Shown: one piece after another, positions 1 to 64,000 of the stretch
Position numbering within the stretch: position 1 is the first letter of the stretch
Layout of the letters: every line of letters starts with the position of its first letter
DNA from: an uncultured Candidatus Saccharibacteria bacterium
GTDB lineage: Bacteria > Patescibacteriota > Minisyncoccia > UBA6257 > Colwellbacteraceae
DNA length: 64,000 nucleotides
Direction of reading: 5' to 3'
NCBI GenBank assembly: GCA_964643135.1
Contig: CAZXPC010000003.1
Coordinates: forward strand, 6,152 to 70,151
The notes under the pieces: generated by a model
Database searches by the model: none
What the model was told of the DNA's origin: nothing
What the model saw: the letters and a program-made list of their open reading frames with translations, nothing else
Made by a program: the position numbers and the translations under genes

Positions 1-369
1 GGTTGAGCCGCCCTGGAGAGCCTTGCCTCGGGTGATGTCGACGTAAATAGCACGGAGAATTCCCCTCCAGTCAAAAGCCGGCTCAGTGTAGAAAGAAGCA
101 TCTTCTACGCTAATAGTCGCATTTTTAATCGACTGGGGTATTTCGGCATCGGAAACGGTAGTTCTCTTTTCTTCACCGTGGATCTCATAAAGGAGGGTTG
201 CGCCGGTTCGGTCGTATATTTTGGTCGACTCGATGACTTGCCGGTTGTTGATCTCTTCAACCGAAGGGAGACTGGACGAAATATAAAGAAACAAAGAAAG
301 GCCGGCGACCGCCGAAATGATTAATGCTATACCGCACCAGAAAAAGATTCTTTTTAATTTTTGAGGCAT
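1..369 (-). CDS. mrcA: Penicillin-binding protein 1A, N-terminal transglycosylase part (partial; gene continues beyond the window 5' edge)
   Basis: Reverse-strand ATG at 369-367. The translation reads MPQKLKRIFFWCGIALIISAVAGLSLF..EDASFY..RGKALQGGST. It has a TM anchor followed by the GT51 transglycosylase motifs (ED..FY, QGGST). There is no stop codon in the window. Confidence 0.7.
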   Translation of the reverse strand, partial: MPQKLKRIFFWCGIALIISAVAGLSLFLYISSSLPSVEEINNRQVIESTKIYDRTGATLLYEIHGEEKRTTVSDAEIPQSIKNATISVEDASFYTEPAFDWRGILRAIYVDITRGKALQGGST

Positions 370-434
370 AAAGTACCAAAGAAGGCGGGTCAACCGCCTT
401 TTAAGTATATAACATATATATTGCCTACTGCCTA

Positions 435-653
435 TTATTCATCCTCATCCCCCTCCAATGCCCACCCCGAGCGCTCATCGTCATCTTCTTCATCGAATAA
501 AGACTCATCGTCATCTTCTTCATCTTCGTCAGTCGAGCCGTCAGCATCTTCCTCCTCGAGTGATTCGCCCTCGCCGAATTCATCGTCTTCTTCCAGTTCG
601 TCTTGATCGGTTTTCAGCGACTTGGTTTTCTTCACCTCCTTTTTTATGGCCAT
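435..653 (-). CDS. Small, highly acidic hypothetical protein (Lys-rich N-terminus, poly-Asp/Glu tail)
   Basis: 72-aa ORF lying between the amidase and the PBP on the same strand. Composition is extreme (D/E runs). The opposite-strand poly-Ser ORF at 361-606 is its mirror and is less plausible. Confidence 0.35.
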   Translation of the reverse strand: MAIKKEVKKTKSLKTDQDELEEDDEFGEGESLEEEDADGSTDEDEEDDDESLFDEEDDDERSGWALEGDEDE

Positions 654-704
654 TTTTTAAAAGTGGTTATTTTTACGCAAATTATATTCAAGAACACTTC
701 TCTG

Positions 705-1967
705 TCAAGGACTGCTGACTAGTTGGGGCAGGGTGCGGCCGCAGAGATCGTTTATCTTTTTTAGCGTCAGCGGGCCGACGTAGCCCGTTGCGGGCAGGCT
801 GTTTAGAATTTGGAAACCGACCACAGCTGATCTGGTGCAGGTGCCGAAAGAGCCGCTCACCGGACAGTCATGAAGATCGGAACCGGCTGGGGGATAAGAA
901 CCAGCCTGGGCCAGAGCCAACTGCAAAGCCAGGACGCTTGGGTTGTGTCTAACTCCCGCTCCGAATTCGTCCCGCCAGACATAATTGCCGGGCGAGGGCT
1001 GTTTGTCCGGCCAGAATTTATCTGCTTCGTTCCCAAAATATTTTTTAAGGCCCACATAAGTTTGATAGGCCAGTTCTTTTATCATCATCGGGCGCGTGGC
1101 TGGATTAGCCCAAGCGGCTTCATAGATATAGCCATATTCGATCAAGGTGCTGGCCACGGTTTCTTTAAGAGTTTTATCTTCTCCCATGGCGATGAGCCAG
1201 GGGTCTTCAATAATGCCTTTGGCTTCGAGGGGTTCGTTGTTAACGGCTAAAAATTGTTTTAAGGTGTTGAAAAAGCTTTTTGAAAGTTCAGAACTAGCCA
1301 CGTAGTTGGGCATCTCTTTGGCGGCGGTATAAATAGTAAATCCGGAATATTTGCCGGTTTGATTTAAGCGTCTTCCGCCGTAATCGTTAAAGTGAATATG
1401 CAAAACTAAATTGATATTATTCTCATCCACCCATTTATTAATGCCGTAGAGTTTGATCGAGTTTTCGTCGCTCGCATAATTGTGGTCGATCGGGTCGCTG
1501 AAATTAACGCCGCTCGCGATTTCGGCGTTGGTGCGCTGAATCGCTTGGTCGCGGAAAGTCCGGATGGATCCGTCCTGGTCTTTCAGGTAGGAGGCAAAAG
1601 GTTCGAGGTAGCCTGAAACGTTTCGGGTAATAAATGTTTCAAAGTGGCTGTCGGCGCTTAAAATCTTAAAAAGAGCTTGGCCGACCTGCAGGTTCAAATC
1701 AGCCTCCTTCAGCCCTTGGAACTGCGTGCCTCCAGAAGCCGGGTTGTCATCGTGGCCCGGGACGATCAGCACTCTAAACTTGTGTTGGTTATAGATATCG
1801 AGAGCGGCCGAGTTGATGTCGGCAGCCAGCTGCGCATAATCTGGTTTAGTCAGGCTGGGGAAAAACCGAGGAATGAAAATAAAGGCTAAAAATAAAAAAA
1901 TAGCAAAAGACATGAAACCGAGAAGCAAGAATCTTTGAAGAGTTATTTTCTTGGCTTTGATAAGCAT
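705..1967 (-). CDS. N-acetylmuramoyl-L-alanine amidase (Amidase_3 family) with a C-terminal peptidoglycan-binding domain
   Basis: Contains VLIVPGHDDNPASGG..EADLNLQVGQAL...TRN and LVLHIHFND, matching the Amidase_3 zinc-site pattern. There is an N-terminal TM segment. The C-terminus (GFQILNSLPATGYVGPLTLKKI) resembles PG_binding_1. Confidence 0.65.
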   Translation of the reverse strand: MLIKAKKITLQRFLLLGFMSFAIFLFLAFIFIPRFFPSLTKPDYAQLAADINSAALDIYNQHKFRVLIVPGHDDNPASGGTQFQGLKEADLNLQVGQALFKILSADSHFETFITRNVSGYLEPFASYLKDQDGSIRTFRDQAIQRTNAEIASGVNFSDPIDHNYASDENSIKLYGINKWVDENNINLVLHIHFNDYGGRRLNQTGKYSGFTIYTAAKEMPNYVASSELSKSFFNTLKQFLAVNNEPLEAKGIIEDPWLIAMGEDKTLKETVASTLIEYGYIYEAAWANPATRPMMIKELAYQTYVGLKKYFGNEADKFWPDKQPSPGNYVWRDEFGAGVRHNPSVLALQLALAQAGSYPPAGSDLHDCPVSGSFGTCTRSAVVGFQILNSLPATGYVGPLTLKKINDLCGRTLPQLVSSP

Positions 1968-1972
1968 GATTT

Positions 1973-2437
1973 TTAAATATCAAAGGAAGCTCTGAGCGCT
2001 ATGGCTAATGCATCAAAGGCGTCGTCCGGCAGCGAACTGGCTTTTATGCCCAAATTGAGCGAGACGACTCTTTCCATAGATTTTTTGTCGCTTTGGCCGT
2101 AGCCGGAGACAGTCATTTTAATGTTATTCGGCGAGAACTCTTTGATGACGACGTTTGACTTGGCTAAGGCCAACATGATGGCGCCGCGGGCTTCAGCGAC
2201 TTGAAGCGCAGTTTTCTTGTTGGTCGAGAAAAATAATGTTTCCAAACCGGCCGCGTCGGGCCTATACTTCTTGATTAATTTTCCCAGATCTTTATCAATC
2301 GCCAGCAGTTTTTCGCTTTGGCTAACTTTCCCGGTTCTGATTACGCCATAGTCAATTAAGCGAGTTTTGCCTTTGTTTTTTTCGATTACACCAAAGCCGA
2401 CAATAGTTGTGCCTGGGTCAATGCCGAGAATGATCAT
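1973..2437 (-). CDS. ruvC: Crossover junction endodeoxyribonuclease RuvC
   Basis: N-terminus is MIILGIDPGTTIVGFGVIE. The length (154 aa) and acidic catalytic residues are typical of RuvC. Confidence 0.9.
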   Translation of the reverse strand: MIILGIDPGTTIVGFGVIEKNKGKTRLIDYGVIRTGKVSQSEKLLAIDKDLGKLIKKYRPDAAGLETLFFSTNKKTALQVAEARGAIMLALAKSNVVIKEFSPNNIKMTVSGYGQSDKKSMERVVSLNLGIKASSLPDDAFDALAIALRASFDI

Positions 2438-2455
2438 TCTTTAATTATACGCGAA

Positions 2456-2977
2456 TTATATATTTGAGTAGATTTCTTTAATGTCGCCTCTCTCTTCTAA
2501 GTCCTCGATTAGGTCAGCGATCTTGGCGCGAGCGCCTTCCGAAACTTCTTGTTTGTATTTGGGGATGTAGCCAGCTTCAGTCTTGTCGAAACTCCAAAGC
2601 AGGCTGCCTGGCGTGGCGAGTTTTATTGCGTGGTCGTTGAGGGTGATTTTAATTTCGTTTAGGGTTCTGGGCTTGTTGTCAGTGAGGCTTTCAATAATGA
2701 TGCCGGCGCCTTCGGGGCCGTAGGCTTCGATTAAGACTTCTTCCAAATCGCCGCTTTCCTTAGCACGCTTAAGCGCCCGTTCTATATTTTCAGCGGGCAT
2801 GTTTTCTTTTTTGGCCCGTTCGATGTGGCTGCGGAGAGTGGGGTTAAAGTCGGGATTAGGCTCTTTTTTCGCGGCCGCTGAAATTAAATTCGAAAGCTTC
2901 GAAAAAGTTCGCGCTTTAATTGCGTCGACCCTCCCCTTGCCTGTCTTTATCTGCGACCATTTATTGTGACCTGACAT
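2456..2977 (-). CDS. yebC: YebC/PmpR family DNA-binding transcriptional regulator
   Basis: N-terminus is MSGHNKWSQIKTGKG followed by the conserved YebC core. Confidence 0.85.
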   Translation of the reverse strand: MSGHNKWSQIKTGKGRVDAIKARTFSKLSNLISAAAKKEPNPDFNPTLRSHIERAKKENMPAENIERALKRAKESGDLEEVLIEAYGPEGAGIIIESLTDNKPRTLNEIKITLNDHAIKLATPGSLLWSFDKTEAGYIPKYKQEVSEGARAKIADLIEDLEERGDIKEIYSNI

Positions 2978-3053
2978 GTCTTGAACTATATCAATTTATT
3001 AAAAACTTACCAATCCAAGTTTCGACAGCCTTATTTGTGTTAAAATGATTTAA

Positions 3054-4712
3054 ATGCCCATTGATGATTCTGATGTTACGCTAAAACTTAAACGCATTCA
3101 GCTTGAGGCGGAAGAACGCGAAGCCGAAAGGATAGCGGCTTCATACAACCTGCCCTATCTTTCAAGCGGTTCTTTGTCGCCTCAGCTAGAGGCTTTGCGG
3201 ATGGTTTCCGAAACAGAGGCGCGGAACGCCAAAGCGGCGGCTATAAAGTTACAAAAAAAGGAATTGGTTTTGGTTGTAGAAAATCCCAAACTAGCGGCCA
3301 CGGCTCAATTGATTGAACGGCTCCGCAATTCCGGCTATTTGATTAATTTATATGCAGTTTCTTTTTCAACTCTCAAGAGGCTTTGGGAGCATTACAGCGA
3401 GATTATTGAAACGCCGCACGAAATCACTTCGGAGATCGAAATAAGCAGTTCTGATTTTGCGAAAATCAACGGAGATATCAAAAACCTTGATAGTATCAGG
3501 GGGTACTGCGCGAAATTCGCTGGACTTTCCACGACCGATCTTCTTTCATTTATTTTCGGCGCCGCTATTGTTATCGGCGCGTCTGATGTTCACTTCGAGG
3601 CTGAGGAATCTTTGGTCAGGCTGAGGCTGCGAGTCGACGGAATTCTAAACGATATCTGCGAATTTCCGCTTGAGAATTATAAACAAGTTTTAAATCGAAT
3701 AAAATTATTGGCCGGTCTAAAGATCAACATTACCGACAGTCCGCAAGACGGCCGATTTACGATTAAGGTTGGCAAAACAGAAGTCGAAATACGCGCGGCT
3801 ATAAGCCCGTCTGAATTCGGTGAAGTTATTGTCATGAGAATTTTGAACCCGAATGAGATTGTTTTGAGTTTGGGAGAATTAGGACTCCGAAAAGACGACG
3901 AAGACGTTGCTCTCCGCGAAATTAAAAAACCAAATGGCATGATATTGGTTACCGGACCAACCGGCAGCGGTAAAACGACTACGCTCTACGCCTTTTTGAA
4001 GAAAGTTTCTAATCCGGAAATAAAAGTGATTACAATCGAAGATCCGATTGAGTATCGATTGGTTGGCATTGAGCAAACTCAAGTTGAGGCTAAGAGTGGC
4101 TACACTTTTGCGTCCGGCCTGCGATCTATTCTAAGGCAAGATCCGGACGTTATCTTAGTCGGTGAAATCAGGGATTTCGAAACGGCTGAAATTGCTATGA
4201 ATGCGTCGCTAACCGGGCACCTCGTTTTCTCAACTTTACACACCAATAATTCAGTAGGTGCTATTCCGAGGCTGATTGATCTGGGGATCAAGCCTTCGAT
4301 TATCGGCCCGGCGCTGACACTCATAATCGCGCAAAGGTTGGTGCGGAAAATTTGCCCATTTTGCCGCAAGCAATCCGAGACGACTCGGGATTTGAGCGCT
4401 AAAATAGCGAAGCTTAAAAAGACTTTGCCGACCAAGGTTCAGAATTATAACCCCACTGATGTGGTTTACGACGCGGTTGGCTGTGACAAGTGCCACGGCG
4501 GGTATAAGGGGCGAATTGGCATTTACGAGCTTTTGGAATTAACCGGAGAATACGAATCATTAATAAATAAAGATGCCACTGAATATTCAATTCGTGAATT
4601 TGCCTTGAAAAAAGGATTGGTTGAAATGCAAAAAGATGGAATTTTGAAAGTTTTGGCGGGGATGACAACGTTTGAAGAGGTGGAGAAGGCCACCGGTCCT
4701 CTCGAGTGGTAG
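3054..4712 (+). CDS. pilB: Type IV pilus assembly / type II secretion ATPase (PilB/GspE family)
   Basis: Walker A is VTGPTGSGKTTTLYAF. Asp-box and His-box regions are present. The C-terminus has a tetracysteine zinc motif (CPFC...CDKC). Length is 552 aa. Confidence 0.9.
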   Translation: MPIDDSDVTLKLKRIQLEAEEREAERIAASYNLPYLSSGSLSPQLEALRMVSETEARNAKAAAIKLQKKELVLVVENPKLAATAQLIERLRNSGYLINLYAVSFSTLKRLWEHYSEIIETPHEITSEIEISSSDFAKINGDIKNLDSIRGYCAKFAGLSTTDLLSFIFGAAIVIGASDVHFEAEESLVRLRLRVDGILNDICEFPLENYKQVLNRIKLLAGLKINITDSPQDGRFTIKVGKTEVEIRAAISPSEFGEVIVMRILNPNEIVLSLGELGLRKDDEDVALREIKKPNGMILVTGPTGSGKTTTLYAFLKKVSNPEIKVITIEDPIEYRLVGIEQTQVEAKSGYTFASGLRSILRQDPDVILVGEIRDFETAEIAMNASLTGHLVFSTLHTNNSVGAIPRLIDLGIKPSIIGPALTLIIAQRLVRKICPFCRKQSETTRDLSAKIAKLKKTLPTKVQNYNPTDVVYDAVGCDKCHGGYKGRIGIYELLELTGEYESLINKDATEYSIREFALKKGLVEMQKDGILKVLAGMTTFEEVEKATGPLEW

Positions 4713-5333
4713 TTAGCCCAGATGGGCGTGGTCGTTCCAGGTAACCAGTTTCCACTTATCGTCTTTCCATTCACAAAGAGTTATGCCGGTGTTGCTGGCT
4801 ACAAAGAAGGCTGCAGATCTTTTTAGATGGTCGGGTTCCAGATTGTCTCCGAATTCCATGACACAAACTAAGGCCCGCAGGAATAATCCATGAGTTACAA
4901 GTAGAACATTTTCGCGGTCCGTCCCTTTTATGTATTCCAATGCTTTAATAGCCCGGGCGCGGAATTCAAAAAAAGTTTCTTCGTTGGAATGCCGGTAATT
5001 CGGGTTGTGCCAGTTGTCTCTAATGGTTTTTCTAATGGCGGTGATGGCGGGGTCAGCTTCTAATTTGCCAAGGATTTCGCTTGGACGCTTAATTTCCTGG
5101 AAAAGAGGAGAGGTTTCAACGGGTTTTTTAATTGCCAGACCGATTGTTTCGGCTGTTTGCTTTGCTCTTTGAAACGGGCTCGCTAAAATAGCGTCGATCG
5201 GAATTTTTGTGAAACGAGTCGCTATAAATTGGGCTTGTTTAAGACCGGTCGGCGAAAGGTTAGTTTCTGGATGCTGGTGCGTGCCGGCTTCGTTACCTTC
5301 ACTTTCGCCGTGGCGGACTAAATAAAGTTTCAT
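4713..5333 (-). CDS. Histidine phosphatase family protein (phosphoglycerate mutase-like)
   Basis: The N-terminal motif LYLVRHGESEGN is the RHG catalytic signature. Length is 206 aa. Confidence 0.85.
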   Translation of the reverse strand: MKLYLVRHGESEGNEAGTHQHPETNLSPTGLKQAQFIATRFTKIPIDAILASPFQRAKQTAETIGLAIKKPVETSPLFQEIKRPSEILGKLEADPAITAIRKTIRDNWHNPNYRHSNEETFFEFRARAIKALEYIKGTDRENVLLVTHGLFLRALVCVMEFGDNLEPDHLKRSAAFFVASNTGITLCEWKDDKWKLVTWNDHAHLG

Positions 5334-5822
5334 ATGTCAAAATTATAACAGTATAGAAAGATATTCACAGTTGATCGCTGGTATTGTTATCAAAAAGGTA
5401 TAGGATGGGGTTAAGAACTCAACCAATTTATTTTTGCAAAGCAACTAGCTTGATCTGATCTGCGAATGAAAAACGTAGGTCTGCGGGCAATTTCCTTTCG
5501 AGGGGAAGCATGCTCAACGCATTAATAAAAACGGTTGAGTTTAGAATTTTTCCGAGGAGTAACCCAGCCGGAGCCAAATTATCCGTTTACTAAGAAAGAA
5601 TTCGCTGCCCGCAGGCCTACACTTTCTATTCCTTTATATCGGCTATATCCTAACATAGCGCCATACCCTTGTCAAGGGCTAGGCGGCCATTACCGATCTT
5701 CCTTCGAAACCCAATTTCCCCTTCGTCACCACAGATAATTTCTACTGAAATTTCTTCTTCTCGACGCCTTCGCGTCTCCGAGAGGCTCCTCAGAGCAAAT
5801 TGGGTTTCTTCGTATGTCATGA

Positions 5823-5941
5823 ATAAGCCCGACCTTGTTCCATGAAGGGAATCTGCGCAAGCCCGTGAAGACGGGTGAGCAAAAACAAAAATCTCAGCAG
5901 AGATTTATTGTGTTTCCCGGAATGGGATGAGGGAGGGCGAG
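5823..5941 (-). repeat. Copy A of a dispersed intergenic repeat core (119 bp), about 95% identical to 33124-33243; lies in a 620-bp ORF-free spacer
   Basis: The reverse complement of 5823-5941 aligns to 33124-33243 with only a handful of substitutions. Those substitutions are concentrated in a hairpin (AAATCTC-TGCT-GAGATTT here, AATTTCT-TGCT-AGAAATT in copy B). Confidence 0.8.
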
Positions 5942-5960
5942 TTTACCTCGAGTTTTACCG

Positions 5961-7406
5961 CTATTTAATCCCATGCGCCTGCGATTCCCGGTAACCCCCT
6001 TCGGTGATTCTTATAAATTCTGCATTTTTTTGGAAAGTATCGATATCCTTAGCGCCTAAGTAACTCATGCTCGATCGAAAGCCGGCGAGCGTGTCTTTTA
6101 AAATAACGGCAACGTCGCCTTTGAATGGCACTTTACCCGACTTTCCTTCCGGGGCGCGGTAAAGACCATCAGAAGTTTTGTGTTCTTTGCGGAGTTTGTC
6201 TTCGAAGCTCTCGCGTGAGGCTCCACCGCGATAAATTTTATAAGCTTGGCCGGAATCCATTATATACTCGCCTGGTGATTCTTTGGTGCCGGAGATAATA
6301 CTGCCAACCATAACTGTGTTAGCGCCGGCAGCGATAGCTTTGGCTAAGTCTCCTGAGTTCCTTATGCCGCCGTCTCCTATGATTGGTACACCATATTTTT
6401 TAGCGGCGGCGGCGCAGAGTTGAATGGCGGTTAGCTGCGGCACGCCGACGCCGGTTACGACCCTAGTGATGCAAGTTGCCCCCGGGCCGATGCCAATCTT
6501 AACGCAATCAGCACCGGCTTTGATCAAATCAACTGTGCCCTGTGGCGTAGCGACATTGCCGGCCACCAGTTCAACGTGCTTAAGGTTTTTTCTAATAGTT
6601 TTCAGAGCATTAATGGCTCGTTCATTGTGCCCGTGCGCCACGTCCATGACTAGAACGTCGCAGCCGGCGTCAACAAGCAGTCCGGCGCGTTCTAAATAGT
6701 CTTCGTTGACGCCCACTGCCGCGCCAACTAGCAAGTGCCCGCTTTTGTCCTTGGCCGCATCGGGATAGAGCGTCTTTTTAACAATGTCGGTGGCGGTAAT
6801 TAGGCCTTTTAAGATACCCTTTTTGTCGACTAAGGGCAGTTTCTCAATCTTATTTCTGCGGAGCACTAGTTTGGCCTCATCTATCTTGATGCCCATTGGT
6901 GCAGTCACAACTTTCTTAGTCATGACGTCACCTATCTTTTTATTCAGATCAGTTTCAAAGCTCACATCGCGGTGAGTTATAATACCGATTACTCGTTTTT
7001 TATCATCGACAACGATTAGGCCCGAGACATTATTCTTGTCAGTAAATTTTTTAACGTCGAGGAGAGTTTTGTCGCTCGTAATTGTGTGCGGATTTTCGAT
7101 GATTACTCCTTCAGACCGCTTAACTTTCTCAACTTCGCGAGCCTGATCAATCTTATCCATAAAACGATGGATCACGCCCAGCCCTCCCATGTGTGCAAAA
7201 GCTTTAGCCATTTCGGACTCAGTCACTGTATCCATGTTCGCACTAACGAGCGGAATATTCAGATCAATATTGCGGCTAAATTTAGTTTTGGTTGAGGCAT
7301 CGCGGCGGGAATAGACATCAGATCGGCGCGGAACCAAAAGAACGTCATCAAATGTTAAGAATTCTTTTGATGAGTTTATGTTGCGATCTGAGAAGTAGTT
7401 CGACAT
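5961..7406 (-). CDS. guaB: Inosine-5'-monophosphate dehydrogenase
   Basis: [34 protein letters not shown] marks the catalytic Cys loop. There is a CBS-pair insertion. Length is 481 aa. Confidence 0.95.
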
Positions 7407-7457
7407 CTATAAGTATAACAAAAACCTCTTTCCATGTCAGTGTGCTAAAATAAATGA

Positions 7458-8729
7458 ATGGCTAACCAACAATTGGTAGATTACATCCAGGGGCAGCTAC
7501 AAAGGGGTGTAACCGAGATACAAATAAGGGAAATTTTGGCAGCGAACAATTGGCAGGCCAGAGACGTGGATGAGGCGTTCGTGTCCATTAACATGGGTGC
7601 GTCCATTAAGCCGGCTCAGGGCTATCGTAAAAGGAATAGGCTTTTGAGCGTTTGGCTCGGCTTCATGATAATTAGCTATAGCTTAATTATAGTTCTAATT
7701 TTTTTGGCGAAACTAGTATCGCCATTACTTAATCTTTTGACCGTTCTAGCTACCCTTGGTACATCGAGTTTTGATTTCGGCGCGTATGCAATAATTCTCC
7801 AATATTCAATCATCGCCTCTGTTTTTGGCATTTTGTGCGTCGTCTTCTTGTTTAGATGGCAGAAGTGGCCGTTTTGGTTTATTTGCTTTATGGCCGCAGC
7901 CGGATTGATTTTCAGCCTAATTTTTTCGCCTAACCATTCTTGGCTCAGCATTTCGGCCGTAATCATTTCAAGCATATTAAGCACCCTCCTCTTGTACCTG
8001 ATCCTAAAACCTCAGTGGCAATACTTTGAGAATAATATTCCCAAACCGAAAGACGCCGCTATTTTTGCGATAATAGGCGTTTTAGTGTCCGGCGGATTAA
8101 TATTATTATTTAATAATATCGGTTTTTCCGGTGGATCAGCCCTTTGTCCAGCTGATAGTTACAAAATTGTCGAAAGAAACAATGAGTTCACTGATGAAAA
8201 CATAGGAACTGCCCAAGCCGCCGACCATGAATATTGCGGAGTTTATAAAAGTTCCTACCCATATGTTTATGAGCACGCTGATTATGAGCGTGTTGATCAG
8301 CTCGATCAATTCAAGTTCCAGATATATCCGCCGGCGGGTTGGATTGTTAAGGATTCCCGGTCAGTTCTAAATAGCGCCGCTTCTACTATAAGTGATGATT
8401 CAGGCTCGGCTGGCTTGGAAATTGAAACCAATCACCCTTCGCCGAGAGGCTTGGATTTGGACGGATATATCAAAGATGACTATGTACGGCTGATGGAGAT
8501 GGTGGGAGAAACTTTGGATTCAAAATATATCACTATTTCGGGCGAGAGGGCTTATTGGCGCGCTTTTAGGAACGACGGCTCTGGCGCCTATGGCAAAGGA
8601 GAGCAACTATTTGTTATCCATAATCAATATGCGTATATCGTGACCGCCGGAGTGGCGGCAGAAGAGGATTGGGATAAATATAAAGATGTTTTGGAAAAAT
8701 CGTTGTTGAGTTTCGAAATACTTAAGTAA
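7458..8729 (+). CDS. Hypothetical membrane protein (soluble N-terminal domain, about 5 TM helices, C-terminal extracytoplasmic domain)
   Basis: ORF only. It has a hydrophobic core. No recognisable family. Confidence 0.5.
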   Translation: MANQQLVDYIQGQLQRGVTEIQIREILAANNWQARDVDEAFVSINMGASIKPAQGYRKRNRLLSVWLGFMIISYSLIIVLIFLAKLVSPLLNLLTVLATLGTSSFDFGAYAIILQYSIIASVFGILCVVFLFRWQKWPFWFICFMAAAGLIFSLIFSPNHSWLSISAVIISSILSTLLLYLILKPQWQYFENNIPKPKDAAIFAIIGVLVSGGLILLFNNIGFSGGSALCPADSYKIVERNNEFTDENIGTAQAADHEYCGVYKSSYPYVYEHADYERVDQLDQFKFQIYPPAGWIVKDSRSVLNSAASTISDDSGSAGLEIETNHPSPRGLDLDGYIKDDYVRLMEMVGETLDSKYITISGERAYWRAFRNDGSGAYGKGEQLFVIHNQYAYIVTAGVAAEEDWDKYKDVLEKSLLSFEILK

Positions 8730-8773
8730 AAAAAGATGGGCCGCGCGTTTGATTTGCGCTAAGCCCAAGATCG

Positions 8774-8953
8774 TTACACCGAGACTGCCACGAATCCGGC
8801 TGATAAGAATGAAAGGGTCAAGCCCACGAAGAATGAGAGCTTGTTATCGTTGGTCATTCCAACCGACATCATCGCGGTGCCCACAGTAAGACCCAGCAGA
8901 CCGATTCCAATCAGGATGTTCATAATTGAATCGCCAAAATTATTGTGACCCAT
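8774..8953 (-). CDS. Small (59 aa) two-helix membrane protein, hypothetical
   Basis: Hand-translated: MGHNNFGDSIMNILIGIGLLGLTVGTAMMSVGMTNDNKLSFFVGLTLSFLSAGFVAVSV. It falls below the ORF-track length cutoff. Confidence 0.3.
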   Translation of the reverse strand: MGHNNFGDSIMNILIGIGLLGLTVGTAMMSVGMTNDNKLSFFVGLTLSFLSAGFVAVSV

Positions 8954-9075
8954 TGGAGATGGGGTGTCAAGTGGTATTCGCCTCTTTATTAGTGGCTAGC
9001 CCCCACACCTAAAATGTGTGTTAAAAATGATGGCTGGGCTGGAGGTTTCTTAGGTGTGGGGGTACAATTTCACTA

Positions 9076-10101
9076 ATGGCTAAGGAGAAAATTAAGAAAA
9101 TTGAGGCTAAGCCCAAAGGGACTCAGGCTGACGAGCAAACTATCGATTCAATTCTACGGCCTTCGGAGTGGGATGAATATATTGGCCAGGAGAATGTTAA
9201 AAAGAATCTCCGCATAATTTTGTCGGCAGCTAAAAAGCGCAAGGAGCCGGTCGACCACCTTTTGTTTTATGGACAAGCTGGGCTTGGTAAAACTACCTTA
9301 GCTAACCTGGTCGCTAAAGACATGGGTGTGCCGATTAAGATCACGACCGGCCCGGCAATTGAGAAGATGGGCGACCTGGCCGCGATTCTTTCCAACCTCG
9401 AACCAAATGATATTTTGTTTGTTGATGAGATACACCGCTTAAATAGACTTGTCGAAGAGGTTCTCTATCCCGCGATGGAAAGCCGCAAGCTTCACATTGT
9501 GATCGGCAAAGGCGCGGGGGCACGAACTATTTCATTAGATTTGCCGGCCTTTACGCTAGTCGGTGCCACAACCCGTGTTAATTTGCTTTCAGAACCGCTT
9601 CGATCGCGTTTCGGCGCTATTTTACGCCTCGACTACTACAACGAAGCGGACATCGAAAAGATTATTGAACGCTCGGCCAAGATCTTGAAGATGAGGATTG
9701 AACCAGAAGCCTTAAAAATTTTAGCCAAGGCCTGCCGCTTTACGCCGAGAATTGCCAACCGCTTGCTGAAACGCGTACGCGACTATGCGGAAGTAGGCGG
9801 GCATAAATCCATAACTGCAGATGTGGCGCGTAAAACAATGGAAGTTTTGGAAATTGATTCACTCGGCCTTGAGCTCTATGACCGAATTTTATTACAAACT
9901 ATTATTGACAAATATAACGGCGGGCCGGTCGGCGTAAACACTATGGCGGCGACCCTAAACGAAGACCGAGATACAATTGAGAATGTTTACGAGCCGTATT
10001 TAATTAAGCTAGGGCTTTTGAAACGGACGCCATCTGGCCGGGTTGTTGAGCCCTTGGCCTACGAACACTTATCTAAAAAGAAAAAAGAAAGTTTGTTTTA
10101 A
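9076..10101 (+). CDS. ruvB: Holliday junction branch migration helicase RuvB
   Basis: Walker A is LLFYGQAGLGKTTLANLVA. AAA+ domain followed by a winged helix. Length is 341 aa. Confidence 0.95.
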   Translation: MAKEKIKKIEAKPKGTQADEQTIDSILRPSEWDEYIGQENVKKNLRIILSAAKKRKEPVDHLLFYGQAGLGKTTLANLVAKDMGVPIKITTGPAIEKMGDLAAILSNLEPNDILFVDEIHRLNRLVEEVLYPAMESRKLHIVIGKGAGARTISLDLPAFTLVGATTRVNLLSEPLRSRFGAILRLDYYNEADIEKIIERSAKILKMRIEPEALKILAKACRFTPRIANRLLKRVRDYAEVGGHKSITADVARKTMEVLEIDSLGLELYDRILLQTIIDKYNGGPVGVNTMAATLNEDRDTIENVYEPYLIKLGLLKRTPSGRVVEPLAYEHLSKKKKESLF

Positions 10102-10550
10102 TGGTCATCCATTCTAAAAGCGCGACTGACACCGAGAAACTGGCTGGCTATTTGGCTAAGAAAATTTTAGATGCCGGCGCGCGTAAGAGCGCGGTGGTTG
10201 TTTCGCTAATTGGTCCGCTCGGCGCCGGCAAAACTCATTTTACGAAGGCTTTTATGAAAACACTAGGCGTAAAAGACACGATTACTAGCCCGACTTTTAA
10301 TATCATGAAGATTTATGAGATTCCGCAGAAAACATCTAAGGAGTTTAGGAGCGCTTATCATATCGATGCCTATAGAATAAAATCTCATGATTTATTAAAA
10401 CTAGGCTTTAAAGACATAATAACTGACCCGGCTAACATTGTTTTAATCGAGTGGGCTGATATTGTGAAAGACATTCTGCCCGAAGGAGCAATCAATATAG
10501 AAATCGAGCATGCAAAAGCAGAGAATGAGCGTAAGATTAAGTTAGGATAA
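10101..10550 (+). CDS. tsaE: tRNA threonylcarbamoyladenosine biosynthesis ATPase TsaE
   Basis: P-loop GPLGAGKTHFTKAF. Length of about 150 aa is typical of YjeE. Confidence 0.85.
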   Translation: MVIHSKSATDTEKLAGYLAKKILDAGARKSAVVVSLIGPLGAGKTHFTKAFMKTLGVKDTITSPTFNIMKIYEIPQKTSKEFRSAYHIDAYRIKSHDLLKLGFKDIITDPANIVLIEWADIVKDILPEGAINIEIEHAKAENERKIKLG

Positions 10551-11425
10551 TGAAAACATTATTTATAATCGATGCCAACTCTTTGATCCACCGGGCTTAT
10601 CATGCCCTTCCCCAATTTACTTCTCCGGCCGGTAAGCCGAGCGGCGCTATTTACGGCATCTCGAGCATCCTGCTTAAAATATTAAAAGAAAAAAAGCCGG
10701 ACTATATCGCGGCGGCTTTTGACGGACCGGAAGATACTTTTCGCCATGGCGAATATGCCGACTATAAAGGCCACCGGGCTAAAACCGACGACGAACTGGT
10801 TTCACAATTAATCGAAGCGCCCAATACTTTTAAAACTTTTGGCATCAAAACTTTTTTTGCCCACGGGTATGAGGCTGACGACATAATTATGACCTTGGCT
10901 AAAAAATTTGCTTCGGGTGAAGTCCAGGCGCATATGTATTCGGGTGATTTTGATTTGTCGCAGGGAGTTGAAGACAACAAAATTATTTTAGAAACTCCTA
11001 AGAAGAGTATTAGCGAGAGCGCGATTTATGATGAAGCAGCGGTGCGTGAAAGGTTCGGAGTCGAGGCGAGACAAGTGCCAGACTATAAGGGATTGGTTGG
11101 CGACGCATCTGACAACATTCCCGGCGTAGCAGGGATTGGGCCTAAAACTGCAGTCGAGCTTATTACCAAATATGGATCGATTGAGGCGATGTACGAAGAA
11201 ATCGAAAGCCTGGGCATGTCGAACACAAAATTAATGAAGAAGCTTCAGGATGGCAAGGCTGCGGCGCTGATGTCTAAGCGCTTGGCGATTCTGAGAACAG
11301 ATGTGCCGATGGAAGTTAAACTGGAAGACTTAAAAGCGACCCAACCAAATTTTCATGAGCTGAAGAATTACTTTACGGAAATGGGTTTCGGCAGCCTCAC
11401 GGCCAGATTGGAGCGTGAAATTTAA
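10550..11425 (+). CDS. Stand-alone 5'-3' exonuclease / flap endonuclease (PolI N-terminal-domain homolog)
   Basis: N-terminus MKTLFIIDANSLIHRAYHALP. Acidic metal-binding clusters. C-terminal H3TH region. No polymerase domain follows. Confidence 0.85.
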   Translation: MKTLFIIDANSLIHRAYHALPQFTSPAGKPSGAIYGISSILLKILKEKKPDYIAAAFDGPEDTFRHGEYADYKGHRAKTDDELVSQLIEAPNTFKTFGIKTFFAHGYEADDIIMTLAKKFASGEVQAHMYSGDFDLSQGVEDNKIILETPKKSISESAIYDEAAVRERFGVEARQVPDYKGLVGDASDNIPGVAGIGPKTAVELITKYGSIEAMYEEIESLGMSNTKLMKKLQDGKAAALMSKRLAILRTDVPMEVKLEDLKATQPNFHELKNYFTEMGFGSLTARLEREI

Positions 11426-11445
11426 ATATCTTAACTGCCTGGCTT

Positions 11446-12615
11446 TTGCTAGAATATAACCAGATGCCATTTTTTAAATCTGAAAAACCTAACGACCGAG
11501 AAGTTCAAATTATCTCGGCTAGATACGCGGCCATAATGAACATCTTGAGGGATGCGGTTATTGTTTATGATAATACTTTCAAGGTTTTGCTCTTCAACCC
11601 GTCGGCGGCTAAAATTTTCGGCCTCACGCCGGAAGAAGTTATTGGGCAATCTTTTACGCCCAGCAGGGCCGCTGAATTGAAATACCGAGCTTTAGTTCAA
11701 ACTCTTTTTCCGTCGCTTGCCCCCGCGGTTGTTAATAAATCTGATCCCGGCATCTATCCGCAAGTGGCCGAGATCAGCTTTACCGAGCCGGAATTGTATT
11801 TGAGGGTGGCGACTTCCCCTATCGGCGAAGCTGGCCGGAATCTTTTTGTAAAAGTTGTGACCGATATAACCAAGGAGGTCGAATTGAAGAAAGCTAAATC
11901 AGAATTTATATACGCGGCGGCTCACCAGCTTCGCGCACCTCTTACCACTATTGGGCGGGCACTGGAAACATTGAATGGCGACCCGGCAATCAAAGGTGGG
12001 AGCAGGGAAACTCTGGATCAGGGCTCTGAAGCCGATAAAAGATTAACTAAAATCTTGGATGATCTCTTAAATGTATCAAGGATTGATGAAGGGCAGTTGG
12101 GATACACCATGGAGATGCTTGACCTGATCCCGTTCCTTAACAGTCTTTTGGAGGGTGCTCGAGATTATGTATCTAAATCAAACCTCAAACTCAAAATAAA
12201 CTTTGAAAACGAGATTGGTAAATTAATGTTATATTTTGACCCCGATCGATTAGGCATGGCGATTTCCAACATTCTTGATAACGCCATCAAATACAATGTG
12301 GAAAATGGAGAAGTTACTTTTAGGACAGAGCTTCTTAAGGGTAAGCCGTACCTTCAGATCAGCATTTCTGATACCGGCATCGGCATTCCTAAAGAAAAAA
12401 TACCCGACGTTTCCACTAAATTCTTCAGGGCCGAGAATGCTAAGAAAGCGCTGGCTGAAGGCATGGGTTTAGGAATGTATATCTCACAAAGCATAATTAA
12501 GAGGCACGGCGGCTCGATGTGGATCGATTCGGAAATTGGCCGGGGCACAACTGTATATTTTACTTTGCCGACAGATCCCAAGCTGGTGCCGACAAGGGAA
12601 TTTGTCTATGCCTGA
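11446..12615 (+). CDS. PAS-domain sensor histidine kinase
   Basis: H-box AAAHQLRAPLTTI. G-boxes GMGLGMYISQSII. HATPase_c C-terminus. Confidence 0.85.
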   Translation: MLEYNQMPFFKSEKPNDREVQIISARYAAIMNILRDAVIVYDNTFKVLLFNPSAAKIFGLTPEEVIGQSFTPSRAAELKYRALVQTLFPSLAPAVVNKSDPGIYPQVAEISFTEPELYLRVATSPIGEAGRNLFVKVVTDITKEVELKKAKSEFIYAAAHQLRAPLTTIGRALETLNGDPAIKGGSRETLDQGSEADKRLTKILDDLLNVSRIDEGQLGYTMEMLDLIPFLNSLLEGARDYVSKSNLKLKINFENEIGKLMLYFDPDRLGMAISNILDNAIKYNVENGEVTFRTELLKGKPYLQISISDTGIGIPKEKIPDVSTKFFRAENAKKALAEGMGLGMYISQSIIKRHGGSMWIDSEIGRGTTVYFTLPTDPKLVPTREFVYA

Positions 12616-13546
12616 GTTGCCCGAAGTACAAACGATGGCGAGCGACCTGGATAAGCTTATTAGCAGTAAAAAAATTACCGGTGTTTGGTTTGATAGTCCG
12701 AGTCAAATATCGGTTATGACTTCGGCTAAAGTGATGTACCGAGGCAAAGTTAAAGACAGGCTGAATCTGAGCGCCGGTGAAGAAAACCAGAAACTTTTTA
12801 GGAAGATGCTTATTGGTTCAAAGATCAAAGATGTTTCCCGCCGGGCCAAAAATGTTTTGATTAACCTAAGCGGTAATAAAATCCTCTTGGTGCATCCGAA
12901 GATGACCGGGCATTTACTGGTCGGCAAGTGGTCTCTTAAGGACAATAAGCCCGTTCCCCTTTCTCCGGCCGGGATCAAGGAGAAAATTAATGGCCATATT
13001 CATCTGATTATCTTTTTAAGCAATGGCCGAATGGTCGGCTTGTCTGACGCCAGAAAGTTCGCCAAGGTTTTGCTGGGCGATCACGATGTGATCATGAAGT
13101 CGCGCGATTTAAAGGACTTGGGGCCGGAACCGCTCACTAAAGAGTTTGATTTAAACGCGCTTAGGGAGATCGTTAAAAACTCGAGGGGCAAAGTTAAACA
13201 ATTTTTATTAAATCAGGAAAAGATAGCGGGCATCGGGAATATTTATGCCGACGAAATCTTGTGGCTCACGAAGATCCATCCCCTTACTCGAGTGGAGAAC
13301 CTAAAAGACAAGCAAATCGAAAATATATTTAAAGCGATCAAACATATTTTAAATGAAGCTGTCAGATTTCGCGGGACTTCTAAAACTGATTATCGCGACC
13401 CTTCGGGCAGAAAAGGAACATATATAGAACACCTCTCTGTTTATGGAAGACGCGGCGAGAAGTGCTCTCGGTGCGGTACCAAAATTGAACGCATTGTGAT
13501 CGGCGCCCGTTCGGCCCATTTTTGCGCTAAATGTCAGACGCGATAG
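12608..13546 (+). CDS. mutM: Formamidopyrimidine-DNA glycosylase (Fpg/MutM)
   Basis: The N-terminus MPELPEVQT gives the Fpg catalytic Pro2/Glu3. The C-terminal zinc finger is CSRCGTKIERIVIGARSAHFCAKCQ. The ORF-track start at 12536 is an upstream extension overlapping the kinase. Confidence 0.9.
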   Translation: MPELPEVQTMASDLDKLISSKKITGVWFDSPSQISVMTSAKVMYRGKVKDRLNLSAGEENQKLFRKMLIGSKIKDVSRRAKNVLINLSGNKILLVHPKMTGHLLVGKWSLKDNKPVPLSPAGIKEKINGHIHLIIFLSNGRMVGLSDARKFAKVLLGDHDVIMKSRDLKDLGPEPLTKEFDLNALREIVKNSRGKVKQFLLNQEKIAGIGNIYADEILWLTKIHPLTRVENLKDKQIENIFKAIKHILNEAVRFRGTSKTDYRDPSGRKGTYIEHLSVYGRRGEKCSRCGTKIERIVIGARSAHFCAKCQTR

Positions 13547-13600
13547 CTGAAGCTATCGCTATGTTGCCAAAAGCTGCGAGTTCCCTATTATTAGAGGGAC

Positions 13601-14380
13601 ATGATTATTTTTCTTTACGGTCCGAATTCATATTTGCGCTCCAAGAAGCTAAAAGAGATCTTGGCTGAGTACGGCAGCAGGTTAGGCAATCTTCTTTTGG
13701 AGCGATATGACTTTGAAAGCGATGATGAGGCGTTTAACAAATTTAAATCTTTTATTTCGGGTCGTTCGATGTTCGACTCTAAGAAGTTTGCTGTCGTTGA
13801 TAACGTTTTTGAATTGAAGGAAAAGAAGGAACTGAAGAAAATATTTGAAGACATTTTAAGTGATAAGGAAACCATCGTGATCGCTGTCTCAGATACTAAG
13901 GCGCCGGCATCTTTTTCTTTTTTGCTTGAGAAGCCGGTTGTGTCGCAAGAATTCCCGGCCATTAAAAAAGGCGCAGAACTAAACTCGTTTATTACGAAAG
14001 AAGTGGCGGTGAGAGGCATGAAATTAACCACCGATCAGGTAAGTGACCTCTCTGATGTTTTTGGAGGCGATCTTTGGGCCATCGCGACCGAGTTGGATAA
14101 GATGCGGCTTTCTTCCAAGATCGCGATCCCGCGAGCCCCGAATGAAGATTACTTTAAATTAATTAATACGATTAAAAGCGGTTATGATGTTAAGTCTCGG
14201 CTTTCGGCTCTAGAAATCATTTTAAGCGATCGGGGCGACGAACCGGCCAAAGTTTTTAATATGCTTTGCTACGGTTTTAATTCGCCGGAACTAATTAAAA
14301 AGCTCGCTGATTACGACGTTATGATTAAATCCGGTCGTCTTGAATACGAAGAAGCGCTTTTAGAAATCGCGCTTAGATAA
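13601..14380 (+). CDS. holA: DNA polymerase III delta subunit-like protein
   Basis: N-terminus MIIFLYGPNSYL with a delta-subunit-like fold pattern. It sits upstream of rpsT, as in many bacteria. No strong motif, so the call is tentative. Confidence 0.55.
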   Translation: MIIFLYGPNSYLRSKKLKEILAEYGSRLGNLLLERYDFESDDEAFNKFKSFISGRSMFDSKKFAVVDNVFELKEKKELKKIFEDILSDKETIVIAVSDTKAPASFSFLLEKPVVSQEFPAIKKGAELNSFITKEVAVRGMKLTTDQVSDLSDVFGGDLWAIATELDKMRLSSKIAIPRAPNEDYFKLINTIKSGYDVKSRLSALEIILSDRGDEPAKVFNMLCYGFNSPELIKKLADYDVMIKSGRLEYEEALLEIALR

Positions 14381-14389
14381 AGTAGAAAG

Positions 14390-14415
14390 TAAAACTCCCC
14401 TTTTCGGGGAGTTTT
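14390..14415. terminator. Bidirectional rho-independent terminator hairpin (CTCCCC-TTTT-CGGGGAG flanked by A/T runs), between holA and convergent rpsT
   Basis: Perfect 7-bp GC-rich stem with flanking AAAA / TTTT. Confidence 0.7.
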
Positions 14416-14416
14416 G

Positions 14417-14677
14417 TTATTTAGCGGCTAGTTTGTGCGCGAGTCGAGACTTTAATCTCGAAGCTTTATTCTTTTTGATCAAATTTGTTTTGGCAGATTT
14501 GTCCAAGGCTTTGAAAACAGTTGAAAGATATTTCTTAGCTTCATCGGTTTTCTTTTCAGCGACCAGTTTCTTGAAATTTTTGATTGCGTCTTTCATCTTT
14601 TTCGCGTCGCCAAGATTCTTCTCGCGTCGGCGGACGTTCTGGCGGAAGGCTTTTTTGGCTGATGATGTCTTTGGCAT
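14417..14677 (-). CDS. rpsT: 30S ribosomal protein S20
   Basis: MPKTSSAKKAFRQNVRRREKN is a typical S20 start. Length is 86 aa. Confidence 0.9.
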   Translation of the reverse strand: MPKTSSAKKAFRQNVRRREKNLGDAKKMKDAIKNFKKLVAEKKTDEAKKYLSTVFKALDKSAKTNLIKKNKASRLKSRLAHKLAAK

Positions 14678-14904
14678 GGATTTTATGTATGTGCTACATA
14701 GTACATAACTCCCCTATCCCTGTCAATCTTAAGTAAAAAAAGAGGCCCGTGGTGTTCGACTTTAATTTGTCGAATCCGCTGACGGCTATGCTACTAGGCG
14801 AAAAGGCTTTCCTCACGACCCTGAGAGATCCGGTAGAGGAGTTCTTCCCAGCCTTGGATGTCGAGCTTCCTGGTTCCCCTCGGGTTGCGGTTTCTCATGG
14901 CCTG

Positions 14905-15030
14905 TCACTTCTGTTTGGACCGAGCGAGCTCCCGGTCGAGTTGTTCTTTAGCGGCCTTGGATTCGTTGAGCCAAAGGTACTCACGCCTCAATGTATCCTT
15001 CGCGTTCTCTTCGTCGTCAGAACTGAACAT
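14905..15030 (-). CDS. Candidate 41-aa small ORF (MFSSDDEENAKDTLRREYLWLNESKAAKEQLDRELARSKQK) downstream of a TTGACA promoter module
   Basis: Hand-translated on the minus strand. A TTGACA-17-TTATCC element sits about 45 bp upstream. Competes with the plus-strand GTG-start ORF 14749-15042. Speculative. Confidence 0.25.
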   Translation of the reverse strand: MFSSDDEENAKDTLRREYLWLNESKAAKEQLDRELARSKQK

Positions 15031-15294
15031 GAAATAACCTAAGTCTAGGATAACATGATGGAAGTATTCTTGTCAAGTCCCTGATGGGGATGAAGCTTGG
15101 TCGTGTAAAACATCTGTAAAACAATTTAGCCCCATGTTTTATTGAGTTTATCAGTTTGTTTCACAAAAATGGTTTGTGAGAACGGCAAACATCAGGAATT
15201 CGAGAATTCAAAAAACCTAGTAAAACAGGGGTGTTAAACAAATTTGGGAAACCAGTGTGAGTACGTGAAACAATTGCTTCAGAGGCGGCAAACT

Positions 15295-15654
15295 CTAAAT
15301 ATTCTCGTAGTGTCTTGCCGAATGCGAGTTGCCGTTTAGAGTTATTGTAATAACATCAAGTCTCCAGCCCTTTCCGTCGTCTTTATTTTGGAAGTATATG
15401 TTGGCGTAGACATTACATGCTCGTTTGAACTTCTGAATCTTATGGGAGGTCATTTGGTCCTCTGGCGCTATTTCTCCGCCGGCACTGGTTTTAACCTCGA
15501 CAAAGACCAGGGTGCCATCAGGGTCAATAGTTATTATGTCTATTTCGCCCCACTTTTGGCGATGGTTTCGGGCTATTATTCTGTAACCTTTCTTAGCCAA
15601 ATACCGGCAGGCGAGATCCTCGCCTAATTTACCTGTTTCTGATTTATTATTCAT
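15295..15654 (-). CDS. yraN: YraN family (UPF0102) putative endonuclease
   Basis: GKLGEDLACRYLAKKGYRIIARNHR..GEIDIITID..LVFVEVK, the PD-(D/E)xK-like YraN pattern. Length is 119 aa. Confidence 0.85.
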   Translation of the reverse strand: MNNKSETGKLGEDLACRYLAKKGYRIIARNHRQKWGEIDIITIDPDGTLVFVEVKTSAGGEIAPEDQMTSHKIQKFKRACNVYANIYFQNKDDGKGWRLDVITITLNGNSHSARHYENI

Positions 15655-15743
15655 AATCGATGTTTGCCGTTCTCACAAGTCAAAGGCTATAATTATGTTA
15701 TAGAGTATAACACTAAAACAGTGGGAAACGTGAAACATTACGC

Positions 15744-16208
15744 ATGATCCTTAGTAATGAATATATCAGGGGTTTAATTGATGGAGAAGGCTGCTTTTCC
15801 TTTTGTACTATCCCTAGTTCTAAGAAGTTAGAAGGCAAGTTGATCAGGCAGAAAATCCCGGCTTTCTTACTAAATATGCATGTCAGAGATAAAGATTTGG
15901 TCCAAGGCGTTAGAGATCATTTGGGCTTGCGCAATAGGGTTTACGAATATAGGAGTACCCCATTACACGGGCATAATAAAAGTTATTTGAGAGGGAATAA
16001 GGCAGTGCTAATAGTTAGAGATCTCGGCCAGCTTAAAAATAAAATAGTACCTTTTTTCTACGGTAGGCTGAAAGGACATAAGGGGGAACAATTTAATATT
16101 TGGTTAGACAAGATAGGAAGCGACCCAGAAGTGGTTGATGACTATCGGTTGATATACCGTCTTCACAAGTCGGGTTGGTTTGAAAATAACCCAAAATATT
16201 CAGACTGA
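15744..16208 (+). CDS. Free-standing single-motif LAGLIDADG homing endonuclease
   Basis: YIRGLIDGEGCFSF is the LAGLIDADG motif. The downstream KAVLIVRDLGQLKNKIVPFFYGRLKGHKGEQFNIW matches the LAGLIDADG_3 core. Length is 154 aa. Confidence 0.8.
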   Translation: MILSNEYIRGLIDGEGCFSFCTIPSSKKLEGKLIRQKIPAFLLNMHVRDKDLVQGVRDHLGLRNRVYEYRSTPLHGHNKSYLRGNKAVLIVRDLGQLKNKIVPFFYGRLKGHKGEQFNIWLDKIGSDPEVVDDYRLIYRLHKSGWFENNPKYSD

Positions 16209-16218
16209 AACTTATTTG

Positions 16219-16290
16219 TGCGCGGTGAGGGATTCGAACCCCCGGCCTTGATGGTGTAAACATCCTGCTCTGCCGCTGAGCTAACCGCGC
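16219..16290 (-). tRNA. tRNA-Val (anticodon TAC)
   Basis: Cloverleaf folded by hand. Acceptor GCGCGGT/ACCGCGC. T-arm GGGGG-TTCGAAT-CCCTC. Anticodon loop TTTACAC. Discriminator A. Confidence 0.8.
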
Positions 16291-16390
16291 GTGGTTAATA
16301 CGATATAACAAAATAGATTCGGTTTCAAATTGGTTAGATAAAATCTTTCTGTTTATCTTATTTTGTCTTCGTTGTATCATTTAGTTAACT

Positions 16391-16816
16391 ATGGATCAGA
16401 AACCTGTTTCGTTTGAAAATATTGTTTTGCCCAAAGAACATGAAGAGACCATGCGGTCAATAGGCCAGGAAGTAGTCGAAAGACAAGTTGATTATTCTGC
16501 GGCCGGAATTGAAAAACCGCGCAAAGATATTTTTAAAGAAGTTTTAGGCCAGCGAATGCAAGTTCAAGGCGGATCACCGCAGGCTTCGCCGGCGCCGCAG
16601 ACATCAACCGGCCCATCTGACTCTGATAAGGTGGAAATAAAGAATAAAAGCGAACAGTTGCAGCAGTTGGTTAATATCGCCGCAACCAAGGGCCCAATCG
16701 AGGCGTCGCTCATGGCTCAGAAGATCGGCGACCCTTGGCTCGAAGACCAGCTCCATGATGCCCTGATTTCTTTCCACGATGAATTGGTGAGCAGAAGGAA
16801 GTTGGCTGAAGAATAA
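16391..16816 (+). CDS. Hypothetical protein, translationally coupled to the downstream T4SS-like ATPase
   Basis: 141-aa ORF. Its stop abuts the start of 16817. Confidence 0.45.
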   Translation: MDQKPVSFENIVLPKEHEETMRSIGQEVVERQVDYSAAGIEKPRKDIFKEVLGQRMQVQGGSPQASPAPQTSTGPSDSDKVEIKNKSEQLQQLVNIAATKGPIEASLMAQKIGDPWLEDQLHDALISFHDELVSRRKLAEE

Positions 16817-19264
16817 TTGAAGTTGTATATGGTCATTTTACTAATTTCATTAATTTTAGCGGCGGCCGTTTTGGCGGGAGTCGTGTTTTTCTTGGTCGGC
16901 AAGAAAAGATTGGTGGCCATGGTCACGAGATCGCTGAACTCGAGATTAATTTCGGTTTCGTTGCCCAAGAATTTGGACAAAGAACAGAAGCCAGACAAAG
17001 AAATAATCGCGCCGATGGAACAGTTCTATAGCGCGCTCGGAAGCTTGCACCTCAAAAAAGAGAAATGGTGGGCGCCGAAGCAATACATTGTTTTTGAACT
17101 GGCGGTGCCTCATATCGGGGAACAGATTTCTTTCTATGTTTCAGCCAGAAGCCGGATCATGGCTGATATTCAAAAACAGATCTACGCTTATTTCCCGAAA
17201 GCACAGATTAGCGAGATTGAAGATTATAATATTTTTAACCCGACCGGAGTTTCGGTTGGATCATTTGTGAAATTAGAGCACTCGAGCTCTTTGCCGGTCA
17301 GAACCTACAAGGAGATGGAGACCGATCCGCTCCGCGAAATTACCAATGCCCTTTCAAAATTAAAAGAAGTGGGGGAGGGCGCGGCTTTGCAGCTGGTTCT
17401 CAGACCTGCGAATAAGAGAAATCGGAGCAAGGGAATGGCGATCGAGCATCTTCTACGCCAAGGTAAAACCGTGGAAGGAGCGATGAAAGAAGTCGAAAGA
17501 GGCATTGTTTCAGGCGTCTTAAGAGAACTTTTTTACCCGACCAAGAAAGAAGAGCCCAAGACGGTGCAGCCGCCGATAAAAGTTTCGGAAGATCTAATCA
17601 AGCAGGTTGAGAATAAAATCTCTAAGCCCCAATTCGATGTGAATATCCGTTTAGCGGCCTCAGCTAAAGAGTATCGTGAGGCGAATGACATTTTGCGTCA
17701 GCTCCAGAACGCCTTTTCGCAGTTTAATAATCCCGCCCTGAATCAGTTCGATATTATTGAGCCCAACCCGCGCTCTTTAAAGAAACTGTTCTTTAATTTT
17801 TCATATCGGATGTTCGATGAAAAGCAAAAAATGATCTTGTCTTCAGATGAATTGACCGGTATTTATCATTTTCCGAACACCAAACTTGAGACGCCGAGAA
17901 TTAGAGAGACCAAGTCTAAAGTTTCGGAACCGCCGGCAGAATTGCCGCGCGAAGGCCTTTTGATCGGTAAAAATATTTATCGCGGCGAGGATCGGCCCAT
18001 ATACATGGCCAAAGACGACCGGCGTCGGCACCTCTATATAATCGGACAAACTGGAACCGGTAAGAGTAAGGAGATTCAGAGCATGATTATCCAGGACATT
18101 AGGAATGGCGAAGGCGTCGGGCTCATTGATCCGCACGGCGACATCGCTGAAGATGTTTTAGGCTTTATACCGGAGGAAAGGTACAAAGACGTTGTTTTGA
18201 TCGATCCTTCTAACCTGGCTATGCCGGTTGGGCTTAATATGCTCGAGTTCGACCCGAAATTCCCTGAGCAAAAAACTTTTGTGATTAACGAGCTCATGAA
18301 TATTTTTGACAAGCTCTACGATTTGAAAGCGACCGGCGGGCCGATCTTTGAGCAATATACCCGCAATGCTTTGCAACTCTTAATGGAATACCCGGAGCGG
18401 GGATACACAATTCTGGAAATCCCGCGCGTTTTGGCTGACAAGGAATTCCGAAAAGGCTTGCTCGCAACATGTACTAATATTTTGGTTAAAGATTTCTGGG
18501 AAAAAGAGGCTGAAAAAGCTGGCGGGGAAGCTTCGCTCCAGAATTTGGTTCCTTACATTACTTCCAAATTCAACGTCTTCTTGGGCAACGACTATATCCG
18601 GCCGATTATCGCCCAGTCCAAGAGCACGATCCACTTCCGCGAAATCATGGATGAGAAAAAAATCTTGATTGTTAATTTGACGAAAGGACGGTTGGGAGAT
18701 ATCAACGCCTCGCTTTTGGGAATGATCGTAATCGGCAAGATATTAAAGGCGGCCTTTTCACGAGTCGACATTAAAGATGAGAATTTGAGGAAAGATCTTT
18801 ATTTGTATATCGACGAGTTCCAAAATTTTGCCACCGATTCGATTGCCACCATTTTATCCGAAGCCCGCAAGTACAGGTTAGATTTGATTATTGGCCACCA
18901 ATTTATTGAGCAACTAAAGAAAGAGATTAAAGATGCGGTTTTCGGTAACGTCGGCAATATCATGGCCCTCCGGGTTGGCGCAACCGATGCAGAATTTCTG
19001 GCCAAGCAATTTGAGCCGGTCTTCGATCAGAACGATTTGGTTAATATTGATAACTATCACGCTTATGTGAAACTTTTGATAAATGGAAAGACCACGAAGC
19101 CTTTCTCGATTGAATTTTATCCTCCGGAAAAGGGCGTTACAGGGTTGGCGGACAATATTAGGAAGCTCTCATCTCTTAAATACGGCCGCGAAAGGGCGGT
19201 AGTCGAGAAAGAAATTATGCTTCGCCTGAGACCCGAGTATAAACCGGCGGAGCCGGGGGTCTAA
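16817..19264 (+). CDS. Membrane-anchored FtsK/HerA-superfamily ATPase of the type IV secretion type (VirB4/VirD4/TraG-like)
   Basis: N-terminal TM helix. Walker A HLYIIGQTGTGKSK at about aa 410, followed by IDPHGD. Walker B LYLYIDEFQNF. Length is 815 aa. Confidence 0.7.
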   Translation: MKLYMVILLISLILAAAVLAGVVFFLVGKKRLVAMVTRSLNSRLISVSLPKNLDKEQKPDKEIIAPMEQFYSALGSLHLKKEKWWAPKQYIVFELAVPHIGEQISFYVSARSRIMADIQKQIYAYFPKAQISEIEDYNIFNPTGVSVGSFVKLEHSSSLPVRTYKEMETDPLREITNALSKLKEVGEGAALQLVLRPANKRNRSKGMAIEHLLRQGKTVEGAMKEVERGIVSGVLRELFYPTKKEEPKTVQPPIKVSEDLIKQVENKISKPQFDVNIRLAASAKEYREANDILRQLQNAFSQFNNPALNQFDIIEPNPRSLKKLFFNFSYRMFDEKQKMILSSDELTGIYHFPNTKLETPRIRETKSKVSEPPAELPREGLLIGKNIYRGEDRPIYMAKDDRRRHLYIIGQTGTGKSKEIQSMIIQDIRNGEGVGLIDPHGDIAEDVLGFIPEERYKDVVLIDPSNLAMPVGLNMLEFDPKFPEQKTFVINELMNIFDKLYDLKATGGPIFEQYTRNALQLLMEYPERGYTILEIPRVLADKEFRKGLLATCTNILVKDFWEKEAEKAGGEASLQNLVPYITSKFNVFLGNDYIRPIIAQSKSTIHFREIMDEKKILIVNLTKGRLGDINASLLGMIVIGKILKAAFSRVDIKDENLRKDLYLYIDEFQNFATDSIATILSEARKYRLDLIIGHQFIEQLKKEIKDAVFGNVGNIMALRVGATDAEFLAKQFEPVFDQNDLVNIDNYHAYVKLLINGKTTKPFSIEFYPPEKGVTGLADNIRKLSSLKYGRERAVVEKEIMLRLRPEYKPAEPGV

Positions 19265-19618
19265 TTCTGTTCCACAGTTTCTCAACATGTGGATAAGGTG
19301 TTTGTTTTCGGTGGATAAAAAATGGCCAATCAGAGAAAGGTTGATTCAATGATTGGCACGGCGCTTTTTCACAATTCCCCAGATCCAGGCGAGGAAAGGG
19401 AAGAGCAGGATGAAGAGTATGCCGCCTATAGCTATGATCGATGCTGGTGGAAGCTGGAGTACGGACAACGCGACTATTTCGATCCCATCTGCCTAATTTC
19501 AGGCACGGGTCAGATTACTCAATTTTTATGAGGCAGTCAACATTCAGGTTCCCCATCTTAAATTGCTTTAATGACGGACGCATTGTAGATTTATATTCAT
19601 AAACCTTATTGAAAGAAT

Positions 19619-20422
19619 ATGAAAATAAGTTATGTAATTCCAGCACGTAACGAAGAGGCGCGCATCGGTAAATGTCTGGAGTCGATTGTTGCTCATATTA
19701 AGAAATATCCGCATGACGCCGAGATTATTGTGGTCAGTTCAAGCACGGACAAAACCAAGGAGATCGCGCTCAGTTTTCCGGGCGTAAAAGTTATTGACGA
19801 GAGAAGAAAAGGTGTGGCCCGGGCCAGGGACACCGGCTACCGCGCCAGCACCGGAGATCTTATAGCCGGTATCGATGCGGATATCATTATGATGGACGGC
19901 TGGGTGGAAAAAGTTTTGGGTTTTTTTAAAGCCGACCAGAAACTCGTGGCTTTGAGCGGCCCGCACATATTTTATGATATGCCGAAAAGGATCCAGGCGG
20001 TGGCCAACATTTTTTACGGCATGGGCGTGACGGTTGATTTTATCAATCAGGCTCTGTTTCAAGTTGGCTCACTGCTCCAGGGAGGGAATTTCGTGGTTAG
20101 AAGGACGGCGTTGGATAAGATCAACGGCTGGAATACTGAATTTGTTTTTTACGGAGAGGATATCGATCTGGGCCGGCGCTTGAGCGCAGTCGGGAAAGTT
20201 AAATTCACATTTGATCTGCCGATCTACGCTTCCGGCCGGCGGGTTGCGGCGGAAGGGGTTGTAGTGATGGGCATGAAGTACGGAATTAATTTTATTTGGA
20301 CCACTTTTTTCAAGAAACCATTTTCAAAGGAATCGATCGCGATCCGGCCCGAGATGGTCAAAAAATTAGATCTCAAAAAGGCTAAGGAATACGTTAAAAA
20401 AGGCAGGAAGCAGGAGTTTTAA
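19619..20422 (+). CDS. Glycosyltransferase family 2
   Basis: ISYVIPARNEE and a DAD motif (GIDADIIM). GT-A fold signatures. Confidence 0.85.
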   Translation: MKISYVIPARNEEARIGKCLESIVAHIKKYPHDAEIIVVSSSTDKTKEIALSFPGVKVIDERRKGVARARDTGYRASTGDLIAGIDADIIMMDGWVEKVLGFFKADQKLVALSGPHIFYDMPKRIQAVANIFYGMGVTVDFINQALFQVGSLLQGGNFVVRRTALDKINGWNTEFVFYGEDIDLGRRLSAVGKVKFTFDLPIYASGRRVAAEGVVVMGMKYGINFIWTTFFKKPFSKESIAIRPEMVKKLDLKKAKEYVKKGRKQEF

Positions 20423-21132
20423 CGAATAGCTGTCCACTCTTTAGAAATAGAACGGCGGAAGAATTGAACTGATGCTCCTTCGAGCATGCCGGTCAGGAGG
20501 ACTCTGGCCCAACCCAATCTTTTTTGCCGCCGCGGTTCGTGCAAAATCTCTAGAGATAATTCGCTATGGGTGCGTCCGATTTTGGCCAGGCGGATAAACA
20601 TATCTTGATCCTCGCAAACAACAATTTTTTCATTATAGCCGCCGATTTTTTTGAAAGCGCTGGCCCGAATCATTTGAAATTTGCCGAGCGCGCTGCCCCA
20701 ATGCAGAAAATTATTCATAATCGCGTAGTAGCTGTTAGTCAGCCAGAAGGAGAATCTGATCCCGGCTGTTAGATCTTTAGGATAAACCCCTATTTTGACG
20801 GTGGCTCCGACTAGATTAGGATCTTCGGCGAAGAGAGAGGTTAGTTTGGCAAAAAAAGCGGGCGGATTCGGTATTTCAATACCGGCGTCGGCAAAAACGA
20901 GAAGATCTCCGCGCGCCGCTGCCGCGCCCGCGTTTCGGCCGCGCGCTATGGTGCTTCTTGGTTCAATAACCACTTTGTCCGCTAAAGGTTTGGCGAGAAT
21001 CGGCGTTTTGTCCGTGCTTTGATCTGAAACAATGATTTCGTATTCGCCGGTTGGGGGATTGTCGCGCAGCCTCTTTAGCATTGATTCGATAACTTTTTCT
21101 TCGTTGTAGGTGGGTATAATGATTGAGAGCAT
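20419..21132 (-). CDS. Glycosyltransferase family 2
   Basis: N-terminus MLSIIIPTYNEEKVI. Has the DxD region. Confidence 0.85.
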   Translation of the reverse strand: MLSIIIPTYNEEKVIESMLKRLRDNPPTGEYEIIVSDQSTDKTPILAKPLADKVVIEPRSTIARGRNAGAAAARGDLLVFADAGIEIPNPPAFFAKLTSLFAEDPNLVGATVKIGVYPKDLTAGIRFSFWLTNSYYAIMNNFLHWGSALGKFQMIRASAFKKIGGYNEKIVVCEDQDMFIRLAKIGRTHSELSLEILHEPRRQKRLGWARVLLTGMLEGASVQFFRRSISKEWTAIR

Positions 21133-21139
21133 TCTCTAA

Positions 21140-21793
21140 TTATAGCTTAAAATAAGAATTTTGCGGGCTAGGATGAGGCTCGTCTAAGAAAAGCAGGCTC
21201 TCCGGAGATTCTCGTTCGAGGCTGTTTCCTTCAGGCGTTGATTTGGTATAAGCGACAGTTCCGACGTTTGCACCCTCAGGGTTAACGAGATAAATTACGG
21301 CCCCGTCGTTAGGAAGAGGCGCCGATCTTTTAACATCGGCGTTAGGAGAGGCGGAGTAACCGTTAAAACCGATTAAAAAGAAGCCGTGGTTTTTGATGGA
21401 GGTTAGATCTGCTTTGCCGCCGCCGATTTTGGCGAGCGATGTGCCGCTGCCGCCCGTGGCCAGAATTCGCAGGGACCAGCCGGTTAGATCAACCATGATA
21501 TCGTTGGGGTTGTAGAGCTCGATAAACTCTTGGCCCGCATCGCCCCCGGCCGGATTAAAGAGGATTTCATTAATTATGATATTCTTCGGCGGATTTATCT
21601 TTTTGGGTTTTTGAACTGGGAGAATTTTGGTTTTCGACGGTAGTTTGGGCGAAGTTGGCAAAGTTTGAGTCGAAGACTTGTTTTGAGGCTGGTTTTTAGG
21701 TTCGGCCGGACCTAAGAAAATTGCAACCATCAGAAAAATTAACCCGGCTGTTAAAATTAATAGATATTTTCCGAGCTGCTGCATTGAGCGCAA
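21140..21793 (-). CDS. Lamin tail domain (LTD) protein with an N-terminal TM and a Pro-rich linker
   Basis: INEILFNPAGGDAGQEFIELYNPNDIMVDLTGWSL matches the LTD consensus. Confidence 0.7.
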   Translation of the reverse strand: MRSMQQLGKYLLILTAGLIFLMVAIFLGPAEPKNQPQNKSSTQTLPTSPKLPSKTKILPVQKPKKINPPKNIIINEILFNPAGGDAGQEFIELYNPNDIMVDLTGWSLRILATGGSGTSLAKIGGGKADLTSIKNHGFFLIGFNGYSASPNADVKRSAPLPNDGAVIYLVNPEGANVGTVAYTKSTPEGNSLERESPESLLFLDEPHPSPQNSYFKL

Positions 21794-21867
21794 TCTATCA
21801 CTGATTAGTCCTTTAAACTAATTTCTTGGCGAAGAGGCCTTCATTATTTTTTCATCACTTCTGGGAG

Positions 21868-22785
21868 CTAGAGCTTGGCGAGGTAGTCCTGGATATTCAG
21901 AACCGCTTTCACAGCATCACCGGCGGAAATGTTGTTTTGTTTATAGAGTACGTCTGAGGCGTCGCCGGCCGCCCAAATTCCTGCGAGAGAAGACTGCTGA
22001 GTCTTGTGGTCGACGATGATTTCCCCAATAGTGTTGAGCTTGACCAGATCTTTCACAAAGCCGGTATTCGGTATGGCGCCGATCTCAACAAAGACGCCGT
22101 CGAGGCTGATTTCACCAACTTCGCCAGTTTTAAGATTTTTATATTTTAAACCAGTGACAAATTTGTCGCCGACGATTTCTTGCGTATCGATATTGACCAT
22201 GATCGTAACTTTCGGATCTTTTTTAACTTTTTCAAAGGTAATCAGGTCTCCTTTGCAAGCTTCACCGCGTTCGATCAAATAAATTTTGGAGGCATACATC
22301 TGGAGATCAAGAACCGATTCCAGGCCGGCATTGCCGCCGCCAATGACCGCCACCGTTTTATCTTTAAAAAGCGGCGCGTCACACGTGGCGCAATAGGCGA
22401 CGCCCTTGCCGTCGAATTCTTTTTCACCCGGAACTTTAAGTTTTCGGCGGCTCGAGCCGGTTGTAATCAAAATTGTTTTGGTTTCAAAGACTTTGCTGGA
22501 GGTCGTAGTAACTTTGAAGTTATTCTCTATTTTTTCTAATTTTTCGGCGCGGTCGCCGTCGATTATTTCGATGCCTTCTTGGGCGCGCAGGTGCTCTTCC
22601 AAGTTTTTAGCTAGGTCCAAGCCGGAAATAGATTTGGTACCAATCCAATTTTGGACGTCAGCCGACACAATCGATTGGCCGCCGAAGGTTTCAGTGATGA
22701 GCGCTACCTTAAATTTTTTTCGAGCGGCGTAGACGCCGGCCGCAACTCCCGCCGGCCCTCCGCCGATAATAATTAAGTCGTACAT
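21868..22785 (-). CDS. trxB: Thioredoxin-disulfide reductase
   Basis: FAD site IIGGGPAGVAAGVYAARK. Redox-active CATCDAPLF. NAD site GGGNAG. Confidence 0.9.
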   Translation of the reverse strand: MYDLIIIGGGPAGVAAGVYAARKKFKVALITETFGGQSIVSADVQNWIGTKSISGLDLAKNLEEHLRAQEGIEIIDGDRAEKLEKIENNFKVTTTSSKVFETKTILITTGSSRRKLKVPGEKEFDGKGVAYCATCDAPLFKDKTVAVIGGGNAGLESVLDLQMYASKIYLIERGEACKGDLITFEKVKKDPKVTIMVNIDTQEIVGDKFVTGLKYKNLKTGEVGEISLDGVFVEIGAIPNTGFVKDLVKLNTIGEIIVDHKTQQSSLAGIWAAGDASDVLYKQNNISAGDAVKAVLNIQDYLAKL

Positions 22786-22802
22786 AAAACAGTTAAATCG
22801 AG

Positions 22803-23075
22803 CTATTTCTTTCCGAGAGCTTTCTCAACTTGCATTTTATTGAAGCCGATCACGATTGTGCCGTTCACATCAATCACTGGTACGCCCATCTGGCCGGATT
22901 TGCGGATCATTTCTTCGCGCGCGGCATCGTCAAGCACGACGTTGACCTCGCTATACTCAATGTTATTAGCTTTGAAGTATTCTTTAGCCAATTTGCAGTA
23001 GACGCACGAAGGAGTTGTGTAAATTTTTACCATAAATTTATCTTTAAATATTATTCTTAATGTTATGCCTCGCAT
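22803..23075 (-). CDS. Glutaredoxin-like / NrdH-like thioredoxin-fold protein
   Basis: IYTTPSCVYCKLAKEYF contains the CxxC motif. Thioredoxin fold. The true start is probably the internal Met (MVKIYTTPSC). Confidence 0.8.
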   Translation of the reverse strand: MRGITLRIIFKDKFMVKIYTTPSCVYCKLAKEYFKANNIEYSEVNVVLDDAAREEMIRKSGQMGVPVIDVNGTIVIGFNKMQVEKALGKK

Positions 23076-23080
23076 ATTTA

Positions 23081-23128
23081 AAAGTCAAAAAACAATATTT
23101 TGACTTTAGTTGGGAAATTGGTTTAAAT
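23081..23128 (+). promoter_or_regulatory. Candidate operator plus sigma70-like promoter. Perfect 10-bp inverted repeat AAAGTCAAAA / TTTTGACTTT overlapping a TTGACT-17-TTAAAT promoter
   Basis: The inverted repeat lies at 23081-23090 and 23098-23107. TTGACT is at 23100-23105, a 17-nt spacer follows, and TTAAAT is at 23123-23128. All read directly from the sequence. Confidence 0.5.
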
Positions 23129-23147
23129 CCATAATGGAGAAACCGGA

Positions 23148-23369
23148 ATGGCTGAAGAGCTGATCCTAGTCTTGGAAAGGGCGGTTGAGATGCTCGATAT
23201 CGAGGACGAGAACGACCGGAAGCAAATGCCCCCCGGCCGCTACGAAGTCCAGCGGCGCCCCAATCCCCACGGCCGCGACGCCAATTGGGTCGTCATCAAG
23301 GGCACGACAACCGGCGCCGCAGAGAACCACTTCCGGCACATGGCTGGAGTTAGGTTCGAAGAACCTTAA
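23148..23369 (+). CDS. Small (73 aa) hypothetical protein in a locally high-GC segment
   Basis: ORF only. Preceded by the operator/promoter at 23081-23128. GC is well above that of its neighbours. Confidence 0.4.
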   Translation: MAEELILVLERAVEMLDIEDENDRKQMPPGRYEVQRRPNPHGRDANWVVIKGTTTGAAENHFRHMAGVRFEEP

Positions 23370-23456
23370 CCCTTTTCTCTTATGAGGCCTTCCCGGCCTC
23401 TTTCTTTTTGAAGAGCGAATTGTAATAAAGTTCTCTCGAAGGTAGTATGTTTAATA

Positions 23457-24929
23457 ATGGACGAGCTAAACGAAAGCCAGGATATTCAGGCGGAACTTCG
23501 CAGCCACAAAAAAGTTATTCGTAAGAATGCTTTGTGGCTCTTTTTCGGAGAGATGATCGGACGGGTGTTCCGTCTGGCGGTCACGATCTTGCCGGCCAAG
23601 TTGATTTCGAAAGAAAGTTGGGGCGGGTTTAACTATGTGCTCAGCGTAGTGACGCTTCTAACTGCTCTGGCTGATATCGGAATAAGCGTTTTGATCACAC
23701 GCGAGGCCAATAAACATCCCGAGTCTAAAAAGCAGTATCTCTCGACCGCCTTTTTTATCAAGCTGGGGCTGATAACTGCTCTCGGAATTGTTTTCGCTGT
23801 TATCTCTAATGTTTTTGCGGATGATCCGGAGATAAAGGTGCTGGCGCCTTTAATGCTTTTTATATTCGTTTTCGATTCGCTTCGGGATTTTGGCACCGCT
23901 ATCGCTCGGGCCAACGAGAGAATGGAAAAAGAGGGACTAAACGATATCATGACCAATGTCTTTATCGCGAGTTTTGGACTGCTTTTCCTATATCTCAATC
24001 CGAGCGCATTTAGTATCGCCTTAGCCTACGCGATCGGCACAGGCTTAGGGCTTATAAGCATCGCTCTTGCCGTTCGGGAAGATATTAAATATTTATTCCA
24101 TAATTTTAATCGCAGCCTAATGAAGCACATCGCTCTCTCGGCTTGGCCGTTCGGCGCCCTGGGCCTCATGGGGATTCTGATGGTCAACACCGATGTCTTT
24201 ATCATTAAATGGCTGCTTTCATTAAAGGAAGTTGCGCTTTATGCCGCGCCGCAAAAATTAATTCAGGTTTTGTACATCATTCCGGGTTTTGTGAGTTCCG
24301 CTTTTTTCCCGGCCTTAGCCAAATATACCAAAGAACCGGCGAAATTTAGGCACCTCTTCGAAAATGCCCTGTCGGTAGTGATGATGATCGCTGTCCCGTT
24401 AGCTTTTGGGTCGATTGTATTGGCGACTCCCATTATCAATTTTCTTTATAACTCCAGTTTTTATGCATCTGTCTTAACCTTCCGGATATTGGCCCTAACT
24501 ATTATTTCGGTCGCTATGTCGGTGGCGATTAGTAATGTTATTTATGCTCACGGTCGCGAAAAGGGATACATTTTAGTTTCTTTTATAGGTATTTTTGGAA
24601 ATCTTTTTCTGGACTTGCTGCTGATACCCAAATGGGGCATCGCTGGTTCTGCGGTGGCTACATTGATCAGCCAGATTTTTATTAATACCTACGCTTTTTA
24701 TAAAGCCAAACAGCTGGTGACCTTCAGAATCTTGGGCCGCGCCGCCAAAATATTTCTAGCTGCCCTGCTTATGAGCGTTTTGGCCTATATGATGAACCAT
24801 CTCGGAGTTAATTTAATTATTAACGTGATCTTGTCCGCCATGGCTTATATCTGCTGGCTGATTCTTCTCAAAGAGGAGTCTCTGAGGGATTTCTGGGGCC
24901 TCACCGCCCGGGGCGGGGGCAAGAGTTGA
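23457..24929 (+). CDS. Polysaccharide biosynthesis / oligosaccharide flippase (MOP superfamily, Wzx-like)
   Basis: 490 aa, about 12-14 TM helices. The arrangement is typical of PST-family flippases. Lies near the GT2 genes. Confidence 0.75.
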   Translation: MDELNESQDIQAELRSHKKVIRKNALWLFFGEMIGRVFRLAVTILPAKLISKESWGGFNYVLSVVTLLTALADIGISVLITREANKHPESKKQYLSTAFFIKLGLITALGIVFAVISNVFADDPEIKVLAPLMLFIFVFDSLRDFGTAIARANERMEKEGLNDIMTNVFIASFGLLFLYLNPSAFSIALAYAIGTGLGLISIALAVREDIKYLFHNFNRSLMKHIALSAWPFGALGLMGILMVNTDVFIIKWLLSLKEVALYAAPQKLIQVLYIIPGFVSSAFFPALAKYTKEPAKFRHLFENALSVVMMIAVPLAFGSIVLATPIINFLYNSSFYASVLTFRILALTIISVAMSVAISNVIYAHGREKGYILVSFIGIFGNLFLDLLLIPKWGIAGSAVATLISQIFINTYAFYKAKQLVTFRILGRAAKIFLAALLMSVLAYMMNHLGVNLIINVILSAMAYICWLILLKEESLRDFWGLTARGGGKS

Positions 24930-24997
24930 TGAATTTATGTTTTTGCTCTATGATAAATGGATTCTTAGTCGTATAAAAATATAAATATTTTAAAAAT

Positions 24998-25468
24998 ATG
25001 TTGGGAAGAAAATCTGTAGGAATGGTGCTCGCTCTTTTAGCCGCGGCCGGCGTGGTCTCGGTAATTGTAGCTTCGATCATTATGCCTCAATCGTTTGCCA
25101 GGCCGTATTGGGTTATTCAGACCCCGTCGACAGTTTATATAGCTCAAATCCACAGCAGCCCATTTTCGCCTTTTTTGGCGCTGAATAATGTTTATATTTA
25201 TGTTGAACAGCAAGACACCAACAAACAAGTCCACCAGTCCTTAAACCCGATTGATCCGAATGCTCTCTGGGGATCTCACCGGATTTATTTAAACCGCGAT
25301 CAAGTTGTTTTCAAAACCGCGGTTGAAAAGAATAGCCAAATTTACGCGACCCTTTGCGGCCAGGCCGATGCCTCTCTGAGGCCAGCCGGATGTCCCGCAC
25401 CGGTTCCGCAGCCTCAACCAGCCCCAGCTGCTCCAGCTCCAGCTCCAACGCCAGCCCCAGCTAAGTAG
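24998..25468 (+). CDS. Hypothetical secreted/membrane-anchored protein with a Pro/Ala-rich C-terminus
   Basis: N-terminal hydrophobic segment. C-terminal PAPVPQPQPAPAAPAPAPTPAPAK. Confidence 0.5.
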   Translation: MLGRKSVGMVLALLAAAGVVSVIVASIIMPQSFARPYWVIQTPSTVYIAQIHSSPFSPFLALNNVYIYVEQQDTNKQVHQSLNPIDPNALWGSHRIYLNRDQVVFKTAVEKNSQIYATLCGQADASLRPAGCPAPVPQPQPAPAAPAPAPTPAPAK

Positions 25469-25477
25469 TCAAAGAAA

Positions 25478-25510
25478 AATTCCCGAGATCAAACTCGGGA
25501 ATTTTATTTG
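25478..25510 (+). terminator. Rho-independent terminator (AATTCCCGAG-ATCAAA-CTCGGGAATT followed by a T run)
   Basis: 10-bp perfect stem followed by TTTATTTG. Confidence 0.75.
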
Positions 25511-25799
25511 TAAAAAATAAAACTGCGGACGCGTCAGCCCTTCCTAATCCTCACTGGAGAGAAGTCTCTAACCGGCGGGAACCAGTCGGATTTTTTAGTG
25601 AGGTTCGGATGGACGAGATCGCTGTTAATCCTGTCTCGCGGGCTGGGCAACGGGTGATCGCCCTGATAGCCTCGCTGGACGCGGCCGCAGTGGCACTATT
25701 CTCACACAAGATTTATTTTGAGTCAAATTTGAGGCTAGCGCATGCGCCGTAAATCCTTGTAATCTCAGAATAGCGAATGGTAGTATTCATGAATACTCA

Positions 25800-25870
25800 G
25801 GGGGTATAGTTTAGTGGTAAAACTTTCGTCTTATACACGAATAAGCTTGGTTCGATTCCAAGTACCCCCA
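25800..25870 (+). tRNA. tRNA-Ile (anticodon TAT, AUA-decoding)
   Basis: Hand-folded. Acceptor GGGGGTA/TACCCCC. Anticodon stem TTCGT/ACGAA, loop CTTATAC. T-arm CTTGG-TTCGATT-CCAAG. Confidence 0.7.
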
Positions 25871-25892
25871 CTGCTCGCATCAAATCCTAATT

Positions 25893-27767
25893 CTAACTCT
25901 TCAAAAGGGCGTAGAATTCTTCTTGTTCCAAAGTTTCTTTTTGGATCAAAATGTCGGCGATTTTCTTTAGAATCTTTTTCTTCCCGGCGATTATCTTAGC
26001 TGCTGTTTTGTAGGCGTCGTCCAAGAATTTCCTTACTTCTTCATCAATTTTTTGCGCCACTGATTCGGAGTAGCCGCGGTCGCTGCCGATTTCTTTGCCC
26101 AAGAAAATCGTATCGTGGCCATCTTTGAAGGTAATCGGGCCGAGTTTTTCGCTCATACCGTACTGAGTGACGAGCGCGCGGGCAATTTTTGAGGCGACTT
26201 GCAAATCGTTCGAGGCGCCGGTTGTGAGGTCGCTAAAAGTCATTTTCTCGGCCGCATAACCGCCCATGGCCACGGCGAGATCAGCTACAAATTGAGACTT
26301 GGTTTTTAATCTTTGATCCTCTAAGGGAAGTTTCAGCGTATAGCCGCCGGCTTGGCCGCGGGCGATGATTGAAACCTTATGAACCGGGTCGGAGTCTTTG
26401 AGTGTGGCGGCCACCAATGCGTGACCAGCCTCGTGATACGCCGTAATTTCCTTTTCTTTCTGTGAGACGATTCGACTCTTGCGGGCAGGCCCGAGCATTA
26501 CTTTTTCAATCGAGTCATAGATACTGTCCTGCGTAATTAGTTTGCGGTTCTGCTGAGCGGTTACGATCGCGGCTTCATTGAGCAAATTAGCTAGATCAGC
26601 GCCGGAGAAGCCCGGAGTTCGGGTGGCGATTTTTTTAAGATCAACATTGGTGTCGAGCGGCTTACCCTTGGCGTGGAGTTTCAAGATCAATTCCCGTTCG
26701 TTGATGTCCGGCAAGTCTAGGAAAACGCGGCGGTCGAAACGGCCGGGTCGGAGAAGCGCGCTGTCTAACACGTCCGGGCGGTTGGTCGCCGCCATCACGA
26801 TCACTTTGGTGTCGCGGTCGAAGCCATCCATTTCGACTAGGATCTGGTTTAGTGTTTGTTCGCGTTCATCGTGGCCGCCGCCTAATCCGGCGCCTCTTTC
26901 GCGGCCGATCGCGTCAATCTCGTCAATGAATATTATGGCCGGCGCGGCGCGCTTAGCGGTTTCAAAGAGGTCGCGCACGCGGCTCGCTCCCACACCCACA
27001 AACATTTCGACAAATTCCGAGGCTGACATGTGGAAAAATGGCACGTTAGCTTCGCCGGCCACAGCTCGGGCGAGCAAAGTTTTACCGGTACCCGGTGCGC
27101 CCATCATCAATACGCCGCGGGGAATTTTGGCGCCGATATCAAGATATTTTTTAGGGTTTTTCAAGAAATCAACGATTTCAACTAGTTCCTGTTTAGCCTC
27201 TTTCAAACCCGCGACGTCATTAAACGTGACGCGGTCTTTGTAGGGCAGGGTGCGTTTCACGTTAGCTTTGCCGAAGGTGAAAGCTTGGCTCATGCCGCCC
27301 TTGGCGCGGTTCATGGTGAACCAGAAAATCCCGGCGATGATAATGATTGGCAGAAGAGTCGGGATCAAGATGCCGGCCCAAAAATCAAAACCAGATTGGC
27401 CAACGACATCAAGCTCGACAGATGAGAGTTCTTCGGGCGTAACATTATAGTGGGTAAGCGTTTGGGTCAGACTTGATTCCGTTTCTTTAGTCGAGTTTAA
27501 CTGTGAGCCGTCTTTTAGGGTAATGGCCAGATCTTCGCCCGAAACGACAATTTTGGAAACCTGACCTGATTTAATTTTATTGGCGAGGTCAGCCAGGCTG
27601 ACGTTTTTTGATGATGCCCCGTAGCCGCCGAGGGCTGAAGTGAGAAGCGTGAGGCCGAAAAAGATTAAAATAATCCAGAAAATATTTTTATAGAGTTTTT
27701 TCATGTTGGTGAAGAGATTATAGCAACATAAAGACGCTTCAGCAAAAAAGGTTTGCTCTAACCTCAC
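25893..27767 (-). CDS. ftsH: ATP-dependent zinc metalloprotease FtsH
   Basis: Two N-terminal TM segments. AAA module [11 protein letters not shown] region. HEAGHALV zinc site. Length is 624 aa. Confidence 0.95.
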
Positions 27768-28057
27768 CTCCGAACTCGCTTCCGCCCCTCGGAACCAGGA
27801 TATTTTTTCTACTGAAAAAATTCCCTACCGCTCGGCTACCCGCCTCCGCAGTTTCCTCAGAGCGAAACCGAGTTCTCGGCTATGTAGAGGAAGACCCAAG
27901 CAGTAGGAAGAACATCCAAACTACTCTGAGGAGCCTCTCGCAGCCGTTCAATGCGGCGAGAATAAGAAAATCTAGCAAGATTTATCTGTGGTGACGAAGG
28001 GTAGTTTGGGGTTCTGACAAAGAAGGTTCCCGAAGAGGCTGTACTTGGAGAGCGATT
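27768..28057. repeat. Copy C of the modular intergenic repeat family (ORF-free, 290 bp, between ftsH and rpsA)
   Basis: Shares sub-modules with the other copies. CTCTGAGGAGCCTCTCG and ATCTGTGGTGACGAAGGG match copy A in reverse complement. CCCGAAGAGGCTGT matches copies B and D. TTCTCGGCTATG matches copy D. TTCTACTGAAA matches copy A. Confidence 0.7.
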
Positions 28058-29149
28058 CTATTTCTTCGGTGCCAGTTTCAAGACGATTCGCTTATCTTCC
28101 GGCTTAATTGAGTCGATTAGGAAGTCTTTCTGGTCGCCTACGGCTAAAGCTTTCTTCATTTCCTCAACGCCGCCGAATTCGGAGACGTGGATCAAGCCTA
28201 AGATGTCGTTGTCGAGTTTAACCAAAGCGCCGAAGGGGTTAAGTTTGTGAACGGTGCCTTTAACAACATCGGTAGCTTTGTATTTCTTACCGACATTTTC
28301 CCACGGGTCAGCCTGGAGAGCTTTTATTGAGAGCGAGACCTTGCCGTCTTTGATTTCAATGATCTTAGCTTTGATCATATCGCCGACTTTGACGACGTCT
28401 TTCGGGTTTTCGATTAAGCGGTGGTCGAGTTCAGATATGTGAACCAAGCCTTCGATTTCAGGGTTGTCGGCAAACTTGATGAAGGCACCGAAGTTGGCTA
28501 CGCCGCCGATAATGCCATCAACCACATCGCCAACCTTGTATTTAGCGAGCAATTCCTTAGCGTTTTCGTGGGTGATTTCGCGTTCAGAAACGATCAGCTT
28601 GTCGCCGCGAGGGTTGGCGGTGATAATTTTGACTGATAATTCTTGGCCGATGAATTTCTTCAATTCTTCGATCAGCTTGGCGCGATTATTTTCTAAGCCG
28701 CCCGGGTAGTGTTCGCTGGAGAGCTGCGAAGCGGGGAGGAAAGCTTGAATGCCCATGATGTCAGCGATGAGGCCGCCGGCGTTGGCGTTAGTAATTTTGA
28801 TCTTGATCGGCTCATCCTTGTCTTTGAGGTCTTTAATTTCACCCCAAGTCTTTTGCGCGCCGGCCTCGGCGAGCGACAACTCCACCCAGCCGTTTTCATT
28901 TTCCGGCATCACAACTTTGGCGTTCACGGTGTCGCCGATGGACATTTTTTTCAAAATCTCTTTGGCATTACCAACCTCAACTCCGTAGATTATGCCTAAA
29001 CCGATTTTCGGTATTTCGAAAAAGACGCCCTTGGGGGTTTTCTCGACGAGCTTGGCTTCAACCAAGTCGCCTGGTTTGAGGACCAAGACAGTCGACGGGT
29101 CAACTTTTAACATTTGTAACTGCGGCGACTCCTTTTTAACTATTTCCAT
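28058..29149 (-). CDS. rpsA: 30S ribosomal protein S1 (four S1 domains)
   Basis: Repeated S1-domain motifs (GD.V.G.V..I...G.FV). Length is 363 aa. Confidence 0.9.
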   Translation of the reverse strand: MEIVKKESPQLQMLKVDPSTVLVLKPGDLVEAKLVEKTPKGVFFEIPKIGLGIIYGVEVGNAKEILKKMSIGDTVNAKVVMPENENGWVELSLAEAGAQKTWGEIKDLKDKDEPIKIKITNANAGGLIADIMGIQAFLPASQLSSEHYPGGLENNRAKLIEELKKFIGQELSVKIITANPRGDKLIVSEREITHENAKELLAKYKVGDVVDGIIGGVANFGAFIKFADNPEIEGLVHISELDHRLIENPKDVVKVGDMIKAKIIEIKDGKVSLSIKALQADPWENVGKKYKATDVVKGTVHKLNPFGALVKLDNDILGLIHVSEFGGVEEMKKALAVGDQKDFLIDSIKPEDKRIVLKLAPKK

Positions 29150-29337
29150 ATAAAAAATAAAAACGAACAGATTGGTTTATAATTGGCCAGTTTCAGAGTG
29201 TCTGTCTGCACGCTGGGGCCAGGGTTGCACGCCATTAGGCTTGCGAACTTAGCTATAGACTATCTTAAAGATGTTTCAATGGCAATAGACTTGACAGAAG
29301 TAGTCGTATATATTAGTCTCCATCTTGGAGAAATAGC

Positions 29338-29862
29338 ATGCCAAGTCCTAAGCCAACACGGGTACAACTCATCGTTGGAGTTCGCGAGGGTCGAGGCCGA
29401 GACACGGCATTCATCGGGGAACGACCCATTGGGGATCCTTGGCCAGGCGGCAATCGGATCCTGGTCAGCTGCTTACTCAGGGGTGACGACGACAAGAGTC
29501 TGCAGGAAGCCCTCTGGGAGGGGGTTGAGCAACAGCTCGGGAGAAAAGAAGCATACTTTCTCCGCGAGATCGCCGGCCGCGCCATCTTCGAAGTAGGTGG
29601 TTCATCGGGTGAGGAGGAAGTGATGAACTTTGGCCTCTGGCTCGACGAACATGAAAGCGAAGTGTTCGAAGGGGTCTGCGAACGAGACAATCGCTCTCTG
29701 CGTTTGATCGACGAAAGGGACATCGAGCACGCGCTGAACCTCCTCAACTTCGGCAAAGAGAAGGGGGTCTCGAGCGACGAAACTCGAGATGATATCTCCC
29801 TTCTTCCCGATGACAAGGAGGCTCTCTTGAGCTTCTTCGATACCGAGCCGATCGATCCATGA
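29338..29862 (+). CDS. Hypothetical protein (174 aa) in a high-GC islet, preceded by a TTGACA-17-TAGTCT promoter
   Basis: ORF in a segment of about 58% GC. Promoter-like element at 29291-29319. Overlapping antisense ORFs also exist here, which is typical of high GC. Confidence 0.4.
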   Translation: MPSPKPTRVQLIVGVREGRGRDTAFIGERPIGDPWPGGNRILVSCLLRGDDDKSLQEALWEGVEQQLGRKEAYFLREIAGRAIFEVGGSSGEEEVMNFGLWLDEHESEVFEGVCERDNRSLRLIDERDIEHALNLLNFGKEKGVSSDETRDDISLLPDDKEALLSFFDTEPIDP

Positions 29863-29988
29863 AGTCGCAACCCCAATAGTCCCTCGATTCTCGCGAGTGT
29901 TCGTTGCCAAACGGATTGCTTGCGAGATTTTTTATTCAAAAAAGCGATTGATTTTGCTGCTTTTTTAATATAGTATTATCCCTACTAA

Positions 29989-30555
29989 ATGATTATTACT
30001 GTTTCGGGCAATAAGGGTGTTCGATGCCAGGTTTCTGACTCTGTTTTGGCGGTTGATCCTGAGAAGGGCGCTCGCGCGGGCTCCGATATTTTGGTTTTGA
30101 GAACATCGAAGGAAACTCCGATTGAGGCGATGGACACAGCCGAAATTATCGGGGCTGGCGAGTATGAAATCAGCGGCATTAAGGTTAACGGCGTCCAGCT
30201 CGACAAAGAATCTAACGCCAAAAAAATCCGCACGGCTTACTTAGTTGTGATGGACGAAATCAAACTCGCTTTTTTGGGAGATTCTTTGAACGCCGACTTT
30301 AGTGAAGAAGTTCTGGACGCGCTGGGCGACGCCGATATTTTGTTTGTGCCGGAAGCTAACAAAGACTTCGATGTTAAAAAAATTGCACACATGATTAAGC
30401 AGATCGAACCGCATGTGATAATTCCCTTGAACGACAAGGCAGCCCTGGAATTAGCGAAAGAAATCGGCCAAAAACCTGAAAAAATGGAGAAATTGGTGAT
30501 CAAGAAAAAAGAATTGCTCGAAATGAATTCCAAGCTCATTGTCATAAATTCATAA
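29989..30555 (+). CDS. Hypothetical protein (188 aa), possibly a degenerate metallo-hydrolase-like fold
   Basis: ORF immediately upstream of gyrA. No clear catalytic motif. Confidence 0.45.
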   Translation: MIITVSGNKGVRCQVSDSVLAVDPEKGARAGSDILVLRTSKETPIEAMDTAEIIGAGEYEISGIKVNGVQLDKESNAKKIRTAYLVVMDEIKLAFLGDSLNADFSEEVLDALGDADILFVPEANKDFDVKKIAHMIKQIEPHVIIPLNDKAALELAKEIGQKPEKMEKLVIKKKELLEMNSKLIVINS

Positions 30556-30558
30556 AGT

Positions 30559-33072
30559 ATGGCCAAACAAAAAGACGAAAAACCGAACAAGAACGAAGGA
30601 GAGCCCAAAGAACAAAAGCCTGTTGGCCAAGTTCGGAGCCGCGAAATCACGACTGAGCTGCGCGAATCATATTTGGATTATGCGATGTCGGTTATTGTCG
30701 GCCGCGCACTGCCAGACGCGCGCGACGGCCTGAAGCCGGTTCACCGCCGAATTTTGTGGGCGATGTGGGACAGCGGTCTTACTTCGACTGCGAAATTGCG
30801 AAAGTCGGCCAACGTGGTGGGTGACGTTTTGGGCCGCTATCATCCGCACGGCGACCAGTCGGTTTATGACGCGATGGTCCGCATGGCGCAAGACTTTTCG
30901 CTTCGGTACCCGCTTATTGCCGGCCAGGGTAACTGGGGTTCGATTGACGGCGACAACGCGGCGGCAATGCGTTATACCGAATCGAAAATGTCGAAGATTG
31001 CCGAAGAAATGCTTACTGATATTGACAGGGACACGGTGGATTTCATTCCCAACTACGACGCTTCGCGAAACGAGCCGTCAGTTTTGCCCGCTAAAATTCC
31101 GAACCTGCTTTTGAACGGCTCGGACGGCATTGCGGTTGGCATGGCCACCAAAATTCCGCCGCACAACTTGGGTGAATTGGTAGACGCGACAGTTAAGTTG
31201 ATCGATGACCCGGAAGCGACTTCCGAAGATTTAATGGAGCATATCCAGGGCCCCGATTTCCCGACGGGCGGAATTATGTATAACAAAAAAGCGATTACCG
31301 AAGCCTACGTAGCGGGCCGGGGCAGCATTACCGTACGCGCGGCGAGCGAAATTTCGGAAAAACGCATCGTAATCACCGAAATTCCTTACCAGGTTAATAA
31401 ATCGGAATTGATTGTTAAAATTGCCGACTTGGTCCGCGACAAAAAGATCGAGGGCATTAAAGATTTGCGCGACGAATCCGACCGCGAGGGCTTGCGAATC
31501 GTGGTTGATATGAAAAACGACGCCGTGCCGCAGAAAATCTTGAACCAGCTTTTTAACCAGACTGATTTACAGAAAGATTTCCACATGAACATGCTCGCTT
31601 TGCGGGACGGGATTAACCCAGACGTTTTGTCGATCAAAGATTTCTTGTCGGTTTTTATCAGTCACCGGCAGAATATTGTGCGGCGCCGTGCCGAATTTGA
31701 CCTCAAGAAAGCCAAAGAGCGCGAACATATTTTGGAAGGGTTGGTGACCGCTCTGGATGCGATCGACCGAATCATTGCGACGATTAAAAAGTCAGCCGAC
31801 AAGGAGGAGGCTCACAAAAACTTGATGAAAAGTTTCAAGCTGTCTGATTTGCAGGCGACCGCCATTTTAGAAATGAGGCTGCAAGCTTTGGCGGCCTTGG
31901 AGCGGGAGAAAATCGAAGATGAATTGGCCGAGAAGCGAAAGATTATCGCCGAACTAACCGCCCTTCTTAAGAGTGCGGCCAAAATTTTAAAAGTTATTAA
32001 AGACGAGCTCACGGAAGTTAAAACAAAATACGGCGATCCGCGCCGGACTAAGCTCGTGGCGGGCGGGTTGAAGGAATTTAAGGCTGAAGACTTGGTGCCT
32101 CAGGAAGAGACGATTATCACCATGTCGGCTGACGGCTATATCAAACGTTTGCCGCCCAACACTTTTAAAGTCCAGAAGCGCGGCGGGAGCGGCATTATCG
32201 GCACCGATGTCGATGAAGCTGATGCCCTGGCCTATTTCTTGCGCGCCAAAACCCACGACAACATACTATTTTTCACCGACAAAGGAATTGTGTTCCAAAC
32301 CAAAGTTTATGAAATTCCGGTTGGTTCCAGAGTTTCTAAGGGTAAATCTATTCATGGGTTCTTGGAGATCCCGGCTGATTCGAAAGTGAGCGCGATTGTG
32401 ACTTATGAAACTGCCAAAGCCGGGAAAGACAGCAGTGTTCCCAAGGATGCTAATGCGGCGCTGGCAATGGTGACCTCCGAAGGAGTGATCAAGAAAACCA
32501 AGCTGGGAGATTTTACTAATGTTCGCCGCACCGGCATTATCGGCATTAAGTTAAGAGCCGGCGACGCGCTCAAGTGGGTTAAATTGGTTAAACCAAAAGA
32601 TGAGATCATTCTAGCGACTCGGTTCGGCCAGTCGATTCACTTTAAAGAATCAGACGCGCGAGAAATGGGTCGGGCAGCTTCCGGAGTGCGTGCCATCAAC
32701 TTAAAGAAGGGCGACCACGTGAGCTCGTTTGATGTGATCCAAGCTGGTGAAAAAGCGAATCTACTCGTCGTTATGGAAAATGGTTTTGCTAAACAGACTA
32801 AGCTTTCAGAATACAAAGTCCAGAACCGAGGGGGCAGTGGCATTTCGACGGCTAAAATTACCGACAAGACTGGTAAGCTGGTATCATCGCACGTTATTAC
32901 CGATCAAACCGAAATGATTGCGATCTCAGTGAAAGGCCAAATTATCAGAACCGAAATTAAGAGTGTTCGCCAAACCGGCCGATCGGCCCAAGGAGTGCGC
33001 ATCATGCGCCTCAAGCCCGGCGACAAGGTGGCCGCCACGGTTTGCTTAGCTAAGACTGACACGAAGGAATAG
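30559..33072 (+). CDS. gyrA: DNA gyrase subunit A
   Basis: [14 protein letters not shown]. Active-site Tyr region AAMRYTE. C-terminal beta-pinwheel repeats. Length is 837 aa. Confidence 0.95.
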
Positions 33073-33372
33073 CCGCCGCCTCCAACCACAGCCTCTTCGG
33101 GTAACATAATAAATCTGCTGAACCTCGCCCTACCCTCATCCCATTCCGGGAAACACAATAATTTCTTGCTAGAAATTTTGTTTTTGCTCACCCGTCTTCA
33201 CGGGCTTGCGCAGATTCCCTTCATGGAACAAGGTCGGGCTTATCTATATAGCCAGAAGAAATCCAATCTATCCTGATGGGATTCGCGGAGCCGTGTAGGC
33301 GAGCGGATACAAAATCCCTAGCAAGGGATTTATGTTGTTCCCTGAAGGGTAGATTGGATTTCGGAGGCGGGA
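33073..33372. repeat. Copy B of the modular intergenic repeat. A full-length element of about 300 bp, equivalent to 49164-49445 in inverted orientation, with its central core equal to copy A
   Basis: The ends (CCGCCTCCAACCACAGCCTCTTCGGG... and ...GGGATTCGCGGAGCCG.GT.GGCGAGC..CCCTGAAGGGTAGAT.GGATTTCGGAGG) match the reverse complement of 49164-49445. The centre, 33124-33243, matches the reverse complement of 5823-5941. Confidence 0.8.
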
Positions 33373-33411
33373 TTGTTTTCTGTCATCACAAAATACGATA
33401 TACTGAATACT

Positions 33412-34701
33412 ATGCAAATGACCAAACCTCAAATCGCTATCGTTGGCACAGTTGCGGCGATCTTCCTTCTTCTCGGCTTAGCTTTGATTTTCGGACGCAA
33501 AAGCGGTCCGGTTGCGCCTCCGCCTAAAACTCAAATTAATTTCTGGGGTTTTAAAGCCGATGAAAGCGCCTGGAAAAATGTCATTGATGCTTATTCAGCA
33601 GCCAATCCCACTGTTAATGTGACCTTAACCTCGGTTGACCCCGCTAATTACGAAGCGACCTTGATCGACAGCCTGGCCGCCGGAACGGGCCCCGACGTTT
33701 TTATGTTCTACTATGACTGGCTCACCAAGCACAAAAATAAAATTTTGCCGGCCCCAGCCACCATTACGCCGGATATGATCAGCAATCTTTTCCCCAAGGC
33801 GGTGGCTGAAGATTTTGTCTCCGACAGCCAAGTTTATGCCCTGCCGGTTTCTATAAACACACTCGCGCTGGCGTATAACCGCGATTATTTTGATGCTAAG
33901 GGAGTGCCTAATCCGCCCGCGAGTTGGGAAGACATAAAAAGCATGATTCCGAAACTTCGCGAATTAAATAACGGCAAAATTGTGAAGTCGGCCATTTCGA
34001 TTGGCGGAAGCGAGGACGGCCAGGGTCACATAAAAAACGCCGACGATATCCTAACTCTGATGTTGCTGCAAAACGGCGTTAATATCTTGGGCAATCCGCA
34101 GAACGGCGGCGGCATCGAGTCCCAGCCGGGGATCGATACGCTGAATTCATATTTAGATTTCTCGAATCCCTCATCAAAGAATTTCGCTTTCTATAGCGGC
34201 ACGACCGAAAATTCGCTTGACGCTTTTGCGAACGGCGACACGGCTATGGTTTTCGTTTACCCGCAGGATTTGCAGTATATCAAGTCTAAAAATCCGGTAC
34301 TGAACTATAAGGTCGTTCCGATGCTGCAATTGAATCCGAATAAGGCAGTTAATTTGACCGATTATTGGGGGCTAGCTGTTTCAAATCGAACCGCCAGCCA
34401 TGCTTCGGCCTGGAGTTTTATTTCCTTTGCCGCCATGAATGAGGCGATGGCTAAAACTTACGCTTCAACGTCGCAAAATCAGCCGGCTTTGCGGTCGGTT
34501 ATCGCGAGTTTCAACCCGGATCCGATTTTGGGCGTATTTGCGCCGCAGGCCCTGAACGCGGTGAGCTTCCCGAAAAATAACCGCGACGGTTTTCGCGCCA
34601 TTATCGACAATATGATAGAATCATCTTTGAAGGATCGCTCTAACGTTGCCGCCGCAGCCGCTACGGCTGATGCAGGGCTGAAGAGCGCGATTCAAAAATA
34701 G
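33412..34701 (+). CDS. Extracellular solute-binding protein (ABC transporter SBP family 1), orphan
   Basis: N-terminal TM/signal segment. SBP_bac_1-like pattern (INFWGF...LAAGTGPDVF). No permease or ATPase genes adjacent. Confidence 0.75.
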   Translation: MQMTKPQIAIVGTVAAIFLLLGLALIFGRKSGPVAPPPKTQINFWGFKADESAWKNVIDAYSAANPTVNVTLTSVDPANYEATLIDSLAAGTGPDVFMFYYDWLTKHKNKILPAPATITPDMISNLFPKAVAEDFVSDSQVYALPVSINTLALAYNRDYFDAKGVPNPPASWEDIKSMIPKLRELNNGKIVKSAISIGGSEDGQGHIKNADDILTLMLLQNGVNILGNPQNGGGIESQPGIDTLNSYLDFSNPSSKNFAFYSGTTENSLDAFANGDTAMVFVYPQDLQYIKSKNPVLNYKVVPMLQLNPNKAVNLTDYWGLAVSNRTASHASAWSFISFAAMNEAMAKTYASTSQNQPALRSVIASFNPDPILGVFAPQALNAVSFPKNNRDGFRAIIDNMIESSLKDRSNVAAAAATADAGLKSAIQK

Positions 34702-34702
34702 A

Positions 34703-35119
34703 GTGATGTTAAACTTTCTAATCAATATTGCTCACGCTTTTGATCAGCCCACCGGGAGCATAGTTACTTGCGGCCCGGCTGATGCGTCGGGTCATTATCC
34801 CAACGGCAATTACACCGGGCCTTGTGACGCCGGTGCTTTTTGGGGGCTCGTTAATACACTTATAAATTACGCAATTTGGATCGGTATTGTGGCGGTTGGC
34901 TTGTCGGTAGTATTCGCCGGGGTGATGTTTTTGACTTCCGCCGGCTCGGGCGAGAAGACCAGCGCTGGGAAACGCGCCGTAACAGCCGCGGTTGTCGGCC
35001 TAGTTATAACTTTGACCGCTTGGATAATTGTTAATACAATTATATCGTTCCTGTTGCCGAACTGTACTGGGCATTGGAATATATTCAATAATGGGACCAG
35101 CAGCCTAACATGCTCTTAA
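34703..35119 (+). CDS. TrbC/VirB2-type T4SS pilin-like protein, paralog 1
   Basis: Two hydrophobic helices separated by the short polar loop TSAGSGEKTSAGKR. Cys-containing N- and C-terminal tails. Same architecture as the next three ORFs. Confidence 0.6.
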   Translation: MMLNFLINIAHAFDQPTGSIVTCGPADASGHYPNGNYTGPCDAGAFWGLVNTLINYAIWIGIVAVGLSVVFAGVMFLTSAGSGEKTSAGKRAVTAAVVGLVITLTAWIIVNTIISFLLPNCTGHWNIFNNGTSSLTCS

Positions 35120-35541
35120 AATTAATAAATAAAACTAGATATCTTTGGCTGGTCTTAGTCGGCTGGGCAGTCCTGCCGGCAGCCTTGGCCGCGGGGACAA
35201 CTTTTTGCGACCCCATCGCGGGCTGCAACGGAACTTCCACGACTATTCCGGATCTTTTAGTCAAGATGGCCAGCTACCTGACTATTCTGGCTATTCCGGT
35301 TTTGGCGATCATGATTTTGTACGGAGCTTTTACCATCATGACTTCCGAAGGCAACAGCGAGCATTATAAAAAGGGGCAGAGGATTATTGTTTACGCTATC
35401 GTTGGTTTCGTGATCATCGCGATCGGCGGCGGAATAGGATATATCATTAATGATATTTTGACCGGCGGGCCGGCGGCTAACCCTTGCAGCCAATTCGTAG
35501 TCGGATCGCCGCAATATAATAGCTGCATAGTGGCTCATTAA
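35110..35541 (+). CDS. TrbC/VirB2-type T4SS pilin-like protein, paralog 2
   Basis: Signal peptide ending AALAAG. Helix-loop(TSEGNSEHYKKGQR)-helix core. Cys pairs at both ends. Confidence 0.6.
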   Translation: MLLKLINKTRYLWLVLVGWAVLPAALAAGTTFCDPIAGCNGTSTTIPDLLVKMASYLTILAIPVLAIMILYGAFTIMTSEGNSEHYKKGQRIIVYAIVGFVIIAIGGGIGYIINDILTGGPAANPCSQFVVGSPQYNSCIVAH

Positions 35542-35559
35542 GGAATCAAAGCTAAACTT

Positions 35560-35925
35560 ATGAAAAAATATTTAATTATTCTGAGTCTGCTGGCCGCACT
35601 TCTGATTGGTTTCGCCCCCAGCGCCCTAGCGGCTGACTGCGAGTATCCGGCGACCCAGGTTATTAACGGACAAACGGTGCCGTGTCCCATCAGGCATCTT
35701 TCTGGCTTCGTAGATTTTCTGACCACTATTTTCAATATCTTTTTCGCGCTAATGATTATTGCCGCCTCTTTCACTTTTGTTTATGCGGCCTTTCTCTACA
35801 TCACTTCCGAAGGCATGATGGAAGAAATCAGGAAGGTTAAAAGAATGCTGATCTACGCTATGATCGCCCTCGTTATTGCCGTTTTCGCCTGGGGGTTGCC
35901 GAGAGTTATTATAAGCTTTCTCTAG
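35560..35925 (+). CDS. TrbC/VirB2-type T4SS pilin-like protein, paralog 3
   Basis: Signal peptide ...PSALAADC. Helix-loop(TSEGMMEEIRKVKR)-helix. C-terminus WGLPRVIISFL. Confidence 0.65.
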   Translation: MKKYLIILSLLAALLIGFAPSALAADCEYPATQVINGQTVPCPIRHLSGFVDFLTTIFNIFFALMIIAASFTFVYAAFLYITSEGMMEEIRKVKRMLIYAMIALVIAVFAWGLPRVIISFL

Positions 35926-36050
35926 GTTGTCCTATATCTATTTCTTTACGGCCCAAGTGACTTATGCTAATATTTCAAGCAATGGAAAGGTCGAGTTTTA
36001 AAGATTATTTATCCGGACTTTTTAGATTAAAACAGATTAAAAAAGATAAA

Positions 36051-36413
36051 ATGAAGAAATTAATACTTTTGTCAGTTTTAGTGTTGGGACTTTTGGCGGT
36101 TGCGGCTGCACCTAGCGCTTTGGCGGCGGTTGGCTGTCCTTTGCCTCCTTGCGGTTCTGACGTCAGCCCTACGACTGGACCAGCTTTTACCGACTTGATC
36201 CAGACTATTTTTAACGTAGTTTTCGGCATCTTGGTAATAGTGGCAGCATTCTTTTTGCTTTTTGCAGCTTTTGAATACATCACTGCTCAGGGCGAACAGG
36301 AGAAAATCCACAAGGCTAAGAACACAATTGTCTACGCGATTGTCGCTCTAGTTGTGGCTATTCTAGCCTGGGGTCTTCCGAGAGTTGTGCTCAGCTTCTT
36401 CGGCGTTCACTAA
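36051..36413 (+). CDS. TrbC/VirB2-type T4SS pilin-like protein, paralog 4
   Basis: Signal peptide ...PSALAAVGC. Helix-loop(TAQGEQEKIHKAKN)-helix. C-terminus WGLPRVVLSFF, near-identical to paralog 3. The ORF-track start at 35964 is an upstream extension. Confidence 0.65.
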   Translation: MKKLILLSVLVLGLLAVAAAPSALAAVGCPLPPCGSDVSPTTGPAFTDLIQTIFNVVFGILVIVAAFFLLFAAFEYITAQGEQEKIHKAKNTIVYAIVALVVAILAWGLPRVVLSFFGVH

Positions 36414-36435
36414 TATATCAGCGAAAGTTTCAGAA

Positions 36436-36470
36436 AACTCCCCGAGATTCGGGGAGTTTTTGGTTGCTTT
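36436..36470 (+). terminator. Rho-independent terminator (CTCCCCGA-GATT-TCGGGGAG followed by TTTTTGGTT) closing the pilin array
   Basis: 8-bp stem plus a U-tract. The hairpin core is the same as the terminator at 14390-14415. Confidence 0.75.
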
Positions 36471-36523
36471 GTAGGGCCATATGTGTAAAGCAGAGGCGCC
36501 AAAGCTGTATGGCATATTTTATT

Positions 36524-37286
36524 TACGATCGTGAACATAGTGTATCTTCTCGAGTTTCTGGCTAATTTATTTTGAGCGGCTGTTTTTCACTGCAGATTCC
36601 TTGCCTGCCGGTTCTTCATTTTCTATTTACTATATTTATATATTATCTTCACGATCGTGAAGATAATATATGTGTATGAGGGGAGATCTAAAGAATAAAA
36701 TTCTAGAAAATATTTTGGAGACGGCCATTTCGCCCGCAGAACTATTTGAGGCTGTGATCAGGGCCGGCTATGGTGCATCTGTGCGTGGAATTGATTGGCA
36801 GCTGGAGAAGGTTAGAGCTAGAAGGCAAGATGTTTTAAATATCTTGGCCAAGAAGAAAAGTTTCTACAATACTCTCCAGAGGCTAAAGAGGGATGGTTTG
36901 ATTGAAAGATCGGGCAAGGGCTGGATAGCGACTAAATTAGGTCGAGGGATCTTTACGGTCTCTGATAACAGGCCTTCCCGATCGGCATATCCATCGACAG
37001 AAAAGACCAGCTATACAACGATTATCATATTCGATGTGCCAGAAACGCATCGATACAAGCGCGATTGGCTGAGAGATAGCCTTAAAAATATGGGTTTCAA
37101 GATGGTTCAAAAGAGTGTTTGGTCGGCTCAAGTTAAGATTCCACGCGCTTTTATAGATGATTTAGAAAGTTTTGCTCTTATTGACTGCGTCGATATATTT
37201 CAGGCGACCAAGCTTGGCTCGCTGGCTAAATCCTAAAAAAACTTAAATGATTAAGATCAATATATATTATTCACGATCGTGAGAAA
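36524..37286. promoter_or_regulatory. Three copies of the palindromic operator TTCACGATCGTGAA bracketing the gene 36670-37236
   Basis: Sites at about 36526-36539 and about 37272-37285, plus the extended perfect 22-bp palindrome TATCTTCACGATCGTGAAGATA at 36645-36666. The extended copy overlaps a GATAAT -10-like hexamer 4 bp before the ATG. Confidence 0.7.
36670..37236 (+). CDS. Winged-helix (PaaX-N-like) DNA-binding domain fused to a C-terminal Cas2-like domain; putative autoregulator
   Basis: N-terminal half (..SFYNTLQRLKRDGLIERSGKGWIATKLGRG) looks like a wHTH. C-terminal half (TIIIFDVPETHRYKRDWLRDSLKNMGFKMVQKSVWSAQVKIPRAFIDDLESFALIDCVDIF) follows the Cas2 core pattern [YF]D[VI]..R.R..L...G.R.Q.SV[FW]...D.V.I[FY]. 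Palindromic sites flank the gene. Confidence 0.6.
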   Translation: MCMRGDLKNKILENILETAISPAELFEAVIRAGYGASVRGIDWQLEKVRARRQDVLNILAKKKSFYNTLQRLKRDGLIERSGKGWIATKLGRGIFTVSDNRPSRSAYPSTEKTSYTTIIIFDVPETHRYKRDWLRDSLKNMGFKMVQKSVWSAQVKIPRAFIDDLESFALIDCVDIFQATKLGSLAKS

Positions 37287-37374
37287 ATATATCAGAGTGG
37301 CGGGATTAGCTTTCCTTGAAGAGAAAATATTCTGTTGCTAAAGAGTCCCTAGATTAGTATTATGGGTTGGTCAT

Positions 37375-37455
37375 GCTGAGGTGGTGAAATGGCATACACG
37401 CGGAGCTTAGGACTCCGTGCCGTAAGGCGTGCGGGTTCAAGTCCCGCCCTCAGCA
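37375..37455 (+). tRNA. tRNA-Leu (anticodon TAG), class II with a long variable arm
   Basis: Acceptor GCTGAGG/CCTCAGC. 3-bp D stem. Anticodon stem CGGAG/CTCCG, loop CTTAGGA. Variable arm TGCCGTAAGGCGT. T-arm GCGGG-TTCAAGT-CCCGC. Confidence 0.85.
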
Positions 37456-37556
37456 CAAGGACTTGAACGGGAAAGGGGTCGGGAAAACGGGAGTTTTCCC
37501 GTGGCGGAAGTATTGAAACCGCTGGGTTTCAAGGAGCGAATGCTTAATGAGCGACG

Positions 37557-37581
37557 TTCAATTGCCCGCCCTCAGCACATA
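37557..37581 (+). repeat. Direct repeat of the 3' 25 nt of tRNA-Leu (23/25 identical), 100 bp downstream of the intact gene. att-like remnant
   Basis: TTCAATTGCCCGCCCTCAGCACA here versus TTCAAGTCCCGCCCTCAGCACA at 37433-37457. A strong 9-bp hairpin (CGGGAAAAC-GGGA-GTTTTCCCG) lies between them. Confidence 0.7.
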
Positions 37582-38031
37582 GGATTGGTCTGATATTGAA
37601 TTTTTCGGGGTATGTGGTATGTTTTATAAATCCGCCTTGTTGGCTGGAGCCAACTCGCATCACAGGCGGCCGGAGAGAAGAGAATGATCGGTACCGACGA
37701 AATGGGCTTGGGGTTCGCGCAAGAACCCACGACGACGCAGCCGGCGAATGAACAGCTCACGCCAGCGGGGAGTTCCCACTCAAGCATCGTCACGGACCGA
37801 GACAGACTTCGATCGTTTTCCGTCAGCCAAGGACGGCGGGTTCGGGAACGAGCTCGAAGGATCTAGGACCGCAAGGGAACATCGCGGCATTGATTAGGTG
37901 AGTCGACTGGCAAGAGCCGGTCTTCCAACTATCGTGCCGCCCTTTTTTTTCAAAAAAAAGAAGCGAAGAGTTGAGGATGGTAGAATCCCATCATAAATCT
38001 CGTTCGCTTGAGGCTTCGCTTCACGCTGCTT

Positions 38032-39045
38032 CTAGGCCCGCGTCGGGTCGCAGTTCACGACCTTGCCCGCTACGCTCGAGTAGAGGTAGAAGTCCGGGCC
38101 GACGTTGTCGAGGTGCGCGTCCGAAGACACGAACATCCACCCTGACTGGACCCAGGAGTAACCCAGGTCGTTCGGGTGTGCCGCGACTGCGCTGTCGTAG
38201 TCGGCTTTCGACTGGTAGAAGCGCGCGACTCCGGCTCCCTGGGCATTGCACGTGAGTCTGGTGACTCCCGTGTCGTGCCCGGTGAAGCGGAACGGTCCGC
38301 TCAACCCTTGCGCCAGCGTGATGACGTCGGCGCCGTAGTTGAGGTAGGTTCCTTTCACTGGGGTGGCCGGGGCTCCGCTGCCGGATGTCGTCACGTTGTT
38401 GATCTTCTCGATCGTGATGTGCCAGTTGGTCGTCCAGGGGTTGTAGTCCCGGAAGGCCATATGGTCAGCGTTCGGGTAGTTCGAGGCGTTCTTGAAGCCC
38501 GAACAGTCCGAGAAGATCATTCCCGAGAGAGCATTCGCTTCCCCAGGAGCGTTGTCGAGCGCGCAGCTGCCCAGAGGAACTGCCGTGGTCAGGTTGACCG
38601 CGAGTCCGCCGAAGCTGCCGATCGAAGCCACGACGAAGTGTTCTCCGAGCTTGCGAACGCTGACTTGGTTCGGAGCGGTGTAGTTCGTTGCGTTCCACCA
38701 CTGGTCTAGATTTGTCACCTTCGCGTCCTTGAAGTCCGCGATGGTGCCGATGCCGCCATCGAGCGTCCACGATTCCGTTGCCGCAGCTGGAGGGCTGGGC
38801 GCAGAATCCGCGGGGTTGTCGTTCGCGTGGTTCGCCGCGACAGCTGCCGCGATGTCCTCCGCGCTTGCCGGGGGAGTCGTCGGGATCTGGTGGAGGAGCT
38901 CGTTGTTCTCCTTGCCGATATCGATCAGCTTGTTGGCCTGGTCTGCGGTCATGCCGTCGGATTCCTTCTTTGCCGCACATCCCGCGAGGGAAATGGTCAG
39001 GAATAGCGTCGCCACCAGGGCGATCATCTTGGGGTTGGGCTTCAT
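38032..39045 (-). CDS. Lipoprotein (lipobox LAGC), hypothetical, high-GC (about 62%) gene
   Basis: N-terminus MKPNPKMIALVATLFLTISLAGC gives a signal peptide plus lipobox Cys. No recognisable domain. Several long antisense shadow ORFs overlap it. Confidence 0.65.
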   Translation of the reverse strand: MKPNPKMIALVATLFLTISLAGCAAKKESDGMTADQANKLIDIGKENNELLHQIPTTPPASAEDIAAAVAANHANDNPADSAPSPPAAATESWTLDGGIGTIADFKDAKVTNLDQWWNATNYTAPNQVSVRKLGEHFVVASIGSFGGLAVNLTTAVPLGSCALDNAPGEANALSGMIFSDCSGFKNASNYPNADHMAFRDYNPWTTNWHITIEKINNVTTSGSGAPATPVKGTYLNYGADVITLAQGLSGPFRFTGHDTGVTRLTCNAQGAGVARFYQSKADYDSAVAAHPNDLGYSWVQSGWMFVSSDAHLDNVGPDFYLYSSVAGKVVNCDPTRA

Positions 39046-39257
39046 TTCAAGTGTCCTCCCGTTATCAAGGTGCTGGCTTAACAGAGTCTATACTCCCGTT
39101 AGGGAGCTAGACTAGCTAGCACCTCAAACGAGTGTGGGACTATGTAAACATACATACGCTATTCTTGTCAAGTCCCCAGGAAACTTAGTGGCCTTTATAG
39201 GCCTTGACAAGACATTGGAGATCTGTTAATCTAAACCGTCAAAATATAAATAAGACT

Positions 39258-41387
39258 ATGATGATAAACCCAAAAAACAAGCAGACCGCCGGTTTCGGAG
39301 CGATGCAAGTCGTAATTGTAGTCGGCGTGGTGGCCGTTCTGGCCTTGTTATTCTTCGGTTTGCCGGGCGGAGTTAAGGATTTCTTCGCTAAATTAAAGGG
39401 TGGGACCGCTTCGATCTCCAGCTTTGGTGATTTTCAGAAAGACGCCAACAATAATATCAGCATCGACAGCGTGGCGGACACGATGGTTAAGGATTTGATG
39501 TCGGTTCAGACTATGGCTAAGGCGGAAACTGGGGACAAGAAAGACGGCATCTGTTTCAAGAATCCGGCTGCCGAAACCGATTTCTATAATATAGTTTCTA
39601 ACATCTCCGGCACCGACGCTTGCGATAGCGCGGCTTCGATTGTCAATGTCGTTTCTTTGCCGAGCGGGATCAGTATTGTAGATCCAGCCACTGGCAGCAA
39701 TAAATCTATTGTTTTCCAGAAAGACGGCACCTCTGTTGCCTCAACCGATCAAACTATTAAAATTGCGTCTTCAACTGAAACTCGAATTGTGACGGTTACG
39801 CCGTCCGGCAACGCAACTTTCAGCGTCGGCGCTCCTAGCACGGCTTCAGCCGGGGCTTCATCGGGATCGGGCGGGACCACAACTATCATCAGGACAGTAA
39901 CCGCGGATAATACCGGCCAGATTAATGCTCTTAGCAATGTGGCGAACGGCTTGGCCAATGTTTTGGGTTCGATTAGGACCCTGCAGAATCAAAACACTGT
40001 TGTCACTGTCCCGGTTCCTGTTCAGGTCCCTGTGCCGGTCAATGTTACTTCGGGCGCTCCTTCTCAGCCTTCGAATCTTTACGCTCAAGGAAGCTACGGC
40101 TATATTGCATTGAATTGGACGGTTTCAGCCGGCGCTATCTCGACCTATAAAATTTATCGCAGCCAATATCCCGGCCAGGAGTCGTTCTTAGCCTCGGTTG
40201 GAGCGATTAATTATTACGCCGATTACAGCGTGGCCGCCGGTTCGACCTACTACTACAAAGTTACGGCCGTCAATACAGCAGGGCAGGAGAGTCCGCTTTC
40301 AAACGAAGCGTACTCGGCCGCTTATGTTCAGAGTCCTGTTACTTATTACACACCCGTTCCCGTTCCGGCTCCGGTTCCGCAGCAGCCTCAGATTTTTCAA
40401 CCATCGGTGCCGACTATTGTTTCGGCTGCCTATTACCCGGGCAACGGGGTTGTCTTGAACTGGCTCGCTCCACAGTCTAACGGTAATTCTTATATCGTCG
40501 GCTACAGGGTTTATCGCAATATTTCGGTGGTAAATTCCAGCTTGATTTACGATTCAACTTCTCAGAGCACAACCTACACCGATTCAAGCCTGGCGCCGAA
40601 CACTAACTATTGCTACCAGATTAGCGCCAAAAATCAGCAGTACGAAAGCCCACGGTCAGCCGCGCAATGTGTTTATACTTATGTAGCTCAGACCCCATCA
40701 CCTACTCCTAGCCCGAGCCCAGCTCCTCAGACCCCGACTTACTACTCTCCTTATCCGTCATCGACGCCTCCTGCGACTTACTACTACACTCCCGGAACTT
40801 CTACGAACCAGACGCCTACTTACTATTCTCCGACTTCGTACTCGAACCAGCCGGCTACTTATTACACTACTAGCGGCTCTTCAACACCGGCGGCCACTTA
40901 CTACACAACCGCTCCGAACGGAACTCAAGCTGCTACTTACTATACGACTAGCGGTTCGGGTACTCCGTCGGCAACCTACTACACGACTTCTTCGACATCG
41001 GGTACGCCATTAGGAACCTATTACGCAACGTCAGGATCTACTAGCGGCACTCCATCGGCCACTTACTACACAACTAGTGGTTCTTCAACCCAGGCAGGCA
41101 CGTATTACGGTACCCAAACTTCGACCACTCCAGGAGCGACTTATTACACAACCAGCGGCAGCACCAGCTCATCGCCGGCCACTTATTACTCAACTGGCTC
41201 TACCGCTACTCCATCAGCAACTTATTATTCGACAGCTAGCGGTTCGGGTACGCCGAGCGCTACTTATTACACTACTAGCGGCTCTTCAACGCCGGCTGGA
41301 ACTTATTACACAACCGCTCCGAGCGGAACTCAAGCCGCGACTTATTACAGTTCTTCATCAACTCCATCGGCGACTTACTACCCCTAA
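39258..41387 (+). CDS. Large secreted/surface protein with two fibronectin type III-like domains and a C-terminal Tyr/Thr/Ser-rich tandem-repeat region (ATYYTTSGSSTP-like, about 20 units)
   Basis: N-terminus KQTAGFGAMQVVIVVGVVAVLALLFFGL is a signal anchor, possibly pilin-like. FN3-like blocks (..LNWTVSAG..YKIYRS..YYYKVTAVNTAGQES.. and ..LNWLAPQSNG..YRVYRN..YCYQISAKN..). Imperfect tandem repeats at about 40740-41390. The TTGACA-17-TAATCT promoter is at 39204-39232. The ORF-track start at 39204 is an upstream TTG extension. Confidence 0.7.
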   Translation: MMINPKNKQTAGFGAMQVVIVVGVVAVLALLFFGLPGGVKDFFAKLKGGTASISSFGDFQKDANNNISIDSVADTMVKDLMSVQTMAKAETGDKKDGICFKNPAAETDFYNIVSNISGTDACDSAASIVNVVSLPSGISIVDPATGSNKSIVFQKDGTSVASTDQTIKIASSTETRIVTVTPSGNATFSVGAPSTASAGASSGSGGTTTIIRTVTADNTGQINALSNVANGLANVLGSIRTLQNQNTVVTVPVPVQVPVPVNVTSGAPSQPSNLYAQGSYGYIALNWTVSAGAISTYKIYRSQYPGQESFLASVGAINYYADYSVAAGSTYYYKVTAVNTAGQESPLSNEAYSAAYVQSPVTYYTPVPVPAPVPQQPQIFQPSVPTIVSAAYYPGNGVVLNWLAPQSNGNSYIVGYRVYRNISVVNSSLIYDSTSQSTTYTDSSLAPNTNYCYQISAKNQQYESPRSAAQCVYTYVAQTPSPTPSPSPAPQTPTYYSPYPSSTPPATYYYTPGTSTNQTPTYYSPTSYSNQPATYYTTSGSSTPAATYYTTAPNGTQAATYYTTSGSGTPSATYYTTSSTSGTPLGTYYATSGSTSGTPSATYYTTSGSSTQAGTYYGTQTSTTPGATYYTTSGSTSSSPATYYSTGSTATPSATYYSTASGSGTPSATYYTTSGSSTPAGTYYTTAPSGTQAATYYSSSSTPSATYYP

Positions 41388-41389
41388 TT

Positions 41390-42331
41390 TTATTTTGGCT
41401 GACTTCTCCTTTTGGAATGAAAAGCTGAATGAACCTCCTTCAGCTCTTTATTCGTGACATGGGTGTAAATCTGGGTGGTCGAAACATTGCTGTGGCCCAA
41501 GAGTTCTTGAACTGATCTCAAGTCTGCGCCATTCATCAGCAAGTCGGTGCCGAATTGGTGCCGCAAAGTGTGAGGTGTTACTTTCTTAGGGATGCCGGCC
41601 GCTTTGGCGTAGTGGGCGATTAGGCGCTCAATACTGCGCGTGGTGAGCCGGCCGATCGGTTTTGGGTCGGCGGCTTTGGTGAAGCTAATAAACAAGGCTT
41701 CTTCGGCGTCGAAACGTTTGTCGAGGAAGGCTTTAATTGATTTTTTGGCCTCGTCGGAGAGGAATACTACTCGCAATTTGTCGCCCTTGCCTCGGATGGT
41801 CAATTCGCCGCGCTCGAAATTGTTGTGTCGGTCGAGACTGGCCAATTCGGAGACGCGCAAGCCGGTCGCGAAAAGAGTTTCTAGGATAGCGCGGTCACGT
41901 AAAACTCTAATATCTGAGCCTTTGGGCGCGGCCAAGAGGCGTTGCAGATCAGTATTATCCATAATTTGAATCTGGCGGGCCGGGATTTTTGGCAGTTCAA
42001 TTTTGTCGGGGGAGACAACCTTATAATCGCGTTTCATTAGGAACTTAAGAAAATTGCGGAGAATAATGATGTAGTACGATTGGGTGATTTTCTTGATCGG
42101 GGGAGTGGAGCTGGCGAGTTTGATACGAAATTCGCGGATAGCTTCCTCGGTAATATCGGAGATATTTTTAACGCCGGATGTCTCGGCGAACTTCCTTAAA
42201 TAACGCTCATAATTAGCCCTGGTGCGGGGGGATTTGTTTTTTTCAATCTCTAAATAGTCGAGATATTGCTTGATCAACTTCTGAACTTCAGTCATATTAG
42301 CTGGATTATACCATTCCCCGTTATGCGACAC
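41390..42331 (-). CDS. xerC: Tyrosine site-specific recombinase (XerC/XerD-like)
   Basis: N-terminal SAM-like core-binding domain. C-terminal catalytic HTLRHQFGTDLLMNGADLRSVQELLGHSNVSTTQIYTHV (R..H..R..H/Y signature). Length is 313 aa. Confidence 0.85.
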   Translation of the reverse strand: MSHNGEWYNPANMTEVQKLIKQYLDYLEIEKNKSPRTRANYERYLRKFAETSGVKNISDITEEAIREFRIKLASSTPPIKKITQSYYIIILRNFLKFLMKRDYKVVSPDKIELPKIPARQIQIMDNTDLQRLLAAPKGSDIRVLRDRAILETLFATGLRVSELASLDRHNNFERGELTIRGKGDKLRVVFLSDEAKKSIKAFLDKRFDAEEALFISFTKAADPKPIGRLTTRSIERLIAHYAKAAGIPKKVTPHTLRHQFGTDLLMNGADLRSVQELLGHSNVSTTQIYTHVTNKELKEVHSAFHSKRRSQPK

Positions 42332-42378
42332 AATGCGTTTGACTTTCCGGAAATTTTGGGATAAGATTCAGCCTACAT

Positions 42379-42645
42379 ATGTTAACCACCAGACAGAAGA
42401 AATTAGTTATAAAAGAGCACCAAACCCACGAAAAGGACAGCGGTTCGGCCGCCGTCCAGATCGGTTTGATCTCAAAAAAGATAGATGAGCTGGCTAGCCA
42501 CCTTAAGAAGCACGCTAAGGACAACCACTCGCGCCGGGGCCTTATTAACATGGTCTCAAAGCGCCGGAAACTTTTGACTTATTTGCAGGACAGCTCACCG
42601 CGCAGCTATAACTCGATTACGAAGAAGCTCGGCTTAAAGAAATAA
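42379..42645 (+). CDS. rpsO: 30S ribosomal protein S15
   Basis: GSAAVQIGLISKKIDELASHLKKHAKDNHSRRGL is the S15 signature. It sits upstream of pnp, the classic synteny. Confidence 0.9.
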   Translation: MLTTRQKKLVIKEHQTHEKDSGSAAVQIGLISKKIDELASHLKKHAKDNHSRRGLINMVSKRRKLLTYLQDSSPRSYNSITKKLGLKK

Positions 42646-42788
42646 GAGTTCTGGCAAATTTAGATAATTGCTTTGTTGCGGAGCCTCTCAAACTCATCGA
42701 CGTAGTAATTAATACTACGCCTCTTCGTTTGTTTCTCCGCGCCTAGCACTTATCGAAATTTGCTGCGAACTGAGTTATCATATTTACA

Positions 42789-43322
42789 ATGCCCATAATT
42801 CCCAACAAAGAACAGCGAATCGGAATCTTTATTGATATCCAGAATCTCTACCACTCAGCCAAAAATTTATACAGCGGCCGGGTTAACTATGCCGAGCTCA
42901 TGAAATTTTTGATTGCCGATCGCAAGCTGGTGCGCGCCTTGGGATACGTTGTTAAAAGCGATGTCATGGTGGGCGAAGAAAGCTTTTTTGAGGCTTTGGG
43001 CAAAGCCGGAATCGAATTAAGGATTAAAGATATCCAGGTTTTCCCCGGGGGTGCTAAAAAAGCGGACTGGGATGTTGGTATGGCGGTTGACGCAATCCGC
43101 ATGGCGCCGATGCTCGACATAATATTACTCGTGACCGGCGATGGTGACTTCGTGCCGCTTGTTGAGTATTTGAAATGGGGGTTGGGGCGGGGAGTCGAGG
43201 TGGCCGCTTTTTCGAGGACAACTTCGGGCAAACTCCGGGAAGCCGCCGACCGATTTCTCGACATTGAGTCGATACCTAAGGTATTATTTAAATCAATTTC
43301 CAAGCCGAGGCGGGGCAAATAA
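42789..43322 (+). CDS. NYN domain (LabA/DUF88) protein
   Basis: IGIFIDIQNLYHSAK...LLVTGDGDFVPLVEYL matches NYN/LabA-like acidic-residue spacing. Confidence 0.8.
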   Translation: MPIIPNKEQRIGIFIDIQNLYHSAKNLYSGRVNYAELMKFLIADRKLVRALGYVVKSDVMVGEESFFEALGKAGIELRIKDIQVFPGGAKKADWDVGMAVDAIRMAPMLDIILLVTGDGDFVPLVEYLKWGLGRGVEVAAFSRTTSGKLREAADRFLDIESIPKVLFKSISKPRRGK

Positions 43323-43332
43323 TATATAAATC

Positions 43333-45465
43333 ATGGACCTAAATAGAAAAAAATTCACGACTAAAGTCGGGGGAGAAGAGCTGACTATCGAAGTTTCAAA
43401 TATCGCCTCGCAGGCGAACGGTTCGGTCATTGCGACTTACGGCGGCACAACTGTTTTGGCGACTGCGGTGATATCCCGCAAGGACAAAGACGTCGACTAC
43501 ATGCCTCTCGCCGTCGACTACGAAGAAAAGTTTTATGCCGCCGGTAAGATTATCGGCAGCCGCTTTATTCGCCGTGAAGGCCGCCCATCAGAGAGCGCTA
43601 TTTTGTCGGGGCGGCTGATCGACCGGACTATACGGCCCCTTTTTGATTCCCGCATTAGGAAGGAAATGCAGGTAGTCGCGACAGTTTTGTCGTACGACGA
43701 GGAGAACGACCCGGATTTTGTGGCTTTGATGGCGGCTTCGGCAGCGCTTTCAATTTCAGATATTCCTTTTAACGGACCGGTCGCCGGGCTCCGAATCGCT
43801 AAGATGAAGGGGAGTAGCGAGATCATGATCAATCCGAAAAACAGCTTGGTTAAGCCCTTGACGGCCAACATCATATCCGACGAGAACCTTGAGTTTGACG
43901 CCTTTGTTTCTGGCCTAAAGGGCCGGATCAACATGGTGGAATTGGCCGGCTCGGAGGCTAAAAAGGAACACGTTATTGAGGCTTATAAAAAAGCGATCTC
44001 AGAATTCGAAAATTTGATTGACTTCCAAAATAAGATTGTTAAAGAAGTGGGCAAGCCGAAGATGGTCATTGAATTTAAAAAGCCGGATGAGAAACTAGCT
44101 AAGGCTGTTGAAAACTTTTTGGGCGGCAAATTAGAAGGCGCGCTTTTCAATCCGGAAAAGGGCGCCATCTATGCTTTGCACGATGCTTTGAAGGCGGATT
44201 TGGTGAAACAGGAATTTGATTCTAAGGCGATTGCTGAGGCCAATCATATATATGAAGATGCCGTGAACGAACTTTTGCACAAGGAAGTTTTGACGAGCGG
44301 CCGCAGACCGGATGGCAGAAAAACAGATCAGGTGAGAGACCTGCATGCTGAAGTGGGAATATTGCCAAGAACTCACGGTTCGGGGCTTTTTGTTCGCGGC
44401 AACACTCAGGCCTTGGCAGTTACAACTTTAGCTTCACCGGGCTCAGAGCAAATTGTTGAGACCATGGAACTTAACGCCAAGAAGCGTTTTATGCTGCACT
44501 ATAATTTCCCGCCCTACTCAGTTGGAGAAGCTCGGTCATTCCGCGGCCCGGGCCGGCGAGACATCGGGCACGGCGCTTTGGCAGAAAAAGCGATTATGCC
44601 CCTCATTCCGAAATCTGACGTTTTCCCGTATACCGTCAGGGTTGTTTCTGAAATCTTGTCTTCAAACGGATCCAGTTCAATGGCGACGGTTTCCGCGACT
44701 AGCTTGAGTTTGATGGATGCTGGCGTGCCCTTAAAATCTCCGGCGGCAGGTATCGCAATGGGAGTGATCATCGATGAATCGACTTTCCATTCGGACAAAA
44801 TGAAATATAAGGTTTTGACCGACATTCAGGGCGCGGAAGATCACCATGGCGACATGGATTTCAAGGTAGCGGGTACCAAAGACGGCATCAACGCGATTCA
44901 GATGGATGTTAAAGTAGTCGGCGTGAGCGTCGATATCTTAACTGACGCTATGAATGACGCTGAAAAGGCGCGATTGCACATTTTGGAAACGACTAATAAA
45001 GTAATTGGCGCGCCGAGAGCGGAATTATCTAAGTATGCTCCGAGAGTTTTGATCTACAACATTGATCCGTCAAGAATCGGCGAGCTGATCGGCCCGGGCG
45101 GTAAAGTTATCAACGGCATTATTGCTAAAACTGGTGCGACCGCGATCGACATCGAGGAAGACGGCAAAGTCTTTATTACCGCGCAGAAAGTTGAAGTGGC
45201 CGAAGCCGCGCTCGCGGAAGTTAAAGCAATTTTTAAAGAATATAAGATCGGCGAGTTTGTCGAGGGGCCGGTTGTGCGCATTTTGGAATTCGGCGCAATT
45301 GTCGACTTAGGCAACGGTCGCGACGGCATGATCCACGTTTCCGAACTTAAAGACGGTTTTGTTAAGAAAGTTGAAGATGTGGTGAAGGTGGGCGATTTTG
45401 TACGCGCTAAGATTGTTAAAGTTGAAAACGGCAAGATTGGCCTGTCCCTAAAGCAAGCTAAATAA
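43333..45465 (+). CDS. pnp: Polyribonucleotide nucleotidyltransferase (PNPase)
   Basis: Two RNase PH domains, then KH and C-terminal S1 (GMIHVSELKDGFVKKVEDVVKVGDFVRAKIV). Length is 710 aa. Confidence 0.95.
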   Translation: MDLNRKKFTTKVGGEELTIEVSNIASQANGSVIATYGGTTVLATAVISRKDKDVDYMPLAVDYEEKFYAAGKIIGSRFIRREGRPSESAILSGRLIDRTIRPLFDSRIRKEMQVVATVLSYDEENDPDFVALMAASAALSISDIPFNGPVAGLRIAKMKGSSEIMINPKNSLVKPLTANIISDENLEFDAFVSGLKGRINMVELAGSEAKKEHVIEAYKKAISEFENLIDFQNKIVKEVGKPKMVIEFKKPDEKLAKAVENFLGGKLEGALFNPEKGAIYALHDALKADLVKQEFDSKAIAEANHIYEDAVNELLHKEVLTSGRRPDGRKTDQVRDLHAEVGILPRTHGSGLFVRGNTQALAVTTLASPGSEQIVETMELNAKKRFMLHYNFPPYSVGEARSFRGPGRRDIGHGALAEKAIMPLIPKSDVFPYTVRVVSEILSSNGSSSMATVSATSLSLMDAGVPLKSPAAGIAMGVIIDESTFHSDKMKYKVLTDIQGAEDHHGDMDFKVAGTKDGINAIQMDVKVVGVSVDILTDAMNDAEKARLHILETTNKVIGAPRAELSKYAPRVLIYNIDPSRIGELIGPGGKVINGIIAKTGATAIDIEEDGKVFITAQKVEVAEAALAEVKAIFKEYKIGEFVEGPVVRILEFGAIVDLGNGRDGMIHVSELKDGFVKKVEDVVKVGDFVRAKIVKVENGKIGLSLKQAK

Positions 45466-45481
45466 GGTGCCCTTATAACTT

Positions 45482-46018
45482 ATGGAATACATTGACGTGC
45501 TCGATGAAGCGGGAACTCCAACCGGCGTTTCTAAGTCCCACTGGGAGATTCATGAGTCTGGCGATTGGCATAGAGCTGTGCATGTTTGGGTGCTTAATTC
45601 GAAAAAAGAATTTTTGATTCAGAAACGCGCGCACCAAAAGGCCAACTTTCCGGATTTATGGGATGCTTCGGTAGGTGGGCATGTCTCGGCAGGCCAAACT
45701 GCAATTGTGGCGGCGGTTAGAGAAACTCAAGAGGAATTGGGTCTTAAAATCAGCCCGGCGGACTTGGAGTACATTTCTACGGCTCGAGAGGAAGCGACTT
45801 TTGATTACAAAGGCAGAACTTATTTTGAAAATTCTCTTTTGGATCTTTATTTGGTGAGAAAGGATGTTGAGATCGCCGAGCTGAAGATGGAAGAGAGCGA
45901 AGTGGCTGATTTAAAGTGGATTTCTGCGAGGGACTTGGAAAAGGCTATAATCGGGAAAGATAAGGATTTTGTTCCCAAGCCCGATGGCTACGCCGAGAAA
46001 TTAATTTCTGGGATATAG
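45482..46018 (+). CDS. NUDIX hydrolase
   Basis: Nudix box GGHVSAGQTAIVAAVRETQEELGL. Confidence 0.8.
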   Translation: MEYIDVLDEAGTPTGVSKSHWEIHESGDWHRAVHVWVLNSKKEFLIQKRAHQKANFPDLWDASVGGHVSAGQTAIVAAVRETQEELGLKISPADLEYISTAREEATFDYKGRTYFENSLLDLYLVRKDVEIAELKMEESEVADLKWISARDLEKAIIGKDKDFVPKPDGYAEKLISGI

Positions 46019-46085
46019 GGCTATCCACACGGGAAGAGATTTTTAATTGTGCTATAATTATTGGAAATATAAATAGTATTAAAAT

Positions 46086-47150
46086 ATGGCACAAAATCCT
46101 GATTACATTCCTCCGTTTGGAGGAGAAGAAAACACTCAGTTTGTTCCGCCTCCTCCACCGCCGAGTTCATTGGGCGGGGATGTCGGCATTAGATCTATGT
46201 CTGGAGACGTCGGCTCAATTCAGAGTTCGGGCGGGCTTGATAATTCAACGAGCCAGAAGTCGTTCAGGCCGAATGTTTTGGGAGGGGCTGAGCCGGTCTT
46301 CTCCCCTCAGATGCCGCCATCGCCTCAAATGCCTCCTGCTAAGGGGCGTGGTTCGGCTCACAATAAGGCTCTTATAATAAGCATTGCCTCGGTTGTCGGA
46401 ATGGTGATTGTTGGGGCTGTCGTATACTTTTTGTTCTTTGCTAGCAGGCCCGCACCGGTGCCCGTGCCGGTACCGGAACCGACTCCGACTCCGGTTACTC
46501 CGCCGACATCAGAACCAACCCCCGTTCCGACGCCCGAACCTACTCCTCCCCCAACTCCACCAACCCCGCCGGCTCCGACTCACGCCAGCCTTTTTCCGGC
46601 ATCAGCCAATGTCGCTTCTTCGTCGGTAACTTTGACCACGCTTGATTCGCCGACTATAAAAGCGGGCATAACTTCTCTTTTCGCTTCAGAAACCAAGGTG
46701 CCGATTTTGAAAGAGATGACTTTCTCTTTCAACAACTTGCTCGTCGTTGCTCCTGATTTTATCAAAGCCTATTTCGGGACCGATCTTACTAATATGTTAG
46801 TTCAGCCGGACTTTACGGCCTTTGGATATAAAGACAAAGATGGAGTTTGGCCTGGTTTTATCTTCGGCTTAACAAGCGATGGCGCAAATTCATTTACTGC
46901 CGGCACAGTTGCGGCCACGGCGACTTTCCCGTCTGAAGCGTTTCTCAATAGTCCAGGAGCGGCCAAATCAACTACCTTTAAAGATGGAGGGAAACCGTCG
47001 CCAGCCTTTGACTTTGTAAAATATCTCCAGTACTCAGTGCCCGGCGCGTCTTTTAACATCGGAGTTTTCAACCTTAACGGCAACAAGTATGTCTTGATGA
47101 GCACCTCGTTCGCCGGTTTTAAAGAAGCCGTGAAGGATCTCGGGTTGTAG
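46086..47150 (+). CDS. Hypothetical membrane-anchored protein with a Pro/Thr-rich linker
   Basis: TM helix ALIISIASVVGMVIVGAVVYFLFF, followed by a PVPVPVPEPTPTPVTPPTSEPTPVPTPEPTPPPTPP linker and a C-terminal domain of unknown family. Confidence 0.5.
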   Translation: MAQNPDYIPPFGGEENTQFVPPPPPPSSLGGDVGIRSMSGDVGSIQSSGGLDNSTSQKSFRPNVLGGAEPVFSPQMPPSPQMPPAKGRGSAHNKALIISIASVVGMVIVGAVVYFLFFASRPAPVPVPVPEPTPTPVTPPTSEPTPVPTPEPTPPPTPPTPPAPTHASLFPASANVASSSVTLTTLDSPTIKAGITSLFASETKVPILKEMTFSFNNLLVVAPDFIKAYFGTDLTNMLVQPDFTAFGYKDKDGVWPGFIFGLTSDGANSFTAGTVAATATFPSEAFLNSPGAAKSTTFKDGGKPSPAFDFVKYLQYSVPGASFNIGVFNLNGNKYVLMSTSFAGFKEAVKDLGL

Positions 47151-47152
47151 AT

Positions 47153-47180
47153 TTGACACGGCACGGGTTCGTGCTATAAT
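47153..47180 (+). promoter_or_regulatory. Consensus sigma70-type promoter (TTGACA-16-TATAAT) upstream of nusA
   Basis: TTGACA at 47153-47158 and TATAAT at 47175-47180. A small GC hairpin (TCCGCC-CTC-CGGCGGA) lies in the leader. Confidence 0.7.
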
Positions 47181-47243
47181 GAAACTAATGAAAGTCCGCC
47201 CTCCGGCGGATTTTCTCCTAATATCAATAACAATAAATACAAA

Positions 47244-48473
47244 ATGATGGATTTAAAAGCATTAGTTCAAAATATCGGCCAGATCGCTGAGGAAAAAGGC
47301 GTCCCGGCCGACGCGGTGCTTTCAGCGATTGAAGATTCGCTCGCCGCTGCTTATAAAAAAGAATATGGCACGAAGGGTAGTCTGGTTAGAGCTAAACTTG
47401 ATACTAAAACAGGCGAATTAAATTTCGTTCAGGTTAAAACAGTGGTTGATGACACAACTATCCGCATGCCCGTTGAAGGCGAGGAAGAAACTGCGCCGAC
47501 TGGCGAATTAACGGAAGAAAAGTTGCCTCGCTACAGCGCCGAAAGGCACCTCTTTTTAGAAGAGGCCAAGGCGATAGTTCCGAAAAAAAAGCAGGACGCG
47601 CTAAAAGTTGGCGACGAAGTTGAAATCCACTTGCCGCTCCATACTGATTTTGGCCGAATTGCCGCTCAGACGGCCAAGCAGGTAATCATTCAGAAGCTTC
47701 GCGAGATCGAAAGGGATTCGATTATTAAGGAATATAAAGACAAAGAGGGCGGGATTGTGAGCGGTGTCGTCCAGCGTTTTGAACGCGGCAATGTTTTTGT
47801 CGACTTGGGCCGGCTCTCAGCTATTTTGCCCTACAATGAATCGATTCCGGGCGAACACTACCGAGTGGGCGAGAGGTTGAGATTCTATATCGCTTCAGTC
47901 GCGACTGATTTGAAGACTCCGGGTATTATTCTTTCACGCTCACACCCGAAATTTGTGGCTAAACTTTTCGAATTGGAGGTTCCGGAAATCGCGGATGGCA
48001 TCGTCCTGGTTAAAGCGATTGCGCGCGAGCCGGGGAGCCGGACCAAGATTGCGGTGGCTTCAACCGTTGAAGGCATTGATCCGGTTGGGTCTTGCGTCGG
48101 CCAGCGCGGCACCCGTGTTATGGCGGTGACCAACGAACTAGGCCAGGAAAAGCTTGATATCATTGAATGGTCGGACAAAACCGAAAAATTTATTGCTAAT
48201 TCTTTGTCGCCCACGAAGGTGCAGTCGGTAGAAATGACCGGGGACAACAGCGCATTGGTTTTGGTCCAGGACAGCGAGCTTAGCTTAGCGATCGGTAAGG
48301 GCGGCCAGAATGTTCGCTTAGCCGCCAAATTAACCGGTTGCAAGATTGATGTTAGATCACAGGCCAGGCCCGATGAGGTCAAAGAAGGAGCGATTGCTGA
48401 AGCCGGCGAAGGATCTCCAGCGCAGGATGACATGGATAAACCGGTGTATCGCAAGCCCGACGTCGACGACTAA
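47244..48473 (+). CDS. nusA: Transcription termination/antitermination protein NusA
   Basis: N-terminal domain, S1 domain and two KH domains (..GSCVGQRGTRV.. and ..AIGKGGQNVRLAAKLTG..). Length is 409 aa. Confidence 0.9.
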   Translation: MMDLKALVQNIGQIAEEKGVPADAVLSAIEDSLAAAYKKEYGTKGSLVRAKLDTKTGELNFVQVKTVVDDTTIRMPVEGEEETAPTGELTEEKLPRYSAERHLFLEEAKAIVPKKKQDALKVGDEVEIHLPLHTDFGRIAAQTAKQVIIQKLREIERDSIIKEYKDKEGGIVSGVVQRFERGNVFVDLGRLSAILPYNESIPGEHYRVGERLRFYIASVATDLKTPGIILSRSHPKFVAKLFELEVPEIADGIVLVKAIAREPGSRTKIAVASTVEGIDPVGSCVGQRGTRVMAVTNELGQEKLDIIEWSDKTEKFIANSLSPTKVQSVEMTGDNSALVLVQDSELSLAIGKGGQNVRLAAKLTGCKIDVRSQARPDEVKEGAIAEAGEGSPAQDDMDKPVYRKPDVDD

Positions 48474-48533
48474 AATCGCGCCTCAAATTCAAGGAAGCTT
48501 GCCAGCGATTTGATTAAGGTATAACTTGTAAAC

Positions 48534-49163
48534 ATGATGCCAAAAAATATAAACAGAAATTTACAAATGGAAGACCAGTACCTGATCCCGACAGTCATCG
48601 AAAAGACTGCCTATGGCGAGCGCGCATATGATATTTATTCGCGTCTTTTAAAAGACCGGATAATTTTCTTGGGCGGGCCGATTAATGACGCGGTGGCTAA
48701 TGCCGTGATTGCTCAGATGCTTTTCTTGGAAAGCCAAGATCCGAAAGAAGATATTAAGCTTTATATCAATTCTCCGGGCGGATCGGTTTACGCCGGTATG
48801 GCTATTTTCGATACCATGCAGCACATCAAGCCCGATGTTTCGACCATCGCTGTTGGCATTGCCGCTTCTATGGGCGCGTTTTTGCTCGCTATGGGCAAAA
48901 AGGGCAAGCGTTTTGCTCTGCCGAACTCAGAGATTTTAATTCACCAGCCCATGGGCGGTGCGGAAGGACAGGCTACCGAAATTGAAATCGCCGCCAAGCA
49001 AATTGTTAAAACTAAGGCAAAATTAAATCAAATTCTCGCTAAGGCAACTGGACAAACTCTTGCCAAGGTTGAGAAAGATACTGATCGGGACTTTTGGATG
49101 GACGCCGACGAAGCCAAGATTTATGGTATCGTGGACGAAGTGATCACCAAGAAGAGCAAATAG
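48534..49163 (+). CDS. clpP: ATP-dependent Clp protease proteolytic subunit
   Basis: [29 protein letters not shown] carries the Ser/His/Asp triad context. Length is 209 aa. Confidence 0.9.
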
Positions 49164-49445
49164 TTTCGTTTTCCCATCTTCTTTCGCCCCCCCTCCGAAA
49201 TCCGATCTACCCTTCAGGGCACAGGATAAATTTGGGGCTCAAATTTTCCTTTCAGCTCGCCTAACCCGGCTCCGCGAATCCCTTCAGAATAGATTCGGAT
49301 TTCTCGGCTATGCAGACCGAAAGAGCCGTAAACCACAAGCCCCACAGGGAACATCGCGGAAGGAGTGTAGACGACTGAGCGCGAAGAAAAATTTCAGTCA
49401 GAAATTTATTCTGTTTCCCGAGGAGGCTGTGGTTGGAGGCGGACT
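49164..49445. repeat. Copy D of the modular intergenic repeat. A full-length element in inverted orientation relative to copy B
   Basis: The reverse complement of 49164-49445 matches both end modules of 33073-33372 at about 85-90% identity. The centre is different. A compensatory hairpin AAATTTG-AGCCC-CAAATTT here corresponds to AAATCCCT-AGCA-AGGGATTT in copy B. Confidence 0.8.
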
Positions 49446-49482
49446 GATAGTTTTGGGTTCTGGTAGAGTTCGGTATAGAATT

Positions 49483-50694
49483 ATGATTATGAATAAAGAA
49501 GAGTTGATCGACGAATTGCTAACGCGCGGCATTGAGCGGATTTATCCTTCTAAGGAGGCGTTTGAGAAGACTTTAAAGAGCGGCAAAAAATTAAGAATTT
49601 ATTGGGGGACCGATCCGACTTCGACCCAAATGCACATCGGCCATGCAGCGAGTCTTTTTCCGTTAAGACGATTACAAGAGCTTGGCCACGAAGTTATTTT
49701 TTTGATCGGCGACTTTACGGCCAAGATCGGCGACCCGAGCGATAAGAAAGCGACCAGGAGGCAATTAACGGATAAAGAAATTAAAGCGAACCTCAAGAAT
49801 TTTAGGGTCCAGGCCTCAAAGATAATCGATTTTAAGGGTAAGAACGCCGCGAAATTAATGTTTAATTCGAAGTGGCTTTCCAAGATGAACCTGGCTGATA
49901 TTTTAGAATTGACGAGTAAAGTTACTGTTCAGCAGATGATCCAGCGGGATATGTTCCAGGAGAGAATCAAAGAATCAAAGGCAATTGGCGTGCACGAATT
50001 TTTGTATCCGCTAATGCAGGGCTATGATTCGGTGGTTATGGATGTTGATGCCGAAATTGGCGGCAATGACCAGACTTTCAATATGCTCGTCGGCCGAGAC
50101 TTGATGAGAATTTATAAAGATAAAGAGAAGTTCGTGATTTCAGTCAAGCTTTTAACCAATGCCGAGGGCAAGAAGATGAGCAAAACCGAGGGAGATTTAA
50201 TAAATATCAGTGATGAACCGAACGATATGTTTGGCAAAGTGATGGCCCTCTCCGACGGCGTTATGTTCAACTTGGCCGAACTCGCCACAATTATGCCAAT
50301 GGCCGAAATAAATAACCTAAAGGAGTCGTTAAATGTTTTAAACGCCAATCCGCGCGACACTAAGGCCAGAATTGCGCATTGGGTAGTTAAAACCTATCAT
50401 GGCGAAAAGGCGGCGGATAAAGCTGAAGATGAATTTAACCGTGTTTTTAAATCCAAAGAGTTGCCGGAAGATATTGCGATGGTTAAGCTGGGTAAGACAG
50501 AAATTGGGATTGTTGATTTGCTTGTCGAAGTTAAGTTTGCGGCATCAAAAAGCGAGGCGCGGCGACTTATCGAGCAGGGTGGAGTAAAAATCGACGGCAT
50601 GAAAGTCGCTGAAGCTAATTTGGTCGTGCCGATTACTTCAAAACCGATCCTCCTGCAGGCCGGAAAGAGGCATTTTGTAAAGATATCTATCTGA
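49483..50694 (+). CDS. tyrS: Tyrosine--tRNA ligase
   Basis: HIGH motif (QMHIGHAAS). KMSKS motif (KKMSKTEG). C-terminal S4-like domain. The ORF-track start at 49429 runs back into the repeat; the first in-frame ATG is at 49483. Confidence 0.9.
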   Translation: MIMNKEELIDELLTRGIERIYPSKEAFEKTLKSGKKLRIYWGTDPTSTQMHIGHAASLFPLRRLQELGHEVIFLIGDFTAKIGDPSDKKATRRQLTDKEIKANLKNFRVQASKIIDFKGKNAAKLMFNSKWLSKMNLADILELTSKVTVQQMIQRDMFQERIKESKAIGVHEFLYPLMQGYDSVVMDVDAEIGGNDQTFNMLVGRDLMRIYKDKEKFVISVKLLTNAEGKKMSKTEGDLINISDEPNDMFGKVMALSDGVMFNLAELATIMPMAEINNLKESLNVLNANPRDTKARIAHWVVKTYHGEKAADKAEDEFNRVFKSKELPEDIAMVKLGKTEIGIVDLLVEVKFAASKSEARRLIEQGGVKIDGMKVAEANLVVPITSKPILLQAGKRHFVKISI

Positions 50695-51109
50695 TTCTAA
50701 ATTCTTGGAACTGTTCGCGAAGTCTTGGCAGGGCCTCAACCAGATTAGGCGCCAAAACGCCTTCGTTTTTCATTTGTTCTATTTCGTCGAAACTATACCA
50801 TTCAAAGTGGTTGATTTTATTTTCTTCGGCTTTTTGAGCCCTTGGTTCGCCATCGATAATTTCGCAAAAATACATTTTGACCGAAAATTCGCCCTCTGCC
50901 GACACCGTGTCATAAGTTCCGAAGAGGGATACCGGCCTGACTCTAATGCCGAGTTCTTCTTTCAGGTCTCTTGTAACGGCTGACTCTGGGGTCTCGCCTG
51001 GTTCAATCTTGCCACCGGGCGGTTCGACTCTTAGGCCGTGCTTAATGTTGTGCACTAAGAGGATCTTATCGTCTTTTATAATCAATCCCGCGACTAATTC
51101 TTTTCTCAT
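50687..51109 (-). CDS. NUDIX hydrolase (MutT-like)
   Basis: Nudix box GGKIEPGETPESAVTRDLKEELGI. Length is 140 aa. Confidence 0.8.
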   Translation of the reverse strand: MRKELVAGLIIKDDKILLVHNIKHGLRVEPPGGKIEPGETPESAVTRDLKEELGIRVRPVSLFGTYDTVSAEGEFSVKMYFCEIIDGEPRAQKAEENKINHFEWYSFDEIEQMKNEGVLAPNLVEALPRLREQFQEFRIR

Positions 51110-51180
51110 GCGGGCCCACGAGGATTTGAACCTCGATCTTTCCTTTTGGAGAGGAAAATTCTGCCATTGAACTATGGACC
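51110..51180 (-). tRNA. tRNA-Trp (anticodon CCA)
   Basis: Hand-folded. Acceptor GGGTCCA/TGGGCCC. Anticodon stem TTCCT/AGGAA, loop CTCCAAA. T-arm CGAGG-TTCAAAT-CCTCG. Its 3' end abuts the Nudix start codon. Confidence 0.8.
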
Positions 51181-51243
51181 CTGGTTAACAAATACTAATA
51201 CAAAAACGTTGAGTTATACAACTCAAAAGTCTTGATTCAACTG

Positions 51244-51314
51244 AGCGAGTAACGGGAGTCGAACCCGTATCTAGTCCTTGGCAAGGACTCATAATGCCGC
51301 TATACGATACCCGC
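51244..51314 (-). tRNA. tRNA-Gly (anticodon GCC)
   Basis: Acceptor GCGGGTA/TACTCGC (one G-U pair). Anticodon stem AGTCC/GGACT, loop TTGCCAA. T-arm ACGGG-TTCGACT-CCCGT. The D-arm pairing is irregular. Confidence 0.6.
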
Positions 51315-51440
51315 GATGGTTAATACTTTATAATTTTTTCGCTAATAAATCAATGTTTTATTTTTCGATTCTAAACGTCTTTATATTTACACATCTCCCG
51401 GGCTGGATTAGAATCTAGGAGCGCTTAGGATGGTCTATTT

Positions 51441-52055
51441 ATGAAATCAATCACTTTCAAAAGCCACTGGTTTTGGATCCTGATAATTATTCTTAGCACG
51501 CTTTTTGCTGTGTATATCGGTTTGAGGCTATTGGGTCAGACTATCTTTGTTCCCAAGGGTTTTTTGGAGGCGCGGACCAGGGGAGCCGACATAGCGAATA
51601 GCATTGTGGCCCTTTCGACCGATTCCGTTAACAATCTTAAAACCATTCAACTGCAGAACGACCTTAAGAATTATGAGGACGGCTTAAATTCGGTTATCAA
51701 AGAGATTGCCCGTAATGAAGATGCGCGCAAGGACGCGATTAGCCTTTCCTCTCAGCTCGAGACGATGGCCGGCAGCATTGCCGACATCCGGCCTAAGACC
51801 GCTTCAGATATGGCGCTCAGGGCGATCATCATTGAGTCTCAAATTGCGCAAAGGCTGATCAACTACAACGGCTACATCGCCGAACTTCTGAGCGATTTCC
51901 AATCCAGATTTGCCAAAGGCTCGAAGGTGAACGAACAGGCGGTTAAAGACTTGATTTCAAAAATGGACGGCGAGATATCCTCGATCAATGATTTGAACGA
52001 ACAATATCGGGGCTTGATGAGCCAGTTTGATGAACTAACCTCGGTTAAACATTAA
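51441..52055 (+). CDS. Hypothetical protein with an N-terminal TM anchor and a coiled-coil-like body
   Basis: ORF only. TM segment WFWILIIILSTLFAVYIGL. Confidence 0.45.
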   Translation: MKSITFKSHWFWILIIILSTLFAVYIGLRLLGQTIFVPKGFLEARTRGADIANSIVALSTDSVNNLKTIQLQNDLKNYEDGLNSVIKEIARNEDARKDAISLSSQLETMAGSIADIRPKTASDMALRAIIIESQIAQRLINYNGYIAELLSDFQSRFAKGSKVNEQAVKDLISKMDGEISSINDLNEQYRGLMSQFDELTSVKH

Positions 52056-52061
52056 AGTTTG

Positions 52062-52133
52062 TGCCGGATCCCAGAATCGAACTGGGTACGCCAGCCTCTT
52101 CAGGGCTGCGCTCTGCCAATGAGCTAATCCGGC
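52062..52133 (-). tRNA. tRNA-Phe (anticodon GAA)
   Basis: Acceptor GCCGGAT/ATCCGGC. D GCTC/GAGC. Anticodon stem CAGCC/GGCTG, loop CTGAAGA. T-arm CCCAG-TTCGATT-CTGGG. Confidence 0.8.
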
Positions 52134-52204
52134 GATACTAGAGATAGTAACTTCTGGCGATTAAAATTGCAATTGAGTATTATTCGCTATATTCTGAAAG
52201 CCTA

Positions 52205-52276
52205 GCCCTTGTCGTTCAATGGACAGGACAGAGGTTTCCTAAACCTTAAATGGAGGTTCGATTCCTCCCGAGGGCA
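52205..52276 (+). tRNA. tRNA-Arg (anticodon CCT)
   Basis: Acceptor GCCCTTG/CGAGGGC. Anticodon stem GAGGT/ACCTT, loop TTCCTAA. T-arm GGAGG-TTCGATT-CCTCC. Confidence 0.7.
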
Positions 52277-52338
52277 CAAAATTGGCAAATTTGAATAATT
52301 TATTTTACACTGGTAAAACCTCCGGAACGAGGTTAGAC

Positions 52339-52410
52339 CCTCCTGTAGTTCAATGGATAGAATAGGGAACTTCTAATTCCTTGATCGAGGTTCGATTCCT
52401 CGCGGGAGGA
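52339..52410 (+). tRNA. tRNA-Arg (anticodon TCT)
   Basis: Acceptor CCTCCTG/CGGGAGG. Anticodon stem GGGAA/TTCCT, loop CTTCTAA. T-arm CGAGG-TTCGATT-CCTCG. Confidence 0.7.
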
Positions 52411-52420
52411 CAAGCAGCGA

Positions 52421-52491
52421 CGGGCCGTCGTATATTGGTAGTATACCTGTTTTGGGAACAGGCGGGCTGGGTTCGATTCCCAGCGGCCCGA
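52421..52491 (+). tRNA. tRNA-Pro (anticodon TGG)
   Basis: Acceptor CGGGCCG/CGGCCCG. Anticodon stem CCTGT/ACAGG, loop TTTGGGA. T-arm CTGGG-TTCGATT-CCCAG. The D stem has G-U pairs. Confidence 0.65.
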
Positions 52492-52557
52492 CATCTTAAA
52501 AATAAATAGAGATTTGTAGCAAAAAATAATATATTGTTATAGTATTGTTTTCATCAT

Positions 52558-52629
52558 GGTGCCTATAGCTCAATGGTAGAGCGCCTCCCTGTGGAGGAGG
52601 ATACACGGGTTCGATCCCCGTTAGGCACC
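52558..52629 (+). tRNA. tRNA-His (anticodon GTG) with an encoded G-1
   Basis: Extra 5' G before acceptor GTGCCTA/TAGGCAC. Discriminator C. Anticodon stem CCTCC/GGAGG, loop CTGTGGA. T-arm ACGGG-TTCGATC-CCCGT. Confidence 0.85.
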
Positions 52630-52660
52630 CAATTATAAACTGTCGGCCGAATTAAAAAGA

Positions 52661-52689
52661 TTGACAAACATAATCACCCTCTCTAGAGT
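52661..52689 (+). promoter_or_regulatory. TTGACA-17-TAGAGT promoter-like element upstream of the Orc1/Cdc6 gene
   Basis: TTGACA at 52661-52666, a 17-nt spacer, then TAGAGT at 52684-52689. Same architecture as the promoters at 29291 and 39204. Confidence 0.5.
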
Positions 52690-52772
52690 GGGAATGTTGG
52701 GGTGACAACAACTTGACGACCAAATCCAAACCGAAAGAGGGAATCTTCGATTCGCTCTTGAGGAGCGAGCCG

Positions 52773-53966
52773 ATGTTCAGAAACAAGGAAGTCCTGCGGT
52801 CTAGCTACATGCCTGACGAGCTGCCGCACCGGACGACCCAGATCAATCAGCTCGCGGCGATCCTCGTTGGGGCGCTCAAGGGTGAAACGCCCTCGAACGT
52901 CCTTATCTACGGGCAGTCGGGAACTGGGAAAACCGCGGTGGCGCGCTTCGTGGGCAACGAGCTGCAGAAGACGGGGAAGGAGAAGGACCAGACGGTCTTT
53001 TTCGTCTATATCAACTGCCAGCTCGTCGACACGCAGTATCGAGTCCTCACGCACATCGCGAACCATTTCATCGAGAACTGGGACGACCGCATCCCGTTCA
53101 CGGGCTGGCCGACGGACGAGGTCTACAACAAGCTGAAGCAGAAGATCGACGAGAAGGGAGGCGCCTGCGTCATCGTCTTGGACGAAATCGACAAACTCGT
53201 TTCCAAGGCCGGCGACGACATCCTCTACGCACTCTTGTCGATCAACAGCGACCTGAAGAGCGCGAAGGTGTCCGTGATCGGCATCTCGAACGACCTGAAG
53301 TTCACTGAGCTTCTCGACCCGCGCGTGAAGTCGCGCCTGGGCGAGGAGGAGGTGATCTTCCCTTCGTACGACGCCGTGGAGCTCCAGGACATCATGAAAC
53401 AGCGCGCAGAGATGGCGTTTCAGGGAGGTTCGCTGGAAGACAGCGTCATGCCTCTTTGCGCCGTTTTGGCCGCACAGGAGCATGGCGATGCTCGTCGAGC
53501 GCTGGACCTTCTTCGCGTCGCCGGCGAATTGGCGGAGCGGGAGGGCCAGAAGTCAGTGAGTGAGAAGTACGTGCGGAAGGCTCAGAACAAGATCGAGGGC
53601 GACCGCGTGACCGAGGTCGTGCGCACGCTTCCCACGCAGAGCAAGATCGTGCTTCTCAGTGCGATCTTCGGCGAAGAATCGGGAACGAAGAGTCTCACGA
53701 CCGGCGAGGTGTACGACACGTACCGCGAACTTTGTGAGGAAGCCCGCCAGGACATCCTCACGCAGCGCCGCGTTACGGACCTCATCTCGGAACTCGACAT
53801 GCTCGGAATCTTCCGGGCGCGGGTTGTCTCCAAGGGGCGTTACGGACGCACCAAGGAGATCGAGCTGGCCATTCCGGTTGAAGAGACCAAGGCTGTGCTC
53901 TGCGAGGATCCTGTCGTGGGGCCAGTCATGGGGTTCCGCCCAAAGAAGCAATCGAGGCTCTTCTAG
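52773..53966 (+). CDS. Orc1/Cdc6-family AAA+ ATPase (archaeal/eukaryotic-type replication initiator homolog), high-GC islet
   Basis: N-terminal MFRNKEVLRSSYMPDELPHRTTQINQL follows the Orc1/Cdc6 IF.N.E.L...Y.P..LPHR..Q pattern. Walker A LIYGQSGTGKTAVA. Walker B VIVLDEIDKL. Sensor-1 ISN. C-terminal winged helix. About 60% GC against about 40-45% in the flanks. An alternative TTG start at 52713 (ORF-track start) would add 20 aa. Confidence 0.8.
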   Translation: MFRNKEVLRSSYMPDELPHRTTQINQLAAILVGALKGETPSNVLIYGQSGTGKTAVARFVGNELQKTGKEKDQTVFFVYINCQLVDTQYRVLTHIANHFIENWDDRIPFTGWPTDEVYNKLKQKIDEKGGACVIVLDEIDKLVSKAGDDILYALLSINSDLKSAKVSVIGISNDLKFTELLDPRVKSRLGEEEVIFPSYDAVELQDIMKQRAEMAFQGGSLEDSVMPLCAVLAAQEHGDARRALDLLRVAGELAEREGQKSVSEKYVRKAQNKIEGDRVTEVVRTLPTQSKIVLLSAIFGEESGTKSLTTGEVYDTYRELCEEARQDILTQRRVTDLISELDMLGIFRARVVSKGRYGRTKEIELAIPVEETKAVLCEDPVVGPVMGFRPKKQSRLF

Positions 53967-54030
53967 TCAGCGAACGTCGCCCCCCACGGGTTATTCGCGC
54001 CATCTGTGCAAACAGACCGCGCATAACCCG
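53967..54030 (+). terminator. Terminator-like hairpin (ACGGGTTAT ... ATAACCCGT plus a T7 run) after the Orc1/Cdc6 gene
   Basis: 9-bp stem with a long loop, followed by TTTTTTTATTT. Confidence 0.5.
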
Positions 54031-54060
54031 TTTTTTTATTTCTCTGATATACTTAAATGC

Positions 54061-55134
54061 ATGAGTAAAATTGCTAAATATCTCCGGCCGGCCGCTGTAT
54101 TTTTGGGTTTTTTATTTTTAGCTAAATCGGCTTCGGCGCACGAGGCTTATGTCTTGCCGCAGGCTGATTTTTGGGCGGCTATGAATTCTCCTTTTAGTTT
54201 GTATTCTTTGGATGCTTTGAAAGATCCCAATAATATTTTGATTGCCGTTCAAATTTTTGCCGGAGTGTCGCTGATGCTTGTTTTGAGCTTTTTCTTCCGG
54301 CGGTCAAAGCTGGGTAAGAAGTTAAACGATAAGATAGAAACTTTGTCGCCGATCGGTCTGCTTTTTGTGAGAGCCGCGCTCGCCATTTCATTATTTTTTT
54401 CGGCTTATTCATATGATTTTCTGGGTCCGGAACTGAAAATGTCGTTCCTGCCTTTTGCGCCATTGATCCAGGCCGCTCTCTACCTTATCAGTTTCATGAT
54501 TGCGGTCGGGTTTCTGACCGAATTAGCGGCCGGCGCCGCCCTCATCATATTCTTCATCGGGTTCTTTACCTTCGGCGGCTATGTTTTTACCTACCTGAAT
54601 TATCTGGGTTCAATATTAGTACTGCTGCTTTTTGGGATGCGTAAATGGTCGGTGGACGGCTACCTTTTCGGCCCGCTCAAACGATTTAAAGATTTCAGAA
54701 AATATGGAACCACAATCGTCCGGATTTGTTACGGTTTGGCGCTCGTTTACGCGGCGGTCACGGTAAAGTTCCTCCACCCGGAGCTGGTGGTCGATATTGT
54801 TAAGACCTGGAACCTGACTCAATTCGGCTGGCTTTTTCCCTCGGATCCGCTTTTGATCGCGTTTGGCGCCGGTCTCGCTGAAACCGCCATTGGTTTATTT
54901 ATAATTTTCGGTTTTGAGCTGAGGCTGACGGTTTTAGTCAGTTTGTTTTATATCACGCTCTCTTTGTTTTTCTTCAGAGAATTAGTTTGGCCGCATTTGA
55001 TGCTTTACGGCATATCTTTTAACTTGCTGGTCCAGCCGGAAATATTTACACTCGACCATTTCTTTGAGAAAAAGCTCTCCAATTTGTGGCTGCATCCGTT
55101 CCATCCGCACGTTAAAGCCAGCGAGAAAAAGTAG
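54061..55134 (+). CDS. Hypothetical polytopic integral membrane protein
   Basis: About 357 aa from the MSKIAKYL start, with multiple TM helices and low GC. The ORF-track start at 53659 is an artefactual extension overlapping the Orc1 gene in another frame. Confidence 0.55.
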   Translation: MSKIAKYLRPAAVFLGFLFLAKSASAHEAYVLPQADFWAAMNSPFSLYSLDALKDPNNILIAVQIFAGVSLMLVLSFFFRRSKLGKKLNDKIETLSPIGLLFVRAALAISLFFSAYSYDFLGPELKMSFLPFAPLIQAALYLISFMIAVGFLTELAAGAALIIFFIGFFTFGGYVFTYLNYLGSILVLLLFGMRKWSVDGYLFGPLKRFKDFRKYGTTIVRICYGLALVYAAVTVKFLHPELVVDIVKTWNLTQFGWLFPSDPLLIAFGAGLAETAIGLFIIFGFELRLTVLVSLFYITLSLFFFRELVWPHLMLYGISFNLLVQPEIFTLDHFFEKKLSNLWLHPFHPHVKASEKK

Positions 55135-55145
55135 AGCGGACTCAA

Positions 55146-55526
55146 TCAGCTGAGTTTTAAAACGGACATCACCTCTTCGGCGATGTTTTCCAGGCTCCAG
55201 TTGGTTTTAATCATAATAACGGCCGCGTCCTTGGTTGCCGGTTCGAGGATAAGGTTCTGGATATCTGAGTTAGTGATAATAATAACGGGGACGGTCTTGC
55301 CTTCCGGGCTGGCTCGAAGCTTCTCAAGCATTTTAACCCCGTTCATAACAGGCATGACAATATCTAAAATAATTACATCAGGCTTTTCCTTTAAGGCGTC
55401 CGTCAGCCCCTCTTCTCCGTTCTCGGCGCTGATAGTCGTGAAACCCTTTTTCTCGAAAATCAAAGAAAGCGCTTTCCGGGCGGCTGGGTCGTCGTCAACA
55501 ATGAGCATCTTTTTTTCTGTGATCAT
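55146..55526 (-). CDS. Response regulator receiver domain protein (CheY-like, stand-alone REC)
   Basis: MLIVDDDPAARKALSLIF...DIVMPVMNG...K places the phospho-acceptor Asp in context. Length is 126 aa. Confidence 0.85.
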   Translation of the reverse strand: MITEKKMLIVDDDPAARKALSLIFEKKGFTTISAENGEEGLTDALKEKPDVIILDIVMPVMNGVKMLEKLRASPEGKTVPVIIITNSDIQNLILEPATKDAAVIMIKTNWSLENIAEEVMSVLKLS

Positions 55527-55565
55527 GTCTACAGTATAGACGATTAAAGCTGGAATTAGTAACTT

Positions 55566-56042
55566 TTAAGAACTGCCGATTAGGAACCCGGCGAGGAAAA
55601 CCAGCGCCCCGCCGACCACGACCTGGACCGTCGAAAGCCAGAAGCTCATTTTGAAATAGTGGTAACGGATATATGAAATCGCGATCAGTTCCAGACCAAC
55701 GACAAAGTAAGCAATATAAAGGGCTTGGTTGAGGTTAGGCATCAGGAAGGGAAGGGTATGCAGGATGCCGCCCACAAAGGTCATGGCTCCGGTAATGAGT
55801 CCGCGCCTAACCGGGTGCCCGCGGCCGGTGTGTTCGCCGCTATCGGACAGCGCTTCGGCAAAAGCCATGCTGATGCCGGCACCGGTTGCCGCTGAAAGGC
55901 CGATTAAGAAGGCAACGTGGGTGTCGTGGGTTGCGAAAGCGGCCGCGAAAATAGGAGCCAGAGTCGAGACCGACCCGTCCATGAGGCCGGCCAAACCGGG
56001 CTGAATAGTCTTTAATATAAATAGCTTTTCTATTTCGTTCAT
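55566..56042 (-). CDS. VIT1/CCC1-family (DUF125) membrane protein
   Basis: LAGLMDGSVSTLAPIFAAAFA...GAMTFVGGILHTLPFL matches the VIT-family conserved core. Confidence 0.55.
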   Translation of the reverse strand: MNEIEKLFILKTIQPGLAGLMDGSVSTLAPIFAAAFATHDTHVAFLIGLSAATGAGISMAFAEALSDSGEHTGRGHPVRRGLITGAMTFVGGILHTLPFLMPNLNQALYIAYFVVGLELIAISYIRYHYFKMSFWLSTVQVVVGGALVFLAGFLIGSS

Positions 56043-56064
56043 AGCTAAGCTATTATAGCCCGGC

Positions 56065-56229
56065 TTACTTGAAAATTGAACTTCCGATAATGATCGTCAA
56101 AAGGAAAAGGAATAAGAATATAAAGAATAGGATTTTAGCGATTTCCAAGGCTGTTCCGGCCACATTGGTAAATCCTAACAAGCCCGCGATCATAGCAACA
56201 ACTAGAAAGATTAAACTCCACTTAAGCAT
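56065..56229 (-). CDS. UPF0391 (DUF1328) small membrane protein
   Basis: Hand-translated: MLKWSLIFLVVAMIAGLLGFTNVAGTALEIAKILFFIFLFLFLLTIIIGSSIFK (54 aa). Matches the family pattern ..ALIFL..A.IAGLLGF..IAG.A..IAKILFFIFL. Confidence 0.5.
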   Translation of the reverse strand: MLKWSLIFLVVAMIAGLLGFTNVAGTALEIAKILFFIFLFLFLLTIIIGSSIFK

Positions 56230-56308
56230 TTTATAAATATGTTTGATATTTCGACCTTTCCCCGTCGTCTATGAGACGTCGTAGACATGATACAATTTCA
56301 TTATACAG

Positions 56309-57467
56309 CATGGAACCCCTCGCTTCTAAAATAAGACCCCAGAATCTGGACGAATTTATCGGGCAGCAGCACTTGGTCGGGCCGAGCAAGCCGCTTCGCG
56401 TAGCGATCGAGAAAAAGCATCTTTTCTCATTTATACTGTGGGGTCCGCCCGGAGTCGGCAAAACCACGCTGGCTAGGATCTATGCTCAATCTCTAAATGC
56501 TGATTATCACGAACTCTCGGCGGTTTCGGCCGGCAAGGATGATATCCGCAAAATTGTCGAAGCCAAGAATGATCTTTTTGATTCCGCCCGGCCCAAAATA
56601 CTCTTTTTAGACGAGATTCATCGGTTTAATAAAGCCCAACAAGATTTTTTACTGCCTTTTGTCGAGTCGGGCAAGCTGACCTTGATCGGCGCCACTACCG
56701 AGAACCCAAGCTTCGAGGTGATTGTGGCTCTGCTCTCAAGGTGCCGGGTTTTTGTGTTGGAAGAGCTTAAAGAAGCTGACATGAAGAGAATCATCGAACG
56801 CGCCGCCTCGGCGATGGGCTCCGGCATTAGCCCGGAAGCCGCCGAATGGATTATTTCTATGGCCGCCGGCGACGCGCGCCAAGCGATCGCCTTGATTGAA
56901 AACACATCGCGCCTTTACCACGACCTTACTCCGGCGAACCTTAAAAATGCTCTGCAGTCCCGACACTTGCGTTATGACAAAAAAGGGGAGGAGCACTACA
57001 ACACGATCAGCGCTTTCATCAAAAGCATACGCGCCTCACAGCCTGATGCCGCGCTTTACTACCTGGCCCGCATGATTGAGTCGGGCGAGGACCCTAAATT
57101 TATTGCGCGGCGGATGGTGATCTTTGCGAGTGAAGATATCGGCCTGGAAGATTCCGGCGCTTTGGCGCTCGCCAACGCTGTTTTCCAGGCGGTTGATACA
57201 ATCGGCCTGCCCGAATGCGGCATAAATCTGGCGCACGGAGTGGTTTATCTGTCTCTCGCGCCTAAAAGTAAAGCCTCGTATGAGGCTTACATGATGGCCA
57301 TGGAAGACGCTAAAAAATTAGGCAATCTGCCGATTCCTCTAAAGATCCGCAACGCGCCGACCAAGCTCATGAAAGATCTGGGTTATGGCCGCGGCTATGA
57401 ACGCTATTCGAAAGAAGACCTGATGCCGGAAACCTTGAAAGGCAGGAGGTATTTTAAAAAATCTTGA
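56309..57467 (+). CDS. rarA: Replication-associated recombination protein A (RarA/MgsA)
   Basis: Walker A FILWGPPGVGKTTLARIYA. Walker B ILFLDEIHRFNKAQQD. MgsA C-terminal domains. Start at MEPLASKIRPQNLDEF. Confidence 0.9.
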
Positions 57468-57575
57468 GGTTGTGTTAGACTTATCGAAGTTTGCGGCTGA
57501 GGTAAAACTGAATATATTTTTAAAATCAAGAAAACTCTTAGCAAAGAATAATTTGTGCTATAATATAACGATAAT

Positions 57576-58520
57576 ATGAATAAACAAGGACGCCAATCAG
57601 TTGTCGAAATTGTATACTACCTTGTTAGCTTTCTATTGTGGGGAGCTTACATGTACATAACTTTTACTGCGCCGATAAATAGAACCAGCACTCTTCTCCA
57701 GGGAGTGAGCGACATTCAGGTACGCCTCATCCAGATTAGCGTGGCCCTGCCTATTTTTATGACTTGGGCTCTGGGACTTTACGGCGGAGTCAGGCTTAAC
57801 CGCTATGCTAATTCGATCCAGGGAAGCAGCGAGGCGAAAGGCTTGCGAATGGTGTCTTATGGCATCATGGCTCTGGTCTTGGGAATTGCGGCCAACCAGG
57901 CGATGGGTTCTTTAAAATCTCTCTATTTAAACAATCCTGCCGCTTTGGAGACTATTATTATAGCCGCCAACTACTTAAAAATGATTGTGACGCTCTTGCC
58001 TTTTGCGATTATGCTTTGGGGTTCGCGCGCTCTTTTGAAATCTATGAATATCAAACCGAAAGAACGGTTCAATTTGTTTTTTCCGGCTTTTTCGCTCGTC
58101 GTAACGGCCAGTCTCTACTTGCTCCTGTATGTTCTCGACCCGGCCAGGCAAACATCAAGCGTCCCTTCGGTTACGCCGACCTATTATTTGTCTGACGGGA
58201 TCGTCATCCTCACCATCGTCGTGCCTTATTTCATAGCCTGGTGGATGGGATTTCTCGCTATCCTGAACATGGAAACTTATATGGAGCAGATCAACGGCGT
58301 TTTGTACAAGAAATCATTCGAACGGTTTTTGATAGGCTTCATCACGATTGTCATGGCTTCCATAGTATTCCAGATAGTTTCAACTATGGCCTCAAAGCTG
58401 ATTCAAATCGGCCTGGGTCCTATATTAATTCTAATTTATATTCTTCTTGCTATTTTAGCCGCGGGCTATATCATCATAGCCCTGGGAGCCAGACGATTAG
58501 ATAAAATAGAAACTGTTTAA
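57576..58520 (+). CDS. Hypothetical polytopic membrane protein
   Basis: 314-aa ORF, about 8 hydrophobic helices. No known family recognised. Confidence 0.5.
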   Translation: MNKQGRQSVVEIVYYLVSFLLWGAYMYITFTAPINRTSTLLQGVSDIQVRLIQISVALPIFMTWALGLYGGVRLNRYANSIQGSSEAKGLRMVSYGIMALVLGIAANQAMGSLKSLYLNNPAALETIIIAANYLKMIVTLLPFAIMLWGSRALLKSMNIKPKERFNLFFPAFSLVVTASLYLLLYVLDPARQTSSVPSVTPTYYLSDGIVILTIVVPYFIAWWMGFLAILNMETYMEQINGVLYKKSFERFLIGFITIVMASIVFQIVSTMASKLIQIGLGPILILIYILLAILAAGYIIIALGARRLDKIETV

Positions 58521-58536
58521 TTTATAAATAATATCC

Positions 58537-58797
58537 ATGGCAATGTATGATGAAGCGATAAAAATAACTACTGACTACCTCGGCCCCGCGGCCAAGCGTT
58601 TTGTCGACCGGCAAATAGTCGCTCATTTGAATAAGCAAAAACCGGAAGAACTGTCTAAGGAAGATATGCCCAAGTTCATTGAATGGGTCAGAATTTCTCT
58701 GTCGCTTTTGACCGAGGAGCAGAAAACTATTGACGACTGTGTGAACAGGCTGAAAACTCTGGAGGGGGGGGGATTAGTGCCTAACTCTGCGCTGTAA
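58537..58797 (+). CDS. Hypothetical small protein
   Basis: 86-aa ORF only. Confidence 0.35.
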   Translation: MAMYDEAIKITTDYLGPAAKRFVDRQIVAHLNKQKPEELSKEDMPKFIEWVRISLSLLTEEQKTIDDCVNRLKTLEGGGLVPNSAL

Positions 58798-58801
58798 GTC
58801 G

Positions 58802-59356
58802 TTAGCTCTGGGCCTTAAGTCTCGATTCGAGTTGGCTAATTTTTTCTTTCAGCTCGATCATTTTGAGTTCCCGGTCGACCATCAGCTTGTTTAAGCGGTT
58901 GACTTCTTCAAACTTACTCAATTTCTCCTGGGCATTTTTTTCTTCAGTAATGTCCCGGCTGATCATGGATAGTCCGTAGACTTCGTCTCGGTCGTCTTTC
59001 ACGGGAGACAAAGTCAGAGAAACTTCAATTTCCGAGCCGTTCTTTTTAACGTGTCCGCTTTCGTGGTTTTTCACCGGCTCTTTAGCCAGAACCTTCTTGG
59101 TTAATTCATCAATCTCGTCTGAGTGTTCCGCCGGCCAAAGCAAGCTGATGTTCCGGCCGATTACTTCGCTGGTTTTGTAGCCATAAATATTCTCAGCGGC
59201 TTTGTTCCAGCTCTGTATTCGGTTGGTTAAATCCATACTGATAATGGCGTCCTCAGAGGAATCGATGATAGCCGCCAGCTGCGCGTAAGTCTTAAAAAGC
59301 TTTGATTCGATCCGGACGATCGCTTCCTCCGGCAAGTCTGACAATGTGTTTGGCAT
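58802..59356 (-). CDS. PAS-domain protein with a C-terminal coiled coil
   Basis: AIISMDLTNRIQSWNKAAENIYGYKTSEVIGRNISLL is a PAS S-box. C-terminal heptad-like region. Confidence 0.7.
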   Translation of the reverse strand: MPNTLSDLPEEAIVRIESKLFKTYAQLAAIIDSSEDAIISMDLTNRIQSWNKAAENIYGYKTSEVIGRNISLLWPAEHSDEIDELTKKVLAKEPVKNHESGHVKKNGSEIEVSLTLSPVKDDRDEVYGLSMISRDITEEKNAQEKLSKFEEVNRLNKLMVDRELKMIELKEKISQLESRLKAQS

Positions 59357-59424
59357 GGGCGTCTATATTGGCATATTATAGCATTAAATTTGAAAAGCCG
59401 AATGCGCATGTTAATCTGGTTTAT

Positions 59425-59991
59425 ATGAAAGAACTTGAAGCGGTTACACAGATCTTAAAAGACGGCGGAGTTGGGGTGATGCCCACCGACACTATTTACG
59501 GCTTAGTTGGGTCGGCTTTGGCGAAAGATGTGGTAGAGAGGATTTATGCGATCAGGCTCAGGAATACCAAGAAGCCGATGATAATTCTAATCTCCAAACT
59601 TTCCGACCTCCATAAATTTGGCGTCAAACTGACTCCTCTGGACAAGCAAATCTTGAATGGAGTTTGGCCGGGCAAGGTCAGTGTAATTTTAAAAACCAGC
59701 TCCCGGAAGTTCGGATATTTGCGCCGCGGCCAGGGCTCTTTGGCTTTCAGATTGCCCCGGCATCAGAAATTGATGAAGATTTTGCGGAGAACCGGCCCGC
59801 TCACGGCGCCCAGCGCGAATTTAGAAGGCCGACCGCCGGCCAGAAATATCAAGGAAGCGATGAAGTATTTCGGCGACGGAGTTGATTTCTATTTCGACGC
59901 CGGAACGATCAGCGGCGGCCCCTCAACTTTGATATCTCTCTTTGCCGGCAAAGTGAAAGTTTTGCGCGGGCAACTTAAGCGTCTAAGTTGA
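59425..59991 (+). CDS. tsaC: L-threonylcarbamoyladenylate synthase (TsaC/YrdC family)
   Basis: GGVGVMPTDTIYGLVGSAL...KKPMIILI is the YrdC signature. The ORF-track start at 59302 is an upstream extension. Confidence 0.85.
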   Translation: MKELEAVTQILKDGGVGVMPTDTIYGLVGSALAKDVVERIYAIRLRNTKKPMIILISKLSDLHKFGVKLTPLDKQILNGVWPGKVSVILKTSSRKFGYLRRGQGSLAFRLPRHQKLMKILRRTGPLTAPSANLEGRPPARNIKEAMKYFGDGVDFYFDAGTISGGPSTLISLFAGKVKVLRGQLKRLS

Positions 59992-60032
59992 TATTTCGAG
60001 GCTTTCCGATAGAATTAGCTTCAGCCCGACAC

Positions 60033-61289
60033 ATGAACCAAAATAACGCTAAAAAAAGGCTTTTGCCGGTCATTTTATTCACGATCTTTATCGATATGAT
60101 CGGTTTCGGCATTATTATTCCGATAATGCCCCAGCTCTTCGCCAACCCGGCCTCGCCACTCTATCTTTTGCCTCGGGATTTCTCGTTAAAAACGGCCTAT
60201 ATTATTCTCGGTTTCATCATCGCGAGCTACCCGATCGCCCAGTTTATTTTTGCGCCGATCTTGGGACAGCTCTCCGATAAATTCGGGCGGAAGATTATTC
60301 TGGCGGTTTCGATCGGGGGCGCTTGCCTCGGCTATCTCTTTTTCGGTTTTGGAATTGCCGGTAAGAACTTGATCATGCTCTTTGTTTCCAGGCTGGTGGC
60401 CGGAGCGACCGGCGGCAATATCTCGATCGCGCAGGCTTCGATCGCGGACGTAACTTCTCCCGCCGACCGCGCCAAAAATTTCGGGCTGATGGGAGCGGCT
60501 TTCGGCCTCGGGTTTATTCTTGGCCCTTATATCGGCGGGAAATTGTCTGATCCCGGCTTGGTAAGCTGGTTCGATGCGACTACGCCGTTTTTCTTCGCTT
60601 CACTCCTGAGCTTTCTCAATCTGATTTCGGTGGCTCTTTTCTTTAAAGACACCAATCAGACCATGCTCCACATCAAAATCAACTTCTGGAGTTCCATTAA
60701 GAATATCGTTAAGGCTTTTACCCACGGGGACTTGAAGATGATCTTCATGACGGTTTTTATCTTCAACGCCGGATTCACCTTCTTTACGACCTTCTTTAAT
60801 GTTTTCTTGACCAACCGGTTTCATTTTAACCAGGGGAATATCGGCGACTTTTTTGCCTTTGTCGGCCTTTGCGTCGCTTTAGCCCAGGCCTTTGTTACCC
60901 GCGCGGTCGCTAAAAAATTCAAAGAGCACCAAATTTTGCGTGTCTCGATAATAATAAACGGCATTATTATTTTGCTTTTTCTTTTTGCCGGGTCGCCGTG
61001 GCAGTTATTTCTGATTGTGCCGGTTTTTGCGATCTTTAACGGTCTTTCTCAGGCTAATTCGGCCGCGCTTGTGAGCGCCTCGGCCCCTCAGAGCATTCAG
61101 GGAGAAGTTTTGGGTTTGAACACCAGCGTTACGGCTTTGGCGCAGTCCATTCCGCCTATTCTTTCCGGATTTATCGCGGCCAGCCTGACCCCAGAGTCGC
61201 CGATAATAGTCGCGGCTATTGTGGTCGCGGCAGCCGGAATATTTTTTAACGTTTTCTATAAACATCCTCCGGCCAGCCTGAATCATTAA
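60033..61289 (+). CDS. MFS transporter
   Basis: 12 predicted TM helices. MFS motif A-like (SDKFGRKIIL). Start at MNQNNAKKRLL. Confidence 0.85.
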   Translation: MNQNNAKKRLLPVILFTIFIDMIGFGIIIPIMPQLFANPASPLYLLPRDFSLKTAYIILGFIIASYPIAQFIFAPILGQLSDKFGRKIILAVSIGGACLGYLFFGFGIAGKNLIMLFVSRLVAGATGGNISIAQASIADVTSPADRAKNFGLMGAAFGLGFILGPYIGGKLSDPGLVSWFDATTPFFFASLLSFLNLISVALFFKDTNQTMLHIKINFWSSIKNIVKAFTHGDLKMIFMTVFIFNAGFTFFTTFFNVFLTNRFHFNQGNIGDFFAFVGLCVALAQAFVTRAVAKKFKEHQILRVSIIINGIIILLFLFAGSPWQLFLIVPVFAIFNGLSQANSAALVSASAPQSIQGEVLGLNTSVTALAQSIPPILSGFIAASLTPESPIIVAAIVVAAAGIFFNVFYKHPPASLNH

Positions 61290-61295
61290 ACGCCG

Positions 61296-63734
61296 ATGAT
61301 TAAAACTAAAAAGTTAATTCTCTGGTTTCGAGAAATAGGGCTCGGCGACGTCTCGCTGGTGGGAGGCAAGAACGCTTCATTAGGTGAGCTGGCTGCAAGT
61401 CTTCGATCGCCCGGCGTTAAAACTTCGGATGGATTTGCGATCACCACGGCCGGCTATCGTTTATTTATCGAGGAATCGGGTATTAAAAACAAAATTGAGC
61501 GGATCCTCGCGAAAATCAAAAAAGGGAACTTAAAGAGCCTAAAATCGGGGGCCCGGGAAATTCGGAATTTAATTCTGGAAGCTAAGATGCCGCAAGAATT
61601 GGAGGCTGAGATTTTGGCGGCCTACCAAAAGCTAGGGCGAATGTATTTTAAAAATCCTGACGTGGCGGTTAGATCGTCGGCGATCTTGGAAGACGCGCCG
61701 GATGCATCTTTTGCCGGACAGCAAGAGACGTATCTTAACGTAAGCGGCGAGCCAGCGCTAATCGCGGCGGTCAAAAAATGCATGGCGTCTCTTTTTACTG
61801 ATCGCGCTGTCTCTTACCGCGAGCATAAGGGCCTCGGCGGCTTAACTCGTTCGCTCGCAATGGCGGTCGGCGTGCAGAAAATGGTGAGGTCCGACCTCGC
61901 TTCGAGCGGAGTTATGTTTACGCTCGACACCGAAAGCGGATTTGACCAGGTTATCGCCATTGAGTCGGCCTATGGCTTGGGTGAGATGGTGGTGCAGGGC
62001 AAGATTAATCCGGATAGGTTCGTGGTATTTAAACCGGGACTGCTCACGGGCTACGAGTCGATTATTTCGAAAAGTCTCGGCAGCAAAAAGAAAAAATTTG
62101 TTTATTCAAAGAACGGAGTTGCCGAGCAGCCGGTTAACGGGCCCGATCAAATCAGGCTATCGCTCAGCGACAAGGAGATTCTTAATTTGGCTAAGGCCGG
62201 AGTAGCAATCGAAAAACATTTTTCAAAAAAAGCAGGCGCTAAGTTGAACGCGGAAGTGCCGATGGACATCGAATGGGCTAAGGACGGCCAAACGGGCGAA
62301 CTGTTTATACTGCAGGCGCGCCGAGAAACTGTTTTCGGGCGGCGAGCCGACATGAATTATCACGAAGAATATGTTTTGGAGAAATCATCTGAGCCGGCTA
62401 ATTTGTTAGTAACTGGTGCAGCGGTGGGCGCGAGAATCGGCGCAGGGCGCGTTTATCTGGCTAAAAGTTCTAAAGATTTGAATGGTTTTAAAAAAGGAGA
62501 TGTCTTGGTAACTGAGATCACCGATCCAGACTGGGAGCCGATCATGAAACTGGCCTCGGCGATTGTGACCGACAAGGGCGGCCGAACCAGCCATGCGGCC
62601 ATAGTTTCGCGGGAACTGGGTGTGCCATGCATTGTGGGTTCGAACGACGCGACTAAGACGTTAAAAAGCGGAATGTCAGTTACGGTTGATTGTTCAACCG
62701 GTGAAATCGGCCGAGTTTTCCAAGGTATTTTGAAATATCGAGTCAATAAGATTGATTTCGGCAAAGTGCCGATGACCAGAACTCGTGTGATGCTCAATAT
62801 CGGTGCGCCCGAAGAGGCCTTTAAATATGCCGCCTGGCCGGTTAAGGGTGTTGGCTTAGGCCGAATGGAATTTATTATTAATTCGACCATAAAAATTCAT
62901 CCGAATGCTCTGATCGATTATCGGAAACTAAAATTATCCAAAAACCCGCTGGAGAGGGCGGTGACTAAAAAGATTGAGAGTTTAACCGGCGCTTACCAGG
63001 ATAAGGAGCAGTTCTATATCGACAATCTAGCTTATGGCATTGGGAAAATCGCAGCAGCTTTTTCGCCTCACGATGTCATCATCAGATTTTCTGATTTCAA
63101 AACTAATGAATATCGCTCGCTCTTGGGCGGCGAGTTATATGAACCGCTAGAAGAAAATCCCATGCTGGGCTGGCGCGGTGCTTCCAGGTATTATCACCCT
63201 AATTTTATGAAAGCTTTTGGTTTGGAGTGCGAGGCGATTAAAAAAGTTCGCAACGAGATGGGTCTTAAAAATGTTGTTCCAATGATACCTTTCTGCCGCA
63301 CGCCCGAAGAGGGGAAGAGAGTTATTGATGCCATGAAGGCGAATGGTTTGGACCGAGGTCGCGACAAGAGCCTCAAGATATATATGATGTGCGAGATCCC
63401 GTCGAATGTTATTTTGGCTGATCAATTCTTAGATATTTTTGACGGCATGTCGATTGGTTCCAACGATTTGACCCAGCTAACTCTCGGTTTGGATCGAGAT
63501 TCGCACAATATAACTGGCATTGGCAACGAAAATAACCCCGCCGTTAAGGAATTGATCGGGCTGGCGATTGATAAATGCCAAGCCCGAGGCAAGTATATCG
63601 GCATTTGCGGCCAGGCGCCGTCGGACTACCCCGAATTTACTAAGTTCTTGATAGAGAAGGGCATAGACAGCGTTTCGCTAAACCCTGATTCGGTTTTGAA
63701 AACTATCGCTTTGATTCATAAAGAAGAGGCTTAG
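61296..63734 (+). CDS. ppsA: Phosphoenolpyruvate synthase / pyruvate, water dikinase
   Basis: N-terminal ATP-grasp-like PPDK_N. Phosphohistidine domain GGRTSHAAIVSRELGVPCIVG. C-terminal PEP-utilizing TIM barrel. Length is 812 aa. Confidence 0.9.
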   Translation: MIKTKKLILWFREIGLGDVSLVGGKNASLGELAASLRSPGVKTSDGFAITTAGYRLFIEESGIKNKIERILAKIKKGNLKSLKSGAREIRNLILEAKMPQELEAEILAAYQKLGRMYFKNPDVAVRSSAILEDAPDASFAGQQETYLNVSGEPALIAAVKKCMASLFTDRAVSYREHKGLGGLTRSLAMAVGVQKMVRSDLASSGVMFTLDTESGFDQVIAIESAYGLGEMVVQGKINPDRFVVFKPGLLTGYESIISKSLGSKKKKFVYSKNGVAEQPVNGPDQIRLSLSDKEILNLAKAGVAIEKHFSKKAGAKLNAEVPMDIEWAKDGQTGELFILQARRETVFGRRADMNYHEEYVLEKSSEPANLLVTGAAVGARIGAGRVYLAKSSKDLNGFKKGDVLVTEITDPDWEPIMKLASAIVTDKGGRTSHAAIVSRELGVPCIVGSNDATKTLKSGMSVTVDCSTGEIGRVFQGILKYRVNKIDFGKVPMTRTRVMLNIGAPEEAFKYAAWPVKGVGLGRMEFIINSTIKIHPNALIDYRKLKLSKNPLERAVTKKIESLTGAYQDKEQFYIDNLAYGIGKIAAAFSPHDVIIRFSDFKTNEYRSLLGGELYEPLEENPMLGWRGASRYYHPNFMKAFGLECEAIKKVRNEMGLKNVVPMIPFCRTPEEGKRVIDAMKANGLDRGRDKSLKIYMMCEIPSNVILADQFLDIFDGMSIGSNDLTQLTLGLDRDSHNITGIGNENNPAVKELIGLAIDKCQARGKYIGICGQAPSDYPEFTKFLIEKGIDSVSLNPDSVLKTIALIHKEEA

Positions 63735-63791
63735 GAGCCGGTTGAAACTTGCTAAGAAGGCGGTTTCCAGATATTCTAGGTTACGTTAAAT

Positions 63792-64000
63792 ATGATCAAT
63801 ATCCCCACAGTTTCGGCTGAGAAAGTTTTCGACATCGCCGGCTTTCCGGTGACCAACACGCTTCTTTTGAGCGTCATCGTGGCTATTTTTCTGATTATTG
63901 TTTCGTTTTTGATCAAATTAAAGTTCGCGGTGGTGCCGAGGGGGCTGCAAAATTTATTTGAATGGATAGTTGAGCAGATGCTGGACCTAACCGAAGGTAT
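63792..64000 (+). CDS. atpB: F0F1 ATP synthase subunit a (partial; continues beyond the 3' edge)
   Basis: MINIPTVSAEKVFDIAGFPVTNTLLLSVIVAIFLII is a typical subunit-a N-terminus. No stop in the window. Confidence 0.7.
   Translation, partial: MINIPTVSAEKVFDIAGFPVTNTLLLSVIVAIFLIIVSFLIKLKFAVVPRGLQNLFEWIVEQMLDLTEG

Follow-up and report, generated by a model that had tools for sequence, protein, structure and literature searches.

A free-standing LAGLIDADG endonuclease gene in a parS-like array upstream of yraN: a candidate homing cassette of Patescibacteria

Introduction

Why would a gene for a LAGLIDADG homing endonuclease stand by itself in a bacterial chromosome, between a second nuclease gene that is framed by a perfect inverted repeat and a tRNA gene? 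This arrangement lies about 15 kb into a 64-kb stretch of DNA from a patescibacterium (we call the whole stretch the window). An initial annotation of the sequence suggested that the two nuclease genes and their repeats formed a selfish or mobile module next to a tRNA, or else that the two genes shared an operator system. We compared the locus with about 150 related loci, including those from 80 GTDB species genomes. We refer to the endonuclease gene as LAG. The features of the locus, in window coordinates, are:

15105 to 15272, no strand: array of parS-type half-sites (GTAAAACA, GTGAAACA, GGCAAACA, GTTAAACA) downstream of yraN
15174 to 15193, plus strand: left arm of the inverted repeat, TTGTGAGAACGGCAAACATC, which lies 101 nt past the stop codon of yraN
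15256 to 15272, plus strand: third copy of the arms' core 17-mer, TGTGAGTACGTGAAACA, which includes the first copy of the 10-mer ACGTGAAACA
15295 to 15654, minus strand: yraN (UPF0102; Pfam PF02021), a resident host gene for a PD-(D/E)xK nuclease of 119 aa
15659 to 15678, minus strand: right arm of the inverted repeat, made up of a left parS half (TGTTTGCCG) and TTCTCACA
15664 to 15693, plus strand: sigma-70-like promoter candidate for LAG, TTGCCG-18-TATAAT (a consensus match only)
15696 to 15712, no strand: 17-bp perfect palindrome, TGTTATAG-A-GTATAACA, at the center of the divergent promoter region and unique in the window
15721 to 15737, plus strand: site GTGGGAAACGTGAAACA abutting the LAG start codon, with a parS half-site as its right half and the second copy of the 10-mer inside it
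15744 to 16208, plus strand: LAG, which stands free and encodes a single-domain LAGLIDADG endonuclease of 154 aa; likely a mobile cassette
16218 to 16290, minus strand: tRNA-Val(UAC), a convergent neighbor and syntenic landmark, outside the element

Results

LAG is a single-domain LAGLIDADG gene outside any intron or intein

The single canonical LAGLIDADG motif that had been reported for this open reading frame is present (YIRGLIDGEGCF). Its core had been described as of the LAGLIDADG_3 type; instead, the Pfam match is to LAGLIDADG_1 (PF00961), at 26.2 bits (cut-off 23.1). A profile of the LAG family matches solved LAGLIDADG enzymes (E = 4e-19). The AF2 model (pLDDT 93.3) has a fold like that of I-OnuI-family enzymes and I-TnaI, and the top Foldseek matches to the model are I-OnuI, I-PanMI, I-SmaMI, I-TnaI, and the bI3 maturase. 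By HMM alignment, E15 (the acid that closes the motif) and K113 (the lysine of GxK) probably correspond to the catalytic residues of the I-OnuI family. E15 is kept in the window's protein and in 63 of 67 relatives, while K113 is kept in 65 of the 67. The other four relatives have full-length open reading frames without E15, as does L040. LAG in the window encodes an intact single-domain enzyme that presumably works as a homodimer, and we infer that it cleaves DNA.

LAG was said to be free-standing, and this is the case: it is an independent open reading frame with its own intergenic region, and there is no intron, intein, or RNA family nearby. (In Rfam, the only matches across the window were tRNAs, so there is no intron family around LAG, and we rejected a known RNA element as an explanation for the locus.) A phage origin was also rejected because tblastn against 50,697 phage records found no homologs of LAG. 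Our best reading is that LAG is a member of a family of homing-endonuclease genes that is specific to Patescibacteria, stands free of introns and inteins, and encodes single-domain proteins of about 150 aa.

yraN is a host gene and the tRNA is a landmark

The assignment of the neighboring minus-strand gene to the YraN family holds: the protein scores 80.3 bits against PF02021 (cut-off 23.6), and E37, D39, E53, and K55 are invariant in 67 of 67 relatives. The best NCBIfam match (NF009154) scores 88.1 bits, which is under the equivalog cut-off of 109. As a CPR protein, this YraN is divergent, which leaves Pfam, and not the NCBIfam equivalog, as the basis for assigning it at the family level. YraN has been described as a transformation D-loop endonuclease whose co-evolving partner is ComM, not a LAGLIDADG protein (bioRxiv 10.1101/2024.02.06.579203).

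The gene is a conserved host gene outside any mobile two-nuclease module, given that it tracks holA and rpsT and that relatives without LAG have the same site arrays. The idea of a selfish module of two nucleases thus survives for LAG, whose mobility is favored by the comparative data, and fails for yraN.

The LAG stop codon lies 9–10 nt from the 3' end of the convergent tRNA-Val, close to the 10 bp first reported. This abutment is incidental, since the same tRNA-Val is a syntenic landmark at a variable distance in the relatives (58 bp to 3.7 kb downstream), and so it does not hint at a mobile module as had been supposed. A tRNA-targeted integrative element was rejected because of this variable distance and because there is no integrase and the 3' end of the tRNA is not repeated. 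We also rejected an invertible (phase-variable) segment: yraN has one orientation relative to the flanks in 68 of 68 divergent loci, and a recombinase is absent nearby.

The repeats are parS-type sites

The perfect 20-bp inverted repeat that was reported to frame yraN is there, with TTGTGAGAACGGCAAACATC at 15174–15193 and its reverse complement at 15659–15678. The right arm is next to the yraN start codon as stated, at a spacing of 4 nt rather than 5 bp, and it overlaps the -35 element of the promoter-like site of LAG. The two arms covary: comparing the window to L010, both arms have TGTGAGAACG versus TGTGTAGACG. The direct repeat of ACGTGAAACA is real as well, although it is at 15263–15272 and 15728–15737 instead of 15266–15275 and 15739–15748. 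The window has 2 copies of this 10-mer (0.06 are expected), the second of which ends 6 nt before the ATG of LAG, and the 10-mer is the right half of the 17-mer TGTGAGTACGTGAAACA. Neither arm has a local hairpin or a terminator-like site, so a terminator or attenuator, which had been proposed as something to check by folding, was rejected.

The 20-mer has just 2 matches in 64 kb, even if 3 mismatches are allowed (0 are expected). It is not private to this locus, however: both the 20-nt repeat and the 10-mer belong to a family of parS-type sites, TGTTTnnCGnnAAACA, that is found in the relatives. The canonical ParB site TGTTTCACGTGAAACA (the 16-bp palindrome TGTTNCACGTGAAACA) occurs exactly in five of them (L023, L073, L074, L095, and L109). 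In the window, the best match to a full parS has 4 mismatches, and the sites are half-sites and a 17-mer variant. Eight of the 15 parS half-site 8-mers in the entire window fall within 15105–15737. The window's "inverted repeat" is two inverted copies of parS-type sites that flank yraN. Among the papers listed, all those with the canonical parS 16-mer deal with ParB-family proteins (ParB/parS or Noc). A LexA (SOS) box, which would have the shape TGT..ACA, was considered and dropped because the motif turned out to be identical to parS.

Across the relatives, sites matching TGTTTNNCGNNAAACA with up to 2 mismatches are found at 4.6 per kb in the intergenic region and at 2.8 per kb over the 300 bp that follow the stop codon of LAG, as compared to 0.07 per kb in the flanks. 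Many of the relatives' loci have a site ending in AAACA at 0–3 nt upstream of the LAG start codon. Sites also bracket the gene: in 20 of 67 loci, a match of at least 13 out of 14 links the last 45 nt upstream of the ATG with the first 130 nt downstream of the stop codon (cross-locus control, 3.3%).

To describe yraN loci regardless of LAG, we used 16 Paceibacteria-like loci from a metagenome scan with a 16-sequence YraN alignment. Sites are present upstream of yraN in 13 of the 16 (3.6 per kb versus 0.18 per kb). In 64 more distant yraN loci, the site density is at background. Furthermore, L035 and L071 have a common site variant even though their LAG proteins are 52% identical. Since yraN loci without LAG keep the sites and since L035 and L071 agree in their variant, the array appears to be a host feature, with or without LAG, whose variant follows the host lineage. 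The same two observations weaken the idea that LAG is a locally encoded binder that co-evolves with the sites.

The protein that binds these sites would be ParB or a ParB-like protein. We did not find ParB in the window or in the relatives' loci, either by the GERRxRA motif or by tblastn with an approximate query for B. subtilis Spo0J. An origin of replication at the locus was rejected: GC skew does not switch anywhere in the window and is positive on either side of the locus, the genes to its left and right share one orientation, and DnaA boxes do not cluster at 15 kb. In L066, L093, and L081, DnaA boxes and AT/T-rich repeats lie beside the array.

LAG has a fixed position, patchy occupancy, and a history of its own

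In 68 of 80 GTDB species loci, yraN (minus strand) and LAG (plus strand) are head to head, and the gap between them has a median of 73 bp. Three loci (L080, L082, and L085) have LAG and yraN in the same direction with a 4-nt overlap, and if all arrangements are counted, LAG is beside yraN in 71 of the 80 genomes. Among the 16 closely related, Paceibacteria-like yraN loci described above, LAG is present in five and absent from 11. LAG is found without yraN in L040, L050, and L072, and it is a pseudogene in L087, L088, and L089. Some occupied and empty loci can be paired by syntenic flanks on both sides (L064 with L106, L066 with L093, and both L023 and L034 with L100). The empty alleles are metagenome contigs that are about 30% diverged from the occupied ones, which makes these comparisons between lineages rather than within a species; with flanks that are just 70% identical or so, the pairs do not define the exact insertion point.

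LAG is also an island of sequence divergence, with a history at odds with those of yraN, holA, and rpsT. Where YraN proteins are at least 79% identical, the LAG proteins are 49–64% identical in eight of ten pairs; conversely, L075 and L076 have 91% identity in LAG and 62% in YraN. Distances for holA, rpsT, and YraN correlate with each other (r = 0.34 to 0.48) and range from r = -0.16 to 0.09 against LAG, for 11 syntenic loci only and with protein distances near saturation (about 0.5). Across all 67 pairs, a mirror-tree test gave r = 0.25. The boundaries are mosaic: in sliding windows, identity falls over the intergenic region and LAG and comes back up within about 20–40 nt of the stop codon, and the transferred tracts take in the 5' end of yraN (120–170 nt).

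Several hallmarks of homing genes are therefore seen together: one insertion locus with presence/absence, discordant phylogeny with co-conversion tracts, and degenerate copies. The lack of an intron or intein around the gene makes it the free-standing type.

Could LAG instead be a domesticated partner, recruited by the host to work with YraN and lost secondarily where it is absent? It might, for instance, serve as a second, sequence-specific nuclease or as a targeting subunit when recombination takes place or D-loops are processed near the parS region. A host role can be argued from the very high conservation of position, from the overlapping and translationally coupled LAG-yraN operons in three genomes, and from the full-length open reading frames without E15. 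Also, most copies of LAG keep the catalytic residues, LAG and yraN have one divergent promoter region with common sites, and LAG is conserved at least as well as its housekeeping neighbors (61% identity versus 40–72% between the window and L002). On the other hand, 11 of 16 close loci retain yraN and its sites without LAG, LAG survives in three loci without yraN, pseudogenes exist, the divergence of LAG is uncoupled from that of YraN, holA, and rpsT, and the reported partner of YraN is ComM. We consider domestication to be unlikely. Conserved synteny had been named as a sign that the gene was domesticated rather than mobile; the synteny is indeed there, but given the patchy occupancy, the pseudogenes, and the discordant phylogeny, site-specific re-invasion is the likelier cause of the fixed position. 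The comparative data favor a LAG that is selfish and mobile, and we infer that it is transferred by homing.

Discussion

A proposed homing cassette in a host array

The explanation that we prefer, and that we hold to be somewhat better than even, is that LAG is a homing-endonuclease cassette that stands free and homes to one fixed locus within a parS-like array of the host, with yraN as a resident gene and tRNA-Val as a bystander. The LAG family would have one address in the chromosome, the non-coding region directly upstream of yraN. In this clade, the region holds a parS-type array; TGTTTCACGTGAAACA, the centromere site of ParB, would be the ancestral or canonical form of its sites, and LAG lies between copies of the site, typically as site-ATG...stop-site(s). 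The cassette, often along with the intergenic region and the first 120–170 nt of yraN, would move between lineages through homologous recombination, for which a double-strand break made by the enzyme itself is the most likely stimulus. After transfer, the cassette would decay and then be lost, as in the classical homing cycle. Against this explanation, the exact parS copies on either side of LAG in genomes that carry it would be targets of their own enzyme if parS were what it cuts.

In the window's lineage, the sites may have drifted to an asymmetric 17-mer, TGTGAG(A/T)ACG(G/T)(C/G)AAACA, which can be read as the right half of parS plus a TGTG element. Three copies of the 17-mer would then account for the repeats: two inverted ones flank yraN and give the perfect 20-nt repeat, and the direct 10-mer is their common half-site. 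The genes that were once between LAG and tRNA-Val were probably deleted, so that the tRNA now abuts LAG.

A regulatory role for LAG seems doubtful. A LAG homodimer could repress its own gene and regulate yraN by binding either the palindromic sites or the 17-bp palindrome at the center, with the arms on either side of yraN forming a repression loop. The sites do overlap the promoter-like -35 element and abut both start codons, and homing endonucleases can repress themselves, as I-TevI does. With up to 3 mismatches, the 17-bp palindrome occurs in 14 relatives and only in the yraN/LAG intergenic region; the form TGTTATAC-N-GTATAACA is limited to LAG-bearing intergenic regions, in the loci whose LAG is nearest to that of the window. 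A few full-length copies of LAG lack the catalytic acid, but most keep the catalytic residues. LAGLIDADG dimers use sites of even length, about 20–22 bp, which an odd-length palindrome of 17 bp does not fit. Finally, loci without LAG have parS-type sites, and the site variant follows the host and not the LAG allele. Of the shared operator system that had been suggested, the operator-like positions over the divergent promoter region stand, but the sites do not depend on LAG.

It is similarly improbable, in our view, that the LAG family recognizes the parS-type sites themselves or the region of the ParB-parS complex, and so is a homing endonuclease aimed at centromeres. If this were true, it would explain why parS, nearly the same in all bacteria, is so diverse within this clade, and why genes that are bracketed by sites (LAG, or yraN in the window's lineage) act as swappable cassettes. 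Occupancy by ParB would shield or silence the resident copy, and the adjacency to yraN would tie together the centromere, competence, and the spread of selfish genes.

Very unlikely is an RNA-level role in which the yraN mRNA folds into a panhandle, its 5' and 3' UTRs joined by pairing of the two arms, that hides the ribosome-binding region or stabilizes the transcript: the arms do form the closing helix in the minimum-free-energy fold of a 551-nt yraN transcript (z = -3.4), they covary between the window and L010, and repeats in the relatives bracket a whole open reading frame with one arm by the start codon, but such pairing in silico is expected of any perfect 20-nt complement, a 3' UTR of at least 120 nt would be needed and is without evidence, there is neither a local hairpin or terminator nor an Rfam family, and the arrays of 3–9 sites, the half-sites, the palindromic sites, and the non-transcribed or LAG-less contexts would be left unexplained.

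If LAG is a homing cassette, it would give bacteria a chromosomal, free-standing LAGLIDADG homing system, where the known examples from Patescibacteria are otherwise limited to rRNA and tRNA introns. The homing locus is defined and testable. The clade-specific association of parS-type arrays with the promoter of yraN involves a gene that was lately linked to natural transformation. The occupied, empty, and decayed alleles are a natural series for the study of selfish nucleases and their persistence in very small genomes that probably depend on DNA uptake. If active, these compact enzymes (about 150 aa), with their diverse DNA-recognition region, are possible meganuclease scaffolds.

Comparison with known systems

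With copies of a short palindromic repeat on either side of a nuclease gene, the arrangement is reminiscent of the REP/RAYT "REPtron." REPs are dispersed throughout the genome and are substrates of RAYT, whereas the sites described here are confined to one locus and exist without the nuclease gene.

The arrays resemble those of ParB-parS systems in that some relatives have exact copies of TGTTTCACGTGAAACA and in their clustering (3–9 sites per 500 bp). As for half-sites, ParB of P. aeruginosa has been documented to bind half-parS. The differences are that the window has only half-sites and the asymmetric 17-mer, that the site sequence is far more variable among these genomes than parS is elsewhere, that the array is tied to the promoter region of yraN, and that a ParB gene was not found in the window or in the relatives' loci. 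As to the YraN/ComM system of transformation D-loop processing, the gene beside LAG encodes a genuine YraN whose PD-(D/E)xK site is intact, while neither a LAGLIDADG partner nor an association with parS is described in that work (bioRxiv 10.1101/2024.02.06.579203).

Compared to known LAGLIDADG homing endonucleases (the homodimeric I-CreI/I-TnaI type and, by sequence, I-OnuI, I-PanMI, and I-AniI), LAG has the single motif, the alpha-beta-beta-alpha-beta-beta-alpha core, the metal-binding acid, the GxK lysine, and a length of about 150 aa. It differs in being outside an intron or intein and in having one domain, whereas its closest solved relatives are two-domain monomeric enzymes from mitochondria.

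In its genetics, LAG can be set beside the free-standing homing genes of phages. The seg and mob genes of T4 are cassettes consisting of just an open reading frame between conserved genes, with presence/absence polymorphism and co-conversion of flanking markers. LAG has the same form and the same polymorphism, and the 5' 120–170 nt of yraN travels along with it. However, the T4 genes encode GIY-YIG or HNH enzymes in phage genomes, while LAG encodes a LAGLIDADG enzyme in a cellular chromosome and is without phage homologs.

Another comparison is with the LAGLIDADG enzymes of rRNA and tRNA insertions in CPR/Patescibacteria, such as I-ShaI. They share with LAG the phylum, the single-domain homodimer type, and homing to a highly conserved sequence; the paper on the rRNA insertions (PMC11270868) mentions neither free-standing enzymes nor parS. 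Those enzymes are encoded inside rRNA and tRNA genes and target their insertion sites, whereas LAG stands free in a parS-type array beside yraN.

A LAGLIDADG gene next to yraN

The sequence of the window confirms the layout of two open reading frames, a tRNA-Val gene, and repeats that was described in the initial annotation:

15174–15193 and 15659–15678: exact 20-nt inverted repeat
15175–15191 (+), 15256–15272 (+), and 15661–15677 (-): three copies of the asymmetric 17-mer TGTGAG(A/T)ACG(G/T)(C/G)AAACA
15295–15654 (-): yraN, 119 amino acids; Pfam UPF0102/YraN, 80.3 bits
15664–15693: candidate promoter TTGCCG-18-TATAAT, with its -35 within the right arm of the inverted repeat
15696–15712: LAG-specific 17-bp palindrome TGTTATAG-A-GTATAACA
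15744–16208 (+): LAGLIDADG gene (LAG), 154 amino acids, carrying YIRGLIDGEGCF; Pfam LAGLIDADG_1, 26.2 bits (just over the cutoff)
16218–16290 (-): tRNA-Val(UAC), starting 9–10 nt past the LAG stop codon

LAG and yraN are head-to-head, 89 bp apart. An Rfam search of the window found only tRNAs.

The window's LAG gene is an intact member of a genuine, well-conserved LAGLIDADG protein family. A database search found 75 relatives (mostly 140–185 amino acids, with a few shorter fragments), most of which contain PF00961; the sole named match is from a candidate-phyla bacterium. Searches found no matching NCBIfam model and no phage homolog. The alignment of the relatives has many invariant positions, the AlphaFold model (pLDDT 93) matches solved LAGLIDADG enzymes, and the family profile matches I-OnuI-type enzymes (E about 1e-19). 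Among full-length copies, E15 (the terminal acid of the LAGLIDADG motif) is retained in 63 of 67 and the GxK lysine (K113) in 65 of 67. The PD-(D/E)xK residues of the neighboring YraN are all retained (67/67). YraN is an endonuclease that is required, with ComM, to resolve transformation D-loops (bioRxiv 10.1101/2024.02.06.579203).

A fixed chromosomal address

We scanned GTDB, using one genome per species, and found 86 relatives of LAG. We kept 80, every one of them from a MAG labeled as Patescibacteria. (Handles such as L010 refer to related loci, with or without LAG, that we compared with the window.) LAG and yraN are head-to-head in 68 of the 80 loci (median gap, 73 bp). Three loci have LAG co-directional with yraN and overlapping it by 4 nt, and another has yraN at a distance of 900 bp. 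LAG is next to rpsT, with no yraN, in L040 (3977–4465), L050, and L072 (3983–4468).

The flanks of LAG–yraN vary between lineages, and about 20 loci have the window's holA–rpsT neighborhood. Within this group, tRNA-Val(UAC) is a syntenic landmark that lies 58 bp to 3.7 kb downstream. Because the distance varies, we attribute the abutment in the window to the loss of intervening genes and not to targeting of the tRNA.

In the near-identical contigs L002–L007 (the P0004 cluster), YraN is called as 124 or 150 amino acids, so its start-codon annotation in this clade is unreliable; the longer call would cross the spacer between the two genes and end 13 nt short of the LAG ATG.

The repeats are parS-type sites of the host

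The spacers of LAG relatives contain recurring palindromes of the form TGTTTnnCGnnAAACA. Allowing up to two mismatches, these occur at 4.6 per kb in the yraN–LAG spacer, 2.8 per kb in the 300 bp 3' of the LAG stop codon, and 0.07 per kb across the other 404 kb of flanks; past 300 bp they are almost absent. Several genomes have the exact sequence TGTTTCACGTGAAACA, which is the canonical chromosomal centromere site (parS). All of the papers listed by a full-text search of the literature for this 16-mer are about ParB-family proteins (ParB/parS or Noc). The LAG ORF is often closely bracketed by sites (site, ATG...stop, site): a match of at least 13/14 between the 45 nt 5' of the ATG and the 130 nt 3' of the stop was found in 20 of 67 loci, versus 3.3% in a cross-locus control. 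In a minority (the window, L010, L011, L086, and, by the bracket test, L031), site copies bracket yraN instead.

The window's sites have drifted from the parS form. No full parS is present in the 64 kb (the closest match has four mismatches), and 8 of the window's 15 parS half-site 8-mers fall in 15105–15737. The 20-nt inverted repeat, which has no further copy in the window with up to three mismatches, is two copies of the 17-mer, and its arms covary with those of L010 (TGTGAGAACG versus TGTGTAGACG, both arms alike). We looked for terminator-like structure at both arms and found none, which argues against the 20-mer being a terminator or attenuator. The 10-mer direct repeat, ACGTGAAACA, is the parS half-site shared by the copies; it does occur twice, at 15263–15272 and 15728–15737 rather than at the positions first reported.

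Other arrangements of sites were seen. L101 (2230–2410) has split sites with half-sites 7 bp apart (TGTTTCACG-CTTAAAG-CGTGAAACA and TGTTTTACG-CTTAAAG-TGTAAAACA), an unusual spacing for a ParB dimer site. Dense arrays of three to seven near-identical sites, irregularly spaced at 40–100 bp, lie 3' of the LAG stop in L078 (4455–4780), L088 (930–1030), and L074 (890–1650); some of these sites make larger palindromes, such as GTGTGAAACA-TTATAA-TGTTTCACAC. L040, L050, and L072 share a conserved noncoding segment 3' of LAG with a split parS (TGTTTCACAT-GCG-TGTTAAACA) and TGTGGAAAC/TGTGGATTA motifs; the LAG of L040 has a lysine in place of the catalytic acid (GLVESKGSF).

We also gathered yraN loci regardless of LAG. 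In the close set (n = 16, YraN at least 54% identical to the LAG-associated set), 13 loci have sites in the 600 bp that precede yraN (3.6 per kb versus 0.18 per kb elsewhere), and just five have LAG. In 64 more distant yraN loci, site density is at background. Long noncoding arrays occur in LAG-less loci: a 500-bp stretch of L109 holds at least six palindromes, and full, split, and half sites extend over about 400 bp in L101. L035 and L071 have flanks that are ~83% identical, and both have TGTAAATCAGCAAACA; their LAG proteins are 52% identical. The site variant tracks the host and not LAG, and the sites are a property of the host. Since arrays occur without LAG and the variant tracks the host, the LAG protein is disfavored as the cognate binder. 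The most parsimonious putative binder is ParB or a ParB-like protein. We searched the window and the sequences of the related loci for a ParB gene and did not find one, and the site diversity in these genomes is unusual for parS.

LAG as a probable mobile cassette

Occupied and empty alleles with both flanks syntenic were found (L064/L106, L066/L093, and L023 and L034 versus L100). In 8 of the 10 pairs whose YraN proteins are at least 79% identical, LAG is 49–64% identical. In the reverse case, LAG is far closer than YraN (91% versus 62% for L075/L076; 82% versus 54% for the window and L011). Across 11 syntenic loci, holA, rpsT, and YraN distances intercorrelate (r = 0.34–0.48); LAG distances are uncorrelated with them (r = -0.16 to 0.09).

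In sliding windows across four close genome pairs, identity falls from 75–95% in yraN to about 30–65% over the spacer and LAG ORF, and it is back at 80–95% within about 20–40 nt of the LAG stop. The boundaries of divergence fall at sites in L035/L071. Divergence peaks in the central LAG ORF in L038/L053 and L045/L077; this part corresponds roughly to beta-strands in the structural model. In solved LAGLIDADG enzymes, the corresponding strands contact DNA. In the opposite cases (L075/L076, L038/L045, and the window and L011 over 15533–16197), similarity extends over LAG, the spacer, and the 5'-most 120–170 nt of yraN, which is the pattern that co-conversion would leave. L087, L088, and L089 have decayed copies of LAG. 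Overall, patchy occupancy, horizontal exchange with co-conversion of flanks, and decay make up the classical picture of a homing endonuclease that is gained, decays, and is lost at one locus, and the window has an intact LAGLIDADG gene within a host parS-type array beside yraN.

Alternative explanations and a proposed mechanism

LAG could instead be domesticated and work with YraN, given their strong adjacency and the three loci with overlapping operons, but most related yraN loci lack LAG, LAG persists without yraN, its history is discordant, and it has pseudogenes. The LAG-specific palindrome, which is single in the window and limited to the spacer in 14 relatives, suggests that LAG might be a regulator; however, its odd length suits helix-turn-helix dimers more than LAGLIDADG dimers. 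An mRNA panhandle between the two arms, which do pair in silico, would leave the arrays, half-sites, and LAG-less loci unexplained.

In the mechanism that we propose, LAG would act as a homodimer that cuts alleles of the region with no gene or a different one, and repair of the break from an incoming or sister copy would install the cassette. Its target could be the array sequence where the cassette is inserted, the 5' part of the yraN coding sequence, or the sites. The sites are attractive because they suit a symmetric dimer, but this is contradicted by the intact canonical parS flanking LAG in L023, L073, and L074, unless these are protected. Both genes may be expressed from the common 89-bp promoter region, with the candidate promoter at 15664–15693; because its -35 is inside the right arm, a site-bound protein could limit the expression of both.

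Neighboring features

Between rpsT and the site array is a GC-rich patch (14700–15076; 50%–55% GC versus about 38%–45% around it). It contains small minus-strand ORFs (15030..14905, 41 amino acids, and 14898..14794, 34 amino acids) behind a strong promoter-like site (TTGACA-18-TG-TATCCT, 15076–15047); the public gene call is a 96-amino-acid plus-strand ORF of no family. The patch cannot be aligned with its counterpart in L010, which has an unrelated 86-amino-acid ORF. About 600 bp downstream of the LAG locus, 16817–19264 encodes an 815-amino-acid coupling-protein-like ATPase, which matches DUF8128/DUF87 and, weakly, TraD/VirD4/HerA-like ATPases. The 354-bp spacer past this gene has three DnaA-box-like motifs within 60 bp (19262–19318: TTCCACA, TGTGGATAA, and GGTGGATAA), including the window's only perfect TTATCCACA; there is no GC-skew switch at this position. 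Seven tRNA genes (Trp, Gly, Phe, two Arg, Pro, and His) lie within 1.5 kb at 51110–52630.

In other loci, a conserved noncoding module adjoins the site array (L066 4438–5606; L093 290–585, minus strand; L080, L082, and L085, upstream of LAG; and L099). Its components are a perfect DnaA box (TTATCCACA, seen in L066 and L081), at least two copies of ATGTAGGTTT(T/C)AT (which, read on the other strand, contains AAACCTACAT), and GTTTTTCAATTTT-like repeats rich in T. The L066 module fills a 1.1-kb gene-free region between divergent yraN and ftsK. For some Paceibacteria, we regard the module as a candidate origin of replication beside yraN.

Comparison with known systems

LAGLIDADG genes of Patescibacteria have been described inside rRNA and tRNA insertion sequences (PMC11270868, PMC13011429), and the YraN preprint (bioRxiv 10.1101/2024.02.06.579203) does not mention LAGLIDADG. 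A literature search for parS or ParB in Patescibacteria found no report. We therefore regard LAG as a new form of a known type of gene, a free-standing chromosomal family of probable homing endonucleases whose fixed position is a centromere-like site array beside the transformation nuclease gene yraN.

Follow-up and report, generated by a model that had tools for sequence, protein, structure and literature searches.

Intergenic inverted arrays in the window

The window, the whole 64-kb stretch of DNA that was analysed, contains eight full and two truncated non-coding units of ~115-125 nt each, all of them intergenic (8.5 units per 64 kb). They lie at four loci, A to D, each consisting of a head-to-head inverted pair of this one unit, sometimes with an extra truncated unit. 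A search of the window with nhmmer and the covariance model (CM) R1 recovered exactly eight full units and one partial unit, with no other match. The features are, in order:

5694..5819, minus strand: unit A_L, gamma subfamily (nhmmer E 1e-27; CM R1 89.9 bits); the right-hand one in array A when the minus strand is read
5817..5954, plus strand: unit A_R, alpha subfamily (CM R1 102.7 bits; P2 hairpin 5889-5906)
27760..27887, minus strand: unit C_L, beta-like subfamily (CM R1 89.5 bits)
27880-27887, no strand: array centre CTATGTAG of locus C, equivalent to that of locus B (direct sequence reading)
27900..28026, plus strand: unit C_R, gamma subfamily (CM R1 75.9 bits)
28027..28057, plus strand: truncated delta-type half unit adjoining the stop codon of the S1 gene (blastn and pairwise alignment to the D_R tail)
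33073..33121, minus strand: truncated delta-type half unit (3' half, from the P2 3' arm to the tail), directly after the gyrA stop codon (nhmmer partial 33076-33121, E 0.0016)
33111..33249, minus strand: unit B_M, alpha subfamily (CM R1 105.8 bits; P2 hairpin 33160-33177)
33244..33251, no strand: array centre CTATATAG, the meeting point of the 5' heads of B_M and B_R (direct sequence reading)
33246..33374, plus strand: unit B_R, beta subfamily (CM R1 95.9 bits; P2 hairpin 33312-33331)
49185..49313, minus strand: unit D_L, beta subfamily (CM R1 103.6 bits)
49308-49315, no strand: equivalent array centre CTATGCAG of locus D (direct sequence reading)
49318..49452, plus strand: unit D_R, delta subfamily, complete (CM R1 100.5 bits)

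The original prediction held that four spacers share sequence, and this sharing is above chance: a pattern of conserved columns matched exactly these four loci, with 0 matches expected from shuffles. A repeat search of the window also agreed with its description of the middle of B as nearly identical to the reverse complement of A (5823-5933 versus 33133-33243, 93% over 111 nt) and of B and D as sharing both ends (33328-33371 versus 49188-49231, 89%; 33076-33114 versus 49404-49442, 92% over 39 nt). A further match joined A and C (5697-5770 versus 27950-28023, 76%). D differs from B by a 49-nt deletion between CGGG(T/A)AAC direct repeats. The proposed mosaic of 14-30-bp modules gave way to full-length homology: the alignment of B extends over 247 nt in A(rc) and about 225 nt in D(rc), that of C with D covers about 125 nt, and all eight half-elements of the four loci align with one another. 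The evolving entity is a ~115-nt three-way-junction unit rather than a set of modules, and the loci look like mosaics because unit subfamilies combine freely between them. Partners within a pair are 35-46% identical and never each other's closest relatives, the best match of each unit elsewhere being 54-92%, so that the pair, unlike a REPIN, does not replicate as a single foldback.

Other points of the earlier description needed adjustment. Of copy A, given as 5340-5960, only 5694-5954 belongs to the family, and 5334-5690 is unrelated. The spacers, described as free of ORFs, do contain chance ORFs (e.g. 33276-33527), none of them conserved between copies. As had been stated, the gyrA stop codon is followed at once, at 33073, by the CCGCCTCC module; at the S1 gene, 5 nt separate the stop codon from the module. 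At the level of the arrays, the outer tails read CCGCCTCC/GGAGGCGG.

Relationships among units cross loci and genomes. A_L is 75% identical to C_R, which is also matched by the metagenome-trained model R2 (24.9 bits, E 0.004). Over 39 nt, the half unit at 33073-33121 shows 92% identity with the D_R tail, and positions 28029-28050 match 33101-33080 at 91% (blastn). B_R is 74% identical to D_L and 70% to L116a, a unit of another genome that also carries the P3 sequence GCGGAGGCGGGTAGCCGAGC of C_L in identical form. The closest relative of D_R is L124b in another genome (61%).

Fold and covariation of the unit

Each of 12-13 units is predicted to fold singly into one architecture, a three-way junction. 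The outer stem P1 (11-27 bp, variable in sequence) forms a terminal inverted repeat in every unit; P3 is a GC-rich hairpin with the conserved purine internal loop GCRCAG/GGAG...(C)GAG; and P2 is a hairpin with an AGCA loop. AGCA and GACG-type loops are conserved. An extra helix, P1b, is found in the clade of the window only and is set off from P1 by tandem YGAR/YGAR G.A mismatches, which occur in about 10/15 window-clade units and are absent from the metagenome subfamily. G.U pairs make up about 9%. Local pairing (84%) is far above foldback pairing between partner units.

The fold is strand-specific. The forward strand was the more stable in 13/13 units with both RNA parameters (mean -14.3 kcal/mol) and DNA parameters (mean -4.0), and forward-strand z-scores were better in 11/12. 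For A_L, the Y-shape reached -39.8 kcal/mol, compared with -29.4 for the reverse complement; the corresponding values were -47.8 and -26.5 for C_L, -43.4 and -31.9 for B_M, and -48.7 (z -6.8) and -38.8 for B_R.

Among 15 units, 83.6% of cells were paired, compared with 64.1% after shuffling (0/500) and 38-57% in slid controls, and double changes were found in 29/33 pairs. In 41 independent metagenome units, 89.1% of cells were paired (shuffled, 71.8%) and 224 double-change cells were counted (shuffled, 72). G.T exceeded A.C in the helices by 55:15 (p 2e-6), independently of the chromosome strand of the unit. Judged from these alignments, the helices of the family are maintained by covariation, as expected of the structured, repeated, non-coding intergenic family that had been predicted, and it is the covariation across the family in all helices, together with the excess of G.T over A.C, that argues for selection on structure.

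The two hairpin pairs quoted earlier (A/B and B/D) are correct in sequence; the reading of their compensatory changes in near-identical copies as selection was not supported for A and B. A_R and B_M are 92% identical overall and 100% identical outside P2. Apart from one indel, they differ by eight substitutions over about 118 nt, all in the P2 stem and amounting to four compensatory pairs. The pattern suggests that the hairpin was exchanged as a whole in a concerted step, probably by short-patch conversion or template switching, and not by gradual compensation; quasi-palindrome template switching had been listed as an alternative for these paired changes. The pair would be a clear example of whole-hairpin replacement mimicking compensatory evolution. 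Among 16 units, there are 12 distinct P2 stems with a conserved loop.

Neither Rfam 15 nor the literature that was searched yielded a counterpart of the family. The Rfam 15 search of the window gave only tRNAs, both at gathering thresholds and at E<=1; copy B at E<=10 gave nothing relevant; and of the metagenome loci, 20 were searched at gathering thresholds and 11 at E<=1, with no matches other than tRNA, tmRNA and RNase P. Two known structures were considered and set aside. CUGAnGA-like strings are present, and the core spacing does not fit a hammerhead or other small ribozyme, for which there was likewise no Rfam match. A T-box leader upstream of tyrS (copy D) had no Rfam match, and the other copies are not beside aminoacyl-tRNA synthetase genes. 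On a reading of the sequence only, the tandem YGAR/YGAR loops of the window clade and the CUGAUGG...CUGA of B_R may recall a box C/D-type kink-turn, which needs a 3-nt bulge and tandem sheared G.A pairs from its C (RUGAUGA) and D (CUGA) boxes; the predicted helix, however, runs on without such a bulge.

Occurrence in Paceibacteria and insertion between housekeeping genes

A hairpin probe and the covariance models yielded about 80 further units in Paceibacteria metagenome contigs, so that the family reaches far beyond this genome. R1 gave 32+9 matches in the Paceibacteria metagenome loci and R2 gave 79. There were 0 matches in 755 kb of control DNA, which consisted of loci from a contig scan with the loose pattern CGGAGNCGNGN{0,1}WAGSCGN{45,75}TTCGRAGG (chance matches in GC-rich genomes); the element was found in none of the loci retrieved by that scan. 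A beta-type P3 pattern gave 0 matches in the first metagenome and viral scans. The metagenome set is a biased sample, because it was retrieved with one P2 sequence. The carriers are Paceibacteria, dozens of environmental contigs of this group show the fold as well, and the family is widespread in its tiny-genome groundwater members. Outside this genome, units are single or in direct tandem, dispersed among housekeeping genes. The -/+ junction of L124 carries ATCTGTAG, and head-to-head array centres are not conserved outside the window clade. P1 is wholly different between probably orthologous units.

CPR/Patescibacteria genomes are among the smallest and most densely packed in bacteria, and selfish repeats are generally regarded as rare there. 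The element takes about 300 nt at four operon junctions in 64 kb, where relatives have 1-12 nt or overlapping genes. In relatives with identical synteny, the gap between gyrA and the SBP gene is 5 nt (L122) or 12 nt (L119), and the S1 and FtsH genes overlap (L122) or lie 47 nt apart (L117); the gap between ClpP and TyrRS is 1 nt in L124. The same three junctions measure about 300-350 nt each in the window. Since relatives that share the gene order have compact junctions, the elements are insertions. The reverse case is a junction in L124 that holds three units, where the window has 67 nt, and a unit after secY is present in L139 and L243 and absent in L246. These comparisons show that copies of the unit have entered the very short gaps that separate housekeeping genes, as a rule immediately behind a stop codon, and have split operons that are compact in relatives.

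The near-identity of A_R and B_M was counted as a sign of recent copying, and L113 holds a decayed relic (20 bits, fold z -0.6). The contig of L117 ends inside an element. The 383-nt gyrA-SBP spacer of L120 is weakly structured (z -1.9, -2.8), is matched by neither model and was treated as unrelated. Relative to the strand of neighbouring genes, 47 units lie in the same and 24 in the opposite orientation, about 2:1. Units begin directly at stop codons or close to them and precede the -10-like box of the next gene. Small peptides and an SD-like GGAGG tail were considered from the sequence and rejected; relatives do not conserve the reading frame that runs on into the SBP gene.

Target-site duplications, proposed earlier as a check for mobility, were not consistent around seven window-clade arrays or units, or in 39 metagenome units. 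A TTACCG 6-mer flanks array A only, where chance expectation is about 0.6 per seven arrays. The only recurring flank in the 39 metagenome units, AGCGA...GAGCG in about one third, is the same motif each time, a conserved subfamily flank rather than a variable target-site duplication.

A scan of the larger window ORFs, roughly 50 in number, revealed no transposase, RT, Nop or Cas gene. Around the metagenome units, the 71 flanking ORFs match 98 Pfam families, none of them in more than 2 members, and no protein gene among these ORFs is linked to the units. In the same two sets, no gene for TnpB, IscB, IS110 or a Nop-domain protein adjoins any unit, and no RAYT/Y1 transposase was found. Sigma-70-like promoters and terminators in or beside units were not above shuffle level, and none was consistent.

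Comparison with known repeats and possible origin

The element shares with REP, BIME and REPIN-RAYT sequences (REPIN criteria from PMC3116915) an extragenic, multi-copy, non-coding and structure-forming character. It also shows the inverted pairs and higher-order arrays of mixed subtypes seen in BIMEs, common compensatory changes, decaying singlets or relics (here the relic in L113), a strand-specific fold, no TIR/TSD logic and no linked gene at most copies. It differs in its units, which are 110-125 nt long with a branched three-way junction, whereas REPs are simple hairpins of 20-40 nt; in the conserved 5' GTAG expected of REPs, in place of which units of the window clade alone have a loose ATAG, GTAG, GCAG, CATG or TAAG; and in the RAYT gene, which was not found in the scanned window ORFs or the 71 metagenome neighbours.

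General features of bacterial MITEs and small repeats have been reviewed (PMC3184786, PMC2229807). With ERIC/IRU, Correia/NEMIS, pneumococcal BOX and RUP, the family shares a size of 100-170 nt, a terminal inverted repeat (here P1), intergenic and often co-transcribed positions and presence/absence polymorphism between relatives, and with BOX a modular or mosaic composition. In contrast to MITE-type elements, it has no consistent target-site duplication, a variable terminal stem around a conserved internal core and no known parent IS, and sequence similarity to these families would not be expected. PATEs derived from IS200/IS605 are similar in their strand-specific hairpins without a classical TIR/TSD requirement and in a possible conserved tetranucleotide beside the 5' end, and left-end and right-end hairpins together could be accommodated in a minimal length of about 110-120 nt; here, however, the two hairpins are enclosed by the long P1 stem, and no TnpA/TnpB gene was found in the scanned ORFs. 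The element thus resembles REP/BIME sequences and MITEs, yet lacks tested defining features of each. Of the identities first offered, REP-like and MITE-like come closest, whereas a simple MITE disagrees with the lack of a consistent duplication and independent sRNA genes with the lack of consistent promoter or terminator signals.

We propose that the units are a non-autonomous, structure-dependent interspersed element copied via a folded single-stranded intermediate, with a probability of roughly 0.5. The intermediate (DNA or RNA) would carry the folded Y-shape, and a trans-acting factor encoded elsewhere in the genome would recognise it, above all at the conserved P3/P2 core; the closest analogy for this factor may be an HUH/Y1-type enzyme, as in REP-RAYT and IS200/IS605. 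Propagation would be limited to copies that keep the fold, which would explain the covariation and the excess of G.T over A.C on both chromosome strands, and resident copies could decay. Inserted elements would presumably be co-transcribed as stable 3' structures, perhaps tolerated by or useful to the host. If mobile, the element would mark genome dynamics and operon splitting and would imply a mobilising enzyme. Against mobility, no such enzyme was found in the readable 64 kb of the genome, target-site duplications are not consistent, and a conserved core within a variable terminal stem P1 is the opposite of a classical MITE, whose transposase binds conserved ends. The identity between copies at different loci could also stem from gene conversion rather than transposition.

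A real, if minority, possibility is that the units serve the host as a cis-acting RNA in mRNAs (3'-end stabiliser, RNase processing site or insulator), with a conserved Paceibacteria protein binding the P3/P2 core; they would spread by occasional duplication or recombination, useful copies being kept. The architecture is RNA-like, with conserved AGCA and GACG-type loops, and the three-way junction, purine internal loops, G.U content and tandem G.A pairs are more typical of functional RNA than of known single-stranded-DNA transposon ends, which also tells against mobility. So do conservation of the core across many Paceibacteria species and the same-strand bias, both of which fit a role at the RNA level; position between a stop codon and the next -10-like box favours the RNA as well, and L139 and L243 appear to share the site after secY (SecY 89% identity). 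Each window array, however, pairs one sense with one antisense unit, both with a strand-specific fold, so that a read-through transcript would use only one. Absence from the same junctions in close relatives, together with the relic, indicates that no site depends on the element, and P1 is not followed by a T-run in any of 39 units, which rules out an intrinsic terminator. Transcription from the AT-rich pair centre (CTATATAG and similar) would give both units in their strand-specific folding orientation, as divergently transcribed independent small-RNA genes acting in trans would require. This is improbable given the promoter and terminator results, centres unconserved outside the clade and the mostly single or tandem family members, and a trans-acting RNA would not usually have dozens of divergent paralogues in one genome, with copies in decay.

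Block replacement of P2 between otherwise identical units, the many P2 stems around one loop and the differing P1 of probable orthologues would suit orphan guide or scaffold RNAs of an RNA-guided mobile system (TnpB/IscB omega RNA, IS110 bridge RNA or TIGR-like), with specificity set by a swappable P2 or variable P1. TIGR systems do occur in the same host group, CPR bacteria, and stems of some TIGR arrays are 'variable but consistently palindromic' (PMC12045711). Such guides are nonetheless highly improbable here: P2 arms scored 4.44 against their own flanks and 4.38 against permuted flanks (p 0.44), the variable segments are fully base-paired internally and so not free to pair with a target, and the corresponding protein genes were not found beside units. 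TIGR arrays themselves consist of about 36-nt dual-spacer units in tandem arrays of 5-15 with an adjacent Nop-domain gene, whereas the units here are about 115 nt and dispersed or paired, and Nop is absent from the scanned window ORFs and neighbours. By eye, copy differences do not look adenine-specific as in diversity-generating retroelement repeats, no R'/R'' core sites of integron attC sites were noticed, and the hosts are core housekeeping operons, so these two and DNA-uptake sequences seem unlikely.

A broader and rather doubtful suggestion is that the Y-shaped unit represents an unrecognised Paceibacteria/CPR-specific class, either a widespread functional RNA that has colonised the junctions of operons or a substrate for mobilisation by a new structure-guided system that would recognise the P3/P2 core while stems P1, P2 and P3b are rewritten by whole-stem swaps. 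As a functional RNA, it would be a widespread, strongly covarying three-way-junction motif without an Rfam 15 counterpart, directly testable with the two covariance models and public groundwater metatranscriptomes.

Repeat units in the window and their fold

A repeat search confirmed, far above chance, that four intergenic spacers share sequence. The blocks quoted in the original prediction were recovered at 93% identity over 111 nt (5823-5933 versus 33133-33243), 89% (33328-33371 versus 49188-49231) and 92% (33076-33114 versus 49404-49442), and spacer C was also linked to A and B. A degenerate pattern built from the columns conserved in all copies matched these four loci and no others, against an expectation of 0 from shuffled sequence. 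The flanking genes had been named correctly, with gyrA upstream of B and an S1-domain gene upstream of C; IMPDH, FtsH, ClpP, TyrRS, a solute-binding protein (SBP) and a histidine phosphatase are encoded at the other sides and loci.

Repeat-bearing spacers of the window and the unit subfamilies of their arrays
A, 5340-5960: alpha+gamma
B, 33073-33372: half-delta+alpha+beta
C, 27768-28057: half-delta+gamma+beta
D, 49164-49445: delta+beta

The spacers had been described as a mosaic of modules. Sensitive all-against-all comparison instead showed full-length homology (B with A, reverse complement, 247 nt; B with D, reverse complement, ~225 nt; C with D, ~125 nt), and the eight halves of the four loci aligned as copies of one unit. 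An nhmmer profile and R1, a covariance model of the unit, matched the 64-kb window at exactly 8 full units and 1 partial unit and nowhere else. At each locus two units form a head-to-head inverted pair, with an extra truncated unit adjoining the upstream stop codon at B and at C; relative to B, D lacks 49 nt between short direct repeats. Partner units are only 35-46% identical, and the best match of each unit, from a different locus or genome, reaches 54-92%. The subfamilies therefore combine freely, and this gives the mosaic look.

Membership of spacer A in the family holds for 5694-5954 only. Its left part (5334-5690, ~360 nt) is unrelated to the repeats; its minus strand has a predicted fold (z -3.4) built on a 15-bp long-range stem that pairs about 5476-5490 with 5606-5620. 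The region has a sigma-70-like site (TTGACA-17-TAGGAT, 5675-5647) upstream and the histidine-phosphatase gene downstream, gave no Rfam match, and is on fold prediction a candidate for a structured leader or sRNA.

Every unit, folded alone, forms a Y-shaped three-way junction with a long outer stem (P1), an AT-rich hairpin with an AGCA or AGUA loop (P2), and a GC-rich hairpin whose purine internal loop, GGAG/GCAG ... GAG, is conserved (P3). The window's clade has a further helix, P1b, delimited by tandem YGAR/YGAR G.A mismatches. For 12 units aligned with MAFFT, 83.8% of cells were paired, compared with 67.1% after shuffling (0/500) and 38-58% with slid partners, and 27/33 pairs contained double changes. 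For 15 units, including three left out of model building (L121a, L124a and L124b, from related loci), the values were 83.6% versus 64.1%, with a covariation score of 0.597 versus 0.263 and double changes in 29/33 pairs, so that the predicted preservation of structure by covariation extends family-wide; as these controls account only partly for relatedness, the values are strong indications rather than probabilities.

The hairpin differences between copies had been read correctly; a reading as stepwise compensation was not upheld. Units A_R and B_M, of loci A and B, differ by 8 substitutions, all within the P2 stem and forming 4 compensatory pairs, and the other ~108 positions are identical save one 1-nt indel. 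By our calculation, the chance of such a pattern under uniform mutation is roughly (14/118)^8, about 4e-8. Because all the changes fall in P2, the pattern indicates that the hairpin was swapped as a block, via short-patch conversion from another unit or template switching, and the identity over ~118 nt, P2 excepted, implies that copying or conversion was recent. A block change of this kind also separates two probably orthologous units downstream of secY (L139 and L243), which have swapped P3b arms and entirely different P1 stems around a nearly identical core. Among 16 units there are 12 distinct P2 stems with a conserved loop. These stems match their own flanks no better than permuted flanks, and guide RNAs were rejected on that ground.

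Fold energies favored the forward strand over its reverse complement in 12/12 units (mean -12.6 kcal/mol), and in 13/13 units with RNA (-14.3) and DNA (-4.0) parameters alike; z-scores still favored it in 11/12. Part of this advantage arises because the forward strand is G-rich. Among non-Watson-Crick helix cells, G.T outnumbered A.C by 55:15 (p about 2e-6). Since both chromosome strands carry units, replication- or transcription-linked mutation bias cannot yield the strand signal, and a selection or propagation filter on a single-stranded form, RNA or DNA, is required.

Gene junctions and distribution in Paceibacteria

The window organism is a Paceibacterium, with GyrA 73% identical to Candidatus Colwellbacteria sequences. 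Gene order is kept in its relatives, and junction lengths differ.

Lengths of orthologous gene junctions in related loci and in the window
gyrA to SBP: L122, 5 nt; L119, 12 nt; L121, 98 nt; L113, 154 nt with a decayed relic; L116, 331 nt with a -/+ pair; window, 347 nt
S1 to FtsH: L122, overlapping; L117, 47 nt; window, 290 nt
ClpP to TyrRS: L124, 1 nt; window, about 320 nt

The elements are insertions, present in many copies per genome and gained and lost at operon junctions. L124 carries three units (-,-,+) downstream of a PNPase-like gene, where only 67 nt precede the corresponding downstream gene in the window. The subfamilies at the gyrA-SBP site differ between the window and L116, which implies turnover or repeated insertion. 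The relic in L113 has lost its fold (z -0.6), and thus no individual site depends on the element. No consistent target-site duplication was found at the window-clade arrays or units. Long spacers also occur in more distant relatives (L120 5125-5507, gyrA-SBP, weakly structured at z -1.9 and -2.8; L246 5273-5506, secY-adk); neither covariance model recognized them, and this group may have further spacer elements, unrelated or very diverged.

A genome scan with an over-degenerate pattern gave chance matches only, among the matches listed, and JGI metagenomes and viral contigs contained no match to a beta-type P3 pattern. The GC-rich P2 hairpin common to L121 and L124 (ATCCGCC-AGCA-GGCGGATA), used as a probe, matched at least 120 metagenome stretches, many of them of groundwater origin. 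R1 scored 41 units in these stretches, among the matches listed; 755 kb of unrelated control DNA gave no hit. In the canonical metagenome unit, P1 (11-27 bp) is perfectly paired yet highly variable, whereas the core is conserved: ACAUUGC-GCAG-[GC hairpin, GACG-type loop]-CGAG-CA-UA-GCAAUCCGCC-AGCA-GGCGGAU-A-UGCGYG. In the 41 units, where P2 was fixed by the probe and P1 and P3 were free, 89.1% of cells were paired (71.8% shuffled, 34-51% slid), with 224 versus 72 double-change cells. A second model, R2, trained on metagenome units alone, found 79 units in 641 kb, at least 9 of them far from probe sites. Its matches to L121a, L124a and L124c were strong and those to L116a and the window's C_R weak, which makes the window units diverged subfamilies within a broad family. 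A secY gene ends at the L243 unit; its named relatives come from Candidatus Paceibacterota, Parcubacteria and Jorgensenbacteria, and the carriers, to judge by sequence, are Paceibacteria. Most units of the broad family occur singly or as direct tandem copies, and the head-to-head arrangement thus seems restricted to the window's clade. Two metagenome contigs (L128 64-184; L135 about 3100-3170) hold compound forms with a P3-like hairpin and a P2-like hairpin of different stem (CUUUUCC-AGCA-GGAAAAG) directly upstream of a canonical core and no P1 stem between, which suggests nested or fused units.

The units are intergenic, often start a few nucleotides from a stop codon, and lie ~2:1 on the strand of the neighboring genes (47 versus 24). 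The family is widespread in Paceibacteria and has no linked gene: the 71 ORFs flanking metagenome units contained 98 Pfam families, each in at most 2 members and all of ordinary housekeeping function. Among the ~50 larger window ORFs scanned, none encodes a transposase, a reverse transcriptase, or a Nop, Cas or TnpB-like protein; only a XerC/D-like recombinase, with conserved synteny, and a LAGLIDADG endonuclease turned up. The same motif, AGCGA...GAGCG, brackets roughly a third of the metagenome units and represents a conserved flank rather than a variable duplication.

Proposed mode of propagation and rival readings

The repeats noted in the original prediction are real, and are more regular and far wider in distribution than described. 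They belong to the bacterial interspersed structured repeats, as a strand-specific, non-coding unit. The Rfam search that had been proposed gave no match to the units (Rfam 15), and the literature searched did not contain the family. Ribozymes and T-boxes were rejected for want of an Rfam match, and terminators because no T-tract followed P1 (39 metagenome units) and promoter or terminator signals at units did not exceed chance; TIGR arrays were considered and rejected.

The repeats are most economically explained as a non-autonomous interspersed element, for which we infer copying via a single-stranded intermediate, with the folded unit as the recognition signal. Such a mode of working would resemble that of REP/BIME and IS200/IS605-derived miniature elements. 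The units are not members of these as now defined: compared with REP/REPIN (REPIN criteria, PMC3116915), they are large and branched, their pairs make no foldback, and no RAYT was seen in the scanned ORFs. They also fall outside the MITE definition, since their flanks show no consistent target-site duplication. The chief alternative, an RNA element that serves the host at mRNA 3' ends, would account for the RNA-like motifs, the deeply conserved core and the orientation bias; however, antisense units in every window array still keep their structure, and individual sites are dispensable. A mobile element co-opted by the host may reconcile the two readings. The family has a reasonable chance of being a novel functional RNA, or else the substrate of a mobilization system not described before.

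Other features of the window and its relatives

Further features of the window
15174-15193 and 15659-15678: perfect 20-nt inverted repeat flanking a UPF0102/NERD-type nuclease gene (15295-15654)
36512-36534, 36638-36660, 37260-37282 and 38395-38417, both orientations: 23-nt motif with the palindrome TCACGATCGTGA
39204-41387 (+): 727-aa protein with fn3 and GspH-like domains
52713-53966 (+): 417-aa Cdc6/Orc1-like AAA+ protein (Pfam Cdc6_C 1.5e-30, Cdc6_lid 5.8e-28)

The inverted repeat and nuclease gene adjoin a LAGLIDADG endonuclease ORF (15744-16208) and tRNA-Val (16218-16290), and the arrangement may be a small mobile cassette. The four copies of the 23-nt motif surround a PaaX_M/Cas2-like-domain gene (36670-37236) and tRNA-Leu, and from their sequence look like operator or binding sites. 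The 727-aa protein, downstream of a pilin gene cluster, has tandem ~39-nt (13-aa) repeats in its C-terminal region (about 40750-41380) with an 'ATYYT(T/S)SG'-like motif.

The Cdc6/Orc1-like gene, here in a bacterial (Paceibacteria) genome, directly follows five tRNA genes (52061-52630), is overlapped by ORFs 52683-53483(-) and 53659-55134(+), and may belong to an integrated element. In a Paceibacteria contig (L125 1641-8620), the genes after a TyrRS gene form a phage-like block (HNH_5, N6_N4 methyltransferase, HTH_Tnp_1_2, terminase large subunit), probably a prophage or integrated element.

Follow-up and report, generated by a model that had tools for sequence, protein, structure and literature searches.

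Patescibacteria depend on host cells. In the window analyzed here (a 64 kb stretch of one contig), four small open reading frames (ORFs) follow a gene for a solute-binding protein (SBP), raising the question of whether they encode pilins of a type IV secretion system (T4SS) and what their products work with. The GyrA encoded in the window shares 77% identity with its counterpart in Ca. Colwellbacteria RIFCSPLOWO2_01_FULL_48_10, placing the organism within the Parcubacteria group of the Patescibacteria/CPR. The reading that we favor, and consider likely, is that the SBP and four VirB2-like pilins are made from one operon and that the products serve a fibre or conduit of a VirB4-powered T4SS.

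Family membership of the four proteins

All four proteins exceed the curated gathering cutoff of 26.6 bits for PF18895 (T4SS_pilin), with 28.6, 30.9, 34.3 and 50.9 bits for paralogs P1, P2, P3 and P4, respectively; this was the test named in advance by an earlier, sequence-only reading of the locus, which had proposed T4SS pilins. These profile matches establish that the four small genes encode members of PF18895, the Patescibacteria family of VirB2-like pilins. The accompanying label of TrbC/VirB2 type stands by way of PF18895, but not by way of the canonical family PF04956 (cutoff 27.9 bits), to which the only match was a sub-threshold one from P4 (12.8 bits, E 0.14). A profile search with the four paralogs retrieved 70 relatives, some of them named “pilin” by NCBI; all 70 carry PF18895 and 34 also carry PF04956. 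A profile of the first-gene class (class 1, below) added 253 homologues, while a single-sequence search with P1 returned P1 itself and an alignment of class 1 was required to reach its relatives. Identity to P4 is 46% for P3 and 30 and 25% for the others. The similarity is not due to chance, since PF18895 is matched four times, a hidden Markov model built from the four paralogs matches only those four among the 718 ORFs of the window, and the array recurs without a single mismatch in assemblies from two separate sequencing runs.

The NCBIfam family NF045849 (Mbov_0395/MMCAP2_0565), known from Mycoplasma integrative and conjugative elements (ICEs), is matched by P4 above its cutoff (49.2 bits versus 40) and by P1–P3 below it (22.3, 24.1 and 29.5 bits), the sub-threshold matches spanning the full 80-residue model. 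Similarity to canonical VirB2 appears weak by profile comparison: when the family profile was compared by hhalign with a set of five annotated VirB2/TrbC proteins (Agrobacterium-type VirB2), the probability was 21% (E 0.001) with both helices in register, and the class-1 profile gave 2.8%. No pilin emerged from a profile search of PDB chains, and fold searches returned generic helical hairpins only. Type IV pilus pilins were considered as another identity and rejected, as inspection of all four sequences revealed no G↓F/M-x-x-x-E signature and the proteins have two helices rather than one.

Protein architecture

Hydropathy analysis indicates two long hydrophobic segments in every paralog; in P2–P4 they follow a leader, which in P1 is very short. 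AlphaFold models, computed for P1 and P4 only, contain helices at residues 42–77 and 82–116 (P1, pLDDT 75) and at residues 43–78 and 83–116 (P4, pLDDT 74), so that hydropathy in all four proteins and the models in two bear out the two-helix hairpin proposed earlier rather than a single-pass anchor. A signal peptide had been proposed for every paralog. By eye, AxA sites are present in P2, P3 and P4 (LAA↓G, LAA↓D and LAA↓V, respectively), but P1 has only about 11 residues (MLNFLINIAHA) ahead of its mature part and lacks a canonical signal peptide. The short charged loops between the helices read exactly as first reported (TSAGSGEK in P1). Each loop holds three to four Lys/Arg residues versus none or one per tail, a distribution that fits a topology with the loop inside.

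Organization of the locus

The four ORFs are consecutive and encode proteins of 138, 143, 121 and 120 aa, as the sequence-only reading had listed them ( Table 1 ). P1 could begin at GTG 34703 (138 aa) or at ATG 34706 (137 aa), that is, 1–4 nt downstream of the SBP stop codon, which agrees with the earlier statement that the array starts just after the SBP gene. P4 has an alternative start at 35964 that would yield 149 aa; its orthologues begin with MKK. P1 and P2 overlap by 10 nt. The overlap and short gaps between genes, together with the terminator at the end of the array, lead us to infer a five-gene operon, SBP-P1-P2-P3-P4. Further neighbours are gyrA, a PaaX/Cas2-like gene, a tRNA-Leu gene and xerC. 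The array genes were also predicted in NCBI and Logan assemblies; in an exact look-up, P2 led to a contig and P4 to none.

Table 1. Features of the pilin locus and of a possibly related gene in the window (ORF coordinates; window position 1 is its first nucleotide).
Feature	Position	Strand	Remarks
Solute-binding protein (SBP) gene	33412..34701	+	Membrane-anchored family-1 protein, distantly MalE-like; leads the putative operon
Pilin paralog 1 (P1, class 1)	34706..35119	+	Very short leader; hairpin between an N-tail with a Cys pair and a C-tail with W and a further Cys pair
Pilin paralog 2 (P2, class 2)	35110..35541	+	C-terminal Cys-pair extension, lineage-specific
Pilin paralog 3 (P3, class 3)	35560..35925	+	YAAFLYxTS motif
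Pilin paralog 4 (P4, class 3)	36051..36413	+	Best family match; candidate major subunit
Spacer, 125 nt	35926..36050	+	Precedes last pilin gene; possible internal promoter
Intrinsic terminator	36433..36461	+	Closes the putative operon
Weak terminator-like hairpin	33312..33331	+	After gyrA, upstream of SBP gene; possible upstream operon boundary
VirD4/TraD-type coupling-protein (T4CP) homologue	16817..19264	+	15 kb from array; possible link to pilins

The strong terminator reported at the end of the array is confirmed: a consensus scan identified a 13-bp stem with a 3-nt loop and a T-run, and the fold (dG −23.7 kcal/mol, z −4.65) was equalled in none of 200 shuffled sequences. The hairpin upstream of the SBP gene (8-bp stem, T-rich tail) was picked up by the consensus scan only. 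The P3–P4 spacer contains a weak TTTACG-N17-TAATAT element (35945–35973), read by eye as a possible promoter; the promoter scan did not flag the spacer, and the number of sites it found was not above that in shuffled sequence. A processing or attenuator structure in the spacer was rejected, as its RNA fold was not significant (z +0.81). In 9 of 11 loci the largest gap within the array precedes the last pilin gene (51–245 nt); in the other two, L007 and L012, a wider one (about 580 nt) occurs earlier in the array.

Relationship to T4SS machinery

Genes for VirB4, VirB6, PrgI or TrsD were found neither in the 64 kb window nor within 8–10 kb of the array in 13 related loci of Parcubacteria type, and no ICE genes or relaxase occur among the array neighbours. 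The ATPase 15 kb from the array, described earlier as VirB4/VirD4-like, is a homologue of VirD4-type coupling proteins and not VirB4: it matches Pfam DUF87, TrwB_AAD_bind and TraG-D_C, and the NCBIfam families it matches, all far below their cutoffs, are TraD- and VirD4-like. A PilB ATPase (3054–4712), also noted earlier, is present as judged by its T2SSE match; it belongs to a separate system and not to the pilin array.

In Saccharimonadia, homologous arrays of six to eight genes adjoin genes for VirB4, a TraC-like protein, PrgI and TrbL_3, which ties the PF18895 family to T4SS machinery. At the window locus, the T4SS link is suggested by homology alone. In Patescibacteria generally, most T4CP genes lie apart from virB4 and have perhaps been repurposed, and a pilin gene lies near virB4 in only 1,135 of 1,948 assemblies (Quinonero-Coronel et al. 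2025, PMC12102498), a figure indicating that adjacency to virB4 is not required for PF18895 pilins.

The solute-binding protein

The SBP gene had been called an orphan. Its position is not incidental: in each of the 13 related loci, an SBP homologue immediately precedes the array. The product matches Pfam SBP_bac_8 (1e-29) and SBP_bac_1 (2e-25) and, distantly, sugar- and maltodextrin-binding proteins in PDB; its sequence reads as having an N-terminal hydrophobic anchor and no lipobox Cys. The conserved block, gyrA-SBP-pilins-xerC, spans Colwellbacteria- and Liptonbacteria-type genomes. All 13 loci are of Parcubacteria type and were retrieved with motifs from the window array; the genome scan used a narrow class-3 alignment, as an alignment of 20 sequences contained no conserved stretch usable for scanning, and the recovered loci are thus biased to orthologous arrays. 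Relative to locus L004, GyrA is 88% identical, the SBP 53% and the pilins 52–67%; the array evolves fast relative to gyrA.

It is conceivable that the hairpin proteins are not pilus subunits here and have been repurposed, forming a membrane module together with the co-transcribed SBP; they could, for instance, anchor an SBP-dependent device for uptake or sensing or be its accessory subunits. Such a module would account for the invariant position of the SBP gene and its tight spacing from the first pilin gene (−20 to +18 nt in 10 of 11 loci measured), for the separation of the array from any VirB4 gene, and for the similarly fast rates at which the SBP and the pilins evolve, and the window ORFs that were scanned include neither an ABC permease nor an ATPase gene. 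However, gyrA, an MBL gene and xerC are syntenic as well, so the linkage may be partly a matter of clade-wide synteny, and it is seen in loci whose type and mode of retrieval were as described above. The Saccharimonadia members of PF18895, moreover, adjoin VirB4 with no SBP, and arrays in relatives hold pilin fusions with a faint match to SLT_3, a lysozyme-like family known from CPR T4SS loci, which points to a T4SS. We regard a repurposed membrane module as unlikely.

Positional classes and variable tails

The hairpin cores from 11 loci group by array position and not by genome. They form three classes in a fixed order, with class 1 opening the array in 11 of 11 loci, followed by class 2 and ending with class 3. 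P1 belongs to class 1, P2 groups with class-2 genes from eight other loci, and P3 and P4 both belong to class 3, with 52% identity between P3 and the third gene of L004 and 67% between P4 and the fourth. Most class-2 proteins have NPLG before helix 1. Clustering by position indicates that the duplications predate the divergence of genomes whose GyrA proteins are only 57–66% identical, and the paralogs are old classes and not products of recent diversification.

The tails, predicted to face outward, differ mainly through indels (7–53 gap columns). The earlier proposal of variable N-terminal tails holds among both paralogs and orthologues, with the Cys residues conserved, and the Cys pairs it placed in every N-tail and at the C-termini of P1 and P2 are exactly where they were reported: C23, C41, C121 and C137 in P1 (138-aa numbering), C33, C39, C126 and C139 in P2, C27 and C42 in P3, and C29 and C34 in P4. 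In class 1 the C-terminal Cys is invariant (11 orthologues) and the W...C tail is kept, whereas among 11 class-2 proteins P2 alone has Cys in its C-tail. Most class-1 homologues have three Cys in the N-tail and one in the C-tail, so that full oxidation of the outward-facing Cys would demand one or more bridges between the two tails. The window P1 is a 2+2 variant, which has no need of an N-to-C disulfide staple, and such a staple was rejected for this protein, the AlphaFold model hinting at a bridge in the N-tail: residue 22 lies beside residue 38, which points to bridges within tails in P1.

Strong differences between the tails of paralogs and orthologues might also mean that the array is a set of recently diversified, interchangeable variants, used one at a time for antigenic or host-range variation, as has been proposed for VirB2 paralogs of Bartonella and Anaplasma and is offered in the literature (PMC12102498). 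The age and positional clustering of the cores, with class 1 always first, speak against this, as do the retention of class motifs (the C-terminal W...C of class 1 and the NPLG of most class-2 proteins), the lack of repeat or cassette structure and the identical sequence in both sequencing runs; we consider this explanation very improbable. The fixed class order suggests instead a division of labour among subunits, which is more likely than interchangeable antigenic variants. P4 may be the major subunit, given its own spacer and best family match, and class 1, in which the C-terminal W...C tail is conserved, may supply a minor subunit or one that initiates assembly. It is hardly credible that the ORFs arose as hydrophobic frames by chance or encode unrelated small membrane proteins, for instance holins. 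The proteins are indeed short and hydrophobic and have many weak, meaningless Pfam matches, but each of the four exceeds the curated cutoff, 13 loci hold orthologues, profile searches yield 70 and 253 homologues and gene calls exist in both NCBI and Logan assemblies; the profile and synteny results already refute this explanation.

A model for the array

Taking the four proteins as T4SS pilins, they would be inserted into the membrane via Sec/YidC so that both termini face outward and the Lys/Arg-rich loop is cytoplasmic, and P2–P4 would lose their leaders by cleavage at the AxA sites, a proposal based on known VirB2/TraA pilins and on the positive-inside rule. A VirB4-powered T4SS of monoderm type, encoded elsewhere in the genome, would then extract the pilins from the membrane, and the extracted subunits would be polymerised into a pilus-like fibre or conduit. 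Pilus assembly is proposed here by analogy; in a review of the field the patescibacterial pilus is still a possibility and not an observation (PMC12857230). The variable, putatively Cys-bridged tails would lie on the outer surface of the fibre, where they would meet the host cell.

A bolder extension, which we hold to be doubtful, is that gyrA-SBP-pilin forms a functional unit in Parcubacteria-type genomes, combined with a disulfide lock between the N- and C-tails of class 1. The anchored, sugar-type SBP would be made and work together with a heteromeric VirB2-like fibre of three classes, for example in capturing host-derived molecules at or through the fibre, and the class-1 lock would be the chemical counterpart of the cyclisation that joins head to tail in TrbC and T-pilin subunits.

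Comparison with known systems

Pilin arrays of this kind are already known, and the locus is an ordinary further example with extra detail. A survey of Patescibacteria described 441 VirB2-like pilin arrays of 2–11 genes in 383 assemblies, with a mean identity of 25% and a maximum of 54%, and defined them as at least two pilin genes, in tandem or one gene apart, with low mutual identity (PMC12102498). With four adjacent genes at 25–46% identity to P4, the window array fits this definition. Like the surveyed arrays and those of Southlakia and TM7x (the “Sec secreted array”), it consists of tandem, same-strand PF18895 genes whose products share the leader and hairpin at comparably low identity, and it is likewise chromosomal with no relaxase nearby. 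It differs from the Saccharimonadia arrays examined in lying away from virB4, PrgI and VirB6 genes and in following an SBP gene downstream of gyrA; text searches of PMC12102498 found no mention of a link to an SBP or gyrA.

The TrbC/VirB2 pilins of diderms (Agrobacterium VirB2, RP4 TrbC) share with the window proteins the leader, the two hydrophobic helices joined by a short loop and a size of about 70–100 mature residues. In the window proteins, however, the loop is about seven residues longer and rich in Lys/Glu, the N-tails carry Cys pairs, and the organism is a monoderm. The Mbov_0395 family resembles the array in coming from wall-poor or monoderm organisms with machinery of MPF-FATA type, but the Mycoplasma protein resides in ICEs, whereas the array has no ICE genes. 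Several divergent VirB2-type genes in a row are also found in Bartonella and Anaplasma, for which surface variation has been proposed (cited in PMC12102498); theirs lie in canonical diderm virB loci, while the window paralogs represent ancient classes in fixed order.

Significance of the locus

In Ca. Southlakia epibionticum ML1, the T4SS and an array of six pilin genes are both essential (Wang et al. 2023, PMC10633639; PMC12857230), and in cultured Paceibacterales T4SS pilins rank with the most strongly expressed of the genes whose function is unknown (PMC10936435). T4SS and pilin array are essential in the sole genetically tractable species. The locus described here brings no new principle. 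For the Parcubacteria-type lineage, it reveals an ordered set of three old pilin classes, set apart from the ATPase genes and always paired, in the 13 loci, with a fast-evolving SBP. The class order, the pairing with the SBP and the separation from the ATPase genes offer handles on the construction of the fibre and on its binding partners for expression, pull-down and structural work.

Family membership and architecture of the array

The four small genes of the array, P1–P4, encode T4SS pilin-family proteins. All four exceed the curated cutoff of 26.6 bits for PF18895 (T4SS_pilin), with scores of 28.6, 30.9, 34.3 and 50.9 bits, respectively. PF04956 (canonical TrbC/VirB2), the other profile named in the sequence-only reading, matched P4 alone, and weakly (12.8 bits vs a cutoff of 27.9). 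The overall reading of a VirB2-like T4SS pilin array is thus supported, through PF18895. An HMM built from the four proteins found no further copies in the window. Searching a large protein collection with a profile brought up 70 relatives, every one with PF18895 and 34 also with PF04956; "pilin" is the NCBI name for some of them. Profile–profile comparison with five annotated VirB2/TrbC proteins from plasmids gave an in-register but weak alignment (probability 21%), and fold searches were uninformative, as expected of a bare hairpin.

Hydropathy profiles of P2–P4 show a leader followed by two long hydrophobic segments, and that of P1 a very short leader followed by two hydrophobic segments; a signal peptide, originally assigned to each protein, is supported for P2–P4, and P1 has no canonical one. 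AlphaFold models of P1 (pLDDT 75; helices 42–77 and 82–116) and P4 (pLDDT 74; helices 43–78 and 83–116) agree with hydropathy and support the proposed two-helix hairpin. Lys/Arg residues number 3–4 per loop and 0–1 per tail, a split that fits the usual VirB2 topology, in which the loop is cytoplasmic and both termini lie outside.

P4 also scores above the cutoff (49.2 vs 40 bits) of NCBIfam model NF045849, the Mycoplasma ICE "Mbov_0395 family pilin-like conjugal transfer protein", which Patescibacteria pilins match. MPF-FATA systems lack VirB2 homologues according to PMC12102498; the match to NF045849 is a hint that Tenericutes ICEs of the MPF-FATA class may have a pilin-like hairpin.

Operon structure

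All four ORFs lie where the sequence-only reading had placed them, its loop sequences and Cys positions were reproduced exactly, and both the start of the array directly after the SBP gene (1–4 nt) and the strong terminator were confirmed. A longer reading of P4 from 35964 is possible; the 120-aa form is the NCBI call, and its MKK start is where orthologues begin. The array sequence is mismatch-free between assemblies from two separate sequencing runs.

Features of the window discussed in the text
Feature	Position	Strand	Remarks
PilB-type ATPase	3054–4712		
LAGLIDADG ORF	15744–16208	+	Adjoins tRNA-Val
Coupling-protein ATPase	16817–19264		
tRNA-Ile (anticodon TAT)	25800–25871		
SBP	33412–34701	+	SBP_bac_1/8
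P1	34703 (GTG) or 34706 (ATG) to 35119	+	ORF call
P2	35110–35541	+	ORF call; 10-nt overlap with P1
P3	35560–35925	+	ORF call; 18 nt after P2
P4	36051–36413	+	ORF call; 125 nt after P3
Terminator	36433–36461		13-bp stem and T-run; dG −23.7 kcal/mol, z −4.65
PaaX/Cas2-like gene	36670–37236	+	188 aa
GspH-like/fibronectin-III gene	39204–41387	+	727 aa
Cdc6/Orc1-type ORF	52713–53966	+	

Subunit classes and cysteines

When the hairpin cores are clustered, the proteins sort by array position rather than by genome. Class 1 is the first array gene in all 11 loci (P1 in the window), class 2 the pilin gene that follows it (P2) and class 3 the remaining pilins (P3 and P4). GyrA identity among genomes sharing these classes is only 57–66%, and clustering by position thus places the origin of the paralogs before the split of these genomes. 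Between the window and its nearest relative, L004, identity is 88% for GyrA, 53% for the SBP and 52–67% for the pilins. The hairpin cores of this pair are 60–78% identical and nearly gap-free; the tails, variable as had been noted, are 29–58% identical with 7–53 gap columns.

An N-tail Cys pair is common throughout the pilin family, and the last C-terminal Cys of class 1 is invariant in 11 orthologues. Among 115 class-1 proteins, which are not phylogenetically independent, N-tail and C-tail hold 3/1 Cys in 84, 3/5 in 7, 2/2 (the type of window P1) in 6 and 2/0 in 7, with an even sum in 110. Odd counts in both tails would require at least one bridge between tails if every outward-facing Cys is oxidised. 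The model of window P1 has residues 22 and 38 side by side, pointing to a bridge inside the N-tail.

Several loci carry variant forms. In L009 (4775–5545) and L010 (7059–7871) a single protein of 256–270 aa combines the class-2 and class-3 pilins; it carries two PF18895 domains and has a Cys-rich tail at its C-terminus. The second array gene joins a pilin hairpin to a Cys-rich C-terminal domain of 150–200 aa in L012 (5900–6754), L007 (1354–1950), L016 (8494–9444) and L017 (8528–9412); one such fusion faintly matches lysozyme-like SLT_3 (PF18896; 17.7 bits, under cutoff), and in L016 and L017 a conserved 173-aa protein without a family match follows. The window array contains neither of these last two genes. 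The class-1 leader is short (10–13 residues ending A-Q or A-H-A) in the window (34706–34740), L003, L009 and L010, and is a full-length signal peptide in L004, L008, L011, L012 and L013.

Conserved linkage to a solute-binding protein

Thirteen related loci were compared. Metagenome look-ups supplied two of them, a scan of species-representative genomes eight and class-1 proteins a further two; the last is a near-duplicate. All 13 have an SBP_bac_1/8 homologue directly upstream of an array of 3–7 pilin genes, and most retain the wider order MBL-fold gene, gyrA, SBP, pilins ... xerC. The loci were found with motifs from the window array and are hence orthologous loci of one broad clade, so part of the linkage may simply be conserved synteny. 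Of 11 loci in which the distance from the SBP gene to the first pilin gene was measured, 10 have a value between −20 and +18 nt. The largest intra-array gap (51–245 nt) precedes the last pilin gene in 9/11; the exceptions are L007 and L012, where a larger one (~580 nt) comes earlier.

Homologous arrays in Saccharimonadia, of 6–8 genes, adjoin VirB4, TraC-like, PrgI and TrbL_3 genes, whereas the SBP gene found beside the window-type array is absent from them. In one such genome (L014) a gene for VKOR (DsbB-like, disulfide-forming) at 12769–13383 lies ~1.4 kb from an eight-gene array and may be relevant to oxidising the pilin Cys pairs; no VKOR gene was seen in the window.

Genomic context

The window is ordinary chromosome of a small-genome bacterium, encoding RuvABC, FtsH, ribosomal protein S1, GyrA, PNPase, NusA, ClpP, TyrRS and ten tRNAs. 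Its GyrA shares 77% identity with the GyrA of a Candidatus Colwellbacteria MAG (Parcubacteria group). No VirB4, VirB6, PrgI or TrsD gene was found in the 64 kb. The ATPase previously described as "VirB4/VirD4-like" matches coupling-protein families (TrwB_AAD_bind, TraG-D_C, TraD, VirD4-like), which retains the VirD4 assignment and rules out VirB4. The PilB-type ATPase, correctly recognised, is part of a type IV pilus or T2SS.

The protein encoded just past the pilin terminator has a PaaX-type central Cas2-like domain (PaaX_M, 1.6e-12) and scores 26.6 bits against TIGR01573 cas2 (cutoff 24.5); neither a CRISPR array nor further cas genes were seen, and homologues occur near the array in L007 and L008. 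The GspH-like (pseudopilin)/fibronectin-III protein is encoded in a stretch of 51–55% GC and is conserved in L004 and L006, again downstream of the pilins; it is probably an adhesin or a large minor pilin of a type IV pilus. A LAGLIDADG endonuclease ORF is free-standing in the window, and a LAGLIDADG_3 ORF lies immediately 3′ of the array in L004 (6031–6666). The Cdc6/Orc1-type ORF has the full archaeal/eukaryotic architecture (AAA+; Cdc6_lid, 6e-28; Cdc6_C winged helix, 1.5e-30), which is unusual in a bacterium; it lies beside eight clustered tRNA genes, where GC content is 54% against ~46% in the rest of the genome, and may be a foreign island. The window also encodes a tRNA-Ile with anticodon TAT; in most bacteria AUA codons are read by a lysidine-modified CAT tRNA.

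Interpretation

The window array is another instance of a published kind. In PMC12102498 (Microbial Genomics, 2025), PF18895 and PF04956 were used to search 3,035 Patescibacteria genomes, which yielded 441 VirB2 arrays of 2–11 pilin genes in 383 assemblies (identity mean 25%, maximum 54%), with a pilin gene near virB4 in 1,135 of 1,948 assemblies. Both the pilin series and the T4SS proved essential to Ca. Southlakia (Wang et al. 2023, PMC10633639), and in cultured Paceibacterales T4SS pilins rank with the most strongly expressed genes of unknown function (PMC10936435). A 2025 review (PMC12857230) describes the pilus as possible and suggests that it may be a conduit serving uptake from the host. 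Text searches of PMC12102498 turned up no link of pilin arrays to an SBP or gyrA, and a literature search yielded none.

For the array itself, family membership, architecture, operon structure and conservation are established. From membrane insertion onward, we infer as the most likely mechanism that Sec/YidC would insert the hairpins into the membrane and that a T4SS encoded elsewhere would then extract and polymerise them, so that the fibre surface would display the variable, Cys-bridged tails. The additions made here to the known picture are modest: a conserved SBP partner, three fixed subunit classes, and an array detached from the ATPase genes.
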